Origin: Tubulanus polymorphus
Taxonomy: Eukaryota; Animalia; Nemertea
Reading direction: 5' to 3'
DNA: 64,000 nucleotides
NCBI RefSeq assembly: GCF_964204645.1
Contig: NC_134025.1
Coordinates: 28,314,299 to 28,378,298, forward strand
The number at the start of each line of letters is the position of its first letter. The first letter of the stretch is position 1. Position numbers and translations under genes: made by a program. This document shows, piece by piece, positions 1 to 64,000 of this stretch. Below the pieces are notes generated by a model, which did not search any database, had not been told where the DNA came from, and saw only the letters and a list, made by a program, of their open reading frames with translations.

Positions 1-87
1 CTAACAAGTTTATTTCAATTGTAAATACAGATCATTCTTTTTAAGAAGGAAACACTTAATTATCAACCGATCAAAAACAATACATAC

Positions 88-1391
88 TTGGAATATCCGG
101 AATTTTTCTGTATATACTTTTCAGGCAACCCGTCTTCTTCATCTTTTTGTTCGAGGGGTTCGACTATTATCGGTTTCGGACTGGTTCCCAGTAGGAATAC
201 TCCGTCGTTGATGCTGGTCATCGCTTTCTGCGCGCCGGGTTTCCGCGCGAACTCGACGATACCCTCACCGCTCGGACGCCCGCGGTCATCGACGATAACT
301 ATAGCCCGTTCTACTTGACCGAATTTCGAAAACGCCTCCTCCAGTAATTCGTTGCTGACGAAGGGTGAAATGTGACGCACTTTCAGCGCGGCTCCGTGAG
401 TCGCGAATCTCACTCGTAGAATTCGACTTTTACGAATCGTTCCGTCGAGTTGCATTTTCGCTTTCTCCGCGTTATGTCTCGTATCCTGGAAACAGTCGTT
501 AAATAAGATTATCGTTTGAAATAAGGAATATTGAACTGCTTATCTTAGCTATCACAAATTTCCCCAAATGATTTTTAGTTTTTTCGTAAAACTCCCCGAC
601 TTCTTTTAAGGAAAAGTAAATTTGCTGACTTTTCCCCGATATCCAGGTGGTCACCCTCTGATTAACTAACACTAACCCATTAAATCTATTTCTAATCCTG
701 AAATGTTACTCAAACCCTATTCATTTTCTACAATCCATTGTTGTCTTAAAGATTGATTATTTCTAATAATTATATGTATTGCCAAAACTGATGATGATTT
801 CAGAAAATAAATTACCAATCTGATAAATCCAAATCCTTTCTGTTTATTCAGATAAACTTCCGAGACGTCTCCAAATTCGAGAAACATCTTCTTGAAATCT
901 TCTTCCTCTAATTCCGGCGTAAGATTGCCGACGAACAATCGACATCTTCCCGTGAATTTCTTTTCTTCTTTCGGTTTATCTTCGACTAACATACTCGTCG
1001 TTTCACCGCGATCCATTCCACCGCCGCGATTATTATTGCCGTAAAAATCTCTCGAACCTCCGCCGGCTCCGTGGTTCCGATCTGTGTCATGATGGTCACC
1101 GCCTCGCTGCTGCTGGCCACCACCACCTTTTCGGTCGTGAAAATTACCTCGATTACCTCTGTAACCTCCTCCTCGACCTCCTCTTCTAACGCCGCCTCCT
1201 CGTTCGTTGCGACCCCCTCCTTTATTTAGATCGTTATTAGCTGGAAGGTTTATCCCTGCTGCAGGAGGGTTTGCTATCAACGGTGCATCAGAATCTTTTT
1301 TGGCTGGAGACTTGTTTGTATTTTTGGTTTTATCTTCACCTGCTGCATTTTCAGGTTTCCCTATAGCCGCTGTTCCATTTCCTGATGCCAT
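88..1391 (-). CDS. NONO: DBHS-family RNA-binding protein (NONO/SFPQ/PSPC1; nonA/hrp65-like); 5' two exons (1391-816, 485-88), gene runs off the left edge
   Basis: RGG-rich N-terminus, then RRM1 '[13 protein letters not shown]...KGFGFIRL|[15 protein letters not shown]', RRM2 '[57 protein letters not shown]' and the start of NOPS '[19 protein letters not shown]'. GT-AG boundaries keep the frame. Confidence 0.93.
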
Positions 1392-2140
1392 CTTCGATTA
1401 CAAGCGCTCTAAATATTGGCGTCAAGTTTCGTAATTTAGACGAAAATGCACTCAAAAAGCGTATAGAAAATCCGTGGATATGTTTTTAGTAACAATGGAG
1501 GATCGGAGTAGCCAGTGAGAGGGCGCCACAAGACGGTCATAGATCGAAAATTGAAACTTCTTGTTTAACGAACTGAAACGTCGGTCGAAAAACCTCAACT
1601 GGGTTCGAACCCGGGACACCCATTTATCCTTTATTCAGTTTTTGGACAATACAGAGTTCCATCTCATTTTAAGATATGCGTCTTACAAGTGAAATCACAT
1701 ATTTTCATCTTTCATGCCATGTACAACCAAACAACCAAAACAACCAAAATGCCACAACGACAAAAGACACAAATGATTAATTAAGTAAATATATAATTTA
1801 TTAAACTAAATATGGTAATTTCTTTACAAAACAACAATTTCGAAAAAAAGAATATTCTTCAATCTCTGATTAACAATTCAGTATATAAATGGACGGTATA
1901 ATCTCAGCGGAACTCTGTGGTGTCATGGAATCTATTTCTTGTTGCAAGGAAGAGAACATCAAGATTTTAATGTATACATATCTATCATAAAAAGAAAACT
2001 TTAAACTTACATATATCAAAACTCTTTAACATGGATTTCACTATCAATCCAACTGATAAGCAATTCACATCCAAAAATTAATTTTCTAAAAATATTTTCA
2101 CATCAGAAATCATTCATAATTCAGTTTATTTACAATTGAA

Positions 2141-5100
2141 TCAGTAAGGTCTACAGGTAGCGGATAAGCCTCTCAGAGACCAGCGAGTTGCCGGTATTCC
2201 GTCGTGTCTTAAATCAACTTCCATAATGACATCATTAGTATTATTACGAGTTGGAAACACGGGGCACGTATAAGTTTCGCTGACTCTTAAAATATCTTGC
2301 GAACCAGGTTTTTCGCTAGTCGGCCAACATGTAACGTGTATTACTGGTAATGTAGTGCACGTATGACGTGACGGAGCATCCTGCAGTTCACCGCTAGTTT
2401 TATCCCACGAACATCCCCAGATATATATACCGTATATAAACATGCCTTCAGGCGGAGGATCGCGCAACTGAAATATAGAAATACAAAATTTATTACAGTT
2501 TTCTTCGAAACCAGTTTAAATGAAAACGATGAAATGATTTTGAAATCGTAAGAAACTTACATGATCTTTATCGCGTGCGGTAAGTTCAGTTTGGAACACG
2601 CATGGCTCCATGTTTCCTGATCGATCAAAGTGATTGTAATGTTTATACGTGTCTTGTTTCAATAGAGCAAGGAGTCCTCTCGGATTAAAGAATGCTCCCA
2701 ACCAATAAGCTGGCATCTTTTCACGACCCTAAGACAACAATAACATATATATATATGATTTACATTCAGACTAGAGTTTAATCAAGAAATGACCTTTATA
2801 AATTGTCATCTTACCAGAGCGAGAATCTTCTCAAAATGCTGTGTTCTATTTGTAAGGTCGTTTAACCAATTGATGAGGCTAAAAGATTTTGGAGGTGCCG
2901 ATGGACCAGCCAGTTTTAGCCAGGATTGAGGAATTTGATTGTGATAAAGAGCATCTGCTGTTTCAACTAATTTTGGAGAAAGTTGATCTCCGAATACTGT
3001 CACTTCAACGGCAGCCTTGATTGCCTGAAATAAAGATTGAACAAAATTTTTGAATCAAGAAAAAAAAATTTGTGAGGGATGAACTTTGTTTAACGTCTAG
3101 AGTACCTGCAGAGAAGTCTTTATGTCAGTTAACAAAGTCATCATCATGTTGATCTCCCTCTGTATATAGATATTGAATGGAGTCAATCCACCGATCTTCT
3201 TGATGCGTTCAGTCAAATAATCCTAACGTAGACATTAACATAATCGTTACACATTGATTCAATTTACAAGAAAGATTGTAGATGATTCTAGTTTACTTAC
3301 TGAACTATAAATTCGTGGAACTTTCGGTATCAAATTATGACATATCTCCCATAGTTCGACATCTTTCTTCATTTTGATAACAGCGTGACTCGCAGATGCA
3401 AATACTCCGGTGTTACTGACATATGGATTTGTACTATTGATACTTAAAGTAGTTGCAGGAGTTCCTAAATACAATACATGAAATGAAGATTAACATTTAC
3501 TTCAGTTTGGTCAATATGTACAAGAGCCTTAACTACAACACTTACCATCAAAAGGTGTTGGAGGTCTTGGGAACAGTTGATGTGATAGTGTGTCCGATGA
3601 TGGCATGCAATCCAGCAATCTATTTAGTCGAGTAAAAACATATTGATCTACTGCTAATATTGTCTAAAATACAAACGATACCAGAGTCAGTCACTTCATC
3701 AAATACAATCGAAATAGACCAGCAGATACTATAAGAACTAACCTCTGAGCTTGGGTGTAAGTTACAAGCTTCTGGTGCTTCAAGGAGATGAATCGGAATA
3801 GACTCTAAAGCCCTAGTTATAGTACCAATAGTGGCATAAGAGCTAAAGAACACTGATGGATGTTTGTACTTCACTGAAATATGAAACAAAGAATTCGTTT
3901 ATATGATAGAATTACACATTATATTGATAAAAAATTAGAAATATGAATCAACAGACAACTTACATTTAGCCAGTTCAAATTCCTTTTTAACGGCAGTTGG
4001 AGATATCCAGTAGTCAACCATCGCTCCTAAACTCAACTGATCATAGACATCTGATATAGAGTTTCCATATAACATCTGCATTGACAAAACAACATTGAGG
4101 AAATAAAATTTACAAAAAGCATTGTGGGATACAGGATCGAAATTGTTAGATTGAACATAGTTTGTGATATATACCTCAGCTAACATGAATCTCATTCCAG
4201 CCCAGGACGGATTCCTGGCAGTCAAACTTCCATCAGCTGAAACTGCAGTAATGCTATCTTTGAACTCTGAGTATGCGACCTTAATTGCTTCCTATTCAAA
4301 TGAAATGAAACGGAAAATGTTATATCTCTGATGGGGAAAGATTACTGCAAGGCAACAAAATCTAGATTTTTTCTTACATGAAGCTGTGTATCATTGATAT
4401 GCTTGAAATCATCTGGAACATTCCACCCTCCACGACCAAATCTACTCCTTAGTTTTATAGCACCGTGCAGATAACATAGATTATGCAGTAGTGGAGTCCA
4501 TTCCGGACGATTGCTGATTTTCAAAAGTTCTGTATCGGCATTACTGAAGAATCTTACGAGATTATCCTTCATTATCTAAAGGAAGAAAGAGAACAAATGT
4601 ATATATTTTGAGTTTCGTATGAAATTTTAAAAGGTTACACATTGTATATTACAAAATTACCTTTGGTGGATCAATAACTAATTTCACTGATGACTGAAGG
4701 AGTTGAGTTGGTAAAGGAATTGATCCTTGTAATGAAACCCAACAGCGGAATTGTTGGTTGACCTGGTCATTTTCATTCAAAATACTCTGCAAACCATTGA
4801 GTAAATGCGGAGAATTGTGCGCATCTTGCAGGAAAATCCATTCACCCTAAAAAACATCAAAACCAAATATATCATCAGAGATGAAATACTTTTTACTCTC
4901 TACAAAAATATGAAATGCATGTGGGGTACTTACATTTTCCATTGCTCTAGATATAACCTTCTTTACATGTCTCTCTTTCACTGAGCTTCCATCATTTATT
5001 GGAATGATTTCAAATCCATTCCCTTGCTTCCCGGCAAATTCTTTAAAAAGTTCACCAGTATTTGTTTCTGTCATAGTGATGAGAGCTATTGGAATATTCG

Positions 5101-8100
5101 GGGTACTCTGACGAATAAGCATTCCGAAGTCCACACCAATATCAGCTGTATATCTGAAATAATGACAAATAAAACATTGATCCTTTATATTTCTGCTACT
5201 CTTGTCTTCTATGACACATAAATCGATGGTAGACCATGAACTCACTTCTTTCCTAACACAGAATTGATAAATATTGTCGTTGCTTGCATCAATCTATCAT
5301 TTCTCACTGCTCTGAGTATCAGGAACCGTTGAAGGGGTGCGAAAGTGTCATCCATTTTATCGGGTAGCGGAACCAGTTCTGGGAAATCATTTTCGCACAA
5401 ATTTCTCCATTGCGTTTCGCGACCATCTCGAGGCATTCGGTCAAACATGTCCTGGAACCACGGGAAATGAATCGCCAACAACTGTAGATTAGCGAACTGA
5501 TCATCAAGCATCCAATCAAACGCTTTCTTAGCATTAGCAATTTTAGGATCAGTCGGTTGCGCTGACTGGCCTGCCATGACAGCGGCACCAAATGTAGGCG
5601 AGACAAGAAATTCACGTTCTCCAATTCCAACACGCCCCAAAGAATCCTCGACCTGAAATTCAATAATTTAATGAAAACAAGGGAAATTGTTTTAATGATA
5701 GTGAAAACAACTTGATGAATTCAAAACATACTTCAGTTGCGAGAAGCAGTGTGTAAATAATACGATCTTGTTCTAATAAAGATCTGGCTGTTGTTACGTA
5801 TGACGTCCAAGTAAGTCTTTCAATGACTGCTTTCATAGATGTTCTGAAAAATAGATACAAATGGAGATTCAACAAATTCGACCACCGTATAAACTAACCA
5901 GAAGTATTTTTGATGTGTATTATGTGATTTACCTGTCCGAATGATTGATAGCAGTATCATAAACACTGAGGAACTGATTAAATGACGTCTGATATAGAGG
6001 ATTGATTTCACACATATACTGACTCGTATCAAACAGTACAGCAGCTCGTTTAGAGATTAATCTGAATCCTTCTCTCGCTTTCAATATCGTACTAATAGCA
6101 GATACAGTTCTAGATTTACTGAAATTTGAAATACATGATATACAATATATGTTATCCAGTTCAAATGCATTCCATTAGCCAAAGTATTATCTGAATGGGA
6201 GGGTCTTAAGATGCGTCGTGAACTCGTCTAAATCCATAGATTGGTAGCGACAGAGATTTGTGGGATGCATATTGATAAACTCTTGATCCAAATGATAGCC
6301 TCACCTTTCAATAGATTCATCATAATGCTTTTTCAAGTCTGCAAGTTTTTTAGTCGTCGATAAATCATTCATGAGACGAATATCACTTCCTAAACACGTT
6401 ACCATTTCATCATCTATCTTTTTCAGGACTTCCATATGTCCCAAATATTCCTAAGAGAAATATGACGATAAAACTGAATGAACTGTTTGAATGGACACCG
6501 ATTAGTTTAATAATCAAGCAGTAATTTCTACCTCGTTTAGAATCGTCTCCTCTTCTTTCAGACGAGTTTTCTCTTTCTTCATGAATCGATCGAGAAGCTC
6601 TTCCTCGATACAACTGCGAGACAGATTGAAACGGATGACGTTGACGTACGCGCAGAGAATGTGCGGAATCAGATGAGGCTCGGTAGATGTGTGTATAAAC
6701 AGACGGAATGAAGGCTGACATTCAACTTCATGATCACCAACCTAAAAATACAGTAAATCTATTAGAATGACGGATGATTTACAGTGAGTTTCTGATGTAC
6801 AAATAAACATCATAAATATCGTAGTTACCATGATTTTGAAAGGTTGTGAACCATTCAAAAATGCTTCTTTCTTGTTTAAAACGACTCTGAACCTTTGATC
6901 AACGCTCAGCTCATCACAGTTACAATCGGTAATCAATAATGGTTGACCATCAGACAATGATGTTTCGAGCTGCGATCTCAGATCCTGAAAAAGATAGTTC
7001 ATACTCCATGAAGCACATCGAACACAGTTAAATAGAACGAAATATCATATTATATGAATATCAATGAAGATAAAGACTTACATGGTACCGAACAACGACT
7101 AAATTACTGGATTTTAGATAAAACTTCATCCAGTCAATTATACGACTTGTAGTATCACAAATCAGTGGCCAAGCATTTATACTCTGTTCCTGCATCACTA
7201 AACTAGCATTCTCTAGCATCAGAGGAGTCTTAGGAAGCTCCAATAAATCGAGCTTCTTAATCTCGATCTGTAATGAATATCAAAAGCAAGCCATATTTGA
7301 GATGAAGCTGTTGGTAAAATGTTGGAAATCTCATTACAGAGAAAATTTTTCAACATACCGGCGTGTACAAGAAATCAATAAGTTGTGTATTCCTGAATAA
7401 CTGTTTTGGGTTGAGTTTGATTCCGTGATGTTCACAGGCATACATGAAAAACTCACCAAGTCGCTTTCTGAAATCATATCAGATACGGGTAATCGATGAG
7501 ATTTGAGACTTGAAAGTTAGTTTGTAATACAGCCATTGACTATTATGTTTACCTAGTATCAGTAGCCATACTTCCACAGTACACGAGGAATGCAGCTGCT
7601 GTGATACTGTTTGCCAACAAGGTTTCATCAGTTTCATATTCTTCGACAAACTTCTGCCACAGTTCTTCTTGCGTTTTCAGGCTAGAGAATTGAAATAAAA
7701 ACGATAATTTCTCTGATAATTATAAAAGACCATCAACTCTTTCATGCTCAAGGCTTACTTTTCGATCATATCGGTTGTTGCTTTAAGGCGTTCTTTCATC
7801 GCTAACAGTTGCATGTCATATGAATGTTTTTCAACAACCGATTCGTCATATTTAGCTTGGAGTTCATCAACTAGTTTTTGAATCTTTTCCAAATCGTCTT
7901 GGGTATAATCATCCATTCGTTCCTCTCTGGCTGCGTCATCTTGATCTTGTGTGTCCTGTAGCTGAAACAGTACATAAAATATGCATCAGTTATGCTATCA
8001 AGAGAGGCTTATAGCGGTAGATTAAATGACAAATCAAATGGGAAGCTTATTATGAACTAACACATTGTCTAGTTGAAAAGAAAAGAGCTATTATGAAACT

Positions 8101-11100
8101 AAACTAAACGTGTTCTAACTACATTCTAGGCATGCACGTAACTTGGTAAAGTTGTGTGAAGTAAATTGGACAGTAATATTAGTTCATAGTAACAAAAGGA
8201 ACGTGTTAAAATAATTTTTGTTAAAATGCACAAGTATAGAGACTTTTTAACAAACATACAGGAATTAGAGGAGATTTTTACTAAAGGGACAGCTTTGTAA
8301 TAAAATAAAAATTGGTAAATTCAGGCATTTGTTATGATCTATATATACATTGTAAAATATCATACTTTTGCCTCAAATTCTTCATCTTTCTTATGTTGCT
8401 GTAAACAGGAACAATATTATGATGTATGTAAGTGTACCTGTGCTAATGAATAGTTTGTAGCAAAGAGATTAACAGAAAAAATTGAATGTGTTCTCTAAAT
8501 GGATGTTCTAGTAAGCGCAGCTTCAGGAAATCACTACTCAAAGAGTGTTCAAGTGTGTGAATTACATGTGTAGAAATTGACTTGAAGAATATGATTTCTA
8601 ATTCCAACTAAAAGCTTTCATCCCTTGTCTGAGAAAGATCATCAAAAATCCATATAGAGCATTTACGGAAATAAAATATTCACAGCAATTTATAAACTCA
8701 AAGAACATCTCTCTCAATCAATGACTCACCTTAGCTTCTTTTTCTTGTTGTTTCCTTTCATTTTCTTCGATTTCTCGTTCAAGTTCATGTTGTTTTTCAA
8801 GCGCTGCTTTCAGAGGCTGACAATACTTCGTGTATTCCACGATGGCTATAGTATATTGAACGAGAGTAGCGGCATCTTCACTAGCGAACCTAGCAGCAGC
8901 TAATGTTATACCTCTCGTATTGTCAGGTGAAGGTGTTCGTCGCGTTGGCGGAAATGGTCGGTTGTCTAAAAAGCAGGTTTAAGTTTTATATATGAATATA
9001 AGGTAAATAAAACTAAAAAGTTTTCGGAGTTTATGATGATATTGCTACCTGGTGCATTTTCTAAAAGAGTTCCTTCTCCAGTGATGCCTAACTGACCATC
9101 TCGACCTTTAGCCAGGAACGATTCAACCGATTTAGAAACATCGGTCTTTAAACCATCTTCCCATTGAACGTTGTGTAACATATCGACAAACTTTGTTGTA
9201 TCATTCATCGCTTGCGTAATGGCTTTCCACTGAGCTCGATCAACACGTTCATTCAGGCTCTTTTCTTTAGAAGAGGCTGAAAAATTGAAATATCCACTCG
9301 TGTATTCATCTATCTTATATCAATGTTACTCTACTGGGGTACTGCTAGGTTGTCAGATTCGTGTGCAGTGTGGAAATTCAATAGCCTTTGGTGTGGGGAG
9401 TGGATAAGCATTAAAATAAGCGAACACACATTATTTTCTTACAATATACATGTTCAAAACAAATTCAAGAATGATTCTCATTTAATAGTTTTGTTATAAT
9501 TTGCATGCAAGGAAGGATGTTAGTAAGTTACTTACGCATTTTAACTGATTTAAGTTTTGCACTCGCTTCACTACCTGACAGTCGACTGCTGCTTTCATCA
9601 CGAGGATAGTTTATAGAAGCCGATGAATCTTTAGTGTCGGGTCTGTGCGAGTTTGGAACGCGCTTCCCAATCAGTGTCATAACCATTTCCATGACTTGTC
9701 CGACTAGTAACGGCGGGCTTCCGAATGCCTTTAAACGTTCGATGCAACCGCGATCAACTTTACCGCGCCATAGATTCACCTGAATTATCATAGAATATTT
9801 GCTGTATTCATCGATATCTATTCAAAACTATTAAGTGTTGAGTGTAAGTCGTACCTGTTTTCGTGCGCCCTCGAGCTCGTGACGACAATGTTCAACTTGT
9901 TTAATCGAAGCCATCAGTTCCTCTTTAGCTTTCACGTGTCTGTTACGCATGTTTTCCTCTCGTAAACGATCAAACTCTTTGTCATATTCATCATAATCAT
10001 CTATGAGGAATATTATCGAAAAATTCAGGAATATGAAAATTACAGAGATAGGAATGTAATTTGAACCCACATTATGATTTCTTCTGATAAAGTCAATATG
10101 TTATGAACAATTCACCTTGTTTTAGAAGATCATCTTCTTCTTCGTCGTCAGAAGACATTTCATTAAGCTGCAGGAAAGCACTAAGAGCATTACTTTCGCC
10201 GACTTCTGCCTTCAATTTTTCGAGTATCGTCACTTTCGTCGTTAGTTCTCTCAGAATTTGTGCCGTGTTAGATTTAGCTTCGTCATATTTTCCTATGATG
10301 TGTTTGATGGCTTGACGCATCGTCTTCGCATCAGTTCGACTCTGAGCCAGAGCAGCTAAGACTTTTCTACGAGATTCAAGAGAAATTTCTAGCAAGTGTC
10401 TTTTTAGAAAGCTGGATGGAGTTTTGAAATTGTAACTTACTTCAACTTTTCTACAGTTTCAGTTCGTTCAATCGATTTCTTGTTGTAAATATGATAGAAT
10501 GTATTCATGAACCGACGATAGGTCAATGGACCGACAAAAACTTCATTCTTTCCGAGGCCACTAGCCAGTCTATGCTTTTGTCTGAAAAATGATCAAATAA
10601 TCGACTAATTAAAACAAATTGCTGAATCTAAATCTCTCAAAAATAACATACCAATCTCAACTTACTTAATATTTTCCAGTACCATTGTCTTAGAGTATGG
10701 TAGGTTTGGTACTTTGATCGATGTTGATTTGATCAGATCTTTACGTTTATCTTGAACGCGTATATTTGTCATCATGATCTCTTCACTTGCGTCACCGGCC
10801 CACGGTATTTGTTTACTCTCGGTCAGGATGAAATTGTGAATATTTGCCATACAGTTGATCACACTTTCGCTGTTAAGAATATGAATATCACTGTATAATG
10901 ATGGTTTCTTTTTTCTAACAAATATTTTCTCTGAATATGTTATTATACCGCAGCTTACCCAATTTCACTATCAACGAAAGCAAACTGTTTTTGAGCGGTG
11001 AAAAAAGAGGCTTCTTTGAGTAAGGCTTCCTGTGGCCAATCGCAAACCCAATCAACTTGACATCCACTCAGCAATCCTGGATATTCACTACAAATATCAA

Positions 11101-14100
11101 ATCACGAAGTCTTATGATGTGGCCAGATATTTTTCAATATAAACATGTAAGAGAAGTTTTTTTGAAAACAACTATTACCTGGCAGCGCTATACACAAGAT
11201 GATGTCGAGGAGGAAGGCAAATAATTATATGCAAATTACTTTTCACTCTTGAAACGAAGAACTTCATCGGATCTGCGAGAAGAGCAGGATTCTCACGCTT
11301 CAGAGCTGGATAAAGTGCCTGTAGTAAACCATCCATTTCATCATTAGAAAATAGATGTAGATATTCTCCAGCGACTAGAATACTGTTTATAGCATCCAAA
11401 TACGAGTCATCTTGTAAATCACGTGCCTGAAATTAGAAACGAATTGGCAACATTAATTCAATCCTGTTCATATTCCACTACAGATAGAAAGAACAACTAC
11501 AACTGTATATTGTATGTAATGGGCTTACTGTGAAGAGAAGTGATAAGACTTTTCCCTCTGAACCGCTCATTCTAACTGCAGATCGTAAACCATCGAAGAA
11601 CGTATTCGGTTTACTACTATCGATAGGTAGAATGGGAATATCTGCGACATGAAGAGCCAGTTTACACAGCGTCGCCAGACGAAATCCAATAGCACTGATC
11701 AGCAATGCATTACCGCTGAAAATACCACAAAATAGCCGCTGAATCAAGCGATTAATGTAAGAAAATCCACTTCATAAAGATTTTCTAGTTACTTGATCCT
11801 TGACTTACCCGTGATGCAGACTTAGAATGCGATGCAACCTAACAAGATGAACTATCACTAATTCAGAGAGTGAAATCTCCAGTTGTACATTTCCAAGTTC
11901 TTCGTTATAACGTGTTTTCTGAGCTTGTAAACACGTGAACAAATCTGCATATTTTTCAATAGGCTGTAAGGCAACTTTGACTTGTTTTTGCCCAGTAACT
12001 GAAGTCATCGGTCTCTGATACACACGCATATCAATTGGGAATGTAACAAAGTTTTCGTGAAGGGATCCTTCTTCCAGATTTGGCCAGAACTGAAAAACAA
12101 GATTTCATTAGATTCACCACAGCACAAGGAAGGACATGTATCAGGCAGATATTGTTCTTATTTGTAAGTAAATTACCTCTTCAACGATTTCAGTTACTTT
12201 ATTTTTGAACCAGCTCACATCTGAAGTTCTACAAATTCTATCCCCGATGATTCGTTCCATTTCGTGTTTCCACAAAGAGAGAACCATTATTTCATCCGCT
12301 CGACTTTCATCTGGCATTCTCTTTAAACACTGTTAAACGATAGAAATACCAGGTGAAAAAAAGGTTGTTTCTATTGAGTTGAACCAACCGATTCAAACAG
12401 TTTTAATTACCTGGAAGCATTTCGTAACCTCCCTCAATGTAAACAGATAATGCTGTCTGCCAGGCATATTTGTCATTCGTAATACAGACTGTACATCAGT
12501 GAGCAGTTTACAAGATGCACCAGAAATAGCGTTCTGTAAATCGATGTCTAAACCTGGTTGTTCGTTCTGTAACATATTGGCTTCCAATATTCCGCTAACT
12601 ATATTCTTCAAAGGTTCATCTTTTGGCATTCGAGTGCGAAGTACAACAAAATGACGCTGTAAGAGTGAAAACATGGCTGAGTTTGAAACATCTTTCAATA
12701 GCCTTTATACAGCCCCCGGCTTGGAGATGTCCTTTTCTCAAATCACCAGACGATGATCTCTAGGGTGAGATCGAAACGTCGTGTCTTTTAAATATTTTAG
12801 ATTTAATAAATAAATTCTGGTTTTTAAATTCTTTTAATCTGTAAATTGTGGGATTTTATCTGTATTTATGTGTGTATATTAATTATTTGTAATCAGAGAG
12901 AATAAAGCATTCATTCATTCATTCATTCATTATTCAACCCCCTAAGCCTCCAACTTACCATTAACCTAGAACTGAGAAGCCGGTTTACTACACTGGGTGT
13001 TTCACTGAATGACATAGCTGCGAGAATAACTAAATCTTCCACAGAACGCCATTCAAACGGTTTCTGCTGCGTGCACAAGACTTTATCATCGAGTAGTTGT
13101 CTTAACAACTGAAAAAAAAAAACAATTTCACATTCTCTTCATACTGCCTTACTTCATTTTAAAGGATGAATTGAGTTGAACAAAGAAATCAAACTAACCT
13201 CATTACATTTCTGCACACCGTACTGATCAGGAACTGGTAGATTCAAGTCATCGATGAACAATTGTAACCTCTTGTTGTCTTTAGCGCCATAAACAAATCC
13301 TAGAATAAAATTCAAGTGATTAGATGACCTTTTCCTCACAATCCTGTTAAATGCTTAAATGTCTATTTCAAATATACCTTGTCTGTGATAGATATTTGAT
13401 TCTATGAATTGATGGAGTTGTTTAGCGGTTGATGCTCCGCTGTAAACTAATTTTTTGCTCACTCGGGTTTGAGAATCTACAAAAAATTACGATTAAATTA
13501 CTAGAAAATTCCCAAAAATAGAGCAATACCCGGTATATGCAGTATTAATACGGTGCTTACCTTGACCATTGATGAAGTCATTGACTATGACAGTTTTACC
13601 AGATCCAGGAGGTCCCACTAGTAGAACGTTTTGACCAGAAGCTACAGCGAAATCCATCAACACTCGAGTTCGGATCTGAAATCATAGGAATGATTCACAG
13701 TATTCTTGCTCAGTTAGAAGAAGTCTGTAGTAAAATGAATGTCTCACATACCGTATCAACTGTATCAATAACTATCTCTCCTAATTCATCCTGATTATCA
13801 GAATAAACTGCTTCAGGTACCCTGAAATCGAAAGAAAATCATGCTCTTCAAAGACTGTAATTTATAGTGAGGTATGACTAAAAACTTTTCTGAGCTTTCT
13901 ATGTACCTCGACTGCCAGGGGTCCCATTCTCCAGATTCGTCGACGTAGTAATCAAACACACAGATATCTCGATCGTCATCGGGTAACCTGCAAAATCATA
14001 GACAATCATCGTTCATACTTTCAAGCAAACTGTGTTATGAATCCGGGATTTTCCAGCCAAATTTTGAAGTTACTCACGCTGATGACAATGTCTTCAATAA

Positions 14101-17100
14101 ATCGCTGAATGTTTTACGTTCAGCGTCTTCTAATAAACCACCAAACGACCAGATCAAACAGAACAGGTACAACCTCTCAATGTGCAACTCTCCACCAATT
14201 TGTACATTATCAGCTAGCATGGCTGACAACAGATTGAGACAACTCTTGAACATGCCAACTTCTGTCAAACGGATATTCGGCCTGGAAAAAAGATGAAAGT
14301 TAGATATGTTCGCTCAAAGATGAAGGATTCTAAGACTTAAACACAAAGACACGATGAACTTACTTAGCTTCATGCAAAACATAATGACTAATTGCATCCA
14401 CAGTGTTATCAAAGGCTCTCTGTAACACCTGTACAAAATAAGTAGATACTTCAGTTTTTTTTAAATAAATGGTAACTTCTTAGAAACATGAAATGATGTT
14501 TCCATTTCTTGGTAAATTCTGTTCAGAATGCCAAAGTTTTTCTCTACATCGATTTCAACAAGCCTGTCTATTGTAATAGAAATAACTGCATTGAATGACA
14601 ATATTTGTAGGAGAGATTGAGAAGCAAAGCAGAAACCGACACAAATGCATAAGATGGAATGTATGCACATCACCAAGCGAAATAGAATAGACAATTACAA
14701 AACCCACATAGATACATAGGATATATGCAGAATAGATAACACACAACACCAAATAGCAATTACTTTATAGTTCAAACTGACATGAATGGAATTCTAATTA
14801 CGATATTCAAAATACTGCAGGATAGAATCACAATAGCAAGTGATGCACATAAACCAACATGCAACCAGTGCAAGCGAAATGATTATATAACTCATCATTC
14901 AGTACCAACTGAGAAATACCCCGGTACTACATAGGACTTACTTCCTGCAAGAATAAAGGAAGCATGGAATTATTTTTGACAAAGTCAATAATCGTGGATT
15001 ATACTAGTCAACCTAAAGTTCACTCTCTATTATTTCCTGATCACAGAATGAGAAAATCTCAAAAGATAAGACAATAGATTTACAATGATTTGTAAATGAA
15101 GTTGAATAATGGGACTTACGTTCACTTCTTGTTGAGATCTTGTCTGCATCCATGCTTGAGCAATAGGTCGCCATCCAACTACAGTTTTACCAACAAACAC
15201 GATGCCCTGAATAAAATTTAGATTTTTATATCATAGGTCTTTGATTCAGGTTTGACAATACATCTAAACATCAAAATACTTACAGCTCGTGAGACAGTAG
15301 CTGGTGAAGCTTTCGTTAGATCATCCGTCTCAAACAACAGTTTGATATTATTGGACAAGAACAATCGATCACCATTTCGAAGATGTAGTGTCTGAAATGA
15401 TATACTCGTTTTAAAAGTATTTCATAAAAGCAGAGAATGAAATTTGAGTGGATTTGTGGCAAATACCTTTCCTGAATCTAATACAGTACTGAAGTTATCA
15501 GCCCATCCAGCGTTTAATGGTCCATCTAATGAAAGCCAAGTCGTGCATTGGTTCTGAAAACAAAGAATTTGATTCTTAATCAATAAAGAAATCACAAAAT
15601 TTTATGGTAGAAGTTCAAAGTTCCACTTACTCGACTCGCTTTCTTCCAAGCAGATGTGAAAATACCATCAATCCAATCCATATTGTGCAAATATCCGAAC
15701 ATCAATGAATCGTCATCAACGACTAATGGATTTATCTTCTGCAAGCGATGGTTCATTTCAGCGGAACCTTTCATACTGGATGCCGAATGGCGCGAGAGGC
15801 CTCGTGGATTATCCGCGCACAGAGCTGTAACTAAACTCTGAATCATTCCGGATTTACCAGATCCCGGCGGTCCGGCAACAATTATACCTAGAAATCAAAC
15901 GACATTAATTTGTTAATTGTCAATGCACAAACTGAAGTACTTTTGATCACAGTTTTCAAATCGTTACCTCCGTGAACCAACGAAACGTTGTAAAGTTGAA
16001 TACATTTATCGACCCAATCTTTAGTCGGAATCAGTCCATTTTCTTTCGCAGTAGAATGTAATGTTAATTCTATTTCCTGTATACGCGTATGCGCTGAAAT
16101 GGCTCTATGTGAACCAGGTGGATCTGGTAAACCTTGAAATACATCTTTCACGATCTGAGTGAAGACCGAACAGATCTGAAAAATGATGAAATTTTAATGA
16201 AAAAATTCAAACGTGTTCAAATATTTTCATATCATAAACCGATGAATACATACATCACCACTTAATCGTGGACCGATGATTTCTAGTAAGGCTTGTCCAA
16301 CAATAGAATGTTCCATCTTTGCAGCAGGAGTGAGAGGATTTGGAGTACCAGTTTTACGACTGTACCGATCAGCTGGAGTTCTTCCCTGCGAAACTATTAA
16401 CATTTATACACAGTTAGATATTAGAATGAATGTACGTTTATCTGTTTGAGACAAAACTAAAATGAAGTGAACATTAGAAACTATGTTGAATCTATTGTAA
16501 TAAATAAATCTACCTGTAAATGTCTAGCTATGTATGGTTTTTGAAGATATAAATATGGTAAATGAGAAAGTTAAAAGACTACGATTAGAACTGTCTCGGA
16601 GATGTTGTCAATTTTCTGAGCCCAAAAAATTATACATGCTAAACAAGCAATACTCGACTAACCACTATCTATACCTGGAGCCAGTTTTTATAAGTACTGG
16701 TTTGGCTAGAGAGAAGAAAATTGCTGCAGGAAAGCACTAATTCAAATTATAAAATGTACCTTTCTTTTTACGCTTTGAGCGTGGAGAACCATGACCTAAG
16801 TCAACATTGTAAAATACAAGAATAACTGAACATAAGTGCGTGGAGAAAACTTACGAAACTCGCCGGAGTATGGTTGAAAATAAAAACTGGACAGAAAAGA
16901 AGACATTAAAGGAATGAATGCTGTATTAAGGAGAGACATACCATTAGATGAACTGTGCTGAGCGTAAACTGATTGATTACTGCTCGAACGAGTCGCGTCT
17001 GCTTTATCGAATGATTTTTCTTCTCTGATGAGTTTACGTCGATGACTGGCGAATCGTAACACATTCACAAGTGATGAAACACTCAGGTTGTGATGATCTG

Positions 17101-20100
17101 CTACTGGCCTGTCAAACATACGATTAACTATCTTAATTCATTCATAATCAATAACATGAGATGAATAGATCTCAACCAATGTGCATTTGAATATGAGAAT
17201 CAAAAAGTTATTTGCTTACAGTTGATCTTTAGAAAGTTCCATGACAATCTTGAGGCGGTTGCTGAGAATATTTGGTGCACGGAATCCTAATCCTGAACAC
17301 TTCAATTTCAGAATCATGTTATAATCCGGTTTGAGTAAGTTGACAGTGCGGAATAGTGACTTGATTTCCATTGGGAGTTTGAATTTTGCAGATGTGCTTT
17401 GATTGATAGTGAGGAACAGGGTAGTAGAAGGATTGATCAATATCTGAAATGTGCACATAATGTGTTTCATTCGTTCAATGAAATTCTAAAAAATTCTCGA
17501 TTTGATCTAATCGTATACTAGAGTGTTAAGTTAATATACCTCTTGTCCATCGCGGAGTGTACATGTTTCTTTTGCGGCTCTTAAACTTCCATATATGGAT
17601 GAAACATAATCGAGCAGAACAGATAAACACTCTCGATTCATTGAGTGAAGTTCATCAAAACATCCCCAACATCCATCCTAAAGATAGGATATACAATGTA
17701 TATAATCCATCAACGAGTTAAAAAGTAGTTACACTGCCATAAAGTATAGTGACCAATAGGAATACTAACCATAGCAAGTCCTGTAAGAATCTTTCCCAGC
17801 GCACCAGGATCGGAATGTTCCGAACATTGGAATATTGATAAGTGATGGCCCAACAACTGAGCGAAACCCTGTATTTAACAAAACACTGTGAATAGATGAA
17901 TAAGCGTAAAATTATTAAACCTCCAACTGAAGACATTGATTATATACTTACACTGACGGTTTCAGTTTTACCAGATCCAGTACCTCCGGCCAGTGTGACC
18001 CCCGTATGATTCTGCATATATTGAGCCATTGATATGAAACAGCGTTCGGTAGTCGTAGTTAATGAAACAACAGGTTCAGCGCCGTAAAACTCGCAACCAT
18101 AATCGTATTTTGTATCCAACATATACAAACATGGTTTCAATTCACCGCTTTCATCTAAAATACACGAATACCGGGTAATTGAAAAAGAAATTCGAGAAAA
18201 AATGTTAAAACTTATTGCTTCGTTATATAATCAACAAACCTGTATCTTGTAGATAGCATCGCATATTTCTTCTCCAATCAAAATCAGTAGGTTCTCTGAT
18301 TTTTCTGTTGGCCATACTGTCCAGAACATCGCGTAGATAGATAGAGTACTGTTAATAGAAATAACAGAACATTTAACTTGTAATTTCTACACAGACAGAT
18401 ATCAAACCTATTGTGAAATATACTTACAGTAATCAGATTCTCTAATCTCAAGCGATGAACCGCTGTAAATGGTTCTTCAGCAGTTTTCGCGTAACCTCTG
18501 CTCAGCACAGAGTTCAGTTTTCCCATATTCGTCGAGAACTTTTTGCCCAAGTTGTGCAGAGCTTTACGATCATATTTGATCTCTTGGACACCGACTTCGC
18601 ATTCTTTAGTCCAATAGAACAACATTCCAAACCGACAAATCTGGGTCGGATACTAAAAAGAAGATAGAATTGGTAAATGAAGGTAAAAAATGAAGTTGCA
18701 GTTCAACCAAATTTCTGCGATCTATACCTTTAATACAAGTTCTTCCATAGAAACTCCTTTGTTTACATCTTGCATCACTTCATTGAACAAAACTGACAGA
18801 GACTTATGAATAATATCCTTCAAATGAGTCAACCAAGTTTCAACTCCATCTGCTAATGATACCTACAAATAACAACAAGATAGAGATTCATTTATAACTA
18901 TGATGAAACTATACGCATGAATGAATGAATAGACGGCAATGATTGATTACCTTTTCACATAACTCAAGAATTTCACCTTCACAGCTTATGACAGCGCTAG
19001 CCTCCCAAGTTGTTCTTTCTTGTACAATATCTTCTGATGGCAGCAAAGAAATGTGATGTTGAATTGCGGCAGGAATTTGCTGAAAATTCACAAGAACATT
19101 TTATCATACATTTCACACACAAAGTTTTTAGCGGCTTATAATGCAGGCCCTATTTAACTGTGCCCAGGATCAGCTCCAAGAAAAATCCGAAAACGTCTTT
19201 ATAGCCGGTACCGGTACTATAAATTGAAAAGAGGTTTACTGTATGTAAATACGATTTGAACTACAGGGATATTACAGCAGGATAATAATGCTTTCACACT
19301 AAGCAAGTTACAATAATTAGCATCGATAAACCATAATGTTGTTTTTAGATCATGTATTCAGTGATTATCGACTCTAACCTAGTGAATTAAGCATGCGATC
19401 AGTTGGGAATGAAGCAAATTTCAATCAGTCTCAAAAATACCATGCATATGTCATAAATGTTGTTGGTGTTTGTTGTGCGTAAATTGAGCTATTTTAGATG
19501 TAACTGTAATTGAACGAAGCGTGATAAATGCATCTCTTATAATATTGATATACCTGCGGAGGTAGAGCTGGAGGGTTGGGTTGGGATAAGGCAGTCTTTA
19601 TCATCAGAAAGAAGAACAAATCTTTATATTAACAGCACATAAATCACACACATGCAGAATTTACCATTAAACATTGTTACAAAACGTGCAGCATGCAAAG
19701 GGAAGTGAAATTATAAAACAAGATGAGATATGACACAGCTTTCAATCAACTGGATATAACCACTCATTCCAACAGAACAAGAAAAAGTAATAATATAGAC
19801 AGATACATGATATACAAGCTCAAATCAATGTTTCTTTCAAATAACAAGAAAAACAACAGCAAGAAAACAAAATAATTATAGGACAGAAACAACATCAACC
19901 AAACCACCAATAGGGCTCACCTTTCTCGGTTTTTTCTGCAAAATTCCCTTCAATTTGTCTTTACCCTAATTCATGATTCAATTTCAAACCATAAAATTAC
20001 GTATCGCACATAGGTTTTTTATCACAGTAGCTAAGGCTAAGATTTAGAATGCCGGGTGTGGAGCTTACCTGTACGTGGACTAGTCGTTTGTCTAGTTTAG

Positions 20101-23100
20101 TTTGAGCAGTCGGAGCAATAATTGGTTGAGAAGCGAAATCAGTAACGACACTCGTTGGTCGAGTTGTGTCTTCATGGACCGATGGATTTTGATCTAGAGT
20201 GATTGAACTACCCATAACTGCTTCTAACTTCAAATCTCGAACAGCAGTAAATATAGACCTGTGAATATAAATCATTTCGACATGCTTCACTTTACTTGAT
20301 TTTGTCTTATAGAATGAACTCCTAAAAAAAACTTACTTTAGGTAAGGTTTGATGGAGTCCAGTTCATTCGGTCGACTCAGGATTGCCAGTAGTATAGGAT
20401 CAGAAACGAAGAAAAACCTAGGAAAAGCCCTTCGTTTACTGTCGAGATAACCGATCAAAGATTTGAAACATATCTCTAGTTCTTCATGGAAATGTTTGAG
20501 CACAACACCCTTAGGGACCTCTCCACCGTAACAACACTGAAATCATGAGAAATAAGTTAAACTTTGGAGAAGAAGATCAGGATCAAAATCAGTGCTTTGG
20601 ATGAATATGACGATTACCTGCAGGACATTTCTAGTGTCATAAGCTCTTTTCATCATTTTTGTCCAACCTTTATCAATGCGGCTGAAACGTTTTGCTTCTT
20701 GTGGCAGCTCCTATGAAATAATTCATACGCATTTACGAATGTACTTAATAAATTGTGTTTGAATTATGATCATTGCCAGAATGAGTGTATGGGATGCATG
20801 CAATATATTTATCCTTATTAAATGATTTGAAATTATTTTCATGCAAATTAGTCACAAATTGTATCAGTCATGCTATTATTTCTCATTCGAAGGGAAAATA
20901 TTGATAGTCATATTAAGATGAATATTTCAGTTAAGATCTGTGGTCAATAATGGTTTGGCGATTAAATTTTTAACAGTTCTACTGTAAACCAGTGACTCGA
21001 ATATTCAGTTATATACTTTGCATTTAGAATATACATAAGTAAATGTACATGCAGTTTAATTTCCACGAAGAGCAATTAGAGATAACTGATAATGAAGCAG
21101 TAATGATAAGAATATTTCAGCAATTGCATAATAGATAGAGATGAGATCTTATATGTTTGATAATAAGATAACAGTGTTTCAACGAAAATTGAATATAAGT
21201 GAATTTATGTATTTCCATGTGCCATTGTTGTGTTTCAATGCTGTACATATGTACAGCCCAAAGCTGTGATTTTGGCAACACCAATGTGTGTAAGGCTCAA
21301 AATATACCATCACAATAGACTTCCAAATAAATCCAACAATTGTTTGTATAAACGGATTCAAATAGAAATGTTTCTATTATTGATGGTTTCTGATGAAGTA
21401 TATTTCGGGTTATTTCACAAAGTGATGCCTGTAAAGTGGCTGTCATAATTTTTTACCATCTCTTCAGATCCATCAAGATATGAAATTACCACAGGAGCAA
21501 AGAACGACTGAAGAAATTAATGAAGCAAGGAATAATGAATGTTATGCATTTGATGATAATCATTGATAAATGTTCATACTTTTAACTGAAATAGAATAAA
21601 ACCTGTATATTGTATGCCTAGATTCCACACATAAATTCTCGGTAATGTAGATATGAAATATGCATATACATGAGACTAAAACTCATCTTTTTTGAAATGC
21701 AAAGCCGTCAAGTATAAATATAGTAAAACGCCCCACTAAGCAAAATTCAGATTGTACAATGGAAGAGACCTGCCAAAAAATTGCTGCAATATACTCAGTG
21801 GAACCAGTAGGGGTTCGAACAAATGAGTTGTCTTGATCCTAGAAACACATTTCAAAAATCAATCAATTCTCAATTTAGATAAAATCAAAATTGATGCAAA
21901 CCTAAATGGATAAAGATCACATAAAATACAGGAAAACGTGAGGAGGATTTCACCTGAATAGTCTACACTTCTCCAAAACGAAATAAATGTATGAAACTAA
22001 TTAGAAGAGATACAAGTAAATGTACCTTTGATGCAGTTGGGTTGCTGAAAACGGCCTCTAAATACTGCCATAAATCTTGTACTTCGAGCCACTGTTCTAG
22101 AACCTCCCCGACCTCTTTCAGTTTCTCAGCCCATGATGCGGCTTCCTCTCTCAACGGACCGATGTGACGACTCGTTAACATGTTCGCTAACAACGCTTGA
22201 GCATCTTCTAACTGTTCCAGCAGACGCTCCGTGGACAGTTTCTCCAAATAGATCGGACCTCGGCGTTTGTACGGCTCGAATGTCAAAACCTGTTTAAACA
22301 CATTCACACAGAATAAGGATTCAATGTATACGACAGTAGTTTAGGGCGAGATTGCAGAGTGTGAATTAACCGATAATGTTTACCTGTTCTGTCCATTCCT
22401 CTTCAGTCACACGCAGTTTTACTTCTAATTCCAACTCCTTACCAGCGCATCGGCATATCTCTTCAATTTCAGCTCTGTGCCTGGAAAACATCGCAACACG
22501 ATGCACCAGGTTTATCACGGTTATACACAGGAAGTAAGACAAGACAAGATATTTCATAACTCATACTTGATCAGCCCAATGTCCAATAGATGACAATTCT
22601 TGAACATGTTTGCTTCAAGTGGGAATGAACTACCGGTTACTTGCATTACTTGCAGCCAGTGACGATTACGAATTTCCTAGAATTAAACAATAACACAACA
22701 AACTCATTCAGATGCATTAATTTATATGAAGTTTCAGAAAAGATGAATGATGTACACCATTTAACTTAGAAATGTAACAAATTAACTTGAATGAAATCTC
22801 AAACTGACCAACTGATGAGTAATCAAGAAAGGCAAAAAGCAGAATAAGACTAACTCGGTACTTACTTCTATATCATAGCGTTGTTCTCTCTAAAGTTAGT
22901 ACAACAAAGAACAGACAACAAAAACAGTTAGCATCGAAATTAGAAAACGTTAATCGGAGATATAGAGACTCACATCTAAACCAGTGCTGTATATGAGCTG
23001 AAGCAACAACACTACTACAGTCATAGTGTCTAAATCATCTAATATTAACAATGCGTGTACGTTTCATTTAGTATCTAGCAGTGTTGTTAGATAGTCAGTA

Positions 23101-26100
23101 TTTTTGTTATCAAAATAAACCGATCTACTATCTATTCTTCTTACCTTGGATGACAGTTTATGCAAAAGCGGAATAACGTCCAGATAGTGCTGTATAGCGT
23201 TCTTCATGTCCTGATAAGCGTCCCAATCTTTCAGTTTACTCGGCAGAGCCAAACATTCATCCCAATAACCTTCCACCTAAAAAAAACATCCGACTTCATA
23301 CATTTTCTCAATTCTAGTCTAGGCCTATGTGAAGGTGTAATAATAATATCTATTCTGTACATAGAATATCTCAACAAACTTTACAGATTATAGATATAAA
23401 ACATTGGACAAATAAATAAGATACCGGTAACTGTAAAAAAAGTTATGTTTAGAGTGTCAGAGATTGAAGTGAATGAAAAGATTTGACATGTCACAATTTA
23501 GATGAAAGGAGCTACAAATGTATACACATAACAGGCATATAGTTAGCTAGGTTCTTTCAGAAATATTTCAGAAAATAGATTTTCATTTGAACGGAAAAAA
23601 CCAGTCTTATGTACCTCATTGTTAAAGTCACCTACGTATCAATAATGATAAAAAGATTAATCTTATTCCTAACACATAATTCTATCAGCATACCTGTTTC
23701 TTAATAACCTAAAAACCCCAGATAAAACGAAACCACAATGAACGAAATGAATACAAACAATGATTATTTGTGTAAAGATGAATATTTGATATTGTATATG
23801 ATTTACCTCTTCGGTCGCATTTCGTAAATCGACATCAGACCACAATGTGTCCCTGAAGTTGTTATCAAACCTGATGAACTTTTGGAACAGGCCGTACAAC
23901 TGACCAAGAAGATCCAACTCCTGCAAAATGGAAATAAATTACACAATAAAATCATATGAAATCAATCACTTTGGTGGTTTAGCTCTGTTTAGCTCTGTGA
24001 AACCGACCTCTCCTGTTTTATCCAGTTCTGGGAATGGTTTACACGGAATACCGAACAATTTCGATACAGAGTCTAGTGTGCGTCTTTTTGTGTCATATGC
24101 TGAGAATTTCTGCTGGAAATTGTGAAGTCTGGCAACCGCTTCAGCTGGTGGAATTCCAGGAACAACCGGTCCCTGAGCATCAAACGCATTGCGGAACTGA
24201 ATTACTTCAACAACGAATGTCTGAAAACAAAGTTCATCATTAGAAATCAGTAGTTTGAATAAAGACTACATGTTTAATCATCATGGTTAAAACTTGGTAG
24301 AATTTACCTTAACTTGTTTGTCTAATTCCTGTTCAAAAGCCACACGTCTCTCCTTCAGAAGAACGTGTCTCAGATTATCTGCCAGTTCTAACAATTCCTG
24401 CCATTTATCTCGCAATGAATCGACGTTTTCCACTTCATGACGAGGCAAACGCAATTCAAACTCTCTGTTAAATGTATCAAAATATCAATTACTCGCAAAT
24501 ACAAATTCACATTTATAGATAGACACGAAAATATGATATAAATATTGTTGATAAAGAATGTGAAATACGTATTAGGAAAGTGTACACATGCTCTATAAAC
24601 AGATTGGTGTCAAAGATACTGGTGGTTAATGGAATTCAAAAACCTCACCTGAGATGGCTGTACATTGTTTCTATCGGAAGATAAATTGCATCGATCTTAT
24701 TCTCCATGTCTTGTATTTCCTCCAGTAAGTGTAATGTACTATTTAACTGATCGAGGTTTAGTACACTAAGCTCTAAGCGACTGCAAACATTCATACGATA
24801 CAATAACGCCGCATCCAGCTTTTTCTATAAACCATGCAAATAAAAAGTGCCATGCAAATTCATACATGAAGTGATATAGTGATATATAAGATAAAATTAA
24901 AGAAAATTATTCTAACCTTAGCTTCTTCATGTAAAACTGCTGCGTATTTGCATTTCCAAGCAACAGCAAATCCGTGAAGGGCATCTTTGATCAAATCAGT
25001 TTTCAAACACACAGGTCCGGCGGGTAGGTTTGATGGAATATCATCGATGTTGCTTTCAACCCTCTGCAATCGTTCGACTTCTCGACGCAGAAAGTACGGT
25101 CCCGGTTCGTGTTGTATGAACTCGGTGAAATTGCCCTGAATGTCGTCTTTCCATAAGAAATCATACATTTGAAAATGCATGATGTGCTTGTTCAATATCA
25201 GTTCTAAATCTGTATAAAGACGAGACAGATAAATTAGCTACGGACGAGACAAATCAAAACAACAAAATTAGGTTTTCATTTATACCTGCGATAACAGAAC
25301 TCAATTGATGAAACATATCCTGAATAACCTTATCATCATTAACATGTTGAGAAAAGGTTTCTCCAATGTCATTACCGTTATTCCATTTAACACCTGAAAC
25401 ATTTCAACACATCTTTCTAAATCATGCCTCCTATAACTTTCTACAACCTCATAGAATCATATTTCTTAATAGCCAAATATTTCCTGATAAAAGGTTTACG
25501 AACCTTTCACGACATCTCTGATTGCAGAAGCAATGTTATCAATAGTAGACTGAATGGCGTCCATCGCAGGATTTAAAGTGATGTTTGGTATTGCGTAGTT
25601 TACTGTCACTTCAAACCTAAAATAAACCCATCGCAGTCATATTAGAACATGATCAACTACTAAAATGTGTTCATATTCAGAGAGTTATTCACTTGTTCCC
25701 TAGTTACCTCAGATATGTGATTTCTGCAGTTCTTTCTGTTGTCCATGTCATGTTTGACAGCATTGACATGACGGACACCGGGCGTTTATCCGATTTCGCT
25801 GACATCCCTCGACTGAGCGGTCTCGGAGTAGGTGCTCCACTCAACGATACAGCAGAATTCGACATCAAACTCACAGAACGGACAAGATCGCTGTCGCAAC
25901 CACAAGATTCAGCCAACGTGACAAGAGATCGGCATGTGGCAGTTAGAATCGCTTCATAGATATCATCACAGTAGTAATCTGAAAGTAAATCATGAATCAA
26001 AATTCATCCAAAATGCTTATAGCTACTTGAGAAGATTTTCTGGGAAATAAAATTACCTAACAACTCAGAGACTATGTAATCCTCAGGGTTACTAACTGAT

Positions 26101-29100
26101 GACATGCCATAACCACTTCTGGAAGCAGTGAGTAATTTCATATCTCGGCTCTTTGACTCGGATTTAGTCACACTAGACGTCTACGGACAAAAAAAAATCT
26201 GATATAATACAAATATATATCGGCTTGAATCTAGATTATCTCGATCACAACAAACTACAGGAAATCATACAAAAACATAGCAACCATCACCAAGATTTTA
26301 AGCCCATTAAGGCAACTCGACAACTAATTTCACTTATAAGTATAAGTGCTACCAATAACCAATCAGTTAAACAGTTAATCAGTGTTCAGTTAAAGTCAAG
26401 AAACTATAGCGTTATATTTGTCAACTGCGGTGCCAGAGGATATTGAAATAAGAATTACGTTGTCGCGTAAATCATTCATGCTCATTTGGAATCTATTTGA
26501 ATGAAGTCCATCACTTTCTGTTCGCATAGCTTGCAATATAGTAGCTACGGCTTTAAAAGTTAATTTCTATAAGCAAAATAATTCGATTAAAAGATGATCA
26601 GTAATAGCATGAATTGATTCAATACATGTTTGATGCTAGAAAGCAAAGCAAATGGTCCCATCTTAAATCAGAAGGTCCTATAAAAACAATTCAATAAACT
26701 GACCTTTCTCTGAGATAACATATTGGCAGCTTCTCTCATTCCATTCTCAATAATCAGTATACTATCGTACAGATCCTGTGCTTTAAGTTTGATCGAATGC
26801 AACATATCGACAGTGAATTCTTCAGTTGGCTGAAAACAAACAAATCATTACGTACAAATGATACTTCATTAGGTTTAGCAGTTTTTCAAAAAACAAAATG
26901 ATGAAATTTACCCATATTTTGGAGAATGCTAAGTCAATGTCGAAGAATATCATTTCAGAAATCTTAGTGATTGTGTTGACTATTTTGGTTGATATGATTT
27001 CATTGACTCGTTCAACTTGATATTTCAATTTTGCAGTCGCGGTGTGAACTTGATGTAGAAATGCATCTGAAAGCAGAATAGTAATTAGATCAATTCAGCC
27101 TTGAATAACAATTCGAGTTCCAAAGTTTTAAGAAATCTTACCAATATTCATGCTATTCCAAGCTAATGTAGAAAGTCCTGGTTGAAGCTGTTGTTTAACA
27201 GATTCGATGCTGTTCACAAATAAACCTTTAAAAGGTGCGGGGATTGCTTCGCGAACATCTCGGAACTCTTTCAAACAGTGCTCGATGTTGTCCTTGTATT
27301 TCTTGAATCGTAATTCTTGCTGTAAAACGACCATGGCCGATTCGGGAATCTGAATCCCTAAACGCATCAACCATTTCGCTTCTTGTATCAATTCCACAAC
27401 TCTGAAAGATTAGAACCATGAATTGATATGAAGTTTATCAAAATTGACTGGATAAATCTCAAAAATTTTTTAAATATGAATGAAGAATAGAATATTTTAC
27501 CCTTCATCAGTATTAGCAACAATTTCCTTAGTCTGCGGATGATGAATAAGAAGTGTAGCTTTCAATCCGATCTTCGCTTGTTCGATATGAGCTCGAAGTT
27601 GTCCAAACCACAAACTCTCAAACGTCACTAAAGCGGTCGCTAGTTTATTATAGATTCTCACGATACGACCGTAATCTTGAAGACACGTGACAGCTTTTGT
27701 TTCTTTGAAAATACGCATCGGATCCTCGATTTGATGAAGCAACTGGCGAGACCAGAAAATTGCACCGGCAACCGGGGGTGCATTCCTGGGCATCGGTGGG
27801 TTTTCCTAAATATCAGAATATTTAATACATACCGGTATATGTATAATTGATGAATCCAATTTAATGATATTCTAGCGAATGACAGCAGTATTTACCTTAT
27901 GCTTCTCATAAGCTTTCTGTACTTCGATCAAATCATCTTCGTACATATTGAAAATATCGACGTATTTCTCAGCGATGACGTGTTTTACTCCGTGACGATG
28001 AAGTATTGGAGAAAATCTAAAATAGACGCATTCGATTAGTGCTTGATGAAATTATAGAAACATTAATGCTCGACGGGGAAGATTGCTTACTTCGTAAGAA
28101 GCTGTAAACTTTCTTGTGTTTTCATTTTGCGAGCGAGCACAGCGTGAATATACGCTTCGATAAAACTTTCCAATTCTTTAACGATGTTCTGAAAGCTTGC
28201 GTAAGCCTCGTTGAAAATACCTTTCTCCTGTGATGAGAAATAGATGTAGATAAATCGAGATATAGAAATCTAATAAGATTTTATGACCTATAACTATAGA
28301 AATAGGAAGATCATATCGATGAATTCCGGAATTTAAAGGTACAATAACATTGAGTGGTTACTGATCATAATTTGGACAGATTAGAATAAAATTTCTCAAA
28401 CTTCAAACATTCTTAAACTTTGTGTATAAATTCTGAGCTCCGCAGTATATGGCCGTAGAAAGGGGATGAAAATATTTTTCATGATTTTAACGTTTTTTTC
28501 AAAATTTTTTAAGTACATATTCATTTTTCACATCATTCTACCCCCTGAAATTTGACGTACCTTGCTTTCTACATCAAGCATTACTTTCGTATTAACAGCT
28601 TCTAACATCGATTGTTTCATATCATTGATATGATCGCGTACAATCGATATCACACTCGGGCCATCATCAGTATCCTCCATGTGATAATATCGTTCAAGAA
28701 TATCGACCTCGTCTTGAGTCAACCCTTGAGAACCGTACAGCATTTCATAGATATAATTATCATGCGGAGATTTCTCGGCCTCATGAGCTTCATCGGCGAA
28801 CTCCGGAGGTAACTCAATACTGTTATGAGCTTCTTCCTTTTCTTGAGGTTGCGGAACATCTTTCTCTTGGCTAACGACGATTTTAACCTCTCCAGCTGTG
28901 TTCTCTTGTTGTTCGTTGCCCAGTTCTTCATCTTCGGTTATTGTGATCAGATTTCCGTGTTCGGATACAGAAGGTATCACGGGATGTGGTTTTCCATCTT
29001 CATTTGGTTTAGGCGGGGGTAAATCTGTGGGGAAAATACCAAATCAACTCAAGTGAAACTGGTAGCCTATTATCATTAGAGCTAAGAGTTGATATTGAGG

Positions 29101-31796
29101 AGTTTTTTACCTTCAACGGAATGTGTTTCAAATTTGTGAGAGACATTTTTCTTACTGAGCGATTCTTCGACAACAATATCTTCTTTTCTCGGACGCGGAA
29201 TTCCACTGATTTGTTGAATTACTCTATGATTATAAAACATAAGAATATAACTATTCTACTATCACTCTTGGGATGGCTGGAGGTTGGTAAAAAATTATTC
29301 TAACTGAACTTACCGTTGATATTGACATAAAGTGTTAATAACTTCAGTGACTTGTCTCACGCGTGAACAGAACTCATCAAAATGTCCCACAATTCCCTCT
29401 TCATCGGTCATCGCGATGCCATAATCGCAAACAGATGATGAATTCTTCTTGCTCGGTGACTGACCCGGGGTCAAACGAGTTGACTTCTGATTTATTACGC
29501 TAGGTCGTTCTTTCTGACTGTAAGAAAATTAAACGTGTTACAAAATCAAAACTCGCCTACAAATTTCCCTTCCATAAATGTTTAGTTTAATTAGTTACGT
29601 CTACTCACAGCTGAGCCGTACTATTCGGGGAGAGGCTCGTAATGGATCCGAAATGTGACAAGCTGTGAAGCCCGATACCATCACGCATGTTCCTTATTGC
29701 CTCTTTATAGGTCGTATGAACTGACAAACATACTTTCAACCGATCCATCAAACTTTTGTCCAGCACAGTTTGAGACGATTTCAAATCACGTTGTTTCTTC
29801 GACTGAAATGTTTGAATAATTCTACAAGTCATTCTCAATTCAGTAAATAGTGTGGATAGTTTTAAGATGATGAACTTACACGAAGTTTGCTATCAACTTG
29901 AGTTTTCAATTGTTTCATCCGTGCGTCAAAGTTATTGGATGTATCATTTTGTTGACTTTCCTGATCGATTACTTCCCATAAGCAATCATAATCATCATCC
30001 AAACAGAGCTCCTTGATGTGCGCCTTGCAGATCAATACGATTTGATTTGTAATCTGAAAATATACACATGAAATAACACCACTGTTTGATATGAACTTGA
30101 GTAATAATGGAACTAATTTTTCATTGATCAATTTGATTTTTCATACCTTGTTGAGAAGGAAACCGAGATAACCCTGCCTCGCATAGAAACGAGAAACTGA
30201 ATCCATCTGTTTCAAACTGTTCATCAGATTCGGTAGGGCAGTATTGATTATCGTAGATGGCGTTGCTTCGTAATAGAATTGATCGAGATGACGTTTGATC
30301 GAATCCAGAAATTTCACCTTGTCTTTAGCATCGTTCAACGAATCGGTAATACTGAAATCATAAACAGACTATTAGAGCCATAATTCAAATAGCAGAAGGA
30401 GGTTTAGCAAATTACTTTAAATTCATACTTCGCATCAATCATTTTCCACTTTTTGAGCAGTTTTGATTTAGCAGCAATGAGCGTTCCGATCACCGCTTTA
30501 CATTCTTTTCCTTTCAATTGTTCCGTTATACTGACTAACATTCTCTGACGCCGGCGCCACCTATCAAACTCTATTAACGGCCCCGATAACAAATCTTGCA
30601 ATCTGTAAAATAAAATTTTCACATGTAATGTATACAAGGGATTCCACCAGTACAAATAGAAATGTTCTCTACAATCTTACCGCTCTTCACCATTATCAAT
30701 GATCACATTTTCTATGGTAGTAATCCAATCAGTAACTAGTTCCTCATACTCTGCTATAATACCCTGATCTAACGCGGCCATTCTCTGCTGTTTGTATTCA
30801 TTACTAACAACATTTTCCGGTTGTCTCAGCATCTGCAGTAATAACATAAAATAGAATATATCTAAGCAAATAATTCAATAAAATGTACCAGTTATGTAAA
30901 ATGTACTACAAACCCAGTAATTGGTATTCGAAAATCCCCAAGTTTTTCCCTAATACATGGGGGATTTTTTAATTTTGGTTAAAATGGAAATGGGGCCTTC
31001 ATGTGATAAGTGAACACGATCACACTATAGAAGTATCGACATTTTAATGGCGACTGATTGATAAAGGTGATTAATTTTCAAGGAAAATTGTTGAAAGCGA
31101 GTTCCTTGACATCCCAAAACTATGCTACATGAAGTTTAAAATGAGTTGCCTAGAGAAATATCGATACTATTCTCAAAAATTTCCAACCCGGGAAATATTA
31201 TTTTGAAATTCCAAAAAAAGATTTTCCGCATTTCCCGGTACTGTGTGGGAACCATGACATACCATTTGTTTAGTACTGTGTAAACTAGTAGTACCAGCGG
31301 CTGAATCTGATAAAGCATGGATACATTTCTCCATGTTTGTAATAAAATGGGTTTGCTGTTCAGCTGTGCACATGCCCCAATCCTTTTTACATTTCAGTAA
31401 CGGGATACAAGCTTCCGATAGTAACGAATGTAAAGATTCCATTGTCTGAGCTTTCAGCTCACCGCAATAAACATCTTTCTCCATATGAACAGGATCGACG
31501 TCGCGTTCGACATCGTGCCGAATAAAAAACAGCACGGAAACCTCTTCCAGGTTTACATCTTTCAAATTAGTGAGATTTCCGGTGACGTGCAACTGACGAC
31601 TAAAAGGCGTATTCGAATCCGGTTTATCCGTATAGAAAAATAACCTCCGCGGACCGTGCGCTCCAAGAAACTGATTTATAATTTGAAGAGTATCGTCTCT
31701 GCACATAAAATCCTCGAGCAGAGTCGGATTGTCAAATCCACCGACATGAAAACTCTCCTGGATTTTACTCGTGATCCACCAATGTCGCTCATCCAT
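2141..31796 (-). CDS. Divergent axonemal dynein heavy chain, closest to outer-arm gamma type (DNAH5/DNAH8-like); many short exons, not all enumerated
   Basis: Start 'MDERHWW' at 31796. Tail 'MPRNAPPVAGAIFWSRQL'; linker 'WLEVQDLWQYLEAVF', 'RRAFPRFFFVSDP'. AAA1 'GGTGSGKTET' and 'WGCFDE'; AAA2 'GPPGSGKS' and 'SPATVSRAG'; AAA3 'GPPGSGKT' and 'FIDDLNLP'. Stalk/MTBD; AAA5 'VGDHEVECQPSFRLFI'. C-terminus 'LTPFNIYIQREI', 'YWLGAFFNPRG', 'PPPEGMFIYG', 'WSLRGLSATC'. Stop TGA at 2141-2143. Confidence 0.93.
12747..12860 (+). mobile_element. Dispersed ~110-nt repeat, copy 1, with hammerhead-ribozyme-like head (Penelope-like terminal repeat remnant), in a dynein intron
   Basis: CAGACGATGATCTCTAGGGTGAGATCGAAACGTCG followed by an AT-rich tail; homologous to the reverse complement of 58521-58621. 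Confidence 0.65.
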
Positions 31797-32137
31797 GTTC
31801 AATGTCTATTCATTCAGCCATCAGCTATGACGTCACTCGTTTCTGTTCCTAAATCAATAGATAATAACTTCTTATCGATTGATGTTAGATTGACAGCTAG
31901 CAATAAAATTAATTGATTTTGATTGTATCATGTTTCAGCTGAATTTTAAGTGTTATTTTATTGTTTTAACGTTAGATATTCACTGTTAATTCGTTAGATA
32001 GGATTCAATCATTCAAAGTGTTATTGCCGTTGGTTATTCATCGGTTAAACTGCTCTACATTTCCTTTCAAACAGTTTTTTGTCAAAGTTTTATCCCAAAA
32101 ACGATACGGTACCGGAAATGATATATTATAGTGTACA

Positions 32138-32151
32138 GTATCCATAACAAC
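32138..32151. promoter_or_regulatory. RFX X-box upstream of the dynein gene
   Basis: GTATCCATAACAAC matches the X-box consensus GTHNYY-AT-RRNAAC exactly. It lies about 340 nt upstream of the dynein ATG, in the divergent dynein/MPPED promoter. Confidence 0.6.
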
Positions 32152-32560
32152 AAGAAGCGAACTGTGGCACGCGAGAAACGACGAGAGGGCGCCACTATAC
32201 GGTAATAGTAACAGTGATTTCTGACAGGTAAATAAGTATTCTGTCTGTGTTAATTCTATGATCGATAGTTCCATCAGTCATTTGAAAAATTAATCCATAT
32301 TTACGACTCTCTATATATGATTTATGTCACCAGACTGGGGGTGATTGTTATTCTGAATACTGAGACATTTTAGAAAAAGTGAGTGTATGGCCCGATCTCA
32401 CTGACTGACTGTTGTTGTCCAATTTCGTAACTGCTAATAATAGATTTGCCCCCACTATTCCTATATAGAAAGTATTTTGTATACAGGAATAGTTCAGTTT
32501 ACGTCACAGTAACGTTTTGTGATAGAAAACATATTTTACTTTAAATCAATTTTTTCCAGA

Positions 32561-33577
32561 ATGGATCGTTTGAGAATTCCAAAACCTCCACCGCCGCAGG
32601 AGGTCACTGCTCTACCACTGACAACTCCTGTATCCTCAGGAAATGTACGCTTCGTTTGTATATCTGACACGCATTCTCGGACACAAAAACTGGAAATACC
32701 TCCTGGAGACATTCTCATACATGCCGGTGATTTCTCGAATGAAGGACGTATTTCGGAAGTAGCTAATTTCAATAAATTTTTAGCTTCGTTGCCTCATACC
32801 CGTAAGATAGTAATCGCCGGAAATCATGAACTATCGTTTGATCCAGAGACGAATATGATCTCTTACGATCAGATGTTAAAAGAACTTCACGGTAAAGATA
32901 ATATACGTGACCTGCTGACCGATTGCACTTATTTAGAGGATAGCGCTACCGATGTATTTGGTTATAAAATCTATGGTTCTCCATGGTACGTCTTTTATGG
33001 TTGATGACTGAAGTCAATAATCAATTTGAATTTTCATTCTTGTCATCTGTCAATTTTTCAGGCAACCCGAATTCATGGGATGGGCTTACAATTTGCCACG
33101 AGGAAAAGCATTACGAGAAAAATGGGACATGATACCGACTGACACAGATATATTGATAACTCATGGTCCACCATACGGTATAACCTTTGAAGTATCTGTT
33201 GTATACTGAATGTAGATGTATTTGTTTACATACAGTTAATGGTACCTTGCAGGACATGGTGATGTCACTAGAGGTAGGAACAATGTTGGTTGTGAAGAAC
33301 TTCTGAAGACGATACAACTGAGAGTCAAACCGTTGTACCATATATTTGGACACATACATGAAGGTATATAGTCCAGCGCAAGAAATGATATCAGTTAAAA
33401 TCTACAAATTGGAAAATTGAAATGAATTAATTTTTTGTTTTAGGCTATGGAATAACTACTGATGGTACAACAAACTATATAAATGCATCAACATGTACTA
33501 TCATGTACAAACCTTTAAATCCACCGATAATATTCGACCTTCCCCTAAAAGATGGCGTCACTAAGGAAAAACATTGA
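32561..33577 (+). CDS. MPPED1: Metallophosphoesterase domain-containing protein (MPPED1/MPPED2, 239FB family), 4 coding exons
   Basis: All motifs present in frame across GT-AG introns: 'RFVCISDTH', 'LIHAGDF', 'IAGNHELSFD', 'YGSPW|QPEF', 'LITHGPPYG', 'FGHIHEGYG', 'YINASTC', 'NPPIIFDLP'. Stop TGA at 33575-33577. Confidence 0.93.
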
Positions 33578-34172
33578 AATTGTTGAATTTGGTCAGCTGA
33601 AAATGCTTCATCTGTGATAGGTTAATGGTGCTAACAAATTATTATAGTTAGAATCAAGTGTGCTGTGTGTCCTCCTCAGGAATGTAAATAATCAATCTAT
33701 AAAACTGTATTATAATATACAATTTATTTCTAAATGCTGTGGTATGCAATTAGACACAATTCAACAAGGAAAATGCAACATACATTTCAGATTTCATTTG
33801 CCAAACATTATAATACTCACTGTACGTTAAAGTTAATAAATACATCTACATAATTCATCAAAAATAGCAATTAGTTAAATTTTTTATTGAGTACAAATTG
33901 GATTTAACGGCTACTCTTTATCAACTGAAAACTCTCGGGAGCCACAAAGAAGGTTTGATACCTAGCATTTCTGAATGATCTTGAAATGAAGCCAAAGATT
34001 CCGTACATAGTTACAAAAATTTACAATTCATTAAAAAAACTGGATACTCAATATCGTTTATTATTTTGAGTATTTCATTGAATTCATTCACTGAAGCTGA
34101 CAATATGATTCGAAGTCGAATCATGTAAGAAAATTTCTTCACAGTCTGTTTTACATTTTTTAGCGAATGGTC

Positions 34173-36667
34173 TCACGATTCAGCTGCTGGTTGAGTTTCA
34201 GGCTCTGATTCCCCTGATTCGCCCGGGACCCACAGACCAGAATCAACACATCGTTTTATATGATATTCCGCCTCCTCTTTCGGAAACTTTGTAATTGCTT
34301 CTTGTAACAGCGCAATATCTTTTTTCTCAAAACATTCTTGCAATTCCTTGAATAAGAAAAAACAGAGGGTCAAGGAATAGATTTGGCACTATACTGAAGT
34401 TTGTAGGTCGACTTGTCAAAGCTGAACTTCAGAGAATGAGATTAGCTCACCTTTGGTAATGATTCGAACACTTCTTGAGGGTCCAGACCTCCCGGTCCTA
34501 ATCGCTTTTGACGTTCCTCCTGAAATTGAAATGAAAGATCATTCATAACGATACCAACGTAAACAGATCTGAAACATGTTTGATTGGTAACTAACTTCTT
34601 CATATTCGCGCACAGCTTCATCAATACGGGCCTGAGCACGTTTTCTAATCCTTTCCTTGAATGAATCTAATTCGTCGTCAAAAGCTTCCATGTACTGCTT
34701 TTCAGCCATTTTGATTCTACAAATATAATAACCACCGGAATAAGAAAAAGTTTGCCATTTTTAACAAATTTTTTTTACGGGCAGCAAACATCTACAATAC
34801 CAGTACACACCGTGAGAAAAATGGGCCGATACATTCCCTCGGATCTCGGTCTAAAGATTGAGCTAACTGCAGAATAAACTGCATCACTATAGTTTGATGA
34901 GCAACATGTTCCATTAGTGATGTTTTCTGAAATAAAAGTAATATTGTAAGACCCAATAACTACATACAATTCTCTCCAATCAAATCAAATATACGTAACA
35001 TAATCTTACTTCTTCGACTTGTAAATTGATGCACCAAATCACTAGATGATTCGCAGATTCATCACAAACCAAGTCTCGATTCTGGAGCAGATACTCTTGA
35101 CTGTCTTCATACTTTCTCATCATTCCAAACTTTTCTATTCTACTCTTATTTTCTTTGACAAATTTTTGCTATGAAATGACAAATAGCCATAATGTTACTA
35201 ATTTGACAAATCCATCGCAACCAAAAACATATTTGAATATTCAAAAAATTCATGATGCCCAAAATTATATATTTACCAGTCTTTCAGCTTTTTCATCTTC
35301 AGTTAGTTCCTCTTTTTTCTTCGGAGTATTTTTATTTATGACCTAAAACAAACAAGAAATACTTGAATAATGTAAAGACCTGTGGTGTCAAAAGAACAAA
35401 CAAGACTTCAAATAATTTTCACTTACAGTCCGTGTTTTGCCGTCATGACAAAGTGTATCAACATTCCACGGAGTGAGCTGTAAACAAACATGAACAAAAT
35501 ACACATTACAAACTGAAGCAATTAACAAACCAAAAATACAGCTTAAGAAATACCAAACAAAATACCTTCTCTTGTTTCTTTAACTCATCTTCCTTCTTTT
35601 TCCAATCTATCTCTTGTTTTTCAATTTCGGCAGCTTTTATTTTCAGTTCATCAAGTTGTTCGGATAAACTTGGGTTCTAGAAAAAAATAATGGAAATATA
35701 TTTCAGTTCAGCGTAAGATGAGAAGCGACGAATTAAATCGGCTTGTAGATGATTGACTGATGTTTTACCTGTTCCGCTTCTTTTATCTTCTGCTGTATAG
35801 CTACCTTTTTCTTTTGGTGGCTGAAAAATAAATATGTTTCCCATGTTGCCTAAAAAAGTGTATTTTCCCTCTTTCCTCATTTAGAATTAGAAATACTTAC
35901 TCAGCTATTCCTTTTTCGAATGTTTCTCTTTTTTTCTTTTGTTCTTCCATGCGTTCTACTCGAGCTTGATGTTTCCATCGGAATAAACTGGCTGTATCGA
36001 CATTTGGATGGGTATCGTCTTCATCATCAGAGATCTAAACAAGAAAACAATTGGTAAAATACATTTTATTGAAAAAACAACAAAAATCTTCATAGCTAAA
36101 AATAATACGACGTGGCTCCGGTTAACGCATGCGCAATACAGTAGAATTCCGACTTGCAATAATTGGGATTCAAAACCAAATGAAAAATTAGTGGAGTCCT
36201 TTACCCACTGACTGAGCCACAGTACACGACTGGAAGCTGAGGGAGTTAACTCATATATAGCCTCAACTAACCCTAACCCTATTCCTTCACGCATGTGCAA
36301 ACGTAGATATAGTGTAGATTCTCTCGTAACCGGAGCCAGTTTAAAAATAATAATATAATATTAAAATCAAGGGAAATGGATTTGGAGTTTCACAATGAAA
36401 TTTGTGTGCAATCCTTTTTTTAGATGTTTTGATAAGTTATTAAGGTCGTTATTAGTAAGTAGGGATAGATGGAAGTGAACACTTTCTTTCCTCTCGGCTC
36501 CACCACCTCTCCGACTCTATCCCCCGGCCTGTCGTCAGTGTGTTGGTCTGCCTCTTCGACTTCGAACTACTAAAAGTAAGCTATAAATAGTAGACCTCTC
36601 ATATTTTTACATATACTCAATTTCTTACCTCTATATGATCCCATTTACTATAATCTAACCTTGACAT
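34173..36667 (-). CDS. CDC37: Hsp90 co-chaperone Cdc37
   Basis: '[13 protein letters not shown]|[30 protein letters not shown]', 'TPWNVDTL', '[17 protein letters not shown]', '[14 protein letters not shown]', '[17 protein letters not shown]', '[13 protein letters not shown]'. Confidence 0.97.
36113..36338. mobile_element. 226-bp MITE-like element with 12-bp terminal inverted repeats and an internal telomeric-type motif, in CDC37 intron 1
   Basis: TGGCTCCGGTTA (36113-36124) / TAACCGGAGCCA (36327-36338); CTAACCCTAACCCT at 36267-36280. No clear target-site duplication. Confidence 0.5.
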
Positions 36668-37614
36668 GTTACTGCGGCTTTAACTGCGGAATACCGATGA
36701 ATGAAAGGGAAAGGCAAAAGAAGGCAAAACCAGATTTCACACGATCGAATAAACTAGAAATAGAAAACCCGGAAGTAAGCCGTGGTTAATTCGTAGTCGA
36801 CGGAGTCAGTCATACTAATTATCCGCTTGGACACCGACAGAAATTAACACACATCGTCCTAGGTTTAAAACCGACTTGATATCTCTAGCCTAGGATTGAA
36901 AAAATTCTACTTGCGCCCGGAGTTACTCTTTTCAATGATTTATTTCTAGTCAAGTGAATTCCAGCGAGATATTTAAACCAAAATTGATTCACTTCAATAA
37001 AAATCAAAACTAACACAAAACGCCAGTCAGTGTGTTGCAAAATTAGATTTTATTTTATTAATTAATACGGATCAATGTATTTAAAAAGCGCTATAAAAAT
37101 GTTGAAATTCACATCAGATAAATTCTACCAATAATAAGAGAATGATTTAATCTCCACAATATAAAACATCACTAATGACATGATGAATTCAGTAATCTTC
37201 AGGTTATGTACCTGACATAGCCCCATCGATAAATGATTTGAGTACTAATCATTCTATCTTACACTCATGGAATACAACATACACTTCAACGGTAATACTA
37301 CTGTTTCCTATATATACTCCTTAACATAATTCAATTAATTCTAATTCTATTCATTTATAATTTGTCAAATAGATTAAGACGAGCCGTAGGCAGTGGTCTG
37401 TTGATATAAATAAAAATGATCATATACAAAGTTATTACAAAAAATATATACAAAAAAATTGGATTTACATCATATATATAAAATAGTATTTAATACACTC
37501 TACACAAATATTTCTAAAATTTTCATCTAATTTTCTTTCACTTGCCAAATCCTGTTGGCTGCATCATACATTGACCAGCAATGCAATACAATGCATGGAA
37601 GACACAAAAATAAT

Positions 37615-37712
37615 GGGACCCTAGTTCCATAATTTGAGCTAGATTTAACTCAGTCAGTCAATTTTCTAAGTCCTAAAATATGATGTAACTCAAAATTATG
37701 GAACTGCGTCCC
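37615..37712. mobile_element. ~98-bp MITE with ~24-bp imperfect TIRs (Tourist/Harbinger-like, inferred)
   Basis: Left end GGGACCCTAGTTCCATAATTTGAG; reverse complement of right end GGGACGCAGTTCCATAATTTTGAG. Confidence 0.65.
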
Positions 37713-38089
37713 CCGGGTTTGTCTGTCTAAGAACCATGAGCAGATGAGTGGTGATGTCACTGTCCATAGAACAGAATTCAAGATTCTTTAAGTTGATGTT
37801 AACAGGATAAATGCAGCAATAACAACGGATGAGTGAAATGGAAGAACTAAGCTGCCTTTAGTTTCAGTTCTCAATACTAAGTCTCACACTAAGTTTCACA
37901 ATACTCTAAAACACAAGTGCAATTCACCGTACAGACAATACCTATCTAAAACGCCTCAACCTCTGAATGTCTGGACGTTGTTTTGTAAAAATTCTATAAA
38001 TTCAACTAGAAATAAATAATAGAAATAACACTCATTACAGCATTATGATAAAATCTATAATTCCTCACTGCATTCGAATAATAATGAAC

Positions 38090-41000
38090 TTATATAATAT
38101 CCAGATCATCGTACGATCCTAGAACTGGTGACTTGGGTATAAAACTTCTACGGAATTCATCATCGGTCATGTAGAGCGGTTGAGGAGTTTTCTGATCGAC
38201 TGCAGGACTACTACTGCGAGGAACAGGCCGTAGAGGAACGGGAGAAGACGCTCGTAACGGAGACGATGATCGTAGTCGACTCGACCGATGACTGTGGCGA
38301 TCGTGAGTGGGAACATTTTCTTCGATTCTCACGCGTCGTTTAGGTTTCGGAGAGGATGAAGGGCTACTCGTAGCGCTGATACGAGCTGCTTGCAGATCCG
38401 CATCCAGTTTGTCCATCTAAATATACAATAATGACAAGACTTATATAAATAACGAGGAAAATAAAAGTTTCAAAGATAAGTTATATTTGTCGAGCTATTG
38501 GTTCATACCTTGTACTCATCGGCACATTTTCTAGTTTCTAGAAGTTCATCTCGTAAACGATTCACTGTCTCTTGTAATCTGTGAAAAAAATTCAGCAAAC
38601 GATTAAAACATTCAGATTCAATTGAGTAGATGACTGCCGGTCCAACACGGTTCACATACTTCGCGTATCTTTCATGAATTCTATCTCTTTCTTTGTTTGA
38701 ATCTTGTATATCTTTGATTTCTTCTATGATATAATGCTTTTCCGCCTCAAGTTCTATCGATTTGTTGAGGTTTTCCTCCTTTTGTCGACGAAGAGAATTC
38801 GACAGTTCATGTACTTGTTCCTTCGAATAAAATTTGTTACCGTTATTCATAGTCAGTTGCCTAGATAATACAAATTGAATGATTTATAACACTTACTTCG
38901 AGAACTTGAACCTCATCTGTTTTCAATGCTTCGCGCTGAGCCAGGACTACAAAAGAAATGTCTAGGAATGAGTACAAAACTTTTACTTGACACAATAATC
39001 ATCCCCGCAAATTAAGACACGTACATTGTTTCTGTATGACTAGGTCTTCTAAGACTTCATTTTGTTTTTCCAGTTCATTCACAAATAATTTCCTATCAGT
39101 TTCGACTGATTGTACGGCATCCTTCATATCTATTTTAAGGCGAGTTTCTCGAGTTCTTTGTTCCTTCATCTGTGACTGTAACCATTGCAATTTACTCTAC
39201 AAAATAAAAATAAAAAACATGTTAAGAATCCATGTTGGAATTGAAGAGCGGCAAAATGCTAGTTTATCTTATCCTGGTATATCCTACCTTCATATCAGCT
39301 AGCCATCGTTGAGGGTCACTGTGGCACTTTCCTGGAGACAAAGCCTGGCGATAGAAATTGAGCGATGAAAGGTTATTCACATTTTTTACGCATACAGTCA
39401 TGATTATTGTAGAAATGCTTACATCATAAGTTTCACTCGAATCAAGAGTTGCAAGTTCAACTAAACCGTTTACTTCAACACCAATTGAATGTAAAATATT
39501 CTACAATAAATAAAGCCATGCATTGATAGTTTAGCCACATACAGTGAAGTAAGAACAGATCCACGAAACACTTACGGTAATTCAACTGACATTAAAAATA
39601 AGTATGAATTCTTACCCTCTGGTCGCGCTCTAATTTTTTTATACAGTCTTGAACATCCAACAACTCCTCTTCAACTTTCCTGGCCCTGAATCAACAAAAA
39701 CACAATTCATCACCATTGCTAACAAATCAAAAGATGATGAATATTATGGAGGGAGCAAATACCTGCTTATATCATCATCAGCTATTTGTAGTTTAGTTTG
39801 ATATTCCTGTCTTATTTTCAGTATTTTACGTTTCAATACGGTGTTATCATCTTCTAGTCTTCCAATCTCATCGTGAAGTTTATCGATATCATCTTTGCTC
39901 TTATCATCTTTAGCCTTTAACATTTTATAAGCAGATCTATGTTCTGAGACATCAATCTGTAAAAAATACCAGAAAACAGAATTTAAATTAGCCCCCCATT
40001 GGCTCCATAGTGATGAAAATTCCATGGTTTCATCTATCACTTAGCAACCACTAAAGCAACTCTATAGAAACTCCAGCTATTTGCAGAAAAGCAGAAAGGA
40101 TTTCAGGTAAGTATCTACTATTTGTCTTACTTTTAGGGCTTGTATTTCAGCTTCAAATTCAGCCTGATCCCTTTTCATTCTTCTCGACATATCTTGTACA
40201 GTCTGAATTTCTCTCGCCTGAAAATGACATCAAAAACATCATGATTTAAATGAAATACACAAAAAATATCATTGAGCGTCAATTCTTACAATTACAACCT
40301 ACAAGTACAAATGAATCTAGCTGTGATAGTTACCTTGATATCTTCCATTTGTCGGCGTAACTGTTCAACATCTCGTAAATGTTTCTCATTCTCCTGAACA
40401 GGGGTAAATTATATACATAGATGATAGTTATTTTATTAGGCTTCTTCAGAATATGAAATGACATTTATACACATTAATTGAAAGGTTATGAATCGCGAAT
40501 AATGCAGCGATGAATGTATTTAACAATAATGAAATGTTAAATGCACAGTAATGAAGAATGGGTAATGTGAGTAATAATAGTTAGACAGACAGCAAACTGA
40601 CATTACAGCAAAATTTTTTAAGTTGAAATCAAATAGAGCTTACCTCTCGGTTTTGCTTTGATAACAATGATATTTCTTCCCTGAGTGTTTGTTCTATGTG
40701 ATGCGCACCCATCAAACTGTTCTTTAATTCCTAAAAAAAACCCAAATAACATGATGTATTACAAAACACTGAAGAAGACTAATCAGTATTCTGAAGTTGA
40801 CTGTTGATGGTATATTTCTTACGGTGCGTTGTGTTTGCATTTCCTGAGTTTGAGCAGATAGTTCAGCTTTTAGTAAGCTCACTTCTTGTAGTTCTCTCTG
40901 AAAAAAATCATCGTCAACCATTGGTTATGAAATAAAATGATTCAGCCTAAAATGTATGAACTATATCAATCAATTGACTATATTTGCAAACATACTCTAA

Positions 41001-44000
41001 GTGTTTTACATTCATCCTGAGCGACGAGACACTGAGCCTCGACGCTGGATAGTTTCTCTTCAAGATGGCCGCGTTCGTCTTTAATCTGCGCATACATCAC
41101 CTCTGATGAATGTAACTCCTCTTTGAGCTGAAGAAAAGAAGTATCCACATTTCACTACTGAATCGGTCAACATTTTATAATGATTCAACAATGTCTATAA
41201 GTATAATATCTATCATACTTTTTCATTCATGCCTCTGTAATCGCGAACATCTTTATCCAAGTCACATTTAATCGCCTTAATATCGCTAAGCTGAAACAGA
41301 AACATTAGTTATAATTACTTTCAAAGACATATGTTCAATATAATAGAATGAGAGGAATGAACAGTATCTCAAAACTCACCTCTGCATCTCTGAGTCTGAG
41401 GTGTTCTTCTTGTTGAGCACGAATTTGCTAAAATACAACAAAATGTTTAGAAATTCAGTAATAATTTCATTACTACTCAACACTTACACGTCTCACAGTA
41501 GGTAGATGATGAACTTACAAGAATGTCTCCCATTTCTCGTTTCATATTTTCTAATTGTTGACTGGCAGTGCAAAATTGAACTTTCATCTGTTCGTGATCT
41601 TTTGTTAAATGCGTGTTTTTCTGATTGAGTTGTTCAGATTCCGTGCGATATTTCTCCAGCTCTTTTTCTAGCCGCTTACATTTCAGTTTCCACCTGGGAA
41701 TTTAACAGAGAAAATTCACCCTATTGAACCGAAACTCAGTTTCAATGACTCAAGCATTTAAGACTCACATTTTTACTGTTTCTGTTGCTCTAGTCCTCAT
41801 TTCGTCTTGGCGTATTTCAGTTTCTTGAAGCTGATTGTCTGTTTTCTTCAATTCGTCTGCGTATCGATCAGCCTCTCTCGTTAAATCTCTCAACTGTCTC
41901 AGGGCGTCTTCTAATTGAGAAACCGCCGTATTCCTCTGACGTTCACATTCTTCATATTTTATCTTAAATTCTTGTAGTTCCGTCATCAGTTTTAAAATAT
42001 GCTTTTCTTTGTTTTCCATGTCTTTTTTCATGACCTTAAGGGACGAAAAAAATTTTTATAATCATTTCTTAAAATTCAAATCAAGTGCTGATTCAAAAAA
42101 GTTCATTTAATAACAACCATTACCTCAACACTATCAGAAAGTTGAGATTTTTGACGTTCAGTTCTATCCAGTGTTCTTCTTACATCCTCGATTTCCTGAG
42201 ATCCTAAGTGAGTTGATCGCGATATTTGTTGTTTCAGTTCTTTTATCTCTCGTTCCAAGTTTCTACGCTCATTTTCACGTTCCTCTTTGGCTAGAATTAT
42301 TAAAAATTTCCAAATGAAATCAGCAACAAAAAGAAACTTATACCATTTACTAGTATTATTGAAACTTACCAGTTTTATAGCGTTTTCTTTCTTTTAGTTC
42401 TTCTTCGGTTTTCATTTCTTCCAATTTTGATCGCAAAGTCGTGCGATCCTTCTCAGCATTTGAAAGCTGATGCCTCAATTCTTCCATCTGAAAATGATTT
42501 CACCTTGTTATTATCGGCAGAACAAGTGTTTAAGTGGATTAAAGAATTCAAAGAAAGGAATCAATGAATGAATCTCACCTGTCTCACTAGAGCAACTTTA
42601 CTACCTTCTGATTGGTCAAATCGTCTTTTGATATTTTCTAATTCGCCCTCAATCTATGAATGAAAATAAATAAATGAAAAAAAATGAAGTAACACGAATC
42701 TGCCATGTAAATTTGGCTCTTATCTCATTCATTTGATTTTTATTTAACGGGCCCAGAGCCAAATCATAAAGCAAAAACTGTGAAACACCTTTCTAAAGTT
42801 TACCTGTTTTTTCTGAGTATCAGCCTGACTTAGTCGGTGTTTCCACATACTTTCCTCAGCTGACATTGCTGATTGTAAAGCTGGTACTTGTTGTGGCTGT
42901 TGTTGCTGCTGTTGTAATGCCTGTTTTAAATAACACAACGTATCATATATATGATATCCCCCTTTACTTGTCTGCTACATTACTTCTTCGAAGGAATTTA
43001 ATTTACCTGTCGTAATTCAGTAGAAAGTCGTCCTACATCGTATCTTCTTTGTTCAGTAGTTTTCTTTTCACCTTTCAATTCTTCCTGTATATTATGCAGG
43101 CGTTTTTCTACGCTATCGCTCTACAAATATTCATCGCAGATTTCATGAATTGCGGTGCACATTTTCAAGAATGAAACGTAGTTAAAACATCCACACTAAA
43201 ACTTACAAGATCGGCATTTGAGCGCCTTAAACTATCAGACAATTCAATCATCGATCTTCTATTTTCAATTTCATCTCTAAAAAATGTCAACAAAACAGTT
43301 AAAAATTTTATAATGATCAATTACACGTATAACACTGTTCAACCTCGATAGAGAGTTCAAATGATTAAAAATCCATAGAAGAACAAAAGTTTTGCATCAT
43401 TTGTGACTTGTCTTGAGAAGGGGTATGAACATTCGACATATTGAATTCAACATGATATGTATGAAAAGTGAAACTGTTTGTTCTTCTATGGGTTTTGTAA
43501 CATTTCACTTGCTTGTTACGTCTGTCTAACTCTCTATTCAAATCATCTCGTAGTCGATGTTGATCCGTCGATAAATCTCGCACATTCTGATGTATCTCGT
43601 GAACCTCTTCAGTAGAAGCCGTCATATCATCAGTGAATCTAACGGCGCTTCGTCCGGCGCGGCCTCTCCGTCGACTCGACGCTTCTATATCGCTTTCCGA
43701 CGAACGCTGATCAGAGAAAAAAAAGCAAGATCGAGATATCATTATTGAAAACTTTCAAAATGGGAGCAAATCAATATCATTCAAAATAGCATATATCATT
43801 TAAAGATAAATTCATTGCTGCATATGAATAATTAAAGTGATAATCACGAGAAAAAAACTCAACATACCCCAAACTCTCTGAATGATGGGCCTCTTCTCCT
43901 GCGCCGTACTGGATAAAGAGAATAATACCGATACATGTTTACTCAAACAGGTCCAAACATTTATAACTGAGTTTAAACAGGTGGAATTCAAAAAACACTG

Positions 44001-47000
44001 TGTTCATCTATTATACTAGATCATGATTTATGCATAAACTGGTAGCAAAAAATATACATATATATGCATACATAGACGAAAGTTCGACAAAAGTAAATTT
44101 GCTTAAATGCGGGTGTCGAATTTCAAATTTTACTATAAAACGTCATCTACCAAAGACAGAAATGACAAACAGTGAATACTTGTACGAATAAAAGAATGGC
44201 TTTTTAAGCCGATCTGAATGAATAACTGGTGAACTAGTAAATCGTACAAGGCACGTGTAAGCATAATGAGACACCCATACAATACTGAACTTCATATTAT
44301 CAGACAATCAGCAGGATACAACTGACTTAAAAAACTACTCACCTCTAATACCATCTTCAACCTCTAGATCACTAGATCGGAGGGGTCTCGATAGATCAGG
44401 ACTGACACTCGCACTACTAGCTGCTGATGCTCTGATTCTTTCTTCTTTCAATTGGTCCATTGTTTTATCTAAATCTCCTCGTAACTGAAAAATATCGATT
44501 TTGCTCTTTGCTCATTAAATCAACAATAATCAAGTATTTCTAATGATGAAAGAATTAACAGAACTCTTAATCATTACAAAAGATTTAAGCAGTTTCAACT
44601 TAATTTGAAGTCACGCTAACTGTGCCTAGTAAAATATTGTGCTTTATTTACATTATCTAATCACAAACATTTCAGGGACAAATTCAGATTCATGATAAAA
44701 TGGAATTTTAAACAGTTGAGATTTAAAAAATCAATTTAAGGCCTAATTCATTTTTCTCAATCATCAAGAATCCATACACCAAACCAAGAAGACCTTGCGT
44801 AGGATTTATTAGCAGTATGGAAATGGTTCTCAACAACATGTTTGTGCAAAAACTGTACATGAATCAATTTTATTACAGACATCATCATCGTCAAAGCATG
44901 ACCGGGTGTTTAGCGGTATTCGTCAATTAAACACACTGAGTATTGGATAGGATAATCATGGATAGATATATTTCATTAATAATAGACCAGCTCGCTCGAT
45001 TTACAGCCTACTGTTTGAGAAGCATTATTGTTATTCGTTTCATTAACACTACAAACTTCAAATGGCAATTCGAAAATCTTTACAAAAAGATTCCGAACAA
45101 TCGACACGCTTATGACCACAGCTTGGCAGTTAACCAATGGAATTAATCATAATCAGAAGAATTAGTAACAAATATCACGTCTAGTTATAACTTTAAAAAA
45201 TCCATACCTATAGAAGCGTCCTAGGGTCATGATTTAGAAAAATTATTTGTAGGATTAATTCCGACATAATATCTCGGAATAAAATTGTCAAACTTTTTAG
45301 TTTAATTGAAATGATTTTTCTCTGCGATATTATGTCAGAATTAATTCTTATTTGTTATGAATCAATGGAAATTTCAACTACCTAGTATCTGTTGTCCTGG
45401 GGATATTTTCATTGAATAAAACAAATTCTGAATTACTTGGGGATAATCTCAGAATAAAACATTTTATATACATCACATTAAAGAATTTGACAAATTTGCT
45501 CTGACATGATATCTCTGAACAATATAATTTCCATTGAGATATAAATGTATAATCTTTGAATAGATTTTTTGAAGAAAATGGAGTTGGAATTTCCATTGAT
45601 TAAAAAAAAAATTGGAATTTTTTTTAGAGTAAGACGAAATATCTGGAAAAATATTTCGATTGAATAAAAAATTGAAATTCAAGATATCAAAACTAATTCC
45701 TAAAATATCATTGCTCTCATGTCCCCAGGACACTTCTGTACATTAAAGGATAGATTGTAATGAAAGAAAGTATGCACAGTTCAAACCAACTGCAAAATAA
45801 TAACATTAAGGCCTAGGTACACCAAAAATACAAAAGTATTTTTGTCTATACACTTAATAAATAAAGGTAAAGCTATCTCGTTTTAATGCTCAGAGGTAAA
45901 GATACTAAAACATGGACTTACCCTTTCCATGGAGGACGATTGTTGGGTATTTAAATCTCTATATGTACCCAGCATCCGATCTACTGAGCGTAGATTCCTA
46001 TTTGTGTCCTAAAATATTACAAGAAATAAGTGCATTTTAAAAACAAACAAAAAATAGGCTACAATGAACAGAGTTTCATTTTTGCTAGTTTCCACCATAT
46101 TGTGACAAAACTAAACTAAAACCATTAAAGAACAAATAATGTTTATAGGCCTAATGTGAGAACAGACCTCAACGCATTCCTTCAGTTCTTCCATTTTGAC
46201 TATGATTAAAAGTCCACTTAAGGCTACGGCCTATAGGCTTTGCGTTATCCAGTCAGTCACAAGAGGACTCCCCAGACCAAATCGTATAGTACACTGAACA
46301 TTTTTATATATCGTAAAAATAGAATTTCACACTCGCACTCACAAGTCAGAACTGAGTGACTGAATAATAATTGAGAGACAAAATAAATGACCTAAATTAT
46401 TAATGGAAAAGATATTAGAAAGAAGAACAGGATTTCTACATAAACGCTGATTTGTAAAGCGTTAAAGATCTTTCATAGATCCTGACTTTCAATTTCCTAA
46501 ATAGACAGTCACATACAATAGAATCCTGTTTAGAATTTCAAAAGTGATCAATTGGCAGTGATCGATAAGATTTTTGAATTATAGATTACAGAAATACCGA
46601 TACTAAAACTAATTTCAGTATATTCTAATACATTTAATATCCAGGGTAACTAACTTACAGTAAAATACATGATACAGAACAGACTCCGCGCAGAATGAAT
46701 CAATAATCATTTCAATTATCGGTTGATACCGAGTGGAGACAGGCCACGCATTTATTCATCCATTCAATGACTCTCGCGCAGTCCATATCTCAATAAACCA
46801 GACCTGACTTGCAATCATTATTAACTGCCAATTTCCAACTCACACGAATAATAGCAAAAACAACATCAATCGCGACAGTGAATATATTATAAACACTGCG
46901 TGCACTAATCACGCATGAAAATCTATAAATATCAAATCAAAAATCATCAACCTTACCAGTTAGCCTGCGCATAAAATTTAGAAAAATTTTTCAGCATTTT

Positions 47001-47452
47001 ATCTCATCTTTTGAATATTCACATCAAATATCTAATTTTTTTGAAAATTTTCATGCATGTCAAAATTTTCGAATAACAACATTTTTCAAATTTTTCATAT
47101 TTTTCCCTATTCTTCGCAGGAATCTTAAATCTTAGGATTGTTCAAATTTTCCATATCAATCACTACCCAGTGTAAACTAGCTAATTAAACGAGAACCTTA
47201 GAGTAGGATGTGACAGGTTCCAAGCAGACTTTTATGTCTTAATTCAAATGTAGGGATGTTTGGAATAAAAATAGACATTGTATCTTAGTATCTTACCTTT
47301 AAAGAAGAACTTATGATCCCAACTTGACCGGAATTGACATTTTGCATTCTTTGACGCGCTGAATGTCGCGGAGAAGCTAACGATCCTTGAGTCGAACCAT
47401 CTCCGAATATATCTGAATCATCACCACTGGAAATATCTTCACTATCGGCCAT
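38090..47452 (-). CDS. CEP128: Centrosomal protein of 128 kDa (coiled-coil, subdistal appendage)
   Basis: Exon 1 'MADSEDISSGDDSD...SSSLK'; exon 2 'DTNRNLRSVDRMLGTYRD' resembles vertebrate 'DTSRNLRQVDQMLGRYRE'; 'SAVRFTDD...VHEIHQNVRDLSTDQHRLRDDLNREL'; 'DPQRWLADMK...LQWL'. Long coiled coil; stop at 38090. Confidence 0.85.
45251..45732. repeat. Cluster of imperfect inverted repeats (foldback-like) in a CEP128 intron
   Basis: Inverted pairs 45251-45285/45314-45349, 45361-45379/45582-45600 and 45393-45403/45722-45732. Confidence 0.6.
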
Positions 47453-49484
47453 AATTCTGAACTATTAGCAATAACAATCTCACTACACTGCACACAACAG
47501 CAATACGACCTGGTGAAATTGAAAAATAAATAAGCTAGGCCTAACACTACATCACATTGATGAATACAGTGTAGATATTTAACAGGGCCTACTATGGTGA
47601 GAGCGTTCTCATTATTAGGCACTGAAACCAGTAGGCAGTATAAAAGTCGACCAGCCACAATTCCTAAACTAAAAGTGATTTTTTGACACTGAAAAAAAGA
47701 TGTGCAACCTTTTTTGATGATGTGTACAATATAATATGATGCACGAGCCAAGGCCTAACCATTTACTACAAAACAAGAAAAGGGGCACTTGCGTTCATCT
47801 AAATATGGATTAGGCCTAGGCCTAATTAATTTAAATGGACTGAAAGCTAAATATTGCTTGCCCGAGCGCATCTATGTAGTAGTGTGTATGTAATACATAG
47901 GCTATACACAAACAATGCCAACAAGGCAAATCATAAATGCCGGTTTGTGTTTTTGTGGTGGTGGATTGAATCGGTTGACCAATTCAACGTTTGAAATTTA
48001 AATTTAAGACCCTATGAACCGATTTCTCTGGACTATTTCGCGTCTTAATTAGAACAAATACTTTGAACACGCCACCCGAAGTTAATTTTCACTCTCTAAA
48101 CGCAGCCTTGAATTGAAATGAAGTATTAGATGCGTTCAACTCACCGTTAATTAACAGTTGAAGAGGCCGCCATTGGTACACAAACAAACCTTCATCGCGC
48201 AGTGAATTAAGAATTCAATAAAACCATAAACCAGCACAGCTGAGTCTAATAAAATCGAATAATCCACTAACAAGCGGACATCATACTTGAGAAATGGAAA
48301 TAAATTGCAAAATTCCTGTAAAACAGTGTTTATTCTATATCAGGTGGACTCAAAATGTCAAGTCAAACATTTTGTGCAATCAAAAATTACAAAATATTCG
48401 CCTCTATAATTCAAAATATAAACAAATGCACGTGGGTAGATGTTATCATGTTTTTTTCTGGAAAAAGTCAATGGTAATCTCTTTTTCAAAGGTAAATTAA
48501 AGTAATTTTGTAAAGTTTGATGATGTTTCTATCGTGTCTATGCGATTTGATTTTCAATGGGTGTATTCTCCGAGTTAAACCAACGGAAAAACTTTTAGGA
48601 ATGAGCCTCTGCTATAGCGATAGATGGCAGCATAGTGGAATAACACTCACTTGCCTCGGATGGAAACTACCGTACGGACAAACGAACGGACCAATTCAAT
48701 GAAGCGCTCTATTGAGCATTACGCAACGGTGGCACTAGTAAATTCGTGAACGTCTTTAACAAAATATCTCAGGATATTTGAAAGTGCGCCTAGTCCTAAG
48801 ACCGATGAACAAGCCTACGATCCTAGGACTGACCAGTCAGTAAGGAAGACCAAAAAACTTTTATAGTGCAGTGAAAACCATGATAACACTTTTATACTAA
48901 AACCGCCGATCCGCGGGCCCGGTGGGGTCACCTATTAATCGTCGTGTGTGCGTGAACTGTATCGTAAGAATGTTTATATTTCCCACCTATGAGGCGAATT
49001 CATTACGAATTAACAATTTCGACGTTTTAATCAAATATACATATACATATATAGTCCTTATGGATTATCGGACAGTCCTCGGTCAATTCAATTAAGTCGC
49101 GTTTAAGGAACACCGCGGTATAGTGAATAATTGATTTGAATTCCGTTACATAGTGAACTAAACATATCATTGGAAATTTAAGTGTGATTAATCTATGATT
49201 CTTGAGAATGGATCGTAGAGCGGGGATGTGGTGAGTTCTAAACTAAAAATACCTTACTTCAAACCGTTAGAATCAAAAATATTTTCTCAAAGTTACCTGA
49301 TATATCGACAAATATGATTCGAACTATGATATCAGTAATCTGCTATGAACTAGCGAATATTGAATAAATACATGTATTTCGAAAAATAAAGTGACGCCAA
49401 TAGCAGCGAGTAAAATGAAAGTTACTAATTGGAAATAATTCTTTTTCAGGATTTCGATAAATGGTACCATTCTGAAAAGATAAC

Positions 49485-52400
49485 ATGGACAGCCCTGATG
49501 AAAACGCTGGTCAAGGAAACACAACTGTGTGGACAGCAAGCCCAGATCCGGAAAAAGTTCCCAGACGTACATCAATTTGGTCGAATGACAGAGAAGGTGC
49601 AGATTCAGGTTTACAAAATGGAACTCCCTCGCAGCAAGAGCGTCGTATGTCTCAGTTTAGCCAAAAGATGGATTCACTGGAAATTCCTCGAACATCGCGT
49701 TCCGTATTTCAGAAAGTATCCAGCGCTGTAATTGCGATCAACAGAATGAAACGCGCCGTCAACAACGAGAATAATGAGCTTGAAAACTCATCTGCTCAAC
49801 TCGTTCAAAGCGACGGAAAAACGACGAAAAAATCCGGCGATTCGGTGAAACTGGAGGAACAAATAACGAACGAAAAACTAACGAATTTACAACAGATATT
49901 CGAAGAGGCGGATGAAGATGGCGGGGGTGGGTTAGATATAGACGAATTTCGATACGCCATGAGGCAGACCATGGGTGCCGTCGATGACCACGAGTTGGAG
50001 ATAGTTTTCATGAAAGTGGACACGAATTGCGATGGAACTGTCGACTGGGATGAATACCTGTCCTATATGTTGCTCGAGTACAAAGAGAAAGATCAAATGA
50101 CCAGTATGCTTCAAGAGAAACCGTTCCCTAAATCTCTCAAAGATGTCGAATGCAATCACAGAGATGATATAACGACGATTACGTTTTTACCATCTCTAAT
50201 AAATCGACACGGTAATTCTGCCGATGATATAGATTACCTCCACGGACGATACATTACAATCAGTAAAGAAGGTGTCATCAATTTATGGTCGTTAGATATG
50301 AACCATCTGAAAACGTACCACGCAAACGGTTCGAACGAGAGAACTAGATCTATTTGGGTAACCGATTTGGTGTGTATGCCTAATGTTAGTATGGTGGCCA
50401 TTGCTTCAACCCAAAGAGATATCGCACTTTACGATCTTAATGCAAGTAAGTTTGAAAAGCATTACCGTATAAGTGGATTAGATCATTGTGCTTTATGCAT
50501 GGATTACTGGTTTGACACTAAAGATATGAATAAAGGAATTCTCCTTTGGGGAGACGGAGGAGGTAACGTGTGCGGGGTCAAATTTAATGAGTGCATGTTG
50601 GGTGGATTGTTCGGCGCATATCCCGGTAAGCAGGTGCACGGTCAACGGATACCGTTTCCCGAGTTGCTGAAGGGCCAAGCGAAGGGTGTGCAAGCGTACA
50701 GGATGACTGGTTTACACGATGACTGGGTTAGTCAAGTGAAATATTTTCCCACGTTAGACTCTTTCATATCTTGTTCGGTATCGAGCACAAATTCGATGTA
50801 TCTCGGCGATTTTGAACAGAAAAAGTCCAGTTCGTACTTCAGCGTGAAGAAAGGAATTCTATGTTTCGACTATAGTAAAATAACGAACATCATCGTCACA
50901 GGAGGAGTCGATCATTTGGTAAGATTGTGGAATCCATACGTCACCAGTAAAGCTATCGTCGTCTTCAAAGGTCACGCTAAAGCGGTCACTCACGTCATGA
51001 TAAACAATGTCAGAGAACAAGTGATAAGCATCGCTAAAGATAAGACAATTAGAGTATTCAATATGGCGGATCAAAGTTGCGCGCAGGTTATACCCGGGAT
51101 CAAAATACCGATGGGTCCACACGTGATCTCAGCGGCATTTTACAATCCGCAGACGCAATCTCTCATCCTTACTACCAATCAGTTAGCGTATTTTGAACGT
51201 AAAGACGAAGAAAGGCATCAGGAAATAAAATCGCACATGAAGCCAATATGTGCCGCACTTTATAACAAATTATTCAACCAGGTCGTAAGTGCGTGCCATG
51301 CGTCGGTCGTCAGTGTTTGGGATTTGGATACTGGGCAAAAGGTCATCCAATTCACAAATGCCCACAAAGTAGTGGAACGTGGAGAGGAACGAGGTGTCGA
51401 AATAACAGCCATGGAATTCGATCCAACAGGTCGGCGATTGATAACAGGGGCCAGGGATGGAACCGTTAAAATCTGGAATTTCAACAACGGAGCCTGTCTT
51501 AGAGAGCTCGATACGCCAGGAGGTTGCGAGGTCACAGGAATCGTCTGTCCGAAGCAGAGGATTGTGATCGCTGGTTGGAACAGGCGAATATCTACATTCA
51601 TCGACGCGAAAGATGCAGAAGACATCGGTAAAGTTTGGGCATCTTGGCACAAAGATGACATCCTCTCAGTAGCATTTTACCCGCGCTCGAGTATCATTGC
51701 AACGAGTTCGTATAACGGCGATATAATAATATGGTCACTGGAAACAGCTCATGCCCTGAGTCATATCAATGTTAACGAAAGTGCCTATCCACAAACAACA
51801 TCGCGACTAAGTACACAGTACTTCTCCAATAGAAGCTGCAGTAGTTTGGAATCATCGAAAACTCCGGTTAAAGGTGGTAGAGCTATCACCGTGAAAGAAA
51901 TGATAGCACTGAACACGCAAGAAGCGACTGCTGGTAGGCGATCGGGTATGTCAACCTCTCACGGTCATAGATCGGGATGGAAGACACCTGAAATCGACGG
52001 TCGTAGGACCAGTTTCGATGCCAGCAGTCCAGTGAGTAATCGCAGAGCGAGTGTAGCGGACAGAGGCAGTAGCAAGCGACGAGGGAGTAGAGTCAATACG
52101 GGAGGTAGTGATAGCCGTAAGGATAAGAGTAACCTCGAAAGTTGTGCTGAAGACAGTGAACACGACGCTACACCTCCCTCTCCAGGAATACACTCTCTCA
52201 TTTCTGATGACAGTGTAAAATTAACGCAGTCACTTATTGATGCCTATAGGAATAAACACGCTGCATCAGTTGATAACATAGTTTTTTTACAAACTCGCGA
52301 AACCGGTCCCAGTACAGCAACTTTGATGGCAGCTGGAGCGGAGGGCTGGGTTCGAGCCTGGTCTATACATCACAAAGGTGGGCTCAAAGGTCAATTCATC

Positions 52401-53648
52401 GCATCCCACAAACCCGGGGAGTCAATTACTGCCATGTCGACTGACACTAAAAACCAGTTTCTCATGACCGGCGATACGTTAGGTTACGTCAAAATCTGGG
52501 ACATTACCGAATATTGCATATCTAAAAGGCAACTAGAACAAATGAAGCCGGTCAGTCATGAGGAACTCGAAAAACTATTTCCGTATGTGCGATTTGCAAA
52601 TGATCCGATCGTCAGGAAAATCAAACGCAGAGCAATGGCGAATGTAATTAGTGTTAGTAGCGAGCCACCTCCTACAAGTAAACCGGACGAGACAATGCAC
52701 GGTCCTCCAACACTTAATTCTTTCAAGGCTCATACTAAAGCTGTAACTCACATCGAGTTTGTTGAAGATAGAAAGCTACTCATAACCAGTAGTTTAGATT
52801 GTTCTGTTCGCTTATGGACATTGTGCGGAAGGTACATAGGTACGTTTGGCCAACCCGACCCTTGGGAAAAACTACCAAAAGTCATGAACGTAAAAGAACG
52901 AGAAGTAACGATGCCACCAGATATAAGAAAATGTGCATCTGCCGGAACACTTCAGGTTCTCAAAGGTGGAATGGCACAGAAATGGAAGATGGCAAGAAAC
53001 ATCGTGTTGATTTGGTTGACTAAAGCGAGAAAGCAGCAGCAACATTTAGATAGTTTGAATGAATCGATTATAGAAACACCGCACACAGATACCGACGAAG
53101 ACGAGAGTGAGAAAGAACCGGCGTTAGAACATATACTTGGAAGACATTACAAAGCTAAAGTGAGACACAGAATTCCACCGCAGTTGCCTCCAATTCGACA
53201 TAATCAGAGTCAGGTAGCTATCTCCTGAAAAAAAGTTTTGAAAATTTGATCAGAAAATTGTAATGAGCAGTCTTATCTAAATTTACAGGTGGTTGTTTAT
53301 TCAAGTCTTCCTTTTCACGATATGGTTCCAATCAACGACTTCGTACCACCACCGTTTTTACAAGAAGTGCTCGATCGACAACATGGAGGTGGAGCCGCGC
53401 AGGAAACTTCCAAATTTGGCCAAAAAGTACGAACCGTACATCCATTCAGGCGGTTGTGATTAATGCGAACGATTTCAAACATTTCAACTTTCTTTTCCTA
53501 GATGAGAACGTTTATGTCGAAACAAAGGACTGTTCGAGCTTTGAACAGCGCTTGTGGTGCCAACAATCGCCGACGACGTACGCTTGAATCCCGCAGAAAA
53601 ACATTGTTTCGCCACCAGTCCCCATCATCACCAGTCAGCTCTCGCTAA
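49485..53648 (+). CDS. EF-hand plus WD40-repeat protein (WDR49/CFAP337, EFCAB8, WDY/WDR64 family); giant first coding exon to 53213 plus two small 3' exons
   Basis: Two EF-hand loops 'DEDGGGGLDIDEF' and 'DTNCDGTVDWDEY', then many WD40 repeats ('TGGVDHLVRLWNPY', 'FKGHAKAV', 'ITGARDGTVKIWNFNNG', 'TSSLDCSVRLWT'). Donor CAG|gtagct at 53213, exon from 53289, last exon ends at TAA 53648. Confidence 0.88.
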
Positions 53649-54066
53649 AACTACTTAACACTCGATAATACTTACAACTGTGCTTATAAATATTAAATAA
53701 TTCGTCGGTTTCTTTTATTCATTGTAATCTATCTTAGAAAAAAGTCTCTATTTTTGAGAAAATAAAACAGCCTATCTATACTGTTGATTAACTTCTTACT
53801 ACATTACGGTATGCATTTGTACATGATCATATTGTTTGTTACACTAAAATAAAATATCAAGAAAGGAATTGTTTAGTTTTCGATCGTTCCAATGTCGCAT
53901 GGAGGATTATGATGTATAAGTATCCTAATCCAAAACACTGCTCCTTACAAGCATTTTGGGCCATGGAATTTGACTTTCATTATAGAATTGTAGGATTGGA
54001 GTATCACTATTTATTTATTCAACAAACAAACATTCATTTATAGATTGTTAATTATATCTCCGCCGT

Positions 54067-55065
54067 TCACAGTCCATCTTGTTGGTTCATCGAGGGCCAA
54101 GATGTACCAGCGGGAATAGTTTGATTATTATGAGACTGCGGTATTAATGTATTCAAACGAGATTCTAATACCGTTATTCTATCTTTGAGATAAACGTTCT
54201 CATATTCTAGTTCGAGTGACCGTTTATAGAAACTCTTTTCTTTCACTTTCTTCGCTTGTCTCGATCGCCTAGCCGACTCGTTGTTTTTTCGTCGCTTTTC
54301 CCAGTACGCGCAATCTTTCTCATCAGTCGGAACCATGTTCTTTTTTCTTTTTCTAATAAGCTGCCGCGGTTTGTAACCACCGATAGTTGCGCCAGCGCTG
54401 AGCAACTGATCGACGTCAAGATCTAATTTACCGGTATTCAACTGGTCACTGATAATCTCTCGTGTTTTGGTACAGTAGGCTTCTTCGCCTTCTTCTGGAT
54501 TTTGCGCCAAATTAACTGATGGTCCATCCAGCACAGCTTCTTGCTGTTGGAGATGTAAACCATATTCCATGTGTATATCTGGTTTCAATTCACCGTTTGG
54601 TGTCATCGAGAACTTGTTGTTATTATTTTGAGGCGGGTAAGTAGTGCCGGCATAGGTTTGGTCATTAACGTACGGTTCCATGTTTGTGAAATGAATTATA
54701 CCAGCTGTTTCATCTTGATCATACGCCGTTAATGCGGCCTGTACAGTTGTTAGTTTTTCGTTTGTATATTCATCATTCGTCGGGATAATTTCACTACAAC
54801 TGACTGAACGGTTCTCTTGTCGCCAAGAGGTTGTAGTAGCACATGTATCACTAACCGGTATAAATGGCCACATATTCGGATCAATTGGTGAAACGGATAA
54901 TGGATAGTTTTGGTCCGTGGAATTGACATTTTCATAAGTTCTGGTATTTAATTCATTGCTCTTGGTGCCGGTGTTTGGTGCGGTGCCGTATGTCTGAGCA
55001 TCGAATGCTGTTCCTACGGCAGCCGCTGATAAACAGCTTTTGTATACGGTGTCTAATGCCATCAT
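54067..55065 (-). CDS. PAR/NFIL3-related bZIP transcription factor (HLF/TEF/DBP, giant/CES-2-like); single coding exon
   Basis: Basic region 'IRKRKKNMVPTDEKDCAYWEKRRKNNESARRSRQAKK' followed by a leucine zipper 'LELEYENVYLKDRITVLESRL'. First in-frame ATG at 55065, directly after a 3' splice site (ttttccag, AG at 55070-55069). Confidence 0.85.
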   Translation of the reverse strand: MMALDTVYKSCLSAAAVGTAFDAQTYGTAPNTGTKSNELNTRTYENVNSTDQNYPLSVSPIDPNMWPFIPVSDTCATTTSWRQENRSVSCSEIIPTNDEYTNEKLTTVQAALTAYDQDETAGIIHFTNMEPYVNDQTYAGTTYPPQNNNNKFSMTPNGELKPDIHMEYGLHLQQQEAVLDGPSVNLAQNPEEGEEAYCTKTREIISDQLNTGKLDLDVDQLLSAGATIGGYKPRQLIRKRKKNMVPTDEKDCAYWEKRRKNNESARRSRQAKKVKEKSFYKRSLELEYENVYLKDRITVLESRLNTLIPQSHNNQTIPAGTSWPSMNQQDGL

Positions 55066-55230
55066 CACCTGGAAAATTAAATTCACAATTCAGTAGTTAT
55101 CATCCTAGTGTAAGATTTATTCAAAATGAGTTACCAAATATTTTGATTGTCAGTTGACTCATGCCGGTGTTCATCGGCAAATAAAGCCGATGTCCGATTC
55201 CGCCAAACTACATGTATTGGTTACCCAAAG

Positions 55231-56541
55231 ATGGAGTCGTACATCGAAGAGGACAATAAAAAATCTGAAATTCAGGTGATTATTCGAGTTACACGTCTTT
55301 ATCGTCATGGAAATTGGGTTAGAATATGAAGGAGTTGTTGGTGCTAACAGAGTCGATGAGATATTTTGGTCCTATAACGTAAATCATTCCTGAAATATTA
55401 CAATTTTGTGCCGGTGTGCAAAAAGCAGTACTCCGACTCGTCTCGTCTCCTCACTCACTGGACTGCTACACAGTCAGTCTCAGTTCACAGACACAACACT
55501 TTTAATCTTGAAATAGAATACAAAATAGATATAGTTGTGGGATTGGTTTTCACTCGATTCTTTGCTGCTGTCTAATTTGACACAGTGCTCACTTCAGTAG
55601 GACAGAGAGGGGTAGAGGGCAGTGGGGGCTATTAGTAAGTATTATCCATTAGGGCTCATTGGAATATAGGCCCTATCATTAATGCTTATTTTGGAATTGA
55701 ACCTAAATGATAATTTTTGTGATTTCAGGAATGTATTGACTTGTCAGCAGGCAATATCGTTTCGACTGAACCGATCATGAACGAACCTCAACGTATCATT
55801 GATACACCGACAAGTTTTACTGCAAGCATGCCTTTATTACAAGGTAATAAAACTTGTTTCGAAACTGATGATAGTTTGAATACAATTTCAGCAAAAATAA
55901 CATCGAATAAAGATGATAGCAACGGAGCCGATGAATCCGATAAAACAGACGCTGATGCCGTAGTGACTAAGACTGCTGGAGAACCTGAAGCGATTAACAA
56001 GATGTATCACAAACTTGAAAAATCTCAACAAGATGAATCTGCACCTGAGATGAATACTGATTTAACTGTAAAGAACACTGATAGTCCAGATGTTGTGAAA
56101 AGCTCAGAAGTTTCAGAGATCAATGGCAAAGAACGTGATTGCAATAATGAGAATGATAAATCCATATCGTCAAATATTGATAAGGATTCAAATGTAGATA
56201 CAAACCCTGCTGCTTTTGAGCTGAAGCTGAAAGATGAAGATTTAATCGGTCCTGCAATAAAAAACTTACAGAAAACTTCACCAGAAATTACTGAGAAAAC
56301 AGAATCTGAGCATAGATCAGCAAATAAAGTGAACAGCCAACTAACCACTGAAAATAACTTAGTTAATGATAAACTAAAAGATAATAGAACGGACAAAATT
56401 ACTGATTCATTATCCTTGAAAAATGATTCTATAAGTAATTCTGATTCTGTTCAAACCAAAGTACCATCCTCATTATCATCTTCATCCACTGTCGCGATTC
56501 ATCATTCTTCTCATTCATCCGCTGTTAGTAGTAGTAACATG

Positions 56542-56582
<41 letters not shown>

Positions 56583-59500
56583 TCTCATCTCTAATCATGG
56601 AATCAATTCAGAAAATGATGAGTCATCTCATCATATTAAAACAGATCGGAATGCTGGTGAGTTAATAGTGTGTCTTGTGTGTGTGTGTTAGTAAAACTGC
56701 ATGTCGTCTACGTCTCATCAGTAGTATATCAAATTGTAGTTCTGGTCAACCCTACTTTTAACGCTGCATATATTGATAACTAATTGATAAGTAACTTAAA
56801 TCGAGGCATCAAATAACTTAGGATCTTGTCATCAGTTAAGATAAAGTAACGCTTGAAATCAAGTCTGTAAGTTAAGTGAAATTAAGTCAGTAAGTAATTT
56901 TGTATTTGCACAAAAAATGTGGGTGTCCAGAACTACCATTTTTTATACCGGGGTACTGCTATCATCTCTCAATATTTTTGCATATTGCATGTAAATTTCA
57001 TTTCATTTTGCTCCATTTTCATTTGAGGAGAAAGAAAATCTAAACACTTCCATTTTGTATTTCAGGTATGTTGGAAGGAGGGAAAGTGGCGCTTACGAGA
57101 ACTCCCGTACTTTCTGAAAGTCTCGTCGGTAAATGTGTCGTCGAAGAGAAAGTCGAGTCTCATTCCAACTCGCCAACAGCCGTCGTTCCGTTGAGCTTCG
57201 CCGATCAAGGATTAGGCCACGTAATCGAACATTCGTACTCAGATTCGAGTTTATTGAAATCGACGGTGCAGTCGCACGCCGGTAACGATATCGTCGCGTT
57301 TAAACCGACCGACCCCGGCGTCGTTTCGGATAGTTTATCCTCCGAACTCGAAGAACCGGTCGTGTCGTCTATTGACAAAATAATAGAATCGGTGAAAGCG
57401 ATGGGTGAGAACGCAGCTTCGCCGGCCGAATCGAGTCCTTCCGATTTCAACTCGGTATCGATGATCGCTAATTTCGACGAATCGAGTAACGTTCCGTCGT
57501 CGTTCGATCCGATCGACGAGAGCAGTAATTTGGGCGAGTGTAAAAATGATGATGAACTGAGTAATAACGATTTAAGCGTCGCGGTATCGGCCGCTGATTT
57601 GATGGACGATACGAGTAATCTACCGAGTGAAACTGGTTCGATGATGGATACGAGCGATAGTATTCACTTCACCGTACCGAAAAATATCAACGAAGAAACG
57701 ATGATGTCCGTCGACGATACGACTAAAGACGACAGCATGGACGGTTCAACTAAAGAGACGAATAAACCGAAAAGAAGACCTAAAAGTCGACGAAGCAGCA
57801 CTTGTTCCATGGCTGTTGAGCTCGGATTGGATTCGCATAAGATCGGGTAAATTAAGAAATATTTGAAATTATACCGGGTCCCTACAGATTCCTTGAAAAC
57901 GGAAAAGGTGCTTAAAACTTTTAATTTGAGCAAAATGCCGCAAACTCCTTCGATTTTGAGCATAAAACAAAAAAATTTCGCTCCAGCTGTTATATAAATT
58001 TTCTTACCATTTGCAACCATTAGGCATAATCTTCCGGTGGAGAAAATATTTGAGTATCAGTGGCCGCAGGAGAAAAATGGAGAATGGTTCTTACTTCAAG
58101 AACAATTGTCGGAATATTTAGGAATAAAATCGTTTAAGAGAAAATATCCAGGTAACTATACCATTGTTTTAGTACTAAACTAAACTTTTAGTTTAAAAAA
58201 ATGTACATCGAATCTGCTCCAATTCATCCATTCTTTCTACTGATAATTTTCAAATGATACAAGAGTTGAGTGCGGTTTTCTCAAAGGAATTTTTTTGAAT
58301 TTAAGATATGACACGACACAATGTTGATATGCGAGAACGAAATTTTCTAAAAGAGACAGGAGCAGTAACAGAGACCCAGTGCGATCTAGGTGAGTCAGTA
58401 TTTACATTTACCTGGCTATTAGATATTTGTTTATTCCAAAGATATTTGATGATTGCCTAAACCAGATTAAATGTGATATTAGTACGATAACCACACTCAA
58501 ACGTGGTGAACGGATAATAGGATAAAAACCCACTCTGTACAATTGAAAGAATTTAAAATCGAGATTTTAATTCTAAAATGTAAAAACAACGTTTCGATCT
58601 CACACTAGAGATCATCGTCTAAATGTGATATGCATTGGATATCGATATTGATATTGACTCTAAGTCAGACGTTTCATAGCTGGGTTCTTGTTGAAGAATT
58701 AAAGGTTACTTACGGTATTTATAGAAGTGCCGTCCGTGCCTGTTATCTGACAACTGACGTTTAATCCACCTTTTATACATTTTATGCGCACATTTTTTTG
58801 GCTTTCGTCATTATCTGCTTATTGTCTATTTGTATCGGAAGATGTGATATTATTTCTGGCGTCTTCATCATTTAATCAACTTACGGTACGGGGGTCTGCG
58901 CAGTTCGGGATAAATACGTTTTGGTTTTCGAGTGAATCCGTCGCGAATTGTTAATCAACCGCGACCCCGGTGCGCTGCTTATAATCCACACGCTAGGTAT
59001 TCTGAGTATTAATGAACAGGCAACTTCCGAACAAAGAAAAGAACAAATGATACAACCAATGTCGGTTTCCCGTTTTGCTCCCCATGAGCGAGAGGGATTA
59101 CCAGTTGTTCAATATCTCTTATTACAATGGTTACTATGACATGTTTTGTTGTGTTTTGTTGCCGACCGAAGTCATGGAGTTAAAAGTCACCTTGTTGCAG
59201 CTCTTGTATTTGGCTAAAACTTTTCGAAAATCTATCAAGTTATGAAGTTGAATTGTGCATGTTGCGCGGGTTTTTTATTGATTCGAAAAAAAACTGGTTT
59301 CTATATTCTGGTTAAAACACATTTAGAGACTGTGATGTTATTTGGATTATTGTATCCAGTGGGTCCAATTATAAAGGTCACACGTCAGACAAGTGGTTGA
59401 AACACGCCCCCTGCTGTAGGAGGATGAATATCCCATTGTCAATCATAATCCGGTTGTGATTAAAAAAGCCCGTAGGCTCTCGGAGCTGAATGAAAACTAC

Positions 59501-62410
59501 TATTGTTACGATGAAAGTTTTTCTGAGGATACTTTTTCCTAATTGTTGTATACCAGTAGATATGAATGCGTACTATTGTTTACCGTATTTTACTACATTG
59601 TACTATAATTTTTCCAGGATTAACTGCCATACGAACTGAAGACGTCTTAGATATGATGGCTAAAGAATATCCTGAAAAATATACTGTAAGATATTAACAG
59701 CGTCAGTCTCTTTTACGCCTATGATGACGCTCAGTTGATTTCATGATTTCTATACTATTTTAGGAATTGACTGCCATATTACATGAAAAAGAGAAGAAAA
59801 GAGCTGATGAGACAAAAAAGAAATATCAGCAGGTTCGTGTCATACCAGCATTCAATTTCTTCAGTCCCAGCATTCAATTTCTTCAGTCCCCATGATAAAA
59901 ATTTGAATAAGTTTTTCATGTGGTTTTCTTCAGCCGACTATTGAAAAAAGCAAAATGAAGGAGTTCATTCGAAAAGCTGTAAAACGATGTGCTGAATATA
60001 ATCAGAGTTTTATGAGAGAAAAACGAGAGGAACGCGCTGCTTACTTCGATCTACAAACTATGGTCAGTTTGTAGCGCAGTTGAATATTATTATCATTGCT
60101 TTATCGGTTTATCAAATTCCATAATATATTTTATATATTCTAATTGTCAGGAAATCCACCATCCAATAACCAAGAAAATGAAACTTGAACCGAGAGCTCT
60201 CGGAGCGTATCCAGTAGCTTTACTGCCCGGCCAGTATCAAGATAGTTATAAGATGTACAAATCGGAGGAATTGAAATATTTCCCTCTGAATACCGTTATG
60301 TATAACCCTCCGAAAAAACTGAAAACGATATACGCTGATCCTAACGAACCGACAGATTCCGAATCTGAAGACAGTGTCGCTTCGGTATGTGTTCAAAACT
60401 ATTCATAATCGATGTGTGCGTTTAAACTGATTTTAGCAGAATTAGAATTTATATCTGATTAGATTTATTAACACAACGCATGTCATTTAAAGCTTTGCCT
60501 GTTCACTTTAACTGCTTCACGTTTAAAATCAATCAACTCCTTAACAATCTATATGATACATATGATAATGAGCTAAAGACCGGAATTCCTTCCTTCTTCG
60601 TTAAAAGTCAAAACATTTCAATCGAGGTGTGAAAGTTTCTGGTTTTCTTGTCTTGCAGCGAGAAGGCTCTTCTGCAGGGTCAGACACTACTGCTAGTAAA
60701 AATGATAGTGAAGCAAAATCAGAGATTGTCGCATCTCTGCAGACTCAAAAGGTGTGCCCCATAAGGGTTAACCTTGTTGTTACATTAAATACCATTCTCA
60801 TTTACCGTTATTTCACAATATTCATAATAACATCAGTCTTTGTTTCCTAACAAAAGTTACGTTATGTATTTTTGTTGTTGAATGTTTCATTCATAACTTT
60901 GTCTTCTTAACCACAATTTGAAATTGTTTCACTAATACTGCCATTCATTTAACTTAACACTGAATTCATTCTTGCATCGAGTCACTGCGCTGTTTGTAAT
61001 TTCTACTAACATATCTCATATTTCACTATGATTTCCAAAGATTAGAATTTCATTTCATGATCATCTCAATGTGTTGTGCACTTGTCTTAGCGTGTAAAGA
61101 AGTCAAAATCATTTATTTCATGTCCAATCTAAATTGTAGCTGTTGACTATTGTATCATCTGGTATGAATGACTCCATTACATTCACTAATGTAGTTTCCA
61201 TTTTGTAATCTATCCTGTGACATATAAATCTTTATTTATGATAAGTGAATTTTATCGATGTTCATTTGTATAGGACTCTTCTGAAGAGACAAATAGTAAA
61301 GGAACCGATGGGCAAAACGTATCCAATGGAGGAGACGATCAGGTAGATGAATAATAGATGAAAATAATCTGACGGCATAATGGAAAATATGATGTTCTAA
61401 AACCTTGTTTCTTTTTTAAAACATTTTAGTCGACTCCCAAGCCATCAAATTCACCCGAGTGCCGGATATGTAATGAAACAGCCGATTCAAATAACCAGGA
61501 GCAGTTTATCGTGTGTTCAGAGTGTAAGAGTGCCGGTAAGTCCCCTTAGGTTTTAATTCCAGATAGAATTTAATGAATTGATGATATTTATAACCGTTGA
61601 TGGTTTATGAATATTTCAGGTCATCCTTCATGTTTGGATGTTACTGCGGATATGATACCTATAATTACTAGTTATCCGTGGCAATGTATGGAATGTAAAA
61701 CATGTGTGGAATGTATGGATCCACACGATGAGGTAATTAAATGATTTCGATCGGCGCATTTCGTAATTTGGTTTAGTTTTTTCTCATGACAATTTTGATT
61801 TAATTCATTCCAGGATAAGATGATGTTTTGTGACAGGTGTGATCGTGGATATCATACGTTTTGCGTCGGATTGCGTTCGATTCCGAATGGAAATTGGAAG
61901 TGCCCCAGTTGTAAACCACCAACGGAAAAAACACCTGGAAAACCTGGAAGGTGAGTGAAAATATGATTACTGAACTAGAGCAGGGGTCAGATTGATATAG
62001 AAAAAATGAGAAAAATTGATGTCTGTTTAAAGATTTTTGAAAAATCTTGACAATCAAAAAAAACAATTTCCAGAAAAGTTGATGTCAAGATATTTATGCC
62101 ATAAGCTGTGGAACTCAGAATTTTGAGAAAACCCTCATTTGGCGGATTAGAATTCCTAGTCATGTTTGAAGATGAAATTTTGATGCTATGTAATTTCAGG
62201 AAGCCCAAAAATTCGAAGGATCTGAAAGCAGAACCACAAGAGGTTAAAGTGAGGAAGAAACCTGGTCCAAAACCTAAGAATAAAGACAACAAGGAACCTA
62301 AAGAGAAAAGGGAGCCAAAGAAAAAGAAGGAGGTCAAGGAAAAGGTTCCGAAAATTAAAAAAGAGAAGACACCTAAGAAGCAGGAAAAGGAAGAAGATGA
62401 AAATGAATGA
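55231..62410 (+). CDS. PHF10: PHD finger protein 10 (BAF45A/SAYP), PBAF subunit, with long acidic/Ser-rich N-terminus
   Basis: SAY region '[35 protein letters not shown]', '[12 protein letters not shown]', '[10 protein letters not shown]', '[12 protein letters not shown]'; tandem PHD 'GHPSCLD...[11 protein letters not shown]...[20 protein letters not shown]'. Putative exon 1 '[15 protein letters not shown]' (55231-55275) splices in frame to the acceptor at 55729; the start is less certain than the gene identity. Confidence 0.93.
56542..56580 (+). repeat. (TCA)13 coding microsatellite, poly-Ser in PHF10
   Basis: Perfect TCA repeat within the open frame of the large PHF10 exon. Confidence 0.95.
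58521..58621 (-). mobile_element. Dispersed repeat, copy 2, hammerhead-like/Penelope-like, in a PHF10 intron
   Basis: Minus strand reads TAGACGATGATCTCTAGTGTGAGATCGAAACGTTG...ATTTTAGA...TTTTAAATTCTTT...GTGGGTTTTTATC, matching copy 1. Confidence 0.65.
59845..59888 (+). repeat. Perfect 22-nt tandem duplication in a PHF10 intron
   Basis: CCAGCATTCAATTTCTTCAGTC x2. Confidence 0.9.
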
Positions 62411-63399
62411 GATTGCTCTTTCTTATGTGTTCAGCTTATGTTGTAGAACATTGTAATAACAGTGCATTTAATTGATCTATCAGCATCTAATACATTAGCT
62501 TTAGTAGTGTAATGTGTGCTGGCTAAAGTATCTATCATTGATTTAAGTGTATATAGCAGTAGATTTTTTGAAAATCTATATGTGTTATTTATTTAATTTT
62601 GCAAAATGTATAGTGAATTGATTTTCTGTACCGGCAATATGCTTTATATATGAATAAATTGTTTTATGAGGAATCATGTTTTATTCATCGTTGTCATATT
62701 TGATCTTATCAGAGGATAGAAAATGGGCGATTCAAAATATTCAGTCGAGTATTCCAGTATCATCATCAGTGTCTTGCGAGGATAAGGGAACTGGACAGGT
62801 CTCTTAAGAGAACTTAACAGGATGAATCCGGGCAGAAAGCATGAATGCAGATCCATACCCAGGCCAAGAGAGGCTCATTCATTCGAGCCAATATAGGATG
62901 CAATGCAAATGATGCAAGTGTGGGTCTATAGGCTATTGACATCAATGTAATACTACCGGTAAATGTCCTGTCGCCTTCTATTGCACATACCAAGAGTAAC
63001 TTCTAGTGACTCCTTAAATATCACGACCATGGAGCTGTGATAATATCAACGATAAGGAATTACATACCACAATAAGTCAGTCACGACATGAGAACTACGA
63101 ATTGACTTTCATTTTTTATTCAAATAATCCTTTAACAAAAAGTTTACAGTTCTACAATATAGTATGTAAGCTTGCTGTATTTGGCAAACCTGAAGAAGCT
63201 ATTACAGTTATTGGTGACAACAGATTCCGGTTTAACTAAACACAATTTCATCTATAATATTCTTAATATTATATGAACACTGGAAATATAAATGGATAAG
63301 TACGTGATTTAACATAGTAACTAAATGGTGCAGATTTTAATATGACTGATTCACTTATCGAATTATCAACCCTCACTGAATGTACCAATACGAATGGGA

Positions 63400-63753
63400 G
63401 TCAACATAAACCAGGAGCGGATCCAGAGTCGGTTCAAGGACAAGGGAGCGAGAAAACAACAGAAAAGATGACGAAAATATCGAAAATCCCGATAAAACTA
63501 TGGAGCCATCATTGGAGGCACCAGACCACGTAGTGACAGTGCTACAAGGGGAACTTCAGAAATGGTGATAATGTAACATCTGCTGGTATCTGAATCCACC
63601 CCTGTCACAGCATGAAAATCGGACTAAAAATTAACGCTTATTTTTTTCTACGATTTCATGTTATTGTTCTGCAGCACCATAAACAAAGGCAAGATAAAGC
63701 AAATAAACAACAACTTACACAAAAAGTGGAGGTAGAAGTGGATTGTGACCATA
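63400..63753 (-). other. Possible terminal exons or 3' region of an unidentified minus-strand gene entering from the right
   Basis: Plausible 35-nt exon (ccctag|TATGGTCAC...TTTTGT|gtaag, ~63753-63719), an acceptor tgtgacag at ~63602, and AATAAA signals on the minus strand near 63115 and 62680. No recognisable protein motif. Confidence 0.25.
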
Positions 63754-64000
63754 CTAGGGTAAATTCGTCGAGATTCAATCAAATCAATATCAAATTTCGA
63801 TTTCAATATAATGCCCCTACGCGTGCACGAAACATCCGAGTCAAATAGTATCAGTCTCCAGTAATTCAAGTACGGTAAATGCTTTTAACTGTATGCTTGT
63901 TAAGGATATATTATTACATACACACAGTTCCGAGAAAGCGTTGTACGTTAAAACGTACAGCCAGCTTCTCATGTACAGTGTCATATGTAGTAAATGATAA

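What the first reader, a model, noticed from the sequence alone, without database searches (positions are those of the whole stretch)
17040..18010. Dynein AAA1 keeps Walker A/B but loses near-invariant sensor motifs: possible atypical or weakly active motor class
Seen: Walker A 'GGTGSGKTET' and Walker B 'CFDE' are intact. However 'CFDEFNRI' reads 'CFDELHSM', 'FITMNPGYAGR' reads 'FLTINQSTSAK', and 'HYDFGLRNILSVLR' reads 'HHNLSVSSLVNVLR', replacing the sensor-II arginine with Ser. Known: these motifs are almost invariant in cytoplasmic and axonemal dyneins, and AAA1 is the main hydrolytic site. The gene appears full length, every junction I traced kept the frame, and an X-box lies upstream. Inference: a maintained divergent DNAH5/8-related paralogue, perhaps structural or regulatory in the axoneme. 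This is the best candidate for an undescribed system in the window.
Basis: partly seen in the sequence, partly recalled or inferred. Interest (0 to 1): 0.78.

Follow-up and report, generated by a model that had tools for sequence, protein, structure and literature searches.

The report
Ribbon-worm non-motile dynein (DNAHX) gene
This is a complete, spliced ribbon-worm copy of DNAHX, an already described family of animal dynein proteins whose main ATP-burning site has decayed, so it is likely a non-moving scaffold or brake for other dyneins in sperm tails rather than a new kind of motor.

Summary
The motifs lie in a 93-exon, stop-free, 5,315-aa dynein heavy-chain gene (31796 to 2144, minus strand). 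Its protein is identical to RefSeq XP_074662754.1 of the ribbon worm Tubulanus polymorphus. A spliced contig confirms every AAA1 junction, so splicing does not restore the motifs.

The protein is 53% identical to the sea-urchin DNAHX reference (Chai et al. 2025 preprint) and about 30% to DNAH5/8. It sits in the DNAHX clade (support 1.0; grouping with DNAH5/8 rejected, p-AU 5e-49). It carries the family's AAA4S, stalk and microtubule-binding-domain insertions. The sensor-II arginine is absent in 48 of 48 DNAHX rows and present in 42 of 42 canonical rows. By analogy with the sea-urchin cryo-EM structure, it is probably an ATP-bound, non-motile head. The X-box was not confirmed.

DNAHX probably equals Kollmar's 2016 class-12. 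A side result: a Chromosphaera protein branches as sister to DNAHX, with a decayed AAA1 but no AAA4S insert, hinting at a pre-animal origin. The scan has already found DNAHX on other DNA (octopus).

The parts
2141..31796 (-). DNAHX dynein heavy-chain gene: 93 coding exons, 5,315 aa, ATG at 31796, TGA at 2141-2143
   Evidence: Spliced alignment with all GT..AG introns and no stop; 0 differences from XP_074662754.1; 25 of 27 listed spliced-contig joints equal the model
17952..18154 (-). Exon 38 with AAA1 Walker A (Lys2291 and Thr2292 kept; Ser2289 where canonical chains have Thr and sea-urchin DNAHX has Val2221)
17770..17868 (-). Exon 39, AAA1 large domain
17540..17677 (-). Exon 40 with Walker B (Asp2337-Glu2338 kept; following Asn-Arg replaced by His-Ser)
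17220..17443 (-). Exon 41 with sensor I (Asn2389 kept; Pro to Gln, Tyr to Thr as in sea-urchin T2324)
16942..17108 (-). Exon 42 with the sensor-II helix (Arg column = Ser2461) and the start of a DNAHX-type insertion
16311..17035 (-). Low-complexity insertion (~70-90 aa, spread over exons 42-44) in AAA1 small domain, shared with DNAHX orthologues and absent from DNAH5/8; limits approximate
15287..15289 (-). AAA2 arginine finger (Arg2783), kept
11676..11678 (-). AAA4 P-loop: Leu3348 in the Lys/Arg column (Leu in 45 of 48 DNAHX rows, none has Lys/Arg)
10554..10805 (-). AAA4 small-domain insertion (~54 aa), homologous to the DNAHX PS2i insert; limits approximate
   Evidence: 29 of 63 aligned residues identical to sea-urchin DNAHX
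9930..10212 (-). Acidic insertion in stalk coiled coil 1 (~34 aa); limits approximate
9242..9656 (-). First insertion in the microtubule-binding domain (read as Chai's pre-H3 insert; assignment inferred from alignment)
8898..9115 (-). Second insertion in the microtubule-binding domain (read as Chai's H5 insert; assignment inferred)
7908..8780 (-). Insertion in stalk coiled coil 2 (~38 aa; includes 33-nt exon 71, which the X2 contig skips in frame)

Best explanation
The gene is the ribbon-worm orthologue of DNAHX, and it likely encodes a non-motile dynein head that binds ATP at AAA1 but hydrolyses it poorly or not at all. Shown here: an intact, spliced gene inside the DNAHX clade; Walker A Lys-Thr, Walker B Asp-Glu, sensor-I Asn and the AAA2 arginine finger kept; sensor-II Arg, the sensor-I loop and the Asn-Arg after Walker B lost; AAA4S, stalk and microtubule-binding-domain insertions present. 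Inferred from the sea-urchin orthologue (PMC11785096): ATP stays trapped at AAA1, the AAA4S insert pins the C-terminal cap so the head stays pre-powerstroke, and the broken stalk binds microtubules weakly. Proposed there and untested in any animal: the chain pairs through its DNAH5/8-type tail with another heavy chain into an inhibited phi particle (dynein-X) that holds or delivers axonemal dyneins while sperm flagella grow.
For: Identity 53.2% (2747 of 5165 aligned) to XP_041462850.1 against 29.9-31.1% to five DNAH5/8 chains. DNAHX clade support 1.0 in the motor tree (48 of 89 rows) and the tail tree (46 of 84 rows). SH-aLRT 100 in 16-row trees that leave out the AAA1 and stalk columns, under LG+G4 and LG+C10. 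Holding the window protein with animal DNAH5/8 is rejected, p-AU 5e-49. At 70 columns where DNAHX is derived, it has 63 derived, 0 ancestral and 7 other residues. All described insertion types are present; length 5,315 aa, with 37 of 48 DNAHX rows over 5,000 aa and no canonical row over 4,851. Cryo-EM of the sea-urchin chain shows ATP at AAA1 and no post-powerstroke state (PMC11785096; Results, Discussion, figure legends and supplement text read).
Against: No activity, location or partner has been measured for this protein. It keeps more of the catalytic set than many orthologues (Walker B Glu in only 29 of 48 DNAHX rows, arginine finger in 33 of 48), and it has Ser, which keeps a hydroxyl, where the sea-urchin chain has Val in Walker A, so slow hydrolysis is not excluded. 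The non-motile claim rests on one preprint and one species, on structure rather than enzyme or gliding assays. The expression evidence is one contig from one study, tissue unknown, run kind not on record. The trees contain no class-4 (DNAH9/11/17), class-11 (DNHD1), class-13 or dynein-2 chain.
Confidence: 0.86

Rival explanations
1. It is a DNAHX orthologue but keeps slow ATP turnover, working as a weak or drag-producing outer-arm-position dynein rather than a fully dead head.
For: Walker A Lys-Thr, Walker B Asp-Glu, sensor-I Asn and the arginine finger are all kept, with Ser rather than Val in Walker A. The DNAH5/8-type tail suggests docking at outer-arm sites, as PMC5100056 (section 10 read) proposes for class-12.
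Against: The sea-urchin chain keeps the same four elements and is still ATP-trapped (PMC11785096). These columns vary freely across DNAHX, as expected if catalysis is not selected. The Pfam stalk family PF12777 is listed for none of the 58 DNAHX-tier rows (one row's list was cut) and for all 62 other rows.
Confidence: 0.11
2. It is a lineage-specific, newly diverged DNAH5/8 paralogue, an undescribed motor class.
For: The nearest canonical relatives are DNAH5/8-type chains (for a sea-urchin orthologue against solved structures). The RefSeq entry is named only 'uncharacterized protein'.
Against: It is nested in the DNAHX clade beside Lineus, with orthologues from cnidarians to amphibians. AU test against grouping with DNAH5/8: p 5e-49. 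It shares the insertions.
Confidence: 0.02
3. It is a decaying pseudogene, or the motifs are an artefact of wrong exon choice.
For: Two of 27 spliced-contig joints differ from the RefSeq-guided model, and the contig skips one 33-nt exon.
Against: Those differences keep the frame and lie outside AAA1; the model corrected for one joint and the skipped exon is 5,309 aa with no stop. All AAA1 joints match. Identity to Lineus is 56-70% in each of the ten main regions and 47% in the AAA4S insert.
Confidence: 0.01

Closest known systems
DNAHX / dynein-X (Chai, Loustaunau, Zheng, Yang, Zhang 2025 preprint, PMC11785096; reference XP_041462850)
   Same: Same clade, length over 5,000 aa, decayed AAA1 Walker A, sensor-I loop and sensor II, Tyr-to-Thr change in sensor I, AAA4S insert, stalk and microtubule-binding-domain inserts, DNAH5/8-type tail, marine invertebrate host.
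   Different: Walker A has Ser rather than Val; the sensor-II column has Ser rather than Lys. The protein lacks the ~34-aa second sensor-II-like helix seen in the three echinoderm and hemichordate models printed. The word 'nemertea' does not occur in the preprint's main text (its figures are not held). No structure or partner is known for this copy.
Class-12 dynein heavy chain, DHC12 (Kollmar 2016, PMC5100056)
   Same: Tail like class-3 (DNAH5/8), and a stalk without a typical microtubule-binding site, the two traits given for class-12 (here). Lottia, a species in that paper's domain figure, has an orthologue.
   Different: No class-12 sequence or accession could be obtained (supplement search showed only name tables; one file not searched), so identity of DNAHX with class-12 is inferred from traits. 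That paper did not analyse the ATP sites and dates class-12 to the holozoan ancestor, whereas the DNAHX preprint calls it absent from protists and does not mention class-12.
DNAH5 / DNAH8 outer-arm heavy chains (class-3)
   Same: Sister group; same tail type and domain order.
   Different: About 30% identity; DNAH5/8 keep every AAA1 motif, the AAA4 P-loop Lys/Arg, a normal stalk and about 4,600 aa.
DNHD1 (class-11)
   Same: Also an orphan chain with a decayed AAA1, suggested to be non-motile (PMC11785096, Discussion).
   Different: Reported to lack the Walker B residues, which are kept here, and to have insertions at other sites.

Membership tests
DNAHX | Groups with XP_041462850 as a distinct branch next to OAD-alpha (DNAH5/8) | tested here: met
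   Support 1.0 / SH-aLRT 100; AU rejects placement with DNAH5/8
DNAHX | Closer to the sea-urchin DNAHX than to canonical chains (stand-in for the paper's reciprocal best hit) | tested here: met
   53% against ~30%. A true reciprocal search of the whole sea-urchin proteome was not available.
DNAHX | Unusually long chain (>5,000 aa) | tested here: met
   5,315 aa; longest canonical row 4,851
DNAHX | Non-conserved AAA1 Walker A, sensor-I loop and sensor II with Walker B present | tested here: met
DNAHX | AAA4S pre-sensor-II insertion | tested here: met
   ~54-aa insert, 29 of 63 identical to sea urchin. Sequence only; its hairpin-helix fold was not modelled.
DNAHX | Insertions in CC1, CC2 and the microtubule-binding domain | tested here: met
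   Region is 780 aa against 574 in DNAH5/8; joints confirmed by spliced contig
DNAHX | Folded-back stalk in a predicted model | not tested
   No structure prediction was run
DNAHX | ATP-trapped, pre-powerstroke, non-motile; forms dynein-X phi particle in sperm | not testable with these tools
   Needs cryo-EM, ATPase and gliding assays, and sperm proteomics
Class-12 DHC (Kollmar 2016) | Tail related to class-3 (DNAH5/8) | tested here: met
   Tail tree puts the clade beside the DNAH5/8 group; no class-4 tails were in the set
Class-12 DHC (Kollmar 2016) | Stalk without typical microtubule-binding site | tested here: met
   PF12777 not listed for the protein; below cut-off in a sea-urchin orthologue, 22.7 bits against 139-151 in two DNAH5/8 chains
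Class-12 DHC (Kollmar 2016) | Groups with annotated DHC12 sequences in the motor tree | not testable with these tools
   No DHC12 sequence obtainable
DNAH5/8 (class-3) | Invariant AAA1 motifs and placement inside the DNAH5/8 clade | tested here: not met

The most novel reading that the evidence does not exclude
DNAHX is the same family as Kollmar's class-12 and is older than animals. The ichthyosporean Chromosphaera perkinsii carries a sister chain (EukProt EP01135 P007354, 4,537 aa) whose AAA1 Walker B and sensor-I loop have decayed while sensor II, normal length and a detectable stalk remain, with no AAA4S insert. It would be a living intermediate showing that the ATPase site decayed first and the locking insertions came later in animals. 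The ribbon-worm copy, among the most catalytically complete animal members, would then be a good partner for testing that order, and Kollmar's predicted class-13 chain becomes a named candidate for the unidentified dynein-X partner.
Probability: 0.5. Interest if true: 0.4.

Novelty: new member of a known kind. Interest (0 to 1): 0.2.

Why it matters
For the finding itself, little: it adds a ribbon-worm member to a family already described structurally, and gives a name to a RefSeq 'uncharacterized protein'. The family is still young (one preprint holds the term DNAHX in the library) and its function in animals is untested. The side result matters more if it holds: linking DNAHX to class-12 and to a unicellular holozoan sister would overturn the 'animal-only' origin and order the steps by which a motor became a scaffold.

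Tried and rejected
No whole genome is held, so canonical DNAH5/8 genes could not be looked for in this assembly; the other nemertean, Lineus, has both a DNAHX and a DNAH8 chain. A word-index search with the sensor-I exon alone found nothing among 31 candidates, since only proteins up to 2,000 aa were searched. No RNA holder was listed on record; the spliced contig turned up on laying the runs. No DNAHX-length chain appears among the best 60 of 83 solved-structure matches to a sea-urchin orthologue. X-box not found above shuffle level. LG+C20 trees did not finish; LG+C10 on 16 rows did. One search was a script error, repeated. Supports printed on the re-rooted tree can be shifted along the root path, so the values cited come from the unrooted files. 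One intein-bearing dynein was dropped after because it broke the motif columns; 2 of 91 rows were dropped from the motor tree and 7 of 91 from the tail tree for under 50% cover. No choanoflagellate, sponge or named placozoan row appeared in the 120 rows listed by either protein search; these searches need shared exact words, so this is no evidence of absence. dN/dS was not computed and no structure or complex prediction was run. Paper searches for a link of DNAHX to class-12 or to Chromosphaera listed only the preprint, a DNHD1 clinical paper and a Chromosphaera development preprint (listings only); listings were not read further.
Full report
Observation. Laying public runs on 14000-20000 gave one 5,419-base contig in run X2 that skips GT..AG introns. 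Joining the exons at those joints gives one open frame through AAA1 and AAA2 with the quoted motifs, so alternative splicing does not restore them in this transcript. The run's kind is not on record, it is one study, and the tissue is unknown. In a 91-row alignment the 42 canonical dyneins all keep the Walker A Thr, the Asn-Arg after Walker B, the sensor-I Tyr and the sensor-II Arg; the window protein has Ser, His-Ser, Thr and Ser there. It keeps Walker A Lys-Thr, Walker B Asp-Glu, the sensor-I Asn and the AAA2 arginine finger. The claimed X-box was not found above shuffle level.

The gene. A profile search with the sensor-I exon gave 139 hits; the best long ones are from amphioxus, frogs, bichirs, a caecilian and an annelid. 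A search with the annelid chain listed 120 of 729 hits, with a clear upper tier of 58 rows and then DNAH5/8-type chains. One upper-tier row, P0151, matched the window far better than any other. A spliced alignment guided by it gave 93 exons from 31796 to 2144, all introns GT..AG, 5,315 aa, no stop, with 0 differences from P0151, which is XP_074662754.1, 'uncharacterized protein LOC141915202' of Tubulanus polymorphus. Because that model was guided by P0151, the independent check is the contig: 25 of 27 listed joints equal the model, and the two that differ, plus one skipped 33-nt exon, keep the frame and lie outside AAA1. The joints cover roughly 8700-12500 and 14200-18500; the rest of the model has no such check here.

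Family. A paper search turned up DNAHX. The preprint PMC11785096 (Results, Discussion, figure legends and supplement text read; figures not held) defines it from sea-urchin sperm by XP_041462850, 5,272 aa. That protein is P0170, and its residues V2221, S2322, T2324 and K2393 match the paper's numbering. The window protein is 53.2% identical to it, 62.1% to the Lineus orthologue and 29.9-31.1% to five DNAH5/8 chains. Rows were labelled DNAHX from the score tiers before any tree was built. FastTree then recovered them as one clade with support 1.0 in the motor domain (48 of 89 rows, 3,150 columns) and in the tail (46 of 84 rows, 804 columns), with the window protein beside Lineus. With AAA1 and AAA4S/stalk columns removed (16 rows, 2,246 columns) the clade has SH-aLRT 100 under LG+G4 and LG+C10, and holding the window protein with animal DNAH5/8 costs 2,131 log-likelihood units (p-AU 5e-49). 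The AAA4S insert, the CC1 and CC2 inserts and two microtubule-binding-domain inserts are all present and align with the sea-urchin ones; the region is 780 aa against 574 in DNAH5/8. The AAA4 P-loop has also lost its Lys/Arg in 48 of 48 DNAHX rows. The trees lack class-4, class-11, class-13 and dynein-2 chains.

Mechanism. Shown: intact gene, splicing, motif losses, insertions, orthology. Taken from the preprint for the sea-urchin chain: ATP remains at AAA1, no post-powerstroke particles, the AAA4S insert contacts the C-terminal cap, the stalk is predicted to fold back, and 13% of particles form a phi dimer with another, unidentified heavy chain. Inferred for this protein: the same ATP-bound, non-motile state. 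Proposed only: it packages other axonemal dyneins for transport into growing sperm flagella. Against full transfer: this copy keeps more catalytic residues than many orthologues (Walker B Glu in 29 of 48 rows, arginine finger in 33 of 48), so slow turnover remains possible. But the sea-urchin chain keeps the same set and was still ATP-trapped. One caution on the sensor-II count: the three echinoderm and hemichordate models printed carry two similar helices there, about 34 aa apart. My column uses the second, the paper's K2393 lies in the first, and neither has Arg in those three rows.

Earlier name. Kollmar 2016 (PMC5100056; sections 9 and 10, passages and a supplement word search read) describes class-12 dyneins with a class-3-type tail and a stalk lacking a typical microtubule-binding site, arising in the holozoan ancestor, and suggests a class-12/class-13 heterodimer. 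Both traits fit: the Pfam stalk family is listed for none of the 58 upper-tier rows (one list cut) and all 62 others. The preprint cites that paper but its main text has no 'class-12' or 'DHC12'. I could not obtain a DHC12 sequence, so the equivalence is inferred.

Side result. P0202 from Chromosphaera perkinsii ranked just above the DNAH5/8 rows. It has a decayed AAA1 (Walker B Glu to Ala, sensor-I loop lost) but keeps sensor-II Arg, is 4,537 aa, lacks the AAA4S insert and has a weak stalk match (41.6 bits). It is sister to DNAHX in all finished trees: 1.0 motor, 0.92 tail, SH-aLRT 100 without AAA1 columns. Two placements away from DNAHX are rejected (p-AU 3e-6 and 4e-6), as is DNAHX joined to animal DNAH5/8 alone (p-AU 5e-28). 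It shares 19 of 70 DNAHX-derived residues, against 1-5 for five DNAH5/8-group rows and up to 12 for a long-branch DNAH14. Long-branch attraction is not excluded: the AU tests used LG+G4, the C20 runs did not finish, and only one such protist sequence was found.

Verdict. Real observation, known family: a new (RefSeq-annotated but unnamed) member of DNAHX. Interest 0.2. The scan had already met DNAHX in an octopus window; I had reached the DNAHX reading before that look-up, and an Octopus chain falls in the clade in my tree.

Noticed in passing
protein P0202 (EukProt EP01135_Chromosphaera_perkinsii_P007354): Unicellular holozoan dynein that is sister to DNAHX, with decayed AAA1 Walker B and sensor-I loop but intact sensor II, normal length and no AAA4S insert; possible evolutionary intermediate.
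   Followed up: partly
protein P0170 (XP_041462850) residues ~2383-2430: Echinoderm and hemichordate DNAHX models (3 printed) hold two similar sensor-II-like helices ~34 aa apart. This could be a real insertion or two mutually exclusive exons both included in the gene model; the preprint's K2393 is in the first copy.
   Followed up: partly
window 8366-8398 and 9277-9535: The spliced contig skips 33-nt exon 71 and uses a different intron at 9277-9535 from the RefSeq-guided model; both keep the frame. A 3-base in-frame difference also stands at the 14428/15119 joint.
   Followed up: partly
window 32513-33004 (+): Metallophosphoesterase exon (PF00149) head-to-head with the dynein gene, about 700 bases from its ATG; a shared promoter is possible.
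   Followed up: no
window 49476-53228 (+): Uninterrupted 1,250-codon frame with an EF-hand pair and WD40 propellers, unusual in a window where coding exons are mostly 100-300 bases.
   Followed up: no
window 66-1397 (-), 34176-36566 (-), 54067-55089 (-): Neighbours: an RRM+NOPS (NONO/PSF-type) gene, a Cdc37 gene and a bZIP gene (Pfam).
   Followed up: no
window 38093-47461 (-), 55723-56691 (+), 57044-57850 (+), 60016-60408 (+), 61987-62430 (-): A multi-exon coiled-coil-like gene (two pieces tested) and four open frames of 130-322 codons had no Pfam match.
   Followed up: no
proteins P0158, P0167, P0180, P0201 and others: DNAHX orthologues also occur in pulmonate snails (Lymnaea, Biomphalaria, Bradybaena), Octopus and a caecilian, which by recalled knowledge fertilise internally; this does not fit a strict link to external fertilisation.
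   Followed up: no
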